DNA of 56,583 bases, counting the filler, from Catajapyx aquilonaris (taxonomy: Eukaryota): the NCBI GenBank assembly GCA_000934665.2. It is 2 parts of 2 records of this genome, joined end to end, with 100 filler letters (N's around TTAATTAATTAA, not from the genome) between each part and the next. Parts side by side here need not be neighbours in the genome. Positions count along the whole stretch, not along the records: positions 28,380 to 56,583 come from JYFJ02004954.1; 1 more part is not named here. One strand, written 5' to 3'. The position numbers and the translations under genes were made by a program. Below the pieces are notes generated by a model that was not told where the DNA came from, did not search any database, and saw only the letters and a list, made by a program, of their open reading frames with translations. Below are positions 1 through 56,583 of the stretch, piece after piece (positions within the stretch are counted from its first letter, which is position 1; each line of letters starts with the position of its first letter).

Positions 1-3000
1 TGCACTTCACGACGGTGGGCATCTGTGTTCAAAATTTGGAAGCTCTACCTACAGCAGAACTTGAGTTAGGGCGAATAAAAAAAGCGTAACAACAAGATGT
101 TGAAGAAATTCATTGTTGAAATCTATGCTACGGTCTTACTAAGGGGCTATCGCCCATTAAATATTTACAGCATGTCTAGATACGAATTGTTCAAACTGTC
201 ACATTTCGAGGTTGAATCGCAAGAATTGAAATGTGTACAAACAACGCAATTGCTTTTGATCTTTGCCGCAATCTAAGTTTATATAGTGGATAAAAAGCTG
301 AGTACATTTGATGATTTCGTGTGCTTTCCAAGATTAATTTGTCTTTTTGTCAGGAAGTTACAAAAAAAAAAGATTCGTTTCAGATCGTATAAAGCAATCA
401 TTCTTATCTGTTGTTGAGAAAGGTCAGAAATATTTTACATGGTAACATGATAATGTCAGAAAGAGATTTATGAAGAGCATTACTGGCTACATGATTGGTT
501 GTCTGCAAAATCATCGCCGTTGTGAAACGAATAACCTTTTCTCTCATTGACAAGATGAATGGGGTTGAGTGTCACTTGACTCATATGTTACTTCGCAGAG
601 CTTTTGTGCGATTTATATAGATTGCGAAGTAGCGTGAGGTCTAATGATTTTACCAAAATACACCCGCGATCATTTATTTTGCAAGGGGGGGAAACTAATG
701 ATCATTGTAATGGCTGGATCCAGCTCAGTGTCAGAACAGTTTTCCATCCCAGATGATGTTCACCAATCACGCAAAAAACTCCTTGCTTCATATTGAATTT
801 AGTTGAGAAGTCACAGACCTTCTACAGGATTAAAAAGCGCAATTAGTCCTCCTTGCCATTAATTAAACTTGCCTGGTTTTTAGCAATCCTCATTATAGTG
901 TTATGCTTTTGTCACTTCCCACTTGAAGCACCCTCATTTGGCACGGACTTAAGCTCCTCTTTTTTTTGCATAATGTATGTCACGTATCCAATTTAAAATG
1001 ACGTTCCGCCTGGCTCGTTACCGGCGTAAACGATACCACCTTCTTTTCTCGCTTTCGCATCATGGTGTTTGGAATGGCTGATGGTAACGAACATTAGAAT
1101 TTCTTCATGCGTGAAGACTGAAACAGATTGATTTTTTTTTTCTCTCCTTGCTGCCAGGTCAGAACGTTCGAAGAAAATAAATCTTCTTACAACCACAGCC
1201 CTGGATTGCTTCTATATAGGCCGGCAGAAGTCCCATAGCAATTTTCCTTAAAAAATAATCAAGATTTTTTTTGTGTGTGCGAGATGATACATAATGCAAG
1301 GTTGAAGCAAGCCAAGGGCGAAATAAACCTGCGCCAAAATTACATGAAATCTGTACCTCGTTTTCTGCACATCTGGTGAGAGTAAATTCTTACTTGTATC
1401 GCCAAAGGAGTCGTTTGCGTCCAGATCATTAGCATAAGTAGAAAGATTAGCATTTAGACGCGAATAATTTACATGTTTAATGGACTATACGGGAAAAGAG
1501 TGGGGCTTAGCTGCTTTTAGCAGACGTACTTTTGGTACATGTTCGAGACCTGTGCCCTCAGTCCAATCGCATTCGTCAGGCGAAAGGCATGCCCGTAAAT
1601 AAGTTATCGATTGGATTGTTTCTGCTCCGAAGGCAGCATTACTCGCATAGAATTTAAAATGCGTGCAATTACCACTCCCTCGGTCGAATTCCAGCCAATT
1701 TCTGCCATGGGAAATTCCGGGGACCTCTTTTTTTATTTACTATTCGCACTCGAGATTCCGATGGGAAATTAAAATGATTGGTCCCCAACGCTTTTTTTTT
1801 GGGGGGGGGGGGTATTCCGTATGATTATTTCTACTTTTGCTATTAGCAGAAGGCCCTGATCGCACAATACATTGCATTGAACTAATTCGTCAATGTAGTG
1901 CACTCGGGCACAAAAATGTAGGTGAGGACACTGCTTCAACTGAGTGAACTTTGACATTTAAAAAAATATATGCGTTTGGCAATAAACTCCGGTACTTGCA
2001 TCGGGGTGGAAAAGTGAAAATGATTTAATTTTGTCGTCACGAGCGCACATTAAAAATCGCGGAAATTTTCTCTGCAAAGGCGACGATGCGGATTAAAAGC
2101 ATCAGTACGTGCCAGCTTTTTTTCTTCCCCTACCCATTCCTTCGTTCGAAAAAAGGGCAAAAAGGAAACTCAGGCATGAGGAGCAAGTGGACCAAAGTTG
2201 ATGGTCGCTGCATAGTCCCGGTGACAAAAAAAAAGAAAGAAGAGAGGACCGGATTCCAACGGGGCTATATGCCTCTCTCTATATGCCGCAGAGCTTCTCA
2301 TTTGAAATTCCGGTGCCCTTCTTTTTCCGGTTTCCAAGCGCGTCTGAGCTTCTTCGGAAAGCGTCGATCCGGGAAGGTGGGACCCACAGCCAAGCCAAGA
2401 GACAAGGGCTGTCGCCAGCTTCGAGAACACGTCCCATCGCACACAGACACACAGACCAAAAAGGTCCCCAAAAATATATATGAATATATCGCTTGGGAAG
2501 GATAAAGGACGACCTGATTCTTTTTTTCTGTCAGGACAGAATGAATTTTGGAAACGTTTATCATCAGTAAATGATGTGACCTATTTTTTGCCCGGAAATA
2601 TCAGTGTAATATTAGCGGCATGCTCATCAGAGAAGGAACCAAAAAGTCGTAATTTTTCCCTATTAATTTCCGCAATTTACTTCTGAGTGTGTCTCATTTC
2701 CGGCGTTAGCCAGCATGTTCTGCCGAGATTAAATTACTATAAAAAATGGCCTATTTCTGTCAGCATGGCTAGTCAGGATTCCTTCGAATTCCTAACATCT
2801 CCATACAGTGTCAGAAGTTTATGTTGGCCGAGTATAGGCGTATAGTATGAGATAACTCAATGAAAACAGGGCCCCACTTTTCTTTCCCACCCTGGTGTAC
2901 AGTGTGTGGTGCAGGTGTTTACAGTAACGGTACTTTACGCCTCCATCAGCTCAGTACGTTGTTCAACAAAGTGGCAATCTCTCTTCGAAAAGTGAAATAC

Positions 3001-6000
3001 GGCTTCCTGGCTTCTCTGTGTATACTTGAGCGACTGTTCCAATCAAAATGAGAAAACATCGTTATATGGTCTTGCACCCTTAAAACCCACTGCATAATAT
3101 TGCACTTATTTAATTTCCGGTGGATGTTTTGATCCTCAGCTCACTATAGCGAGGAACTCCCCAATATTAATGACAGGTAAAGAGATATACCAAAATGATC
3201 CTAGTTGAATTATTGCTGACATGAGCTATTATGTGGTGGGAAATGTCAAAATCGAAACGCGGACCATACATTGCACTTGCGAGGGCAGTGGCTCTTAGGA
3301 AATGTTATTTAACTCCGACCTGTACAGTTCCATTCACCGGGATGCATATCGCTTAGAAAGTTCTGGAAGTGGTATGAAAAAAAAACTTTGGTTCTCAAGG
3401 AAAAGGCCTAACTTAATAACAGCAGACTGTGCATTTTAAATTTTCACCCGCCGCCTCCGCCGTGCAACTGTCCGAAAAGTTTTCCAGGTAATCAATGGGA
3501 GTTGCATGGTGGTATAGTCGCAATAAACCCGAGTTCATTGTTCCATCGGCGACAACAGAAAAGGGATGCCATATACGAACGAAGGCAGGAAATGGAAGTT
3601 GAGTGAGGTCTACGAACTTCCCGAAGCAACTGGGTTATAATTCAATAGATTCGACTTGCGACGAATTCCCAGGTGGAATCGACCTGGAAACGTTTAGAGA
3701 GACTTTATTTCGTATAACAAGGTGAGCTAGAGCCAGAGACACAATTAATTCGGGACGACATCTCCAGTTGTGTCGCACTGTACTGCACAACACTTCGGAA
3801 ACTTTACACCTTGTCTCCTTCAGTTTATGCAAATCTGGCTGTTTTAGTATTCTGCCTTGGTGTGTCGAGTAATGCGCTTCTGTGCAGGGACATGAGTCCA
3901 AAAGCTTGCCAGATGACAGGTCCGTACACCGTTAGTAGGACAGCACCGGACATATTGATGGGTATCAAGGCATGTCAGCTTCCCAGGCGTCACAGCTGTC
4001 AATCTCTGAAAGCCTGAAAAGTCATCAGCCAGGTTCTATGTACAGGTGAACAACAATGGGGAAATTCAACTAAATATTTCCCCCCAAAAAATTGGGCATA
4101 CTTAGCGACGAAATTATTGACCGTGACCCTGTGATTGCAATGTGTTGTGGTGGTTTTTTTCAAGCTTGCTTTATAGTGGTGGTATACACACAGTGTACCC
4201 ACCTTTATCGATGAAGTCTCCCCTGCTGCTTTTCCCACCGAAAATAGGGAGGGAGAAAATGAAGGCCGTGCGAGAATCTTCGGGGAGGACCCCTGCACAG
4301 CTCCCCATTTTCTCCGTATCCCATTCTGGACCAAAATGAGTCTGGATCACTGCTGGAAAGCCCCCAACCAGAAGGAAAAAAGAAGACAGAGGGTGGTGTG
4401 GGGAGGATAGGAAAAAAATGCCTTTTCTTTGCTTCCCCCACACCCATATATATACCCACCGGTCATTGAACCTGGGTCCTCATTTATCCACCCATATCAC
4501 AATCTAAAGGCCCCCATTGATTTATAGGAAAAAAGGTTGTCCTGCTGCCATCTTACGGTGACATTGCTTCAAACGCGGCATTGTGTGACCCCCGCCAGTC
4601 ACGAGGTCACGATTTCTCACTTTATAATCCACGCTAATAAGGGGGGTCGTGCATATAAGAAGAGGAAAAGGTCTTGGGTTGTTTTTTTTATATAGTTTGG
4701 GTGACCTGAAAGCTGCCGACAAAAATATTTTTATGGGACTATGGCCACACGACTATCGATTTGGGTTGTAAAATATGTATATTCAAATACCGCAGATTCT
4801 AATAATGAATTTTTTGGTTTGGACATTTTGCTACACATCGCGAGGAATTACGTTTCGTCGGTGTTTGGGTTTTAGTCAACTCCGGACGTTAATGATGTGA
4901 CAGGTAAAAAAATACATTGGGACTTACAAATCAAGCTCGCGTTTGGGGGCTGACAATTTGTCTGTTCAGCACACTGCAAATAAGCCAGTTAGGTACGCAC
5001 AGACCGGTCTATTTAATGTTTGGTTGACTGTGCAGTACAACGTATTGCTCTAACCTAATAGTGGAACAGAATTTTGGGTTGTTTCATCTACTCATGCTGC
5101 AGCTGGAAAACACCCCCTAGAAAATATTTGGCGGCACAATGCCCGCATTTCACATACTTTGTGGGTAACCACTGGTGTTGGTGCGACCATTTCATATTTT
5201 GTACTGTTCCATTAGTGCTGCAACATGGCTTTGGCATTGTTCATGCCTGTATTCTCTGTATATGTTTGTTTTTGCATCCGAAAAATGCATTTGGACTCTG
5301 TGCTATTTCTCTTTCAGCTCACGGTCATGATTTTTGTTTGAAGTGTCTACGAGTGCGGAAAAAAAATCTGTATTGGCACAATTATTAATAGTATAAACAA
5401 TTCGTAACTTCTTCCCTGCGGAAATCTGTGGAAATATATTTTCTCGGAACGTTTTCTGCCTGGGACATGTGAATCACAGACCAATCGGAATGCAATTTTG
5501 CTTTCGTGCATTTTCTCGTGTACAGTATCTGGACTCTTTAATGTGCACAGTGAACCACACCCCCTTTGTGAAGATCGGTTCGACAATTCAAAGATATAGG
5601 AAACCAGGATGGAATTTTTATGCCATCGCCTCAACACTATATTTTTCTTCATGCTGAACTGAAATGGAGGTGTCAGGACCATCTGCTGGACCGTGTGATT
5701 ACGGACGCGTAAAAGTTGACATAAAGGTCGCGTCACGACCAGATAAAAGGAAAAGGTGGGCTGGGTTTTTAAAGAGAGGGGTGCCGGAGGTATATAATTC
5801 CAGTCGAGTTGGTAGCATGGCGTGGCAAGCAAAGGTAGTCAAGGTACGCTGATGGGAAGGAAAAGAGAAAGGTGAAGGGCATCCAGCACATCTGCTGCTC
5901 TCTTGCTCAACCCCAGCAGGCAGTAGTCGTTATCCGGACCTTCCCAAGTGAGGGTCCACCATTTCGTTTCGTCTCAAGTGCACAGGAGATACACAAGTTT

Positions 6001-9000
6001 ATTTCGGTTAGGCAGCTGCTTCAGTGAAAAGTGGCCCCGTGGACTATTTTCTTTCCGATTTAACAGTATATAGTAACCAACAATTGCGCTGCCATGATTT
6101 TTAGCTGCAGGAGTAGGATATTAGGTTCATAACCGTGGTCGTGAAAATATATGGGGTAAAAGCAGAGGGGGAGGGACGTTGCTATTATTTGAGCGATAAA
6201 ATTTGCGGTTATTGCAGTGCATTTAGGGGGCGACATTTTCTATTTTTACGACAACGGAAGTTGTCGTGCTGGTGGCAGTTCAGACAGAAATTGTTCCGTT
6301 TAGACCCCCCCTGCATTCAGGTACTACAGGGGAGGGGGAGATAGGGATGGGAACCGTGTAACCATTATGGAATTTTCATTGTCCGAGACGCTCCATATGA
6401 CACGCATTGTGTTCTCGTAACAATTTTGATATTTGGGCATCCCCCCCCCCTCCTTTCCAGAGGATGCGGAGTTTTTGAGGGAATCCAAGTGCGAAATGAG
6501 GCCAAAAGATAGTAATGAGTGTCTTTTTAAATACAGTCCTGTTAGTTACACTTGAACTATCCCGGACATCTGTTGTCTGACTTGTAAAACGGAATATGCT
6601 GCTAAATTGTGGATGCAACATTTGCGGTTATGTCAACTGCGATTATGCATTTTGGTTATGGAAATTTAAATTGAATTTACGCGCATTTGTTTTTAAATGA
6701 TTTGCTACCCTTATAAATTTCTGCCATCCATATAGTAATTACGGCCTTCCAGTACAATGTAAATTGACCTTTCCCATCGCTGGAATATCAGCGCAACTTT
6801 TTTTTTTTCGGTCCGGCCCCCCTGATGATTGGAATCGAGTGTAATTGGCGGTAATGAGTCTGCGGAAACTCTTGAATACCTGAGCCAGCAAAAAAACAAC
6901 AACAACAGTGGACCAGTGTTCCGCACGAGGGGTGAATTGGTGGTTTATTCCCCTCGGCCATTTTCTCAAGGTCCTTTTTCGCTGGAAGGCCCCTCTAAGC
7001 ACAATCTGAAAACAGAGACTTTGAAGCCCGGTACACCTTTTGTGAGGTTGTACCTGTTGCACGGACGGAGGGAAACGAAGCTTGTATCCTGTGGCCAGAG
7101 GTTCTCTATGTGTATGCTGTCGCCATGGCGATGGCTGGATGATTGCCCTGGGCAAGCCTGTGTGATCATGAGGACTGGCTGGCTGCTTATCCGAAGAAAA
7201 TCGAGTGAAGGGGGCGCGAGGGGGCCATCAGTGATGTAGCCTATGGGTTATTTCCACGTACCATGTCAGGGGATATTGCTCTGCAAACTTCCGCCCCTGC
7301 GACTAGCAAGAACGAAAAGTACTACAGACACCTTGTGGCAGGTAGGTCTCGTCAACGAGAAAGGGTTATTGGCTCGATATGGCGTGTGTATGCTGTACTG
7401 TATATATAGCATCGGTGTGTTGGGGGAGACCCGATAGTGCCAGCCTGTTTGCTTTGTGTCGGGGAGGCTTTTAACAATGGAGCCCGCGATCGTTGCTCCT
7501 GTTTTTGCGATGATGCGGATAATGATCATTAGGTGCATGATAGCACATAGCCGGCTACCCATATCTAAAGGGAGAGTTCATTAAATGCAGGGTTTTTGCG
7601 TCGTGTGTTAGCCACTGGTTGCTGTCGAAAACTGAAGAAGAACACAAAACTATAGTTGCAAAGCAAGACGATATTCACAGAGCAAAGAGATTTATTTCTT
7701 TGTATTTTCAGACAATATCTCATTATGCACTAGTGTACATAGTTCGATGGAATGAGACGAAAATGCGACGGGCCTTTTCATACAGTCTAGACCTGCCTGT
7801 AATGAACCCTGAATTCAGAGGAAACTTGCCCATTACGAAATGTTTGGTTTGGTCTAGGAGGATTTTTCATAAATTATCGCTCATAATGAGAGCCTGTTCA
7901 AGATTTTTTTTTGTGGAACATGGACTCAACTATACAGGAAAGGTCTACTGTAGTTGTCGACAATATACTGGGGTACTCTGGGCCGTACTTTGCTCAATGG
8001 CCCTACAGTAAAACATACAGTATATGGTAGTACGTACCCAAACGCATTCTATAGGGCCGTAATTATAGCGAACGGAACAATAGCACGTATCCTTGGGGCA
8101 CAGTTTGTCTTTATAATAGCCTACTAAAGTAATCCATTTCGTTTCAGCATTTTATTACGCACCTCAAATAAACATGTGTTTGGTATACAGTGTGCCTGAT
8201 ATTATTGCGGTCTCTACTTTCCATATCACGTTACCGCCAAACGCAATCCAGTCAGTTGCGTAGTAAACAATAGCTATTAATATGTGGGCCAAATGCACCC
8301 ACAATTATTAACTGGCTGGCGCACAATGACCCGTGAAACACCCATAATTTCATGTCTATTATATTATGCTGTGTGCAATATTCTCTAGAGATGTCACACC
8401 GGATAGTTCCATTTTCGACGACTTGTGGCCGTGATGAATGAAGTTCCCTTGAACTAGTCGCGGAATGCTCCCCGCAGTTATCCTTGAGATGAGTGGGCGT
8501 TATGTCACTTCTCCCGGTGGCCTTTATCTCCGAAGGGCAACAGCCGTCTCTTGATGTCGTTCACCTGACTCTCCCAAAGGAAACTTTTGCGTGTAAGATT
8601 GGGACCCCCCCTAAATTAGGCTCGTTTTTCCTCCCAGATGCGGTCGTCCCAGACTTTATCCTGTTGGAATGAATTAGGCGATTTATAGCACAACATTATT
8701 CGTCCCCCTCCTTGTGTTGCAGAAAGAGCGCTTGCGTAATGCGATGTAATCGTCTATACTCCCCAGCTCCGGAAAGAACCGTAGGTAATATCCTGCTGGC
8801 TCAGAATCAGTCCTGTAATCAGAGTGTTTGCTGAGAGAGCTGAGATGTGCAATAAGCCCCTTATGAGGACGTTTGTTGTGCCAGGAGAATTAGCCATAAT
8901 TACACACTTTTCGGCGGAATCGGAAGGGCGTTTTCGGGGCCAAATCTGCAACAGTGGGAGAGGGGGAACTAAATCAGCGAAGAGCATTTTCCTTTACCCG

Positions 9001-12000
9001 GGGTTGAATTATGAGGGTTAATCCCCGGAGCTGCCTGGCCTGGGTTTGCAGAGGCAGCCATTCTGCTCTTTCCATCTCGGTCGTGGCACGCGGCGCTAGT
9101 TCCGCTCCCCAATTAAGATCAAGAGATGATCGGAGCTCATTAACGGAAAAGTAGTTGGCACCATTGTGCAGTGTTTTCAGATCCATGAAAATCCCGTCGG
9201 AGGAGAGCCCGAGCAGAAAACCTGTCCGGATTAAGCCAGTGGAGTTGAGTAATGCAATTAGAGGTAAAGAAGTAGAACAATGGACACCGTGTGCATGGGT
9301 TTTAAAATGAAACAAAAAAAAATCGCATATCTTTTTCTTTATGGCTCCAAATTAGGAAACTTGTTTGTAAGATCTGACAGGAGGAAATCTATAAAATGTA
9401 TGATTTCCCTAATCTGTATCGTTCACTCAGGAATTTTCAGGTGCTGCCAACCTTCATTGAAAGTACCTTTACTGTGAGATTTTCATGTTAATTGTGACTT
9501 CCTGCTGGATGAATGAGAAGGTCGTCATATTCCCAATTTTTCGGTGCATTGTTTCCTCTCCTGCGTCTAAAACTTTCAGGAAATCTGGCTCTGAATACAT
9601 TCATGCAGCGAATTACAGTAGTCTACTGAACTTATGACTCTTATGAATAGAAAACGGACACCTCAAAATTTTGGCGAATTATTATAACTTTTACTTTTGT
9701 CCAGTTCTTTACAGTTCACACGTAAACCTTGCTTCTATATAGCCCAAAACCACACTGGTAATTAATTACAGTGCTCTGGTTAGAACCGAGTTCGAAAGCG
9801 AAAGTTCGTAACATTCGAACTATATAACCGCGGGAGTATTCAAAGCACGTTAATTATAATGGCGAACAATGCACAACATCACCGAAGGATTAGAAAGTAA
9901 TGCAAGGCATGTAACCGGAATCGTGCACCAGAACATTGTCTCATTTCAATAGGTATATCTTATGACCTTTTTCAACGCATTGTTCCATTAATAAGTACCT
10001 TCTCAGTATTGTCGCGATGTCCGTCATAAAGATAAGTGCCCTTCTTCCCTACTACAAATTTTTTTATTATTGCGACCACGCTCCAACATCAATGCCACTT
10101 GTAAAAAAAACAAGGTTTATAGTTTCTCTCTCCCCAGCTTTATAGTCGCCCATCATACCCGGTTGAAATGCACGTTTTCTTCTGCCTTGATTCTAAACAA
10201 GAGATTGTTAAAGTGGACGTGTCAGCATCCGTGGTCGAAACTCTTAGCTCTGCACAAAAGTTAAGATGGTAACGTTTTTGCGCCGAAAAAAGACTTGGGG
10301 GCCCAAAGTTTTCCGTCGTGACTGCTGAAGGCACGGTCGTGATTATAGGTTACCTTTCCCAGATTACTCCAGCACACCTTTACTTCCAGCACGGGGCTCC
10401 GATTCTTTTGTTTCTGCACCCCTCCTTGTGGCTGCCTAGAACTATTCTCTTCCTGTCCAAGGTGAACGTCATGGAAGATTAGTTGGGGGCTAGTTTTTCT
10501 TTTTCTTTTTCTTACACTTCTTTTTTTTGGTACCTGCTGTCACTCGACAACTTTCAACAGTGGGAAACGTCGACAGAGCTAGGTCTCATTTATTCAGGTT
10601 CAGTTGGCTGCGATGGGTGTGAATTGAATTAGTGAATTTTATTTTCAGCTTAGTGGGATGGAAACGTCAAACTCACGGCGAAACCCGGTGAATAATCGCC
10701 CATTTTCGGTTGTTCTTTTAGCTCAGAAAAAGAAAACGGGGAGACGTTAATAGCGAGAACACCTGTAAGAGGAAAGGGGCAGCGTGATTTACGCAACTTA
10801 GCTGTTAAAGTTGGCAATAAAAAAAAAGAGTAAGCGGAAAAGGGAAGTGCAGCGGTCAGAATCCGGCAGCAAAAAGACGTCGTCCTTGCATGGTCTTGAA
10901 GGTATATCATCGAAAACTGTGCAAAGGTTTTTTTCTCTTCCTTCGAATCTATCACGCTCGTGCTCTTTTCGCGGGATGGAATTATACATAATAGAGCAGG
11001 AAAAAAGACAAAAGATGTCAAGGAGTGAACCATGATGAAAGTTGCATTCAGGTGGGTGCCTCCAAAATGGAAGCGCATTTACAGGAAAAAAAACTGTCAC
11101 GCTTCTGACAAAACACTGCAAATTTTTTTTCTCCTTCACTTTCCGTCTAATGGCTCAGGGACTGACGCCGCTTTCATTCCTTGTAGCTTTCTTGAAGACA
11201 ATGACAAAAGTGATTTCTGTCGACTCCCAGCTCCTTTTTTTTCTAGTCTTTCTTCTTCAAACTCTCTCGCCTGCTTCTCCCCGTGAAAACCTTCACACAA
11301 ACCGGATTGTGGAAAAGCCCCACTGTATTGCACCCGGTGCGCGCAAAGATCCGCATTGCAGAAATCCAAGATATTGCATCACATTAGCTTTGAGTTTCTG
11401 CTCTCTCAACGGTAGCAACTTCCCTCCCAAGTTTTGGTATAGCAATGATCAAAGAGAGCTGAGCTTGGAATCTTGCGAAGCCTGTACAATATGGGGATTA
11501 TTGGCGGGGATTCGAGTTTGAGACGCTGAGATCTTGCGATTCCTTCGGCAAAGTCTCGAGCACAGTTGTGTTTCATTCCTTGCTTGGCAAGGGCTGGCGA
11601 TTATGGATGCTAAAATGAACTTTGGAATCAAATTATACGGAGGGAACAAGGAAATGCTGTGCTTTAAAAGGACTCAAAAAAGTTCGATCATGTGAAATGT
11701 AGGGCGATTGGGATGGCCTGATTCTGCCCCCCCCCCCNNNNNNNNAAAAAAAAAAAAAATCAGAGATGGGTGAAAGGGGAGGATGGCAAAAATTGTGACA
11801 GTTTGACAAGGCGTGCTTGGCAAGCGTAACTAAATGACGGCCCACACTGTTCCTCCTTCATTGGGTGGATCCTTTTACCGGTTTTTTCGCCCCCAGCCAT
11901 GCCTGTTGCACTGTGTTCAGTGTTCCGACAAAGCCCAGGCAGACGTTATGCAAAATTACCACGAAAAGCTTTAGATTGTCGTCGTAAATGCGGAGTAAGG

Positions 12001-15000
12001 ATCCCTCCCAAAAAATTGCAAATGTGGAATCAAGGAAAATTTGCTACTGCAAGTATGGCGAAAAAAGAAACATCTCTTGAACCATATGAGGACTGTTACT
12101 TGCATAGAAACACTCATTTTCAGCCCGGTTTGTAGTTGCAAGCTTCTAATTTCCAGTCCCAGATAACATTTTGGAGACCTCAAATATTCGGATTACGTAT
12201 TCCTCCGCTTATTTGTTGCAAGAGCACAAAATGCGCGTTGTTTCTAGCATGCAAAAGGCAACCAGAAAACCAGATAAAAGTGAGTGGAATTTTTGCCGAA
12301 TATTACTGGTGGAAACATTTTGTGGAGCTGACCTATAGAGAGAAAAAAAGGAAGTCTTGGCGTCTCCGTTTTAAAAACAATTTTACGAATTCCTGTCTGC
12401 TTCCTTTCCCTCCCCACATCCCCCCCCCCCTCTATTCTGCTGGAGGATTCATCCTAAAACGCCCGTCGAATTTCTTAGGAAGCTGTTTCGAGGCGTGAGG
12501 TGCACGCCATGTTGCGTGTCTCTAATAGGGGACTTTTTTCTCTCGGTGTATTATAGAGTATGTCCCAGGCCCCGTTTGCTGCCTCTGCTGCGCCAAACCT
12601 AAATCAAAGGCCTCTCGAATAGCTCGTGGACTAATTATAACATTCTTGAATATGTCAAGGGGAGAGTTACGGATGTGTGAGGTATGCGGAGGGAACATAA
12701 ATTACCCCCCACAAACAGGTTGAGATACTGGCAACAGGTTTTATGATTCGAACGTGGCGCAAACAATTCGTATAGAGAGAAAAAGAACGTTGTAATATTA
12801 TCATTTGTATACAATGTAACCAATAGAGAAAATATGAATGCTATTGGACCGTATGTTGCAGCGATTTTGAATTATTTTTAGCGCTAATACGTGCCATATA
12901 ATAATAACAGCAACCATAAAAATTAATGGCCTGGCTTATCGCTTGCCTCAATTAAAATTCCTGAATTATAAGCCGTGCCCGAGCGATTCAGTCCGTAATT
13001 ACAATCAATTGTAATATTCATTCGGCAACGTTGCTTTTATTTCGCCCCCCCCCCCCCAGCTCGATTAGAATGGATGGCAATTTTCTACATGTAAATCTAT
13101 ACGCCATTATAGTTGCAGTAAAATGGGCGTATTGTTTGCTCGCTGTACATGACACATGAGTTAGCCAATTTCCTGTTATTGTAAACCGGATTTATTTGCA
13201 CAACAGCAGAGAGCCACCGAATTTTGATTTTTAATATGCAGGTTGTATAGGAACGCTCTCACATGATTTGTTGTTATCTGCGGTTCGATAAATAATATTA
13301 TAGGCGTCCCACCCAGTCTGTTGCAGGTGTGGGGCATTGTAACACATCTGGTAGTAAAAGAGACTGAGGGAATATTACTGTAAGAATGGCGAGTTAAAAT
13401 ATGCATCGAGGAAGCCGCTATATAGTGGACATGGGTCTGAAGGTGCGAAGGTTGTCAGGAATGTCGGATGCTGCGAGCGTTGATTGACCCCTTCCTCCCA
13501 GGGACAGGACAGCACCATGGAAGACCTGTCCATTCTGACAATGATTGATTCGGACGCTGCTGCTGCCTCCTCTTTTTTTTCATCTTCTCTCTCCGGCGAT
13601 TCCATTTTCCAATCTCGCCCACGCTTTTTTTCTATTTTCTTTTGTAATTTGCTACCGTCCTGATTGGTGGATTACTCCAGCATATATAACACTCTTCAAG
13701 TTCCTAGATCCTGTGCCAAATAGTGTTGTAGAGAACTGTAAAGCTCAGAGCGTATAGGTACAAGTGGCAGTTAATTACCGCCCGGTTGACAACGATCGAG
13801 TCTTTCGCGCTTTTATTTATTGAACACGATGCTACTGGAAAGGCGTGTGCTTTATTGCCACCAATAGAACCAGTCCAGCAAGCAGAGTACGCCCATATTT
13901 TATGACCGGCTAAATATGGGGGGAAAAGGGAGGAAAATCGCAGCTACATCCATATGCGCACATTGCGTCGAATTAATTTTGAATGCCTTTCACACACGCA
14001 TGGGAATTCTCGTCAAATGTCTTTCAGATACCTGGACCAGCCTTTCCTTGTGTTTGTAAACAAACCTTTCCCTTCCTCATTCGCTTGAACGTCCAGCCGT
14101 CTTTTCCATTTCTTTTCCTGGAGCCATAAAAATGTATGATCCGAATTTTGGACCCATCCATCATCAAGGACTTACGTGAGCTGTACAACTCCCAAAAAAA
14201 GATGGATGCCCTCGAAGTTAGGGGGGTCTGGGGTGATTCAATTATGCTGGGCGACTTGCATCGTTCTTGGGGGAACAGTAATTGATATTTATGAGTGGGT
14301 CCCCTTCTAGAAAAGTACAATCCACCTGATGCTCCCAAGGAAGACCTCTTGGGTCTAGTTGGGGGCGGTGCGTCAGTCGTCATTAAGGGAGACCCCCACG
14401 ATGCCAAGCAGTTAGGTGGAAGTGACGCTGTCTGATGTCGTGCATTTGTCTCCCATTTCAGTGCACTCTGTGACACTGGATGTTGGAGTCAGGCCAGCAT
14501 GCTTTGCTTTTCTGGCCGCCTTTTTTTTTTACAACCAGCCCTGATGATGTTGTGTGTGAAATTCATTCTGGCTGCTTTGCAATTCAAAGGTGGTATGATT
14601 TTTTTGTGTGGGAGGGCCCCTGTGAAGCCGAGGCTTGCATTTACATGACGACCAAGCAATTGACACGAGAAGTAGTGGCGGAAATATAGTGTTGGACAGC
14701 TTGCTTTCCATAATCCAAACCGGTGTAATTTCCTCTGCTGCCCTTTAGTGGGCAGTTCATTTTGTTTTCAAGATGACGAGTGTGGTTTACAAAAAGTGGC
14801 GCGCATTAAATTTGCATTGTTTTGCATTACTCTTGAAAGGAGGTGGTCTGGGTTACACACTGATTTACTTACAGCTATTGGGTGGTGGCTGTATAAACTT
14901 GTATATGACTGGCGTGCAGTCCACAAACGCAAACAGTCCAGTTTGGCAAATAACTTACATAATTTAGTTCATGCCCTGTGTTTTACTTGCAACTTTATAA

Positions 15001-18000
15001 GCCTGAACTGAATGTTCTGAGTACATAAACTTTTGGGATCAAACAAACATCGAGGAGGCTGCGTTACTATGCATGAGTGTTCATTGAAACTTTAGTTTAG
15101 TACGAGTAATTGATGGCTAGTGCAAACATCAGCATTACACACTACAGCGAATAAGGGTACGAAGTCAATTTCGGTCCAATATGTTATAGTTTTTTGTGCC
15201 TATATTTTGTGGTTACTCTGCATGCACTTTTCTTGGCATTGAAATTGCATTGTCACTTCACCGATATCTGGAATAAGCGGCAGGGAAATCGTCACTGTGC
15301 ATATACACTTGCCAAAAAGCGGCAACGTCATGCTCATCAAATCCCGTCAAGAGCACAAAGTGCAGTTGGAACCTCTTTTGTAACACATTGTCATGCGTCA
15401 CGCTCCAATCCCTGGGATTTTGGAGGACCCCACACTTTGAGTCATGCAACCTAGGGCGGGGATTGAAGTAATAAAAAAAACAAAAAACAGAGGAGCTCTG
15501 TCCGTTGGAAAGAGCCAATCCTTCTGAGCTTCCAAACCCACTGAGGAGGAGTAGGATATGTAAATGATGAGTTAAATGGTTTATGGGTGCACGTGTACCT
15601 CTCGCTGCGTGACACGGATACTGAACCTCTGGCGACCGGTCCAATTCTGTTCTTCTTGTAGCCAACCTACTTGCTGGACTCCCCAGTCCGATGACTATAA
15701 AAGGAAGAGGTTCCGTCCATAATTTTTTTTTGCGTGTGTGTGTGTGTTTCGACTTCTTTTGTTAGAGAGGAGCCCACAGGAAACAAGGGGAGGCGTAGAA
15801 GCCAACCTGTTGTCTCGTCCATATACTCTTGCCCCGGGGCCAAAAATGTGGAACCGACGAACCGCCAAAGTGTCTGTCTTTTTGGCGGAAGCCTGAGGCG
15901 GAGTTTGGGTTACCGTTTGGAGGAAGTGGCGGAACAATAGAGTGCACTTCATGCACAAAGAAGTAGCTCTGCTTGACACATGCCGGTATTTTGAATATTG
16001 CGACAATTTGTCGCCGGAGTTTTTATAATGGAAGGTAACTGTTTGCATTGACATTGCCCTCCCTTTAATGACGCGGCCTTTTGTTTTGCTGGCATAATGC
16101 ACGTGGACAAACACAAAGGGATTGACCTAACGACCTGTATACAGGACAGCTGCCTTTTCCCAGGAAATTGGCACAAAACTGAAGCCAACCCTATTGCAGT
16201 TCCGGATGGAAATTAATGCTAAAACGCAATTAATACTGGTAGCTTATTGACAGGCGTTTACACTGGGTTGTCAATGACAGCATTTTCCCCCCAAAAATAT
16301 CTGCTGTTACAAGTAAGAACAAAGTACGGTACCACGTAGCAGCACGGAATTTACACGTACGTCCATCAACATTAATGGGACCTAATGGACATGATAGGCC
16401 ACTTTCGTAATCAAACTAGCTTCCTTTGATTATTCACATCAGCCTGCAAAAATCACATCCAAATAAATCCGCACCGTTGTCGCCCATCAAAAAATTTAGC
16501 ATTACACAGGTGTTTATAAGAGCACTGTTCACACCCGCTTTTTTTTCTCTCTCTACCCTCGACGAGTCAACACCGGCTTTCCACTAATGAACTACCTAAT
16601 TCCCCATCCGCACTAAAACCATCCCGGGGCCCGCTCTGATTATGGCCTCTCCACCACTAGACTATGCCGTCCAATGCCGGTTAGTTAAAAAGGCATGGCG
16701 GTATGTTTTCTCTTTCCCACTTTTTTTTTCCTGAACCAGTCTGATCCCTCCATGGTCACCAGAGGGCCGCCAAACCCCTATCCACAGCTGCCGGTTGGGA
16801 AAAATGAGCGAGTCGGAGGGGAACCGGAGAAGGAGAAGGGTCGTGTGTTTGCTGGCTCAAGACAACGTTGGTCGGCTTGTGGAAATTGTGTCGTGTGTCG
16901 AGTGATTTTTTTTTGGGTGAGATTTTCCAAGAGATGTGCTGGACCAGTGATGGAATGCGGTTTTGGCTTTGGTCGTGACCGGAGGGGCTCACACCCTTTA
17001 AAAAAAAACTAGCGGCCGTCATTTCTAGGAGGGAAATCGGCTTATCTTTACCGATAAGAGTATATGCAGTTATTGTTGGGCGGCTTTTAAAAGGGGGCGT
17101 CACGCAGTCTCGATAGGTGCATTGCTGCAGTTACTACGGTTTGATCAAACGTTTGTTCGAGGGGCTTGGTTTTTATACGGCGACGTTGAAGGTCAGGATG
17201 TAACGGACAGTTTGGTGGCGATACTCTCGTCCGATTAACCGTCATCCGATTGCATGCTAGGGTAGAACGAAACCGGTAATATTTCATGAATGGTCAGCTG
17301 ATATGCCAGTTGTATCAACTCCAATTATAAAGCCTTTGATGATATACACAGTTCAATGTTGCAATATATTTTTAAAGTACTTTCGTGCAAGTATTGCATC
17401 ACGTGCATGCTGAAACAACCGTAACCAGGTTAGGACAATCGCTGCGTTTATCACGGACCGATAGCTGGACAATGACCATGTCGAGGACTGATTTACCTTG
17501 AGAGTTCATGCCACCCAACGGTATAATAATGTTAAAAATAAATTGCTATTTTATGGACCGTGCATTTGAGGCCAAAATTGTCTCCCAAAATTCCAGTAGC
17601 GGATCTATTGTTGGAGTCAGGGTTTTCTGACCGTATGGCCAGGATTTTTGTTAAAAGGAGGGGGTGGGCCAGGTGGGAGGGTTTAAAGCGTGGCTAGAAT
17701 CCCTTCAGGCACACGAGAGGGGGGGCCTGAAGATGGGGAATGAGGTATAGAGAGAGAAAAAAAAGGTAGGGTGAGAGCAAGGTCGCCTGTTTCGTCCCTC
17801 AAGGCCTCTGCTCTCCTGCTGCCCACCTTATTCTTCCAAAGCATTTCTTTGTTTGCATCATCTTCAGGACACATTCCTCAGCTCTGCTTGTTGTTGCGGG
17901 CAAGGTCGAGCTTTTGCAATAATATTGTGGTGCAGGGACAAAAATTTTTATGGCCTCGACACGCTCATGTGCGCTATTATTTTCAATTGCATTCACTTCC

Positions 18001-21000
18001 TGGTGTAGACATCCCGTGGCTTGGAGGAAAAAGGCCTAGGGTAATGTATTTAAAGCGTTTTTAAAAAGAACAAGCGCTGCTTTTTCCTGCAGCTGTCGCG
18101 TGCTTTCTATTTTGGGGAGTCGTCCGTGACTCTTCGAATGAATCCTCACGTAAGCCGCCAGTCAGAAATTAGTATTGGTCATTTAAACATCCCCCATTCT
18201 TAGTCCGGAAACGCTTGCCATCTGTCGGTGGCCTCCTTCGTTGTTTTCAGCTGACTTTGCTGGGTACTAGTCCGCTCAATAGGATTGTCCTAACTAGAGG
18301 CGTCTTCCTCGACCACCTCACGAACCACGGGATTTACCTCGGGGACCATGTTTTTGACAATAAAAAGTATAGATTTGCGTGTGTAAGCCGCCGATCAGCA
18401 GAAGTTTTAAATGGAGCAAATTATCGATCTCGTATGATTTATAGATTGATTATTTCCCCGGTTTGCGGTTTTGGCTGCCTTTCCTAGAGGCCAGCACTTG
18501 ACAGCGTTACTTTTAGCATTAATAAAATAAATCAAAATACAACCGCTCTGAAATTTGGATTCAAAATGGCGGATGTGTCCCACTCGTGATAGCACCTATT
18601 GGAAACTTTTGATCATGCGTCATGTGCAGCAGTGAAAGTTTAGGATCGTCGGACATCAGCTTTGAGGAAGACATCCAACCAATTATCGGAGAGTATTGTC
18701 CCTCGCTTGCAAATAAAAGGGGGTTGGGAAATAGGGCAATTTAAGTCAATTGCGACCCGCACACTAGACAGGGTTAAAGCGATCAGAGGCAAAGTCTGGG
18801 GGGATGATTCGATTGCACAGCAAACAGGTTCAGGAGGACTGAAAAGCATTCCATTGAGGTACATTAACTGGAAGGAATATGGGAGATGAGGCTGGCTGGG
18901 CAAAGTGCACATCGATTTTCAGGGGCCTCAGGAAAAGCAGCAGGGCGGAATCAACCTAGAACATTTTTTTCCCTTCTTCTTTTCATCCAAGAGGGGTGGG
19001 TGGGGGTATACCACTCTTCCATCGACACACTTTCGAGATATTTGCGGCAGGATCCCCAGGAGAGCACTCTAGACGAGAGACGGGCATTTTGCGTATTTCC
19101 CCCCCCCCCTCCTTCCTCTTGAATACAAGAGGAATCCTCTCCAGGATGAAGTAGCCGGACACGATCTGTGTCTGGGGAGGAGGGAAAAAGGGGCTAGAAA
19201 AAAAGTGTGACGCCGTGGTAATTGCACCATTTGTCTTGGGCTGGCGGAGGAAAACCGTGGCTTCTCAAAGGAGTTGGGGATCACCATGATTTGAAAGAGA
19301 GAGGGTAGGGGGGCAGCATGTATGTGGATTTCTCTAGAGTCCCCTTGCTTTCCTCACAAGGACGCTGACTGATGAAAATAAACGATCCGTCAGAGATTGG
19401 ATCTACTTGAATAGAGGGATGCACATCAAAAAATTGCGTATTTTGGCTCATTGCCCTTACTTAACACTTGCTTAACAAGTACTGTACATTCCATTGGATC
19501 AGCTTCGAGTGCTGCAACTCTGCCAGAACAGATCGTGATGATAAAAGACTGAAGTGGAATGTTAGAGCCCTCAAATAGGCGTCAAAGTGTGCTCCCGTCA
19601 CTCTTCATAACTTGCCTTGGAGCGTTAAAGCAGGATGTCCCAAGTTGGTTGGGGGGAGTTGGTTTCAGAAAGGTTTCCTTCCAGGGAGGGGGTGTTTGAA
19701 ACTCACAATGAACATGTTTTGCCTCTCGCAGTTTCTCATCTCTATATAGAAAGTGGCGAACAATTCCATTTTGTCTGGAGATAGTCATCTTCAAGTGCTG
19801 ACTCCTCTCAATACTCATCTGACGTTCCCTTGTCTAGACCACAATGCGATGTAACCTGATTCTCACGTAATAGGTCGGAAAAGGGGGGGGGGAAGGCCCA
19901 GAATAATAATAATAAAAATAAAAGAAGGTCGATTAAAATGCGCCCGTTGCATTTTCATTAAAAAACATCCCTAGCATTCTTGGTCGTGGCGGTCATAATT
20001 TAATGTCAGTTTGAGAACCACCGCGTAGCTCCTTTCTGGAAGGATTCAGGGCCCGCCAATTTGCTGCAGAAGAGAATACATAACGCGCCGCCTTTTGCTT
20101 TCATCCCAGGGTTGTTAAGAGTCATAAGGCGTGAAGATTAACGGGACAGGTCATATATTAATTGTCTCCGTCTTTTATGTACACCCCAGAAGACGCGGAA
20201 GAGTCCGTTGGATTGTGCCCAGAGAGAGAGAGAGAGAGCTTCAAGAGCTATGAACAGTGTGAATTGATTGGTGATTAGTGGCTGGATTTTTTTTTTTTGA
20301 AAAGTGATCATGGTGAGCACGCACGTGATAGACCTGGACAGAGTTAAGGAGGTCAAGGCGGACGCCTCACAGCGTGTCTTCAATACCTTCTCCAAAGCTT
20401 TTACTCGCCAGAATGTCCACTTTGAAAAGGGTAAGTTGCTGGCGGTTTTTATTGCAAGGGAGGGTTATTTTTGGGGTCACGTTTGGGATCCCGCGGGAAA
20501 ATGGGGTGGACAAATTAAAGGTAAACAGTTTGAGCGGGGATCGTGTTTTGGCAATTTTGTGATTGATTGGAGAGGGTTGTTTTCTTTTTTTTTTAAAGCC
20601 AAAATCGATGCCCTGTACCAACTTTTAAAAATATGTACTCTATACGTGTATGAGCGCCACCGACCTTTTTGCACCGGCTGAATAAAGATAACGCGTTTGC
20701 AAACAACAAATTGCAGCGTGATTAACGCAACCCTATATTGGGAATGTGTGCAAAATGCGTACCGCGAAAATTCCATTTTCGTTTCACAGTTTAACCCAAA
20801 GTGACTGTACAGCATATGCTAAAAGGTTCTTCTGAATGACCCTGTAGAATAAAGAGAGTGCCTTGCACTTCAGAACCTGCTGACGGGTGTGTTTGCCATG
20901 TAAGATGAGTGGATGTCATTGGCATGTGTCTGGCGATTCATGCTCGTAAGTGTTGCAATTACGTGCAAGTAGACCCCAGCAGCGGTGAAAGCAACGAGAA

Positions 21001-21829
21001 TCGGTCATTCATCTCTAGTTGTAGCTGCAAGTGCTGGAGTAATGAAAATGAGATGCAAATGGGTTGGCGACTAATTTGGATGGGCCCAGAGATGTGGGGT
21101 TGAAATTAATATGGAGATTAGCGTGTACGCCACCAGAGTCATCCTTTATGTGGCTATATAAGAGGAGATTGTTGAAATATGCTTATGCTGTTAAGTCTAC
21201 AAGGAACTTGTTTACAGAGGGTATCGTCAATTTGTTGCCATCGAGCTATTGGTGAAACACAATACATCCTCTTGTCTCGTCCGGGGTCGTAATTAGGTGC
21301 CTTGTTAGGGGCAGCTGGAGACTGCAGCATACATAATGCATGGGAGGAAATGAAAGGAAAATCTGATCGATTCACCGTTGAGAAATAAGGCAGCAGCTGC
21401 ACAGGCTGGGATACTCTGATATTAAAAGAAAATGTACGGGATCATGAAAGGGGAAGACACCTTGTCCTTTTCTTGCCCTCATTTTTTTCTCCTTAAAAGG
21501 GTAACATCTGCATTTATATCGGGAGGTGGATTCAGTCAAATCCGAATGCGACTTTAATGCTCTCTGAGCAATTTTTTTCAAGGTGTCGTCCTTGTACGCT
21601 TCAAAAATGTTACCAGTCTTAATGCTCCTGAATTAGCTTCAGAGCTCTTCGCTATAGTCTCCAGGAGTTAAAATGTCATAATTATTTTTAGTTGAAACAT
21701 GAATAAGCTTCACTGGTTCAATGTACTGTGTTACAGTAAAGGCTAAACTGCACCGCCTAATTCTGGGAGGCAGTTTATTGTTTCTGTATTTGACTTTTGT
21801 TCTTATGCAGAATATACAGTGTATCCCTT

Positions 21830-21991
21830 GGGCAGAGTTAAGAAATGCTGTGTATAGCTGAAGGCTCTTTTAAAAAGGTCAGCTTTAACTCGTGCACTTA
21901 TTAAAGTGGTAAACATCGCTTACTATGAGGATGGTTATCGAGCTGCTTTAAACGGAGCTTTTAAACTAAACAGCATATTTGAATTCCGCCC
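21830..21991. mobile_element. Degenerate non-autonomous MITE (~162 bp), possibly PIF/Harbinger-type
   Basis: Imperfect terminal inverted repeats GGGCAGAGTTAAGAAATGCTG (21830) and CAGCATATTTGAATTCCGCCC (ends 21991; rc GGGCGGAATTCAAATATGCTG). An inner inverted pair is also present (aaggctcttttaaaaaggtcagct / agctgctttaaacggagctt). Flanks ctt/ttt give no clean TSD. Confidence 0.5.
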
Positions 21992-23241
21992 TTTGTCCTT
22001 TAGCCTCATGCTCAAATCATTAATAATTGTACCGGTATATCCGTTTCAAGGATCCGTTTAATAGCAACTGTTAACCCTAAAGTTCTTGAACTTTACTTGC
22101 AGCTATCATAAAATTTTGACCTACAGAAATGTCGTAACCGTTATTGTGAATAATGAAGCGATTTGCAGAGTAACGTTGAATATTATGCATTGTTCGTCAT
22201 ATATCGTGTGTGCTTTTAACAGACGGAAACACTGATACTAACACCTTGCTCAGTTTTTTTTTAACTCGAATAAACTTATTCCCACCTTGCATCGAATTTT
22301 CCTCTCACCAAAAAAAAAGCCGGCCAACCTGTTCCGGTTTGTGCTCACAAAAACATCATGACCTACCAGGTATGTCAGGCACGTGATGTAACCCCCCCGC
22401 GCGTACACACCCACAAAAAAAGAATCCACCTGTCGCAATCAATTACTTCGAGAACAATTTAGTCATTGTGCAAGTAACCTAAACGAAAAGGGGGTTGGCT
22501 ATTACTCGAACGCCATGTCAGGCATGCCCCCACTTTTGTGAGAGACGGGGGCAAACAGGAAGGAAGACTGTAGCACGTGATGGCGATAGGCAGCTCTAAT
22601 TACGAGCGATTCCATCTATCTGCTGGCAGGAGGGCTTACCACGTCACGAGGGCGCACCTATAGTACTGTAGACTATTGTTTCCATCCTTGTGGAGGATGA
22701 GACCATGCAGGAGAAGACCTGCCTCTGCGTGTTTTGTGTTGCCCCTGTGTATTAATTAGGCTGAGTGTGATGATGAGAAAGGCGCTCATAACCTACAATG
22801 CACAACAACGGGCCTCGTTTTACCTGGTTGTGTTGAGGAGAAGGTGCGTGTTGTGTCAGTTTGCTAAGTGCGCGGAAGGAGATCGGATGGGCCGATTGCT
22901 CACCTTGTATTGTGTCAGGATAACGGGTTTGCTTAATCTCGATCATCTGCGTGATAAATAGGCAGGTAAGCCGGGAGAAGAAAAAAAAGCTAGTTTAAGA
23001 ATTTAGGACGCTAATTCCTTGTTACTGGACGTATGTACTGTAATTATGGAGTGTGATTTTTATATTAGATGACCCTTGTGTGTTCATGTCCCATCTGACA
23101 ACACTGCCCAGTTCTGAGCACAATAGCGTTATCAGAGATATTTTCATGGAGCATGTTATCCGGCAGGTTGGCCCACACTATCAGTACAGGAAATTGCTCG
23201 TTGCAATGTGACCATGGATACTTCCGAATTGACTCTGTACT

Positions 23242-23359
23242 TGTTATGTCCGGAGACCGAGGAACTGCTGAATGATACACTACGCCATCTTTGCTACTCA
23301 CTTCATTTCTTTTGTTTTACTCCGAGAGGTGCTGCCACCTGTCTGTATAATGCCTAGCA
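23242..23359 (-). repeat. 3' LTR (118 bp)
   Basis: TGTTATGTCC...GCCTAGCA; 3 mismatches to the copy at 27687-27804. Confidence 0.95.
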
Positions 23360-23368
23360 CCTCCCCCC
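23360..23368 (-). promoter_or_regulatory. Polypurine tract (PPT)
   Basis: Minus-strand GGGGGGAGG immediately precedes the 3' LTR. Confidence 0.85.
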
Positions 23369-23500
23369 GTAGAAAAAACATAGGAAAAAAACAACAAAAA
23401 AAAACAACACATCCCGAGTACAGTATGAGAATTCCAGAAAATCCACACGTCCAAAACACAAAAATAATAAAAAAAAACAAAAAAAAAACATATGGGTACA

Positions 23501-26500
23501 TCAAAAGTCTGTCACGTAACCACTTAACCACGGTGGCGGACGTCTAGCTCGCTGAGGACGTCCTGTCGGATCTGTGTCGGGTGATGTAGTGTCTGGTGTA
23601 GGCGAATCCACAGGACCCTCCACAGTGGTTGTAGGCGTCCCCGCCGGTACTGGAACAGCAATCGGAAACTCCTCCGTTGTGGACCTTGGTGTGAGTACTG
23701 GCAGGTTGCACCTAGGCCTGATATGGTCCACATGCCGTCTGATCTCCTGTCCCTCTGTTGTTATGGCACGATAGGTCCGGGGGCCTTCAACTGTGGCGAC
23801 AACGCCCGGAATCCAGGCACCCTCCTTACGGAAATCGCGCAAGTAAATGGTGTCTCCAGGAGAAAACTCGCCAGACCGTCCGTCCAGCGTGTCGTAGTAC
23901 TTCTTCTCTTGTTTCATCGACACCTCTGCCAGGTCCGGATGTAGTCGGTCTAGTGCCGTGCGAAGACGTCGCCCCATTAGAAGCTCAGCGGGGGATCGTC
24001 CCGTCGATGCCGTCGGCGTGGTATGCTGGGACAGAAGAAATCTGGCTATTCTTGTATAGACATCCCCTTCCTTCATCCTAGCCAGGGCGTCCTTCGTCGT
24101 CTGCACCATGCGCTCGGCCTGTCCGTTTGAAGCTGGGTGGTAGGGTGGTACGAATGTTTGATGCACCATGTTGTTCCTGCAGAAAACCTTCATTTCTTCA
24201 GACGTGAAAGTAGTGCCGTTATCTGAGACTAACACGTCAGGAAGCCCGTGTGTCGCGAACAGTCTACGCAGGACTGTAATAGTGGCTGTCGCTGTCATGG
24301 AGTTTACTGGTACCACTTCCAACCATTTCGAATATGCATCTACCACCAGCAGGTAAGTATGCCCGTGATGAGGCCCAGCAAAATCCATGTGGAGTCGTGA
24401 CCAAGGACGTGTCGGTGTGGACCAGGGCAAAACAACAGCCTTATTTGGAAGATGCCGAGTCGCCTGACACTCCTCACACTGTTTGACCAACGTCTCTATG
24501 TCCGCATCAAGTCCAGGCCACCATACGTAACTCCGCGCTAGAGCCTTCATCCTGTTCATGCCAGGATGACCAGCGTGCAAAAGCAGGAGTATGTCGCTCC
24601 TGGCTGCAACAGGTATAACCACCCGGTTACCCCATAGCACCACACCCATGTGTACGGACAACTCGGATGAATGTAACCAGTAAGGACGGATTTCACTCTC
24701 CTTGTCGACCTTCATCGGCCAACCAGCCAAACAGCATTGTAAAACCCGCGACAAAGTCTGATCCTTTTTTGTACTCTGTGCCAATGCAGTCGCATTCCAG
24801 GGTGAATTAGGTGTACATTCAAGCAGGAGAACTTCGGATGGATTTGGGATGCCGGAATCTGGGACTTTCAAAGGTAAACGACTCATAGCATCAGCATTTC
24901 CCATACTAGCCCCTTCCCGATGAATCAGGGTGTAGTCGTAGCAGGCAAGCATCAACGCCCAACGTAGCATCCTGGGCGACACAATGATGGGAACCGGTTT
25001 CCCGGCTTGCAAGATGCCGAGCAACGGTTTATGGTCAGTGATCAACGTAAACGACCTCCCCGCCAGGTACTTGTGAAAATGCTTCACCCCATACACCAGG
25101 GCCAGCGCCTCTTTGTCCAGCTGAGAAAAGTTTTTCTCTGCGTTGTGTAACGTGCGTGACGCAAACGCAATCGGCGCCTCTCGCCCGTCCTGTAGCCTGT
25201 GGGACAACACGGCCCCGACTCCATAAGGAGAAGCGTCACACGCAAGCACCAGCGGCTTCTTCCCATCATAATGTATCAGTACTTCGTTCTCCATCATCCT
25301 CTTCTTCGCCTCTAGAAAGGCCCGGTCCTGGGCGTCGCCCCAAGCCCACGGTGCATCCGTATCTAGCAGACGGTGTAATGGCTCAAGTAAGGAAGCCCTG
25401 CCCCGGAAGAAGTTGCCGTAAAAACTTATGAGTCCCAAAAAGGATCGCAGCTCCTTAACATTCCTGGGAACAGGCGCGTCTCGTATGGCAGCCACCTTGT
25501 CTTCGTCCTGATGGACTCCATTTGCGTCCACACGATAACCGAGAAATTTCACTGACTGTACACCGAACGAGCACTTTTCCGGTTTCACTCTGAACCCCGC
25601 CTCTTGTAGGCGACGTAATACCTCACGCACCCGGATGTCATGTTCCTCCTTGTTCCGTCCTTGTATCAAAATGTCGTCCAAGTACGCCGAAACGCCTGGA
25701 ATTCCTGCCAGAGTGTTATCCATTATTCGCTGGAAAATTCCAGTTGCGCAAGTAATGCCGAACTGTAAGCGATTTACTTTAAACAGTCCCTTATGTGTGT
25801 TGATCGTAAGCACCCCAGCTGATGCCTCCGAGACTGGAAGCTGTTGATACGCCTGTGTCAAATCTATGCCGGAGAAGATTGTTCCCCCCGCCAATGTAGC
25901 CAAAATCTCCGCAGCGGCGGGCATTGGGTAAGAGTCCGTCTTGACGGCCAGGTTGGCTGTGGACTTGTAATCGCCGCATATCCGCCACGTGCCATCAGGC
26001 TTCTTTACTGTGACGATCGGAGAAGCCCACTCGGAATGCCGTACGGGTTCCAGGACTCCATCACGCTGCAGTTTCTCCAATTCCTCCGATATAGGCTCCA
26101 CTATTGCAAAAGGTAGGGGGCGTGCTTTCATGAACTTCGGCACCGCATCAGGCGCAACGTCGATGGACACAGGAGGGCCGGTGTATTTCCCCAGCCCAGT
26201 CTGGAACACCAATGGAAACTCTTCCCTGAAACATGCCATGGAACCGCACTGTAACAGGTTCACGCCTTTAACCGATATGCCAAGGGGGCCGAACCAATTC
26301 CGTCCCAAAAGTGAAGGTCCCGTGCCTTCTATGATCACTAACGGCAACCTTTCTTGTAACCCTCTGAAAGAGGTAGATACGTTCATGATTCCTTTCGTTG
26401 GTAATGCCCGCTTCCCCCAGGCCTGCAGACCCATGCCAGTGGGGCGTATCAGCGGTTGCCGATCCGGCCATAAGAGTTCCGCCGTCTCCTCGCTCATCAC

Positions 26501-26896
26501 GGATACATCCGCCCCCGAGTCCACTTCCATTTCAACTTCCGCGCCATCCAACGTCACCCGCGCTTTGCATTTAGGAACCGTCCCAACGACGCACCCCACC
26601 TGGTGAATAGTGTATTCAATGCCGCCCACCGAAAGTGTATTTTCGTCGGTGGCATCCACCAGGTGGGCTTGTCGCACAGGACTAGCAGTACTCGTGGACC
26701 TTGTCTGAGCATGAGTTGACCTGGGCGAATCCTCACGACCTTGCCGTTTCTTGGCCAAACATACCTTCTCTACATGCCCCGTTTTCTTACACCATGCACA
26801 CTGCAAACCTTTCTTTCTGCACGCCGTTGCCTTATGGCCGCCGACTCCGCATCTGTAGCAGGCCGCGGATGTGGAACGCTCCACCTTCAGTACCAC
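23501..26896 (-). CDS. pol: Gag nucleocapsid + Pol polyprotein (zinc knuckles, aspartic protease, RT, RNase H, integrase)
   Basis: 1131-aa open frame: CYRCGVGGHKATAC and CAWCKKTGHVEKVC knuckles, VDSGAD protease, WASPIV/YLDD RT, LACDAS..TDHKPL RNase H, H-H-C-C plus D(FAG)-D(NG)-E integrase. Confidence 0.95.
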   Translation of the reverse strand: MVLKVERSTSAACYRCGVGGHKATACRKKGLQCAWCKKTGHVEKVCLAKKRQGREDSPRSTHAQTRSTSTASPVRQAHLVDATDENTLSVGGIEYTIHQVGCVVGTVPKCKARVTLDGAEVEMEVDSGADVSVMSEETAELLWPDRQPLIRPTGMGLQAWGKRALPTKGIMNVSTSFRGLQERLPLVIIEGTGPSLLGRNWFGPLGISVKGVNLLQCGSMACFREEFPLVFQTGLGKYTGPPVSIDVAPDAVPKFMKARPLPFAIVEPISEELEKLQRDGVLEPVRHSEWASPIVTVKKPDGTWRICGDYKSTANLAVKTDSYPMPAAAEILATLAGGTIFSGIDLTQAYQQLPVSEASAGVLTINTHKGLFKVNRLQFGITCATGIFQRIMDNTLAGIPGVSAYLDDILIQGRNKEEHDIRVREVLRRLQEAGFRVKPEKCSFGVQSVKFLGYRVDANGVHQDEDKVAAIRDAPVPRNVKELRSFLGLISFYGNFFRGRASLLEPLHRLLDTDAPWAWGDAQDRAFLEAKKRMMENEVLIHYDGKKPLVLACDASPYGVGAVLSHRLQDGREAPIAFASRTLHNAEKNFSQLDKEALALVYGVKHFHKYLAGRSFTLITDHKPLLGILQAGKPVPIIVSPRMLRWALMLACYDYTLIHREGASMGNADAMSRLPLKVPDSGIPNPSEVLLLECTPNSPWNATALAQSTKKDQTLSRVLQCCLAGWPMKVDKESEIRPYWLHSSELSVHMGVVLWGNRVVIPVAARSDILLLLHAGHPGMNRMKALARSYVWWPGLDADIETLVKQCEECQATRHLPNKAVVLPWSTPTRPWSRLHMDFAGPHHGHTYLLVVDAYSKWLEVVPVNSMTATATITVLRRLFATHGLPDVLVSDNGTTFTSEEMKVFCRNNMVHQTFVPPYHPASNGQAERMVQTTKDALARMKEGDVYTRIARFLLSQHTTPTASTGRSPAELLMGRRLRTALDRLHPDLAEVSMKQEKKYYDTLDGRSGEFSPGDTIYLRDFRKEGAWIPGVVATVEGPRTYRAITTEGQEIRRHVDHIRPRCNLPVLTPRSTTEEFPIAVPVPAGTPTTTVEGPVDSPTPDTTSPDTDPTGRPQRARRPPPWLSGYVTDF

Positions 26897-27423
26897 CGGC
26901 CGGTCCGGAGTGATTGGGCGTCCCGCTCCGCAGTTTCCGCCGCAAGGGCCAGTCGCAGAGCAGTGTCAAAGGATAGGTCGGGCTCTTCCAGCAGTCGCCG
27001 TTGGGTCCTCTCATGAGCGATACCCACGACCAGTTGGTCCCTCAACCGGTCGCTCAGGTCGGTGAATTGGCAGTGCTCGCTCAAGCTACGTAAATCGTTG
27101 ACATAGTCCCGGACGGCCTCCCCCGTCCTCTGCACCCGGCGATGAAACTTGCACCTTTGTACGATGACCGATGGAGTCGGGTTGAAATGCTTCATAACTG
27201 CGGACGTTACCTCCTCGTAGGACATATCAGCCAGTTTCCGTGGAGCCACCACTGTCCGCATGACGCGAAACACCTCCGCTCCAACGGCGTTCAGCAGTAC
27301 CGCCAACTTGTCCGCATTTTTCACCTTCATCGCCTTAAAATGGAATTCGGCCCGCTCCAGGTACTCCTCCCACGTGTCCTTTGCCGGCTCGAATGCACCC
27401 AAACTGCCCCTGTTCTGTGCCAT
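26887..27423 (-). CDS. gag: Gag capsid N-terminal part, out of frame with the NC-pol ORF
   Basis: FEPAKDTWEEYLER...FHRRVQRTGEAVRDYVNDLRSLSEHCQF..LRDQLVVGI is typical Mag-like gag. It ends RTGRWY* and overlaps the next ORF by 10 nt. Confidence 0.9.
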   Translation of the reverse strand: MAQNRGSLGAFEPAKDTWEEYLERAEFHFKAMKVKNADKLAVLLNAVGAEVFRVMRTVVAPRKLADMSYEEVTSAVMKHFNPTPSVIVQRCKFHRRVQRTGEAVRDYVNDLRSLSEHCQFTDLSDRLRDQLVVGIAHERTQRRLLEEPDLSFDTALRLALAAETAERDAQSLRTGRWY

Positions 27424-27467
27424 CTTGTACCCGTAGTCTCACGCACAGATTGTGGTAGCCGTAGAAG

Positions 27468-27549
27468 CGGTAGTATCGGCTAAGTTCCCAGTAGCAGTAG
27501 TCGCGGTAGTACCGGTGTAGCTCCCAGTAGCAGTAGCAGCGGTAGTATC
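27468..27549. repeat. 36-bp imperfect tandem repeat (2 full units + partial) in the retrotransposon 5' leader
   Basis: CGGTAGTATCGGCTAAGTTCCCAGTAGCAGTAGTCG (27468), CGGTAGTACCGGTGTAGCTCCCAGTAGCAGTAGCAG (27504), CGGTAGTATC (27540). Confidence 0.8.
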
Positions 27550-27671
27550 CGCACCGGAAACAGGAGACGTAGTAGCCGCACCCCGTAGATATACCACGAC
27601 CCCGGGGCCCCGTGTAGTGAGGACCCCTTTGGAAAGCCTCTGGAGTCACGCCCGGGTAAATCCGTGCTCCG

Positions 27672-27682
27672 CCTCGTCGCCA
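27672..27682 (-). promoter_or_regulatory. Primer-binding site, complementary to tRNA-Ser(GCU) 3' end
   Basis: Minus-strand TGGCGACGAGG 4 nt after the 5' LTR; complementary to ...CCUCGUCGCCA (tRNA sequence recalled from memory). Confidence 0.8.
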
Positions 27683-27686
27683 AATA

Positions 27687-27804
27687 TGTTATGTCCGGAT
27701 ACCGAGGAACTGCTGAATGATACACTACGCCATCTTTGCTACTCACTTTATTTCTTTTGTTTTACTCCGAGAGGTGCTGCCACCTGTCTGTATAATGCCT
27801 AACA
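27687..27804 (-). repeat. 5' LTR (118 bp)
   Basis: TGTTATGTCC...GCCTAACA with TGTTA/TAACA terminal inverted repeat. Confidence 0.95.
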
Positions 27805-28279
27805 ATTACCTTCAAGCGTCTTCGGGCCAAGGCCCGGTATGTCCGACGGAAGAGTCAGCGGGAGTCATTCCGGGCCTTCGTGTCTGGGATTAGCTCCACG
27901 ACTGACTCTCGGACTGTCTGGGCCAAAGTCCGCAAGCTCCAGGGCAATTATACCTCTCATGCGGTTCCCATTCTCGGGTCAGGCAATGGTCTTGCGACCA
28001 CCCTGCCAGAGATAGTGGACACGCTCGCCTCCACATTCGCCACGCACTCCAGTGTGGCCAACTACTCTCCATCTTTCCGGGCCATCAAGGTGGCTGCGGA
28101 GCGTCGCCCGTTGTCCTTTGCTGGGACTAGACGGGAGGAGGCGTACAACAGTCCTCTGACCATGCTGGAGTTGCGTCGGGCCCTCAGTGCCTCTGGAAAC
28201 ACGGCCGTTGGGCCCGACGACGTCCACTACTCTTTCTTGCGCCACCTGTCGGAGCACTCCCTCCGGCAGCTGCTGGCGC
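27805..28279 (+). mobile_element. Non-LTR retrotransposon ORF2 fragment (I/Nimb-like, EN-RT linker), cut by assembly gap
   Basis: Translates FKRLRAKARYVRRKSQRESF...VWAKVRKL...YNSPLTMLELRRAL...TAVGPDDVHYSFLRHL, the conserved pre-RT region of I-group ORF2. Confidence 0.8.
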
Positions 28280-28379
28280 NNNNNNNNNNNNNNNNNNNNN
28301 NNNNNNNNNNNNNNNNNNNNNNNTTAATTAATTAANNNNNNNNNNNNNNNNNNNNNNNNNNNNNNNNNNNNNNNNNNNN
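28280..28379. other. Artificial scaffold gap linker (N44-TTAATTAATTAA-N44)
   Basis: Exactly 100 bp, symmetric Ns around an all-frame stop cassette. Confidence 0.9.
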
Positions 28380-28980
28380 CACATACGCTCGGCCTCCTCA
28401 ACACCTCGCCGCTGGGCGCCCTTCCTCGTGATTGGAATCCGCTCCACACCCACCTGCCCTGCCGCAGCCAATCGGGTCTCCAAGTCCGCACGCTCGTTGC
28501 CAACGACCCCGGCGTGTCCCCGCACCCAACACAAACTCACCCTGTCCCGGGCCAGCCTTAGAAGCTCCTGAGCATATCGTACTGTGTCGTCATACGCGCG
28601 GGGATTGCTGATGGCCTGCAGAGCAGACAACGAATCGGATACGACCCACGTGACCTCGCCTTCAGAGGCACGCTCGCCCACAATCTCCAAAGCCCGAACG
28701 ATCATGCGGAGCTCAACATCATAAATTTCCACCGAGCCATGCCTCTCACACAACAGCACCCGATCGTCGCTGTTCATGCCAACCACAGCTCCCCCCGCGT
28801 TCACTCCCCGAGTCAGGGACCCATCCGTGTACAATAGGAGATCCACCCCTACGGGCATCCCCATCCACGTCTCCAGCTCCACCCGGACCCATCCCCAGGG
28901 AGGAACGCTTCCCAACTGCCGATAAGCAGGCGGGGCCACCTCCGGCGACACCAGGAGATCCCTCCGCGCCTCCTACCCCG
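28380..28980 (-). mobile_element. 5'-truncated non-LTR element fragment encoding RNase H (R1/I group)
   Basis: LLYTDGS..., ELRMIVRAL, VSDSLSALQAISNP, WVRGHAGVVGNERAD; similar to the RNase H of the elements at 41-54 kb. Left end lost in the gap; right boundary approximate. Confidence 0.85.
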
Positions 28981-30829
28981 GTGTACTGGTATGAGTTATC
29001 CAAGTTATCGCACTTTTTGGAAAAATTCAACATGCGGCCGTTTATTCAAAATAGGGGTGTTCCCCGTGGAGGATCATTTTGTTTTGGATTTTTGGGGGAG
29101 TACAGAGGGCTCATATTAGAAAAGTACCTGCAGTTTTCATACTTCATTCCAAACGACTTCGTCATACTACTGATAAGAACGATTTTACACATCCCTTGCC
29201 TGTACATTGTACAATGTGTCGAGAGAGGCTGGCACCTAGATGGTGCAGGTTTCTCACTAGGTAGCGATTTGCCTTGGTTCTCTCTTGTGTGCATTGTTTG
29301 CCTACGTATGTACATTGCTGTATGTCTAATTGTGAAAGCAGTGGTAATGCTTCATGTGGGGTTGAAAAAGATCGTGCAACGTATACGTACAATCGCCAGC
29401 AGGCATCATTTCATCTTCTTGTAGTCGTCGCAGTGAGTGGTCCATTCTTGGAGAAGCGGCACTGCATCGGCAGTGGGACATCGTTGTCCACCACTTAGGT
29501 GGACCACGTCTTTAGATGAGCTAGGCATTCTTTCTCAATGAAGTGTCGTGGCCTCTCGTGGCCCAGGCTGAAACACAACTATACCCGCCAGACACGTGGG
29601 AATATATTACTCCCAGTGGAACGGGAGTATGGGGGCAACGTTACGTTATAAAGTTCATGATGGGAAGAAATTTGTACCGAAATAAGGCAGTGCCATTTGT
29701 ATCTCTCTTCACCTTCGTCCTTAGCAGATGTGCAGGCTCTATCTGCTGCAGGACACTTGGAGAATATGCTGGTTTATACGTTCATGTCCAGACATGTCAT
29801 TCTCTCCCTCCTCCTTTTCTTCATGTGAAAGTCCTCCTTAAAGTCAATATCTTAAGTGTGTAATATACGTATGGAATTATTCAAATTCCATAAATTCGGT
29901 ATTAATTGAGTAGGATTCTTACGTTATGTTCGAATAACTGTAGTTGCTGCTGTAATCATTGTTCAGGAGCCACAGGCGACACACCTATATTTATGAAGGA
30001 ACGTCTTCAAATAACGTGTAATGGCTTACATTTTACCTGTACTGCTGTACCTGATGATCCTCCGATGGACTTTCCTGGAGGGAAGAAACTGCTCTTCTTG
30101 ATGAATCCAGCATAAGGACTGATGTCGTGCTAGATTAATAATATCTCCCAAATTGATGGGCACGAGAACCGTATAAATACGATTCTTTTTGTTGGGCATT
30201 TCACCCTAACACAAGCAAAGATATGCAATGAGCAATTGTCCAATGCTCCGGTCAACTCTGGGAAATCCATTTTACTTACTCGTAGAGGAATAATGTCTGA
30301 TTTAAGTATGACGGCCACTGTTGCCAGTCGGGATCACTTACGATCTTACAAGTGCAAGGTGACCACAACATGTCACTCTGTCCCTGTAAAAATTAGGTTA
30401 ATCGGGTACTTTAGTATAATATATGGCTCCTTAGAACTCATTTAATGGGAGTAACGGCGAGTGGTCTGGTACCAGATTTACTTAATTATGCATCTGCCGT
30501 CTGTGCTTGGAATATCAGGTTTTATCATCCCTCAGGTGTCCACGCTGGAGCTGGAATTATTTCCCCCCAGGTAAATTTGGGTTCAAGGCAGGTGTAATTT
30601 GTAGCCGATGCGGTTTGGATCCGCTATCAGCTTATGCCTCACATCTTGCTACATATCTCTGAACTTTTTGTATGTGTGATAGCAAGATAATAGATATAAA
30701 TTCCCAGTGATTTACTGTATTCTGCATAATTTTTACATCCTTGTGTATCTGCAGGAATCATTTACACTCATGGATAGTCTCGACTCACCGAGCACCGGAG
30801 TCAGTAGTGTAATTTCGTCACTGGCAACA

Positions 30830-33800
30830 CAGATGCAATGCATCCCGTTACACTATTTATGCAGCATTAAAATGTGAACAGTGCTTGTCTCTAGAAAATC
30901 TGCTGTTTACCATTTCAAGTATACTGCATCATTAAATCAGTGGTTGTGTAGGATAAGTTGCATGTCACTTTCCTGCCCTATAGAAAGCGAAAACCTCGCT
31001 GCCTTATGTTGCCAGAAATGTGCAATTATGCATTTTGTTATTATTGCTTGTTAATCCATTATGACTCCTCAGCCACAGACACACTATCCGTAAGTTAACC
31101 TCGTATTTTGAGGTTAAAGATATAATTGCTGTAAGTAAAACAGAATGAAATTAAAATTTGGAATTTTTTTATGGGTGCAAATTCTAAATCGACGCATGGA
31201 AGCTATTACCTGTAATTACTATCATTGGATATCAAGTGATGTAATTTCAAGTGCAAGTGTACTTGTGCGGAAATTAAGGTTTATGCCATTTAATAGGGCC
31301 GTTCCCAACATCATTACAAACACTTCGAATTCTTGGAAGGCATAGGCCTACTCTAGTGAAAGACTTGTTTGCAGTTCCCGTTCGCATGTTTGATCGACAT
31401 TGTTGTTGCCCTTGATCTTTTACTCTGGAAGATATGTCATGGATGTTTGTCTTGTCCCAGTTCGGTGATGGGTGATAGGCCCCAGCGCAGCGGATATGGC
31501 GGGGGCGTAATGATACGACTTGGACCTGTGGAAGTCTAGTCTTGTGTATAGGTTAACTTTTTGTGGTTTTGAGCATCTTCTGGCGTGGTGCTGCTGACTG
31601 TAATGGTTATGATGATGGTCGAACGGTTCCATCCTAATCTTTGTCTCATGTATTCTTATGTATTGTCCTATGTGGGGGCCCGGGGTTTAAGGACCTACAT
31701 GGTCAGGAATAACCCCGTTAATATCTGACTAAGGTTCCATCCTGACGCTGCCCGCTCTTCGTTGGAATATGCTTCCAACAGGTCTTCATAAAATCTGAGC
31801 CTCTGGGACATCTTCGGAGGTGTTCACCGTAGTTGATATGGCGAATACGCAGGTTCAGACTCCTCTTCGTCGGAAGATATCTTTACAAAGCTTTGCCTAA
31901 CTTGGTTTCATCTTCCATCGGAAATAATTTGACTGGTGTTTAGCACAATGTTCTCATTCATTGATTTTTGTGTACCAAATATTGTATAAATGATAGGCTG
32001 TGTGGTAAGCTGACATGTCATTGAGGATCAATGTAACTCTGGACACTTGGGGAAGTCCTCTTGTGTAAGGGCAATAGCCTAGCAGGGGTAAATAAATAAT
32101 AATAATAAAGTAATAAAGGTCCGTGACATATAACTCTGAAGGAGGTCGTGCACTTATATCGGGATTATTCACCTGTACAAACGTTCGTGGTACTCTCTGT
32201 AGCAATTTCTTGCGGAGGACAAACATAAAGACACCCCGCACGTTGTGCATCTGTATCCCCCGTCATAATTGTGGGTAGTGTCTACTCACAGAATATTCTG
32301 TCGTCGAAGTGAGTGGTGCATCGGCACAGGAACCAGAAACACTGTCCAAACAGATCCAATGCATGTCGTTACACTCTATGCTATATTAGTGTGTGAAACA
32401 GCGTTTGTCTCTAGAAAATCTGCTGTTTACCATTTTAAGCGTACTTAATTCGCAGGCTGTATAGGATCAATATAAATGTCCCAGTCCTGTCCTACAGAAA
32501 GCGAAAATATTGCCAGCCACCGACATTTTATGATCATCAGCACTTGTGAATGCATTATGACTCTGCAGCCAAACAGATGATCCATAATAAGCTAACCGTC
32601 AATTTTCAGGTTAAGTCTATAATACTTATATTGCTGTAAGTTAAAACATACGTAGAATTAAATAAAAACTTGATATAAGTTTACTTTTATGGGTGCGCCG
32701 AATAGCATGCTGTTGGTGTGGGTAATTTCCAACGTATACTCCAAGTGCTTTTCGTCAAGTGGTGACATGAACCACTCGACCCATGGACTCTATTACGTAC
32801 ATGTAATATTGTGTTATGTCACTAGAAGTCAATTGAGGCGCTCAGAGGCATCCTTATCAATGACAGACACAAAAAGTTTGATCGTCGTCGTGTATAGATG
32901 CAACACCTGAGGCGGCACGTGCATGCCAGCTTTCTCTAAGGTGGACAGTACCCCGTTGAAGTGCCTCCGGCGCGTCTCAAGATCAGAAGTTGTGCCATGC
33001 CTTTGTGAGGTTACTAAAATGTAACGCGTAATGCCATTGCCAAGTGAGAAATTACGATTGTTTTCTTGCAACAATGAAACTTTTGTTGGCAGTAGTTGCT
33101 GCTGGCATAAAATGCTCCTGAAGTTTTCTGATATTGTCAAATGTATTACAGTTACTTAATTGTTACTTATGTGCGACAGTGTTACTGATTCAGCTGAGCG
33201 GAAAATATAGGATATCGGAGACCAAATATAGCATGTCGTTGATGATCAGATCATTTGAAAAGTATTCTCCCAAGTGCTGTTCATCCTCCTGATCCGCTCC
33301 ACCCATGGAATATATTATCCATGTCCGTCTGTAATGTCACTAGAGAGGAATTTATATAATTTCAAGCGTGAGTGTACTTGTGCTGAAATTAACATTATTT
33401 TATGTCATTTAATAGGCCCATTCATGATATTATTATAACCATGTTTAATTCTTGTAATGCATACTTTAGTGAGAGACTTGCAGTGGTGTTTGCAGTTCCC
33501 GTTCGGATGTTTCATAATATGCTGAAGAGCAAGCAGGTGCAGACTCTTCTTTGTCGGAAGATGTGTTTCCAAACATTTACCTTCTAGTAGTGCTTCCCAG
33601 ATTTTGTTTACTGTACCGTAAATAAATAGTATGTTTATTCCTTACATGTTACCACCATCATAAAATCCAAATGGATGACACCGCTGTCTTAGGTTGTACG
33701 CATGGGAAGGTAGAGGATGTGGAGACTGATAAAGAGCAGGTGTTCTCTTCTCTCATGTGTGTTTCTCCATCTTCTCACCCACCGTTAGTAGTTTCATGCC

Positions 33801-36800
33801 TCATGAGAGAGTTAGTTTGATTATTACTTTGGGCATTGTGTTCTGCCCATGTATTTTCTGGCAAATAATGATCCGCGTTACGGACTTATTCAATGGTGCA
33901 TTCTTGGAAGTTGCATTCCAGCGGCATTGGGACATGTTGTCCACGCAGGTACTATATCGCCCAAAAAGATAGAGACGATTTTGCATTTGACTCAAGTGCA
34001 ACTTGCACTTGAATCAAAAACCAATCGTCTCTATCTTTTTGAGCGATATAGTACATGAGCTCACATCAGTACATGAGCTGGACCTTCGCCTCGTCTTCGT
34101 CCAGAGCCGTGGCCCTGCCATACAACTGATTGCGAGACACGTCGTGGCAGGTCTTCTGATATATGTCTTTGCTGGGGTTCTCATCCACTGCCTGCATACT
34201 TTTTGGGATAAATGTATGGTTTTATGTTAGTCGTTGTTTATCCAGGGTATGCCCAGGTATGCTTCTGCACCACCATTGCATCCTTATCCATTTGAAGATA
34301 TTGGATTCGTGCCATCCATCTGATACCAAGGAATGATTGAGTCATGCTTCCATTTCTTTATTTGCAAGTATTAGTTTCACATTCAGCCGATACGAATTAT
34401 TATATTAGTCAGATGGCCATAGTAAATCGGGTACTTATACTAATGTGGATATTGAGATGGGCGGAAATTGCACAGCTATGCTGTTGTATGAATTGCAGTC
34501 AATGGTATGAAAGGCAGAGGACGCTGCATTTTGTCTTTTGTGCTCCGAAATTTCCATCCACCCATCATGTTAACTGTTTCCTCTTACATGTAATATTTTC
34601 TCTGTCGACTGCAGATGAAAGGTTTAAAATATGCCGAGAATTGATGCAAGGCAGTACCAATCTGACGTGCAAGCTGAACTAAGCCAGTTATTTTGATGTA
34701 CAAAGGATTTTACCGTACGGATTCGTTCCATTTTGTCGCTTTTGGTACGGAAAAGACCTTCAATTAATTAATAAACCAAAAATATCGTGATATGTAATTA
34801 ATGATTTTTCAAGTGGCAGGTCTAATTGCTCCGCATTGTGTTGGAAACTCAAAAGAGAGGCGAACATTCGCAGATAAATTTATTTGCATTTTTAGATAAT
34901 AGTTTGAGAGTTTTTACACCTGTTTGAAACTTACAGTGGCATGTTTAGAAGTGAAATGTATGTCTAATTGGAATTTTCGTCCCACTGTTACCTGTTCGAC
35001 GGTTTCACTATTTTGCACCCATGGATATTAGGTACAACTGCAATGATTACTATTATTATCTTTGTCGGAATTTCAATCATGTATGGGCACGATGCACTGT
35101 TGTGGTTATTTAAATGCAGTGATTGGATCTTACATGTCATTTTGTGAAATATTATTGCATACAATAGGCCGGAATCCTTCAATTGTTAGCAGTACATTTG
35201 GACTTGCTGTGTTAGTCGGGGCATTGCTTTCCAATCCTAGCAGAATATTTGCGCGTCGTTTCGAGTTTTAAATGGGACATTTGGAAAAAAATGTTGCGTC
35301 CTATGTGGTCCTAAATATGTCCTGCTTTTTATTTCAGTGTTGGAAGAACGGGTGTCATTACTCTATCTGCTTCTGCCTTAAACAGTCTTGCATTACGAAC
35401 CCAATGACCGTGAATTTTGAGGTTGAGGCTATAAAGTTAAGAAAGAATTAAATAAGAACGTGGTTATCTTTCGTGGGTGCAAAAATATACTAAGTACATT
35501 TCTATTTTACTGCACATTTAAGCTTCGGAAGTACATGTAGAAATTCAGCTGCATTTGTTACAACAATGCCAAAAATGCAAATTATAACTGCAATATTCTT
35601 CTTCCACTTGTACTACTTCCACTTTATCGAGGGCCAAAGTCGTTGGGGCGTTGGTCTAGCCTACGTAAATTCCAACGTAGACTCCCAGTGCTTTTCATCG
35701 GCCTGATCCACTCGATCGGTTGACTCTACTATTATCTGTAATTGTGTCATGTCACTATATGTAATTTCAAGTGTAAATGTACTTGTGACTGGAGAACTCA
35801 AAGCCACACGTGACGCTCCAACATACAACTGTCAGTGAGAGAAGCAGGGCTCGTCCAGTTGCAGCCCAGCCACCTTCAAAGTTTGCCCCCGAGACTTGTT
35901 GATTGACATGGCGAAGCTGAGCCTTACAGGGAATTGGAGCCTCCTGGACTCAAATGGCAAGTCCGTCGGGATGACTGGAATTCTGGGAATGTGGACGTCT
36001 TCTTCCTTGCCACATCCCGAGAGAATTGTAGCCTGGATGACATGGGGCGTAAGAGTTTTGACAGCAAGTCTAGTGCCATTGCAGAGTCGGGGTGGATCCA
36101 TGCTGCGAATGAGCATAATGGGAGTACCCATTTTTAAAGTGAGAGAATGAGGTGGGACTCCAGGAGGTTCTAGTGAATTGAGAAATTCTGTTGGGTAGTG
36201 CACCACCTGGGCCTCGTCTGGGACTGTGTCCACAGACTTGTAGCAGTGGGAAGGACCAGGTAGTTGGTTGAGGAGTTGTGCGTTCATAAGATTGACGGCG
36301 TTGTTTTTCGGAGCTAATATTGCTCTCACACACAACCAACTGTGTCTCTGGTGGTTGAGGTAAAGATTGGGAAAGACCTTAAATTTCAACTCTACGACAG
36401 AGGACACCTTTGTACCGATCAATCCCATGTCAACACATTTCCTAGGGCATCGGATCTAAACTGGCCATTTCCTAATTTCAACAGGTCACGTGCAAATTCC
36501 TCTGAGGAGTAGTCACCAAGCAGATAGGCCCTCATGTTCGTAGAGAGATGGAATTTGATAACATGAGTCCAAAGATACGAAGACTTTAGGCAAGCTTTTA
36601 TCTCATCGGCTCGTGTGCCTCGTGGAACAACAGGCTATGTCTGTCTGAAGTTACTCCGCCCATAATCTTTTTGCATTCCCGGATATCCTGCAGTGACCTG
36701 TCCAGAGCTTCAAAAGCTGCTTTGTGGGACATGGTGCACTCATCCCAAACAATTAACCTGCACTGACTCAAAGGTTGTGCCACTCCGGTACCCTTGCTGA

Positions 36801-39770
36801 TGTTGCATGTTGCATTTTCCTGTGTAGCTAAATTAAGAGGAAGTTTGAATGCTGCATGAGCAGTCCTCCCACCAGGCAAAAGAGTAGATGCTATGCCAGA
36901 AGAGGCAACCGCAAGTGCGATTTGTTGATCCTGACGAACTTTTGCCAACAACAGATTTGTCACAAATGTTTTACCAGTTCCTGCGATAAATATGAATTAA
37001 GATGGTAAGTTTACATCCCAACACATATTATTGCCAAAGGTCAACAATATCAAAAAAATGAATATGAGTATTAACAAGTGACAACACAGTCAGGTACAGG
37101 ATGTGGAGAGTTCCCTTGATCCCTTGAGCTTCTGTCGCTTTTTGCATTTGGACAGGTAGTGCAGCGAGTAATTTGTGGAAATGTGACCGAGATTAGCTGC
37201 TCACATTATTTATTAAAATAGACGCTATTATTTATACGATATTGCATCCACTACAAGCACTTGACCTCAACTTGAATATTGGTCGCGGAGTCGCTTTACA
37301 ATACTTTATTCTACATTATGTGCACACTTCGTAGCCCTATTTCATTCAGACTACTTCTGGCACGCCTTGCCCTTTAAAATACACGTAATGTACAAGAAAA
37401 ATTAATGTCCAACTTTTCGTTCACTCGGGACATATGCTGGGGACAGCTTGTGTGAATTTGAACCATGACAATGGCTGATTATTCGTTGTCTTCAAAGGTT
37501 GGGATGAACTGGAGACAACTAATCGCCTTGTTTTGTGATGCTACCCTTTCTTCATATATATTGTGGTCAATGCGTAACCCGGTTCCGTCCGCGGGTCTTC
37601 TGTTCTTTTTAACTACTGTAGTTGGCAAGCTTAGAAAGTGGTCAGATGAGATGGATGAGGATGTCAGGTTTTGTCCTGCTCCAGGTTTCCAGGCTGGGGA
37701 TGATTTCGTTCCCATGTTAAAGTTGGTTTCAGATAGGTGTCGTGCAGTTGATATGTTTTGGACACGAAAATAAGCTCATGTCGCACAACTTCTTGATATT
37801 CAGTTCCTGAGCAGTTCATTTTTTGTGCTCATTTAAATACTGTACCATATGTTGGATCATTCCTGTATTTTACATGAACGGATGAATACAGATGTCCTTC
37901 AAGTCTTTATATGACATTTGTGATCGTCCCACAAGGAATTCACTTTGATGAACATTACTTACATGAGGAAATTAATGACGACCGGCCTCCCAACACTGTG
38001 GTGATACTGGTGAAGCTCATCTTGAACTGATAACATAATAGATGCATATTTATGCAGACTATGTTCGGAAAACCGGTGCCCCTCGTCACCATCCAATTTA
38101 GCCTAACTAATTTAACTCTTGTCAGGGCGTGAAGGAGAAGGCAGGTTCAGACATTAAGGTGCAAGATAAGAGAAGATTGGAGAAGATTTCAGTCACCTCC
38201 TTACACTTCTGCGCCGTGAGACTGCACGTGAGACAAATGCGCCTCCAAAAAACATGCGCATGTATTGTTTACTAGGTATGTTATAGTGACAACAACGTGT
38301 GGAAATATGGTCCCACAATGATCCGGGCTGTTCCTGGATGGACTTCCGGATTACTACATTATAGCGGAAGTGGGGTGTCGGAGGGAGCCATAATTGGTGT
38401 TTTTGAGGGAGTCGTACAAAAATAGTAAAATTCGAACACTTTTAAACCAAGTGAATCAAGTGTTATTCAATTATCATATTAATAAATTTAATTACGTGAA
38501 GATAATAACTAATCTGTATGCGAATATTTTTCATACGACAGTACGGAAAGAAAGCTGAATTATTGACATATGCATAGGGGTGTTATGTTATAATATTATA
38601 ATTATGTGTGTGTGTAACAACAAGTTGAAAAATTTATTGCGGAATTGCTACGCTACGGGCTTACTTTACAGCCCCTAAAATGCATGAAAGAGGTTCCTGC
38701 TGTCGCTGTTTTTTTAAATATCGTCACTGTGAGGCAAGAGTTCAAAGATCGTACAAGGTCTATCACGTATTTGAAACACTAAATTGTCTTTGCACATTAC
38801 ACCAACTTACATCGTCCATTCGTAAATTATATTTACACCTATGTGAAACATGCATTGGCATGTTTAGAAGTGAAAGTACATTAGTAATTACAGTTAAAAG
38901 ACACCAATGTTCTGTACAACTGGAATGATCATTACGATGATCTTCGTGAGAATCGCAATAGCTTTTGTGGTTATTTAAAAACTGGAACATAATTGGATAT
39001 AACCTGTATTTTTTTGAATTTGCAGACCGATACTCTCGAATTCCTCAAGAGTGAGACGTACATTTGGACTTGCTCTGTTAGTCGGGGCCTTGCTTCCAGT
39101 CTGTCTTGAATTGGGTCCGCTTATGTAGCCCTACTTGGGAAGACCATATTTCACTAGGAGTTAGGACAATAACTCATCAGGTAATAAACTCAACCCTTTC
39201 ATATTCAGGTTACATTCGGAAGGCAAATGTACTATTGTGACTCATTGAAAATACAATTAAGTCGGACAGGGCGCTTGAAGTGTATCGAAACAGCAGGTTT
39301 TTCATGCAATAGCGGAGGAGCATATTCCAACCAGACGCAATAAATTTACATTGCCATTTTGTTTTCCCCAAGTTAAGACATTGGTAATGTGAATATGATG
39401 GTGCACGACTTTTAATTTGAGAGTGCATTTGAGACAGTGGAACTAATAAAGAGTCCATCAGCTATCGAATATTATGACTAGCAGAGTTTCAGGTACCTCG
39501 ACGGGTTACCCCATGTGACTCCCAATAGTTTATATGGGAACAAACGAGGGCACGTGATTTCGCTTAGACCAGGATATACTACAACAAACTGTCAGGAGGG
39601 AAACATTAATTACTTTTACGAAATGAATAACGACCGTCCTAGCAACACTGTGGTGAAGCTCATCTTGAACTAACAACAGACAGAAGAGGTGCACATTTAT
39701 ACAGACTATGATGGGAAGACCGGTGCTCCTTATCACCATCCGATTTAGCCTAACTAATTAACCCTTGCAA
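30830..39770. repeat. Block of old, diverged direct duplications (several hundred bp each)
   Basis: Shared blocks: gtctctagaaaatctgctgtttaccatt (~30887, ~32407); aatttcaag..tgtacttgtg (~31243, ~33359, ~35763); tggcatgtttagaagtgaaa (~34937, ~38856); gtacatttggacttgct (~35192, ~39058); caacactgtggtga..agctcatcttgaact (~37991, ~39643). Confidence 0.75.
35805..36983 (-). pseudogene. Helitron RepHel PIF1-family helicase remnant (frameshifted)
   Basis: AGTGKTF (Walker A), AVASSGIASTLLPGGRTAH, IVWDECTMSHK, AILAPKN, YPTEFLNSL, LCNGTRL, RRLQFPVRLSFAMSINKSRGQTL, FSH*QLYV..SRV; split over several frames with stops. Confidence 0.9.
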
Positions 39771-41016
39771 CGTCTTGCAAACGATGCTGTGGTGTATGCG
39801 ATGGAGAGGGAGGAATAGCGGACAACGGGGAGTATGGTATAAGGATTTCCTTCTTCCAGATTTCATCATAGTCCGACTTAATTTCAATTACGTCAGGGTC
39901 AGGTGACGTGATGATTGGAGTCGTGGTCCTTCTCTTCCTTGCTTTTATTCTCAGGAGGGACCCTCTCTGGAGCGACTTTCTCTGGAAGGTCCTTCTTGTC
40001 TCTCTTGTCCTTCTTGGCCTCTTTGTCGAGGAGGGGATCGAGAACGGGGTTCTTGTTCTGCTCAAATGGCTTATTGAATTTTTTCCGTATCCCCGGCATG
40101 GACGCAGTCCCCTCTTCTGTGGCCGATGTTTTGGTCTTGGTCTTCTTCTTATCTGGATTTTATTCTCCGAAGAGCTCCCTCCATTTTTTATTTATTTTTC
40201 TGTATTTCTGATATAGGTGTTGTAGTGGTGGCACGTAGTGGTGGCACGTGTTGTTCCCACTGTTGTAGCCGATGTTGTGGGTGCTGCTCGCTTTGATCCC
40301 AAGGGTGTTGGATTAGTGCTTTTTCTCACCGTGGGATCGGTGAGTATATGGTGATAATAAGTGATGGAGGCGCGGGGTGGATGTGACTATTGGCTTTTAT
40401 GAACTTCTTTGAGATAGGATTTAGGATGGGGAGTTTATTCTGCCTTTTTGCTATTTTCTGGTGCACCCTGTTTCCCGCCCTGTTCTTCTTAGGCTTCTTT
40501 AGCAGGGATAGACTGGTGGTTGGATAAGGGGGAACGGGATCCATGGTGTATGGGAAGAAATGTGGTGGAGATGCGGGAGTATTTTCCTGCCTCCTTTGGG
40601 TTTTTTTAAAAGGATAGGCTTTGAATAAATTACTTATTTAAGCCGCTTTTTGGATTAGGTGTATGGTTATAGGCTTGAGATGGCTCATCCGCTTAGTTTT
40701 TTTTTTTTTTTTGGCACTCCAAGTTGGAGGAAGAGTTGGTTTATTCTTTATTGGACCTACTGAGGTAGTAGGTTTACATGTGGGTAGGCATGTGCCGCAA
40801 TGTAGTTACTTCCGTGGTCTGAGATTATGTAGATGCAGGGGTTTCTTGGGTTTAGTGATATTCTCTTTTGGGGGTGTAATGAGGGTGGGGGTGGGGTTTG
40901 TGACACAGGGGAGGCGTGGGGTGTGATCTGGTTCTACTGGAAATGTGATGTTGGGTAGTATTTCCTGAGGCGATCTCGGTGAACCAAGAAGACCAGGAAG
41001 GACCAGCGAGACAGGA

Positions 41017-41322
41017 AGGACCTTCCAGTGAAAGTCACCCCAGAGAGGTACCTCCTGAGAATAACATGGCCCCATGGCCCTATGACCTTTTCCCGGCGTG
41101 CAGAGGTCAACTCGCGAGATTCCAACTTATCTTCTTCAAATTTTGTGGGTAGGGAGTCCACACCAAGGGATGAAAGACGCAACTCTGCCCTCTCTGACCA
41201 CAAAATTTGAAGAGGATCGGATGGAATTTCGAGAATTGACCTCTGCACGCCGGGAAAGGGGTCACATGGTCATGTTATTCTCAGGAAGGACCTCTCTGGG
41301 GTGACTTTCTCTGGAAGGTCCT
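41017..41322. repeat. Long inverted repeat (arms ~41017-41148 and ~41198-41322, 49-nt spacer)
   Basis: aggaccttccagtgaaagtcaccccagagagg...tcttcaaattttgtgg pairs with ccacaaaatttgaaga...cctctctggggtgactttctctggaaggtcct. A third partial copy lies at ~39945-40020. Confidence 0.9.
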
Positions 41323-41337
41323 CTGGAAGTGCCTTCC

Positions 41338-41437
41338 CGGGTACACGGCGGGAGTAGCTGTGACTCTGTTGAGGCTTCTTGATGCCTCTCCGGCTCTTTG
41401 GCGACGCACCTGAGCGCATTAACGAGATTCCCACTGT
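41338..41437 (+). pseudogene. Isolated, diverged 28S rRNA fragment spanning the R2 and R1 insertion-site region
   Basis: Gap-free alignment to the conserved 28S stretch CGGGTAAACGGCGGGAGTAACTATGACTCTCTTAAGGTAGCCAAATGCCTCG...ATTAACGAGATTCCCACTGT (recalled). About 76/100 identities by hand, with the last 20 nt identical; no rDNA similarity seen upstream. Confidence 0.8.
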
Positions 41438-41446
41438 ATGCCGCGC

Positions 41447-42609
41447 GGGTAAAGTCCCACTCTGGGATCGCCGGGAATGATCTGGCAGATGAGATAGCGA
41501 GGGAAGCCGCCTCCGGAGAGGGAGGAGTACTTCATCAGCTGCCCGCCTCCAGGGCTGTACGGAGAGGTGAATGGAGGGCGGCGTTGGCGACAGCCTGGCA
41601 GGAAAGATGGGATCTCAAGGGTAATCCGTGGCCCAGGAGCTTTCTTCCCGTAGTTTCAGGGAAAGCCCACATCCATGGTCATATAGCACGGATGATAACG
41701 GACCACGGCCCCTTTTTGGGATATTTGGCCAGGTTCAAACTGCTGGGGGACAGGTGGGCATGCGGGGGAGCATGTCCCTGTGGTCAGGGAATTCAGGAAG
41801 CCGAACATCTCCTGTTGGACTGCCTGCTGCCAGTAGTGCTGCAGGCTCGTCTTGAACTTCTGAGTGCGTCGGTGAGCGCGGGCGACGGCTGGCCGCCCTT
41901 GTGGTCAACCCTGGTTCATCGAAGCCTGCGGGCCTTTAATGTCTTTTGTTTAACTGTAGACTCATACCGCGCGGAGGAGAACGTAGGTTGAGATTTGAGG
42001 CGGATTGATTGAGATTGTCTCTCATTTAAAGATATTCACTCGCGGTCAGCTTTCTTTTATTATTCTGTTCGTGGATTTCGGGGTCAGGAGATGCTCTTGT
42101 TTTAGTGGGTTTAAATTTTTATTCTGGCGGATAATCCGTCATCGTTGTTTAACTTGTGCGGACGGCTCCGACCCGCCTGGCGTTTGCGTGAGCGCGGACG
42201 GGATTGGTAGGTGCCGGGGTGGCGCCGCTTTGCTGATGGGGTCCGGCTCACGTCGTGGTGGCCGGACGGGCAGGAGCCGTCCGTGGTTTGTGTTGCATCT
42301 CCTGGCTTGGGGTTGTGATGTTTTTGATTGTTGAGTCTCAGTGTTGAGTGTTTAATGTTGGCTGTCAGTCTCTTTCTTTTCCGGCATAATTTGTTTATGG
42401 CTTTATTTTCTCACTTAATGAGGTTTTGTTTTGGAGGAGATATTTGAATTCATTTGAATGCTGGGACTATCGCTCTTCAAGCGTTGAATTAGTATACTCA
42501 TGATGCCATGTCGGCGAGTACACAGTCTCCTTGTTGATATTTTAGGACCCTGATCGGGTCAGGGGGTGAAAGGCTATGCCGGGCCGCCCCCTTTAAAATT
42601 AACTTTCAC
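41447..42609 (+). mobile_element. R1-like unit A, 5'-truncated (end of RNase H, CCHC finger, 3' UTR)
   Basis: RVKSHSGIAGNDLADEIAREAA...CPCGQGIQEAEHLLLDC, stop at 41991; distinct subfamily with its own 3' UTR. Confidence 0.85.
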
Positions 42610-42612
42610 TGT

Positions 42613-45402
42613 ATGCCGCGCACCCCAATTGGGGAACTTGAGCAGGCCGCGGAGGACTTCCAAAAGCTGTGTCTCTCGGCTGCCCACGAGAATATTCCTA
42701 GGAGAAAGGTCGCTGCTCGAGCGGCGGCCTGTCAATTTTGGTCCCCAGAATTAGGGCGACTCAGACGAAAAGTGAGGGCAGCCCGGCGAGAGTGGCAGGC
42801 GGCTCGGGGTCGTGGGTGTGGCTTGGAGAGAGAGCTCCACCGAGGTTGGCGTCAGGCAGCCAGGACGTTCAAGAAGGCGATCGTCACCCACAAGAAGGTC
42901 AGCTGGGAGAAGTTCTGTGAGAGGGAATCTCGGAGGGATCCCTTCTCCCTGCCGTACAAGATTATCAGGGAATCCTTCGGTCAAAGAGTGACCAGTACGG
43001 GCGGAATTGAGGCCCAGGTCGGGACCAGCATGGCACAGCTAGACACAGCCCTGATTGAGAAGTACTTCCCACGAGACCCGGGTACTTGGGACCCTGGGAT
43101 CCTAACCATCAGGGACGATGTTGGGAGCGATACTGTGCCTCTGACCATGGGTGAACTGAAATCCGTCATTGCTGCCATGGACCCTCGTAAGGCTATGGGC
43201 CCTGAAAACTTGCCGCTCTCATGTTTAGCCCACATTCTCGAGTCAGCAGGCCAGTATTGGTTGGCCCTGCTGAACAGGCTGATGGGGGCATGGAAATTTC
43301 CACAGGCATGGAAGCTGTCCAGGGTTGTTTGGATACCCAAGGATCAACAGGGGGCCGTGAGGCCGTTGTGCCTGGCGCCTGCTCTGGGGCGGGTGTTCGA
43401 CAAACTCCTCAACGCAAGGCTCATGCATTGGGCAGAGAAGGAGCAAAGACTCCATGAGAACCAGTTTGGTTTTCGCCCGGGCCGAGAAGTGGTCGATGCG
43501 GTTGAAACACTCGTTGGCGCGATAGAGCGGGCTTGGGAACGCAAACATCATGGCCTCCTGATAAATTTGGACATTAAGAATGCCTTCAATAGTGTCCCTC
43601 ATCAGCAGGTTCTGCGGGGCCTGATCAAGAAGGGCTGTCCTCACGGTCTAATGGGCATAATCTCTGACTTTTTGGGGCCTCGCCAGGTTGTATTTGGGGA
43701 TCGTGAGTTTGTTATGGATCGCGGGTGCCCGCAAGGCTCAAGCCTGGGACCGGCCCTGTGGAATTTGTCGATGGAGGAGTGGTTCACACTCGCCGACGGC
43801 GTTCCCGGGGTCCGGCTGCAGGCCTACGCCGATGACCAATCAGTTTTAATAACGGGCCCGTCGGTCAAGGCCATTGAGGCCTCCTGGCATGAGGTAGAAG
43901 CAAACATTTCCCGGTGGGCACGGGAGATGCAGCTGGAATATAATCAGGGGAAAACTGAAGGATTGTTCCTCCAACGTCAAGGTTGGAGGCTGAACAAGAT
44001 CCGCCCCCCCGTTATCAGGATTGACGGAAAGGACCTAGAACTGGGTCGGCCGATTAGGACTCTGGGCATATATGTAGATAGCGGTCTGACGTGGATTCCC
44101 CACGTGGAGACCGCCGCGTCTAAGGCCAGGGATATGGCCTCCCGAATATGGCGTGTGGCTGGGCTGGGGTGGGGCATGACCCCCTCCAGCCGGCGAATGG
44201 TTTTGAGAGGGGCCATACTTCCTATGATCATGTTCGGGGCGGAGGTGTGGGGGATAAACTCACACACTCTGAGCATTAGACAGAAATTGATGTCGGCGGC
44301 TCGCCCATTCCTTCTGTCCACGACCAGGGCATACAGGACCACGGCCAGTGAGGCCCTCTGCGTGATGACCGGGATGATCCCTCTGGACATCCAGGCCAGG
44401 TCGGCATGGTGTATGCGTCAAGAGGTGTTGGGGTGTGCGGAGAGACTGTCTGTGGTCGGAGAAAGTACGATGGCACGACCACCGTGGGATCGCTTTGAGA
44501 GCAGAGTCGAGATTTGGGAACAAGATGCCGCCCCTGGGGGGTATGAGCTTTACACGGATGGTTCGGTCTTCCCGAGCATTGGCACGGGCGGTTCAGTCGT
44601 GGGCTTTGACCCCGGCGGCTCGGAATGCATCCGTGAGGGACTCACCTTTCCTGCGGGCACTACCATTTTCCAGGCGGAGCTGGCGTCAATAATTCGTGGC
44701 ATAGAATACGCGGCGGAGAGGGCGCTTGGCCCTCGCGTTCGCATAATATCGGATTCATACTCTGCTCTCCAGACCGTGGTGAATCCCCGTACCACTGACG
44801 GTCTCATCCAAAAGGCACAAAGGAGGATAATGGAAATGGGCAGCCCAGTCGAGCTGGCCTGGGTGCGAGGGCACTCGGGCGTGGCAGGAAACGAAGCGGC
44901 GGATGAGGTCGCTAAGGCCGCGGCGCATGGGCAGGGAACTCCACATGCGATGCCGACTCCTCGAGCGGCAATGAGGAAGGGTTGGAGAGTGGCCATGTTA
45001 GAGGATTGGCAGAAAAGGTGGGAAGAGCGAGGGAATGCCTGGCCGCGTGGCTTTCTTCCCGCCGTGTCGGATGAGGTACACTTGTACGGACCCGTGGCAC
45101 ACGTAATTACTAATCATGGCCCCCTTTTGGGCTATTTAGCGAGATTCCACCTCTTGGAGGAAAAGTGGGCATGTGGGGGTGCCTGCCCATGTGGCCGAGG
45201 CATGCAAGACTCGGAGCACATTATGTTTGCTTGCATGCTCCCGCAAATTCTCCCAGAACGGACTGCGCTTCTTGCGGCCTCTGTTACGGCGGGGGAGGGA
45301 TGGCCCCCGAACCGACGATCACTATTGGACTCAAGCAGTAAGCCGGCATTCATCAACTTTTGCCAAAGAGTGGTCCATTTTCTCGAGGAGGAAAATAAAT
45401 AA
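42613..45402 (+). CDS. ORF2 portion: reverse transcriptase + RNase H + C-terminal CCHC finger (929 aa open, no APE domain)
   Basis: KAMGPENL, QFGFRPGR, LDIKNAFN, GCPQGSSLGP, QAYADD, YTDGS, SDSYSAL, WVRGHSGVAGNEAAD, CPCG..SEHIMFAC. The ATG comes from the junction 12-mer. Confidence 0.85.
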   Translation: MPRTPIGELEQAAEDFQKLCLSAAHENIPRRKVAARAAACQFWSPELGRLRRKVRAARREWQAARGRGCGLERELHRGWRQAARTFKKAIVTHKKVSWEKFCERESRRDPFSLPYKIIRESFGQRVTSTGGIEAQVGTSMAQLDTALIEKYFPRDPGTWDPGILTIRDDVGSDTVPLTMGELKSVIAAMDPRKAMGPENLPLSCLAHILESAGQYWLALLNRLMGAWKFPQAWKLSRVVWIPKDQQGAVRPLCLAPALGRVFDKLLNARLMHWAEKEQRLHENQFGFRPGREVVDAVETLVGAIERAWERKHHGLLINLDIKNAFNSVPHQQVLRGLIKKGCPHGLMGIISDFLGPRQVVFGDREFVMDRGCPQGSSLGPALWNLSMEEWFTLADGVPGVRLQAYADDQSVLITGPSVKAIEASWHEVEANISRWAREMQLEYNQGKTEGLFLQRQGWRLNKIRPPVIRIDGKDLELGRPIRTLGIYVDSGLTWIPHVETAASKARDMASRIWRVAGLGWGMTPSSRRMVLRGAILPMIMFGAEVWGINSHTLSIRQKLMSAARPFLLSTTRAYRTTASEALCVMTGMIPLDIQARSAWCMRQEVLGCAERLSVVGESTMARPPWDRFESRVEIWEQDAAPGGYELYTDGSVFPSIGTGGSVVGFDPGGSECIREGLTFPAGTTIFQAELASIIRGIEYAAERALGPRVRIISDSYSALQTVVNPRTTDGLIQKAQRRIMEMGSPVELAWVRGHSGVAGNEAADEVAKAAAHGQGTPHAMPTPRAAMRKGWRVAMLEDWQKRWEERGNAWPRGFLPAVSDEVHLYGPVAHVITNHGPLLGYLARFHLLEEKWACGGACPCGRGMQDSEHIMFACMLPQILPERTALLAASVTAGEGWPPNRRSLLDSSSKPAFINFCQRVVHFLEEENK

Positions 45403-46291
45403 GACGGTTGCAGCCAGTGAGCGAAAAGGATTGGATGGATGCTCTGGAAGCAGTGGGGTGTCGGATCAAGGATGGACAGCTGCGGAGGTGCGCAGAATTT
45501 TAATCTGGTGCCAGTCCTGGTTCCCAATGAGGGATCCTAAGACGCAGTTAGACAAGCAGAGGTCCATGCTTGCGAAGATGAACACGCTGGGACTGACGGA
45601 GCGTCGGAAGGAGGATGGACAGCTGGGATGCAGCAGACAAGCAGAGGTCCATGTTTGTAATATATTGAAATAAATGTTTGAACCTTTTTTCTACGCTGGG
45701 ATGTGAAGTCCCATTATATGAGCAAGGTTGGGGCCAAAATCTTAAGGATGAGTAGCCTAAGTTTTACGGTTAATTATACCGAGTGGTACGCCCGCAATCT
45801 TTAAATTGTCCCCTTTGCCTCGGGCCACTGGCGGAGGCGGGGGCGCTGGCGGGACTTGGGCTGTGCTGAGGTGGTGTTGGTCTCCCGAGTGGGGCTGGGC
45901 CCTCGAGTAGTGGCCGGAGGTCCGAGGCAACGGGTGTTTTGTCTGGCCTCACCTATGCTCATTCTTTCTTTTTGTTTTAATTTGTTTGTGGGGCTTCCAG
46001 GAAGTGTTGCTTTCCTTATATAGTTTCTTCATCCGACATTTTCTTTTGCTGCCATTATCGGCCCCCGTCCCTCGGGACGGGGGTCGGACAGCCAATAGTA
46101 TGCCACTTACTGGATTATTGTTTTTGAAGGACCCATTTGAATTTCCTTGGATGCCAGGGACGGTTCGAAGTTGAAGAACACAGAATTAGGCGCCTTGGAG
46201 AGCGCACGGGGTCTCTCTGGATTTAGGGCCCTGATTGGGCCGGGAGGTCGAAAGGCAATGTCGGGCCGACCTCCCTAAATATACATTTCAA
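42622..46291 (+). mobile_element. R1-like unit B, 5'-truncated (lacks ORF1 and endonuclease)
   Basis: Closely colinear with unit D from ~50695 onward, including most of the 3' UTR. Confidence 0.9.
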
Positions 46292-46303
46292 TGTATGCCG
46301 CGC

Positions 46304-47710
46304 CTAGGTTCGGCCTGCTGGGAGACCGGGAGGCCTGCTGTGGCGCCTGCCCCTGCGGGCTAGGTATCCAGGACGCTCAGCACATTCTCCGATACTGCCG
46401 GATCCCGGAAGTGGTAACGGCCCGCCACAAGATGCTGGTACAGTCTGTTAGAGAGGGCCTAGGCTGGCCTTGCTCCGCCAGGACTCTGCTCGGGCGGGGG
46501 TTCTCAGCGTTTAATTCCTTCTGTCTGGAAATTGACCAGTTTTTTAGAGTAGAGAATGTCTGATTGATTGCTGCCTTTCCACACTATGTCGTCGCCTGCG
46601 GGAGTGGCTCCGTCCTGGCGGGAGTTAGTGGGGAGGCTCGCGGCGGGACCCTTGAGCTGCGGTGGTCCCTCTCCTTAGAGGGACGTGTCGGTAAACATCG
46701 GTGAGGAGCGGGCGTTCGGAGAAGTGGCCAGGGCGGCTCCCTTGTCCTGCGGGTGGGGGGGGGGGGTGGTGTCTCCCACAGGACTGTTGTTTCCAACATG
46801 GGCAGTTTTCGTTAAGGATCCTCTATCCGGGTCAGTTCCGGACATTTCTTTCTTTATTTTCTTTTTCTTAGGCCAGTTCAGGGGTTAGTTACCCCGGTCA
46901 AACCGGGTTTTATAGTCTTACGATTTTATTCAGGAGGCTTCTTTGGAGACCCTCAAAGGGGAACCGCCCCTCTCACCCGGCGTTGGCGGGGCGTGGTGTG
47001 AGCGCTCGGTCAGGTGCTGAGGTGGTGCCTCTCGGCCGAGCGGCCCGCCTCGTAGCTGTGGCCGGTAGTGGGGAGGGCGGGACCTAGCGTAGTGGGAAGT
47101 TGTTTTTAGGGTCTTAAGATTTTGGGTTTTTACTTGAGGGGTGCCTCCGGGGTGGTGAGGGGTCATGGTGTCCTCTTGGACCCCGTTGAGAGTCGTCCTC
47201 ATTTCGGCTCGGCGCTGGCGCTTACGCTGCCTGTTTCTTGTTGTCTTGTCTCTCCTCGGCTTGGCGGAGCCCCCCTTGGCCTCCGGTTAGGGTCGCCCCC
47301 TGCGCCCGCCGGTTTTCTCGGGGGCTCGTTGCGGGCCGGGGTTGTACTTCTGTGTGAGTTTGTGGCGTGCCCGCAGGCGGGCGTCATTGTCAGTAGTTAG
47401 CCTTCGCTTATTAATGTAGTGAGTAGTCCTTTCTTTCTGACTTTCTTTTTCTGGCATTTTCTTTTGGTCCCCCGTGCCCTCAGGGCCGGGGGGGGGCTCT
47501 GCTCTATTGCTTTCCACTTAATGGACCCTTTCTTTGAAAGACATATTTGTATTCAACAGCATGTCAGGGACGCCGTTTGCATCGCGGAGAATTAGGTACA
47601 CTAGACCCATAAGGTAAGTACAGGGTGTCTTACAGATATTTCAGGAACCTTGATAAGGTCGGAGGGCTTAAAGCTATGCCAGGCAGCCCTCCTTAAACAA
47701 TACATTTCCC
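46304..47710 (+). mobile_element. R1-like unit C, heavily 5'-truncated (CCHC finger + ~1.15-kb 3' UTR)
   Basis: RFGLLGDREACCGACPCGLGIQDAQHILRYC...ENV* (stop 46563); third subfamily with a different 3' UTR but the same terminal structure. Confidence 0.85.
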
Positions 47711-48298
47711 TGTATGCCGCGCCTCACGGACCACCCTAGTTTTGTGGTTCCTACGTCTTAGCCCAGCGTGGGTACTTGCGGCTGCTGGGCCTGAGTACCA
47801 GGGTGTCAACGTTGGAATTACTGCTGGGACTTAACCTCTGAGAGGGGGGAGGAGGTCTTTGTTTGGTTCGCGGCCGTCTTATTGATAGACGGTTCGTTGC
47901 CGGCATAACCGACTCCTGGATAGTGGTTCGAGACCGATCGGAGAATCCGAGACCTAGGTGAGAGCGGAGCGTCTTCCCGGCGCTCCGAGCGAGCCACAGG
48001 CCACAGGGCCCGGCTGGGATCGATTGCCAGGGGGTGCCCCTGGTCGTCGGCCTTGTCTGGAGTCCGGGTGGGGAGTGAGCGTTGAGGGGTCCCTAACACT
48101 ATAGGGAGTGCCCCTCCTCGCCGACTCAAGCGGACCGAGATAGCGGCCGCGCCCCCTCAGGGCCGTGGGTGGGTTGGTTTGATTTTGTTATATTGTCCGT
48201 ACCTTTTTGCTTTTTGTCTTGTCTCGTTACGTCTTGCCAACCTTTGTCGAGAGGAATCCCGTTAAGGAGTGAAAGGCCGTGTGAGTGAGAGCCACGGG

Positions 48299-49947
48299 AT
48301 GCCGCGAACGTCGCTAGATGGGAACTTTTCACCCACTAGGGCATTGCAGCACAACCCACCAGCCAAGGCCAAGGAGTCTCCACTGCTGACCTAGTCCTCG
48401 TTGGCGGGGTGGTCGAGGGGAGGAACAGGCTTGCCGCCTGCCCCTCAGGCCCCCAGACGCACCCTCTCTGTAGATAGAAAGGGCCGGAAGTCGAAGGCCA
48501 GGGACGATCCCAATGATGGTGAGGATCCAAAACGTGGAAAGGCTGCAAGTGGGGAGAAGAGCGACGAGACTGACGACCGTGGCAGTGACGGCGAAGACAT
48601 TGAAATTGATCTCGATGACTCGGAGCGGGGTGAGGAAGCGACCCAGGCGGAGAGCTCCGAACGAGGAAGTACTGAGAGCACGGCTCAGGAGATTCGAGCC
48701 CAGATTTTTGGGCAAGAAGTGGGAGGAGTCGGAGAAGACTGGCCTGAAAAAGAAAAGGCAATACGAGAACGCTTTGAGCTCACAGAAGGAGGACTGCAGG
48801 TGGAGGTCACGGTGCTCGTGGAGCTCGTGATCACTGCAGTGTCTCGAGAACAGGCTAGTAAGATATCAGTTACCCGGAGTGATCAGGCGGCCGCCAAGAA
48901 GGCGCTGTCTAGAATTAAAGATGCGTTTTAGGTGATGATCGGACGAAACCAGGCCCTGAGGGGGGAGGTAGCCTGCTTGACCGTCGAAAGGGATATGCGC
49001 CAAGAATGGCAAAAGGAATGCGCAGATTTGCGGAAGGAAGTGTCCGAACTGCGAAAAGCGGTGTTGAGCAGCCGCGGTAAAGGAGTCAACAATAAGCCCG
49101 CACTATCCACTGCCGGTCAGGCGGGACCTTCCGTCCCCCCTCGGGGGGCTAGTGGAGTGACATTTGCCGGAATAGTTGCGGGTCCGAGCCGTCCAGTGCG
49201 TGCGCCGGCGAGCCCTCAATTCCCGGTTCTGGTGGAGATTGCAGAAGATCAGGTGCCAACCCAGGCGTCGGTCAAAGCCATTCTGCGTACTAATATGCCT
49301 GAGGAGATATTAGAAGAAGGGTTTAAGGCAGCAGGAAAGATCAGGGGCGGATTTCGGGTGGCATGCCGATCAGAGGCCCAGAAAGGACAAGTAATGAAAG
49401 TGCTTACGGACAAAGGCTTCGCGGCACGAGAAGCGGTCCAGCGCAGACCGGCCCTTTCATTGGAGTCGAGGAAGGGTATTCAGATGAAGCATTGTTAGAA
49501 GAGCTCTCTGCGAAGAATAAGGCCCTTGTGGCTGACCATCAGCCACTTAAGAATCATGTCCGCATAGTTAGCGTCCGTAACTGGGCTAATACAGACCGCC
49601 AGAACTGGGTCCTTGAGGTCACGCCGGCGCTGCACGGCAAGATGTTAGAGTCTGGCAGTCTGAGGGTCGATGTTGAAATGTGTCGAGTGGAGGACATGGT
49701 CCGTACGGATCGATGCTTTCGCTGCTCGGCATATGGACACACGGCCAGATCATGTCGTGCCAAGGCTAGTTGCGGTAAATGTGCAGAAGAGCATGAGACT
49801 CGGGACTACACCTCGACCTTCACCTGTTGTCCTAACTGCAAATTGGCCGGTCTTGAAGACACAGGGCATGGGGCCTGGGCAGAAATATGCCCGACCTGGC
49901 AAAAGCGAAAACTACAATTGGCAAAACGTATCCATAATGGGTACTAA
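48299..49947 (+). pseudogene. ORF1 gag-like nucleic-acid-binding protein with three Cys/His knuckles
   Basis: ATG at 48299 (MPRTSLDG..) is in frame with ORFs 48401 and 48932 through TAG stops at 48392 and 48929; frameshift near 49455; CFRCSAYGHTARSC, CGKCAEEHETRDY, CPNC..H..C. Confidence 0.8.
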
Positions 49948-52900
49948 ACAGAATCGTTATTGGACAATTCAATGCCGACCGAGGCAGGGTATCCTCCGGT
50001 CTAGGCGTGGAATGGGGGTCGGTGAGGGGGCTAGACCTCCTCTGCCTGCAGGAGCCGCATGAGCTTACAGTCCGTAATAAGTGGAAATATCGCTCACACA
50101 TCTGTCAAAGAGGACAGATGGCATTGATTACATACAATCGAGGCCTGAGGGTGGTGTTTTTGCCTTCCCACTCTGGCCCAAAAATGGATAGTTTCTCAAT
50201 TGGGAGCGGAACGTCAGAGTTCCTGTTAGTGAATGTCTACTTCCCACCTGGGGAGAGAATTGACATCAGTAAAGAGTTAGATTCAATCGCGGCACTTCGA
50301 ACCGTTGGCCCTGTCGTGTTCTGGTCGTGGGCGACTTTAATGCGAGGCTGAGTTACTGGGGTGACCACGAGGAAAACAGCAGAGGGCGTGATGTGCTTGA
50401 CTGGGCCGTCGTGAATGGATTTGAGCTGTTGAACGACCCGTTCCAGGGGGACACGTTCCGTTCGACTAACGGTTCCAGTTGCATAGATCTCTCATGGTCA
50501 TATAAGTTACCGCAAGGGAATTGGACCCTGCACGATGAGCATTTAGATAGCCCCCATTTGGCCATCGAGATACGTCTCGGTACGGGGAGCCCCCCCCCCT
50601 GAAAGAAGTATGGGCCTGCTCTCGCGCTCATTGGGAGGACTATGAGAAAGATGTGGCGCTCGGAGTTTCCGGGTTGGCCGACCCAGGGGACGTCCCGGTT
50701 GAGGAACTTGAACGGAGTGCAGAGGAATTCCAGAAGCTGTGTCTCTCGGCTGCCCACGAGAACATTCCTAGGAACAGGGTCGCTGCTCGTGCGGCGGCCT
50801 GTCAATTTTGGTCCCCTGAACTAGGGAGACTTAGGCGCAATGTGAGGGCGGCCCGCCGTGAGTGGCAAGCGGCTCGGGGTCGTGGGGACGGACTGGCGAG
50901 AGAGCTCCACCGAGGATGGCGTCAGGCAGCCAGGAAGTTTAAAAGGGCGGTTATTGACCACAAGAAGGCCAGCTGGGAACGATTCTGTGAGAAGGAATCT
51001 CAACGAGACCCTTTCTCCCTGCCATACAAGATTATCAGAGAATCGTTCGGCCAGAGAGTGACCAGCACTGGCGGCATAGAGGGTCAGGTCGGAACCAGCA
51101 TGAAACAGTTGAATACTGCCCTGATTGAGAAGTATTTCCCAAGAGATCCGGGTACTTGGGACCCTACGATCCTTGTTACCAGGGACGACGCTGGAGTCGA
51201 CTCTGTGCCCCTCACCATGGGTGAATTGAAGTCTGTCATTGCTGCCATGGACCCTCGGAAAGCCATGGGACCGGAAAACCTGCCGCTCTCATGTCTGACC
51301 CACATTCTCGAGGCAGCGGGCCAATACTGGTTGGCTCTGCTGAACAGGCTGATGGGGGCATGGAAATTCCCAAAGGCATGGAAACTGTCCAGGGTCGTAT
51401 GGATACCCAAGGATCAGCAGGGCGCCGTGAGGCCGTTGTGCCTGGCGCCGGCTCTGGGGCGAGTGTTTGACAGACTCCTCAATGCAAGGCTCATGTATTG
51501 GGCAGAGAAGGAGCAAAGACTCCACGAGAACCAATTTGGCTTTCGCCCGGGCCGAGGAGTGGTCGATGCAGTTGAAACACTCGTTGGTACAATAGAGCGA
51601 GCCTGGGAGCGCAAACATCATGGCCTCCTGATAAACTTGGATATAAAGAATGCCTTTAATAGCGTCCCCCATCAGCAGGTTCTGCGGGGACTAATCAACA
51701 AGGGCTGCCCTCACGGATTAATGGGAATAATTTCTGATTTCCTGGGGCCTCGCCAGGTTGTATTCCGGGATCGAGAATTTGTAATGGATCGCGGGTGCCC
51801 TCAAGGCTCGAGCCTGGGACCGGCCCTGTGGAACTTATCGATGGATGAGTCGTTCACACTCGCCGCCGGCGTTCCCGGGGTCCGGTTGCAGGCCTATGCT
51901 GATGACCAATCAGTTCTCATAACGGGTCCGTCGGTCAAGGCCATAGAGGCCTCCTGGCTAGAGGTAGAAGTAAACATTTCTCGTTGGGCACGAGAGATGC
52001 AGCTGGAATATAACCAGGGGAAAACCGAAGGAGTATTCCTTCAGCGTCGGGGTTGGAGGCTGAATAAGATTCGCCCCCCCGTAATTAGGATTGACGGAGA
52101 GGAGCTTGACCTGGGTCGGCCAATCAGGACTCTGGGCATAATAATAGACAGCGGTCTGACGTGGATCCCCCACGTGGAGACCGCTGCAGCTAAGGCAAGG
52201 GACATGGCCTCTCGAATATGGCGTGTGGCAGGACTGGGATGGGGCATGACCCCCCCCCCCCCCCCCCAGTAGACGGATGATTTTGCGAGGGGCAATACTT
52301 CCTATGATAATGTTCGGGGCGGAGGTATGGGGGGTCAACTCCCATACTAAGAGCATTCAGCAGAAATTGATGTCTGCAGTTCGCCCATTCCTTTTGTCCA
52401 CGACCGGGGCGTATAGGACCACGGCCAATGAGGCCCTTTGTGTAATGGCCGGGATGATTCCCCTGGACATCCAGGCCAGATCGGCATGGTGCATGCGTCA
52501 AGAGGTGCTGGAGTGCACGGAAAGACAGTCGGTGGTCGGAAGAAGTACGATTGCTCAACCGCCATGGGACCGATTCGAGGGCAGAGTCGAGATCTGGGTA
52601 CAAGATGCCGCCCATGGTGGGTATGAGCTTTACACGGACGGTTCGGTCTTCCCGGGCATTGGTACGGGCGGTTCAGTCGTGGGCTTTGACCCCGACGGCT
52701 CGGAATGCTTCCGTGAGGGACTCACCTTTCCTGTGGGCACTACCATATTCCAGGCTGAGCTGGCGTCAATAATCCGCGGCATAGACTACGTGACTGACAG
52801 GGCGCTTGGTCCTCACGTCCGAATAATTTCGGACTCGTACTCTGCTCTCCAGACCATGGTGAATCCCCGGACCACGGACGGTCTCATCCAGGCCGCGCAG

Positions 52901-53481
52901 AGCACTATTAAAGAGATGGGCATCCCGGTCGTTCTGGCTTGGGTGCGGGGACACTCGGGAGTGGCGGGAAACGAGGCGGCAGACGAGGTCGCTAAGGCCG
53001 CGGCGCACGGACAGGGGACTCCGCGGGCGATGCCGGGCCCCCGAGCGGCAATGAGGAAGGGATGGAAAGATACCATGATGGCTGAATGGCAGAAAAGGTG
53101 GGAGGAGCAGGGGAATACCTGGCCGCGTAGTTTTATACCCACTGTTTCAGACGAAGTCCAGTTACATGGGCCCATTGCACATCTGGTTACTGATCATGGC
53201 CCCTTCCTCGGCTATTTGGCCAGATTCAATCTATTGGGGGAAAAGTGGGCCTGTGGAGGCGCCTGCCCGTGTGGCCGGGGCATACAGAATTCAGAGCATC
53301 TTCTTTTTGAATGCGTGCTCCCACAGATTCTTCCTGAACGGACTGCGCTTCTTGCGGCTTCTGTTACGGCGGGGGAGGGATGGCCCCCGAACCGTCAATC
53401 ACTGCTGATTTCGGGCAGTTGACCGGCATTTGTTAACTTTTGCCAAAAAGTGGTCCAATTCCTCACGGAGGAGAATAAGTG
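49937..53481 (+). pseudogene. ORF2: APE endonuclease, RT, RNase H, CCHC finger (frameshifts and one stop)
   Basis: IGQFN..DLLCLQEP, NVYFPP, GDFNA, SCIDLSW, SPHLAI (APE); QAYADD (RT); YTDGS (RNase H). Breaks near 50320, at poly-C 50590 and poly-C 52250, and TGA at 53420. Confidence 0.9.
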
Positions 53482-54284
53482 AACAACAATAATACCTGAG
53501 CAAGGAATAAAGAGGAGCCTCATGTAAAGAGGAGGAATTAAATTAAATTATAAATCAGACGCGATTGCGCTGAAGGAACATCAATCTGGTGCCAGTCTTT
53601 GTTCCCGCTCCAGGGATCCTAGGACGAAGAGCGGACGAGCAGACAAGCAGAGGTCCATGTTTGTAATACTTTAAATAAAGATTTGCGGGACGCAAAGTCC
53701 CATTACATGTATAAGGTCGGGGCCAAAATTTTGAGAACTAGTTTAATTTTTACGGTTCAATTATACCGAGTGGTACGCCCGCAACATTTAAATTGTCCCC
53801 TTTGTCTCGGGCGTAGGCGGGAGTGCTGGCGGGACTTGTGGCTGTGCAGAGGTGGTGCTGGTTTGCCGAGTGGGGCTGGGCTCTCGAGTAGTGGCCGGAC
53901 GTCCGAGGCAACGGGTGTTTTGTATGGCCCCGCATGTGTGTATCTTTCTTTTTGTTTTAGTTTGTTTGTGGGGATTGCAGAAAGTGCTTCTTTTCTTTTT
54001 GATTTTCTTTTTCCGACATTTTCTTTTGCGGTCTATATCGACCCTCGTCCCTCGGTACGCGGGTCGGACTGCCAATAGTATGCCACTTACTGGATTATTC
54101 CTTATGAAGGACCCATTTGTATTTCCTTGGATGCCAGGGACGGTTCTAAGTTGAGAACACAGAATAAGGCGCCTTTGGAGAGCGCACAGGTGTCCATCTG
54201 GATTTAGGGCCCTGATTGGGCCGGGAGGTCGAAAGGCTATGTCGGGCCGACCTCCCTAAATATACATTTCAATGTATGCCGCGC

Positions 54285-54697
54285 CCACGGACCGCCCTAG
54301 TTTTGTGGTTCCTACGTCTTAGCCCATTGTGGGTACTTGCGGCTGCTGGGCCAGAGTACCAGGGTGTCAACGTTGGAATTGCTGCTGGGACTTAACCTCT
54401 GAGAGGGGGGAGGAGGTCTTTGTTTGGTTTGCGGCCGTCTTACTGATAGGCGGTTCGTTGCCGGCATAACCGACTCTTGGATAGTGGTTCGAGACCGATC
54501 GGAGAATCCGAGACCTAGGCGAGAGCGGGGCGTCTTCTCGGCGCTCCGAGCAAGCCACAAGGCCACAGGGCCCGGCTGGGATCGATTGCCAGGGGGTGCC
54601 CCTGGTCGTCGGCCTTGTCTGGAGTCCGGGTGGGGAGTGAGCGTTGAGGGGTCCCTAACACTATAGGGAGTGCCCCTCCTCGCCGACTCAAGCGGAC
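54285..54697 (+). mobile_element. R1-like unit E: 5' UTR only, 3'-truncated
   Basis: Near-identical to 47725-48135; similarity stops after ...gactcaagcggac. Confidence 0.9.
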
Positions 54698-54701
54698 ACG
54701 T

Positions 54702-55125
54702 CCGTGAAGTTGGCACCGCCAGTCGTCGGAATTACCTGTCCAGTGATGTGGTCTAATTGTTCCAAGAGAGTTCCACATTGTTCCACCGCCAGTTCAATTT
54801 GTTCCAATCACGGAAACTTTTTATTTAAAAAATAAATTGGCGGTGCCAAGTTCACGACCGGCACCGCCAACTACATATTTGGCACAAAAAACGTTGCGGA
54901 TCGCTTGTTCTGACTGAGTTCCACGGTGTTCCACCGCCAGATCAATTTGTTCCAATCTCGTTAATTTTTTATTTAAAAAATAACTTGGCGGTGCCAACTT
55001 CACGGTAGCACCTCTAATTGCATAGGAGGGTCAAAACATTGGGGATCGCTTGGTCTGACTGAGTTCCACGTTGTTCCACCGCCCGATCAATTTGCTCCAA
55101 TCTCGTTAATTTTTTATTTAAAAAA
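54702..55125. repeat. Mixed tandem (~146 bp x3) and inverted repeat block, Foldback/MITE-terminus-like
   Basis: Perfect 20-bp IR CCGTGAAGTTGGCACCGCCA (54702) / TGGCGGTGCCAACTTCACGG (54986-55005); unit gagttccac..tgttccaccgcc..caatttg starts at 54768, 54916 and 55061. Confidence 0.8.
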
Positions 55126-55492
55126 CCAGCGACACTTACATGTATACAGTACCTGATACAGGAGTAGTCCACATTCCTTAACAATCCTGTGTTCAACATT
55201 GTATCGGCCGCAGAAGGGCAAGTTCCACCTGACGTTTGCAATTGACTGATTTTTTAAAAGCTCGAATTACCCGTCCCATGGGTCACCTTACGCAATTCAT
55301 GTGACTCAGACCTGACAATGCAATATAGTGTGCCTCCCAGAATTTTTCCAAAATGGAAAAAGTGTCAGTTTAAGAATGTATGAGGCAATAATCTTCCGAT
55401 CCCTATTCGGAATCAGGTACTGTACATAAGCGCAGACGTGTTTCCCAAAATGAAGCATTCCGAAGCAAATTGAGGACAAAAGTCGGTATTGT

Positions 55493-55537
55493 GGGGAGGT
55501 GCGGTGGCCGAGCTGGTAACGGCTCGGCTTGCTAAGT
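55493..55537 (+). other. tRNA-like 5' half (possible tRNA-derived SINE head)
   Basis: GGTGCGG-TG-GCCG-AGCTGGTAA-CGGC forms a D-arm with A-box, then TT-GCT-AA; no T-arm or B-box follows. Confidence 0.4.
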
Positions 55538-55559
55538 GCATGCCCTCGCAAGGACATTT

Positions 55560-56300
55560 GGGGTGTGCAAAGACCTGCGGACTTACAAAAAAAAATGCTT
55601 CGAAGCTATGACAAGACCTTCATCACGGCTTCCTGGGTGCTTCATACGAAGAGATTTGACCCACCTGGCCACCTATTCAACAATGCCAGGAAGTGGAAGG
55701 TGTGGCAGAAAAAAGGAAACCGGGTCGTGAAAGACCACTATTTGCGTTGGCTATAGGTCTCCTAGTAAACGCAAATAACTATGAAGAGTTCACCAGAACT
55801 TTGTCGCACATCCTAACTGTGGCTTACGCTGAAACTTACCAGTGAGACAAGGAGGGAAAGGCAGTCCCTACAGACGAAAGCAAAAGCTACCTAATTGAGA
55901 AGATCAGCGGAGAAGAACCAGAATCAACAGAGAATGACGACCACTCATTCCCCCTGGACGTCTGTGACGAGCTGCATGTCACGAATGATACCCGAGACTC
56001 TGTAAAGTCTTGGCTGGAGGACATCAAGGAGAATGCCGAAAGACAAGCAGAGTATCATGGCACTGAACCAAATCCGTACTACTGCAGTGTTATTGCGAAT
56101 GAGTTTCTGAAAGAAGCTGCCGACTTCATGCTCTGGTCCTCAGTTCTCGTCGATAAATTCAACTCGCCATACAAGAGAGCTACATCAGCTAGCGTGGAGG
56201 GGGACTTCGCTGACCTGAAGGTGCTAGTTCTGAAAAATGAAGCAAAGCCACTGCCACTTCACAAACTCATAGCACATCATCTCAGGTCTATCAACGGTTA
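55560..56300 (+). pseudogene. Degraded transposase-like ORF resembling the NOF-FB (Foldback/MULE-related) protein
   Basis: Hand translation across frames: LPGCFIRRDLTH..RKWKVW..VKDHYLR..IGLLVNANNYEEF..ILTVAYAET..NPYYC..FMLWSSVLVDKFNSPYKRATSASVEGDFADLK..LIAHHLRSING. Family recognised from memory only. Confidence 0.6.
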
Positions 56301-56583
56301 GACGAACCTGGCTTCGGTGTCCGTCCTCACCAGCCGGGTTCAGCTCCCTCCTAAAGTTGATGCCAAAATCGAAACGAGGAGATGGTTGCGGGCTCGGCCG
56401 CCAGATGCGGAAGAGGCAACATCTAGTCCTGTTTTTCTGGAAGCGCATATGGTCTTGCATTACTACTACGTTCATTTTTCTGCTACTATGTGACAGAAAA
56501 AACTGAAATTGGTGCCCGATGTGTCCTACTACATTCATTCAAATGTCGTATTGTATTCAACTACGATCTACGGACTTGTCATG

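What the first reader, a model, noticed from the sequence alone, without database searches (positions are those of the whole stretch)
41435..54697. Five-unit head-to-tail stack of R1-clade elements from at least three subfamilies, every junction TGTATGCCGCGC
Seen: the identical 12-mer at 41435, 42610, 46292, 47711 and 54273. Units have different 5' truncation points (1.2, 3.7, 1.4 and 6.55 kb, plus a cut unit) and different 3' UTRs, so these are independent insertions, not a tandem duplication. Model 1: the 12-mer is a TSD regenerated at each insertion, with new copies entering at the left where the 28S-like upstream sequence is intact; the clean ORF in B versus multiple lesions in D fits a left-young gradient. 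Model 2: the 12-mer is the elements' own conserved 3' end, with ends (TTTCAC/TTTCAA/TTTCCC-TGT) mimicking TTCCCAC-TGT so they build their own target. R1 tandem arrays are known, but a multi-family array on a non-rDNA 12-mer is not known to me.
Basis: partly seen in the sequence, partly recalled or inferred. Interest (0 to 1): 0.8.

Follow-up and report, generated by a model that had tools for sequence, protein, structure and literature searches.

The report
R1 jumping genes stacked on one site
Five copies of ribosomal-DNA-targeting jumping genes from three families sit head to tail behind a stray fragment of the large ribosomal RNA gene; the 12 letters repeated between them differ at every other copy of these families found in the genome, so they are most likely the landing site duplicated at each insertion, a process already described in fruit flies.

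Summary
TGTATGCCGCGC occurs five times, between units of 1163, 3670, 1407, 6550 and 413 (cut) bases from three R1-type families (A; C; B/D/E). B and D are separate active lineages (dN/dS 0.12).

Model 2 fails. None of 19 intact 3' ends of these lineages elsewhere in the genome is followed by the 12-mer. Dispersed copies carry their own 9-15 bp duplications, and a second mixed-family stack is spaced by the host's 28S target.

Model 1 (target-site duplication renewed at each insertion) holds. It is the mechanism published for Drosophila R1 tandems, including mixed families and sites outside 28S. The 12-mer occupies the R1 position behind a 100-base, about 76%-identical 28S fragment, so 'non-rDNA' is only half right. 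Left-young order is partly supported.

Side result: this host's rDNA spacer carries tandem 28S-derived R1 targets and R1 3' ends, a possible source of the fragment. Three of five junctions are seen in short-read contigs of one sample; no long reads. Earlier scan notes cover R1/R2 remnants in this genome and a 28S-target satellite in another.

Verdict: new member of a known kind.

The parts
41335..41434 (+). Orphan, diverged 28S rRNA fragment ending at the R1 cut site (...ATTAACGAGATTCCCAC); single copy
   Evidence: Rfam RF02543 model 2222-2342, E 1e-6. 24 differences from the printed model consensus in 100 ungapped columns, none in the last 20 (counted by eye). One hit in the genome.
41435..41446 (+). 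Junction 1: target-site duplication TGTATGCCGCGC, in the position of the R1 duplication of 28S
   Evidence: R1Bm target ACGAGATTCCCAC/TGTCCCTATCTACT in PMC1919474
41447..42609 (+). Unit A: 5'-truncated R1-type element (end of RNase H, Cys/His motif, stop 41989-41991, 618-base 3' UTR); last 172 bases 99.4% identical to a module in the rDNA spacer
42610..42621 (+). Junction 2 duplication
42622..46291 (+). Unit B: 5'-truncated element, uninterrupted RT + RNase H frame to the stop at 45400-45402, 889-base 3' UTR
   Evidence: Pfam RVT_1 and RNase_H
46292..46305 (+). Junction 3 duplication; 14 bases (TGTATGCCGCGCCT) shared with junction 4
46304..47710 (+). Unit C: 5'-truncated element of a third family (85 C-terminal codons, 1147-base 3' UTR); closest to the first R1 at the 28S site of contig C2180
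   Evidence: 63% amino-acid identity over 81 columns; 78.5% DNA over 754 bases
47711..47724 (+). Junction 4 duplication
47723..54272 (+). Unit D: full-length, decayed element. 5' UTR, gag-like ORF1 with three Cys/His knuckles (to 49947), ORF2 endonuclease-RT-RNase H (about 49938-53482), 790-base 3' UTR. Broken by stops at 48929 and 53420 and by frame breaks near 49460, 50310, 50570-50610 and at the C-run near 52250-52270 (the last may be an assembly error).
54273..54285 (+). Junction 5 duplication (13 bases shared with junctions 3 and 4)
54285..54697 (+). Unit E: 5' UTR of a D-type element, cut off by a high-copy element with 20-base inverted repeats (54702-54721 / 54986-55005); the original right flank of the target is not on the contig
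42546..42600 (+). Conserved 3'-terminal RNA structure (two hairpins) of unit A; the same module ends B (near 46228-46280), C (47647-47700) and D (54209-54261)
   Evidence: 8 of 15 predicted pairs show changes on both sides in 17 ends; 92.9% of cells paired against 35-59% when slid

Best explanation
This is a stack of five R1-type retrotransposon copies from three families behind a stray 28S fragment, and the repeated 12-mer is most likely the target-site duplication renewed at each insertion. Shown: the 12-mer lies at the R1 position of the 28S fragment; other copies of the same lineages are flanked by other, locus-specific 9-15 bp duplications; B and D diverged as active lineages; all units end in one conserved two-hairpin module with no poly(A). 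Inferred from R1 biochemistry: the element's endonuclease nicks the bottom strand just before TGT, reverse transcription is primed there from the RNA's 3' module, and the top strand is cut 12-14 bases downstream. The target then reappears on both sides of the new copy, and the left copy keeps the intact ATTAACGAGATTCCCAC context, ready for the next insertion. Inferred order: E, then D, then C (C copied the two letters at D's flank), then B and A. A versus B, and B versus C, are not fixed.
For: 0 of 19 intact 3' ends outside the array carry the 12-mer. The genome holds 11 exact 12-mers: 5 in the array and 6 elsewhere, against 10 for the reversed control, and none of the 6 lies at an R1 end. D-family copies have duplications TGTCTGCCCCATCT (14 bp) and TGTATACGCTACACT (15 bp). 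Direct repeats of 9-15 bp begin at or near the 3' junction in 9 dispersed copies. Contig C2180 holds three R1 units of different families, each preceded by TGTCCCTATCCACGG, behind near-canonical 28S sequence and an R2 3' end. B versus D: dS 0.59, dN 0.072 over 924 codons. The RT tree puts B and D in a host clade (SH-aLRT 99, 15 rows) with the C2180 elements. D has 5-6 breaks in about 1730 codons and B none in 926 (P about 0.04-0.07). Published mechanism: PMC2718515 sections 13-15. R1Bm cut ACA!GTG: PMC1919474.
Against: The uninserted site was never seen: the right flank beyond E is lost and the 28S-like fragment is single-copy. The duplication is 12 bp at the two left junctions rather than the usual 14 (Drosophila range 8-14 in 28S). 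Only 3 of 5 junctions are seen in listed contigs, all from one sample, with no long reads. A and C are too short to date by lesions. The 'CT' shared by junctions 3 and 4 could also be microhomology with C's own sequence. The tree is the quick version and has no named R1 reference beyond one database label.
Confidence: 0.88

Rival explanations
1. The 12-mer is part of the elements' own 3' end, so every copy brings it and builds its own next target.
For: All four 3' ends in the array are followed by it. One D-family copy on contig C5864 is followed by a 10-of-12 match, TGTATGCCTCGG. R1 can carry up to 14 downstream target bases from read-through transcripts (PMC2718515).
Against: 0 of 19 outside 3' ends carry it. 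The A-type end that is 99.4% identical over 172 bases is followed by TGTCTGTATCT. Three families only 42-56% identical in protein would need the same invariant 12-mer. It also precedes the 5' ends and follows the 28S fragment.
Confidence: 0.02
2. The stack was built inside an rDNA locus, on a spacer-type duplicate of the R1 target, and was later moved here as a block. Alternatively the founder E brought the 28S-like piece and the 12-mer with it in a co-transcript.
For: The spacer behind the 28S 3' end (contig C8716) carries tandem 28S-derived R1 targets with a changed downstream sequence, and an A-type 3' end at that cut site. A displaced spacer fragment (C6881) shares TTGG, TGAG and GCATT with the window's fragment. 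The 10-of-12 match on C5864 suggests a repeated target type. This concerns where the stack formed, not how the 12-mer arose.
Against: No spacer-like sequence was found in the window's flanks. The fragment is equally far from host 28S, the spacer repeat and C6881 (17, 18 and 18 differences in 60). A target about 25% diverged alongside unbroken young units fits insertion long after the fragment left concerted evolution.
Confidence: 0.2
3. The array is an assembly artefact (related repeats joined through the shared 12-mer) or a tandem duplication that then decayed.
For: The assembly is fragmented (20,583 contigs); junctions 3 and 5 are not among the listed contig pieces; D and E share 138 identical bases.
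Against: Depth is near single copy along the array, and three junctions are crossed by 0-1-difference contigs. Units differ by 15-30% in DNA, with purifying selection between B and D. 5' truncation points differ.
Confidence: 0.05

Closest known systems
Tandem R1 arrays of Drosophila (Stage and Eickbush 2009, PMC2718515; passages and sections 13-15 read)
   Same: Head-to-tail R1 copies separated by the target-site duplication, formed by insertion into the duplication at the 5' end of a resident copy; R1A found upstream of R1B in D. ananassae; 118 non-28S insertions with 4-9 bp target identity and 3-14 bp duplications.
   Different: Those tandems lie mostly in rDNA with the canonical 14-mer. Here five units of three families sit on a single-copy, about 76%-identical 28S fragment whose 12-mer matches the host's 28S target in 4 of 12 letters. 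These elements encode RNase H.
R1 insertions into a 28S target duplicated in the rDNA spacer (D. ananassae 22-bp copy, PMC2718515 section 14 read; Nasonia, Stage and Eickbush 2010, recalled, not held in the library)
   Same: A copy of the R1 site outside the 28S gene attracts R1 elements of more than one lineage. This host's spacer has such copies.
   Different: The spacer copy here is a 139-base tandem repeat with a changed downstream sequence; the window's copy lies outside rDNA.
R1 satellite and TE dimers by double insertion in D. melanogaster (PMC5932611; passages read)
   Same: Insertion-site preference plus target duplication yields tandems, including 5'-truncated ones.
   Different: That array was amplified by unequal exchange to 91-273 junctions of one family; here each unit is an independent insertion and nothing is amplified.
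R1Bm and TRAS1 (R1 clade; PDB 2ei9, 1wdu; PMC1919474 passages read)
   Same: The endonuclease of the closest intact host relative matches TRAS1 (E 3e-9) and R1Bm (E 0.002). The cut AC|TGT fits the R1Bm consensus.
   Different: Looser targeting in this host: duplications start with TGT, AGT or TGG at unrelated loci.

Membership tests
R1 clade non-LTR retrotransposon | gag-like ORF1 with Cys/His knuckles | tested here: met
   Three knuckle motifs in D's ORF1, one altered; Pfam zf-CCHC E 0.016, below its cut-off; 48-55% identical to ORF1 of the 28S-site element on C2180
R1 clade non-LTR retrotransposon | ORF2 with N-terminal AP-type endonuclease and RT | tested here: met
   Pfam Exo_endo_phos_2 in D 50315-50566 (E 6e-13); RVT_1 in B and D. 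For the intact host relative, the endonuclease region matches only TRAS1 and R1Bm among PDB hits at E <= 0.01. D's own first 124 residues gave no useful hit.
R1 clade non-LTR retrotransposon | RT groups with named R1 references | tested here: inconclusive
   Quick tree of 36 rows: B and D group with host elements at the 28S R1 site (99). The only named row is a database label 'R1DM'-like (P0005); no outgroup clades were included.
R1 (28S-targeting lineage) | 3' junction at CCCAC|TGT of 28S with a duplication of about 14 bp | tested here: met
   The array's 12-14 bp repeat starts at that position of the 28S fragment; sister lineages sit at ...CCCAC with TGTCCCTATCCACGG
R1 (28S-targeting lineage) | Conserved 3' UTR end without poly(A) (conserved 3' segments: PMC3414825; lack of poly(A) recalled) | tested here: met
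   Ends read TTTCAC, TTTCAA, TTTCCC; covarying two-hairpin module in 17 ends
R1 insertion inside an rDNA unit | Flanked by intact 28S gene sequence in a multicopy unit | tested here: not met
   Only 100 diverged bases on the left, single-copy depth, no Rfam rRNA hit at gathering score in the window
Amplified TE-derived satellite | Near-identical units at raised copy number | tested here: not met
   Units differ in family and length; depth about single copy

The most novel reading that the evidence does not exclude
The host keeps tandem, 28S-derived copies of the R1 recognition sequence in its rDNA spacer as decoy targets. Their upstream 17-mer stays invariant while the rest diverges, they absorb R1 insertions of several families, and strays of them, like the one in this window, become multi-family sinks that record the order of R1 activity. 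Not excluded: ATTAACGAGATTCCCAC is exact in 4 of 4 rDNA-derived copies found in the assembly, while the neighbouring bases differ at up to 18 of 60 positions. In the window none of 24 differences falls in the last 20 of 100 columns (P about 0.002 if even). Against: only copies with an intact motif attract R1 or are found by a search for that motif, so ascertainment can explain this; spacer duplicates are already published for D. ananassae; no selection test was possible.
Probability: 0.12. Interest if true: 0.6.

Novelty: new member of a known kind. Interest (0 to 1): 0.27.

Why it matters
It is a clean natural example of R1 tandem growth outside the rDNA locus, where recombination does not erase old copies. 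It shows three R1 families, 42-56% identical in their C-terminal protein, using one degenerate target and one conserved 3' RNA structure. That is useful for work on R1 target recognition (the letters after TGT hardly matter in this host) and for dating family activity. It does not add a mechanism. The more open lead is the rDNA spacer with tandem 28S-derived R1 targets and R1 3' ends at high copy.

Tried and rejected
1. The host's complete 28S gene is not in the assembly as searched: the LSU family search found one 114-base fragment under the cut-off, with a stricter filter. The host target is therefore read from contig C2180, not from a full unit.
2. Rfam at gathering score found nothing in the window or in 8 loci. 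miRNA-like hits at 41091-41255 reflect a palindromic repeat.
3. A 14-base pattern with one mismatch gave background only (153 hits against 88 control).
4. No relative of unit A's body above 78% was found in the genome, so A could not be dated against a family copy.
5. No RNA holder was listed. The second sample X5 (32 million letters) gave one contig, depth 2, in which an R1-like end is followed by TGTATCCTGGC; too thin to use.
6. My first hand-written structure was out of register in helix 2; the RNAalifold structure was used instead. That structure was derived from these same sequences, so the slid control favours it.
7. In one search, four direct-repeat candidates were dropped as spurious: an internal 9-mer on C5864, a 12-mer offset 10 bases on C2761, and two at partial ends. 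Six intact ends gave no upstream repeat within the stretch held. The two 9-mers kept could be chance.
8. The careful tree did not finish; the quick tree is reported.
9. An R1-mobilised 28S-derived SINE as the source of the fragment was considered: no upstream copy of the duplication flanks it in the window or on C6881, so it was not adopted.
10. Eight literature searches found no report of a mixed-family stack on an orphan, diverged 28S fragment. Most subscription papers are not searched, and the Nasonia paper was not held. No supplements were read.

Full report
Observation. The 12-mer TGTATGCCGCGC occurs exactly five times in the window, at the stated places; about 0.006 are expected from composition. 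It separates units A (1163 bases), B (3670), C (1407), D (6550) and E (413). A, B and C are 5'-truncated. D is full length. E is the 5' UTR of a D-type element (96.6% to D), cut at 54697 by a high-copy element with inverted repeats. The contig ends with the window, so the original right flank is lost. Short-read contigs of one sample cross junctions 1 and 4 fully and junction 2 with 27 letters on the left, at single-copy depth. Junctions 3 and 5 are not among the listed pieces, and there are no long reads.

The units. B has an open RT plus RNase H frame. D has a gag-like ORF1 and an endonuclease-RT-RNase H ORF2 with 5-6 breaks. Over the last 85 codons A, C and B/D are 42-56% identical, and B and D 81%. 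B and D differ by dS 0.59 and dN 0.072 over 924 codons, so they come from separate active lineages, not from one copy duplicated in place. In a quick RT tree of 36 rows they fall in a host clade (SH-aLRT 99) with two elements of contig C2180. That contig holds an R2 3' end, an insertion with a TAAAC-repeat tail, near-canonical 28S ending in GATTCCCAC, and three R1 units of different families, each preceded by TGTCCCTATCCACGG. The intact ORF2 there matches the TRAS1 and R1Bm endonucleases. Database homologues are arthropod where named. All units end in a shared two-hairpin module with changes on both sides in 8 of 15 pairs across 17 ends. This fits recognition of the 3' UTR by the R1 protein, as argued in PMC3414825 (passages); binding itself is inferred.

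What the 12-mer is. The genome has 11 exact copies: five here and six elsewhere, against 10 for the reversed control. None of the six lies at an R1 end. Of 19 intact 3' ends of these lineages outside the array, none is followed by the 12-mer; the nearest is 10 of 12 on C5864. Two D-family copies are flanked by their own 14- and 15-bp duplications. Nine dispersed copies in all show 9-15 bp direct repeats at or near the junction; four other candidates were dropped as spurious and six ends had none in the stretch held. A 3' end 99.4% identical to A's is followed by TGTCTGTATCT. Model 2 is therefore refuted. The 100 bases left of the array match LSU rRNA up to and including the TGT, which is the R1Bm cut site (PMC1919474, passages). 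The 12-mer thus stands where the 14-bp R1 duplication stands in 28S.

Mechanism. Shown: position, locus-specific duplications, independent lineages. Inferred from R1 biochemistry: a bottom-strand nick before TGT, target-primed reverse transcription, and a top-strand cut 12-14 bases on, which renews the target at the left of each new copy. Stage and Eickbush describe this for Drosophila: tandems separated by the duplication, R1A upstream of R1B, and non-28S insertions with 3-14 bp duplications (PMC2718515, passages and sections 13-15). Double insertion as a general source of tandems is in PMC5932611 (passages).

Order. Junctions 3 and 4 share 14 bases and junction 5 shares 13, which fits C entering after D, and D after E; microhomology is an alternative. 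B is probably younger than D (0 breaks in 926 codons against 5-6 in about 1730; P 0.04-0.07). Junctions 1 and 2 read AC|TGT, like the 28S site and 5 of 9 dispersed targets. Junctions 3-5 read AA| or CC|, so entry near the left is likelier, but A versus B is open. The proposed mimicry of the target by the 3' ends is weak.

Origin of the target. The fragment is single-copy. It differs from the printed LSU consensus at 24 of 100 columns, none in the last 20 (by eye). Its source is unresolved: 17, 18 and 18 differences in 60 from host 28S, a spacer repeat and a displaced spacer fragment. Contig C8716 holds the 28S 3' end, followed by a spacer with R1-like 3' modules and a 139-base 28S-derived repeat ending GATTCCCAC|TGTCTGTATCT. 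Single contigs there have depths of about 1640-3150 for the 28S end and 840-1650 for the A-type module, against 16-38 in the array. The repeat runs on into itself, with summed depth above 24,000. Depth is a rough guide only, but it suggests that about half of the rDNA units carry an A-type end at a spacer target. A spacer duplicate used by R1 is published for D. ananassae and, as I recall, for Nasonia (not held).

Novelty. The mechanism, mixed-family tandems, off-target insertion and spacer duplicates are known. I found no report of this exact arrangement in eight searches, but a second mixed stack in the same genome shows that it is routine here. Verdict: new member of a known kind, interest 0.27. 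The decoy reading of the spacer repeats remains possible (0.12) but is confounded by ascertainment. An earlier scan note on a 28S-target satellite in another genome was also cautious about a decoy role.

Noticed in passing
L031:2343-5120 (G000:C8716): rDNA spacer behind the 28S 3' end, with at least three R1 3'-UTR-like modules and a tandem 139-base repeat derived from the 28S R1/R2 target region. The A-type module sits at the R1 cut site at about half the depth of the 28S end. The repeat's first hairpin stem appears to keep pairing through changes on both sides (by eye).
   Followed up: partly
G000:C2180 about 14600-32300 (L013, L032, L069), minus strand: R2 3' end, a short insertion with a TAAAC-repeat tail at a duplicated CTAATTAGCGAC (R4/Dong-like by position, recalled), then three R1 units of different families; the first has open ORF1 (459 codons) and ORF2 (1181 codons).
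   Followed up: partly
G000:C5864 (L025): D-family element followed by TGTATGCCTCGGGG and a second R1 5' end, with a further truncated R1 nested upstream in a 14-bp duplication starting AGT; the 10-of-12 likeness to the window's 12-mer is unexplained.
   Followed up: partly
L159 (G000:C6881 near 6300-7200): Displaced, diverged spacer fragment with an exact ATTAACGAGATTCCCAC, followed by other sequence and GC-rich spacer subrepeats.
   Followed up: partly
window 40985-41322: Long nested palindrome directly left of the 28S fragment; the inner arms are a multicopy repeat and the outer arms copy 39962-40025.
   Followed up: no
window 23242-27804: Ty3/gypsy element on the minus strand with 118-base terminal repeats 97% alike, an open gag frame and an open 1154-codon pol frame.
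   Followed up: no
window 54698-55149 and 55846-56301: High-copy element with 20-base inverted repeats and 148-base internal repeats that cuts unit E, then a 151-codon frame without Pfam match, possibly a transposase fragment.
   Followed up: no
window 35832-36455 (-) and 28328-28972 (-): Helicase-like fragment of Helitron type (recalled motif likeness) and an RNase H frame of another non-LTR element cut by the assembly gap.
   Followed up: no
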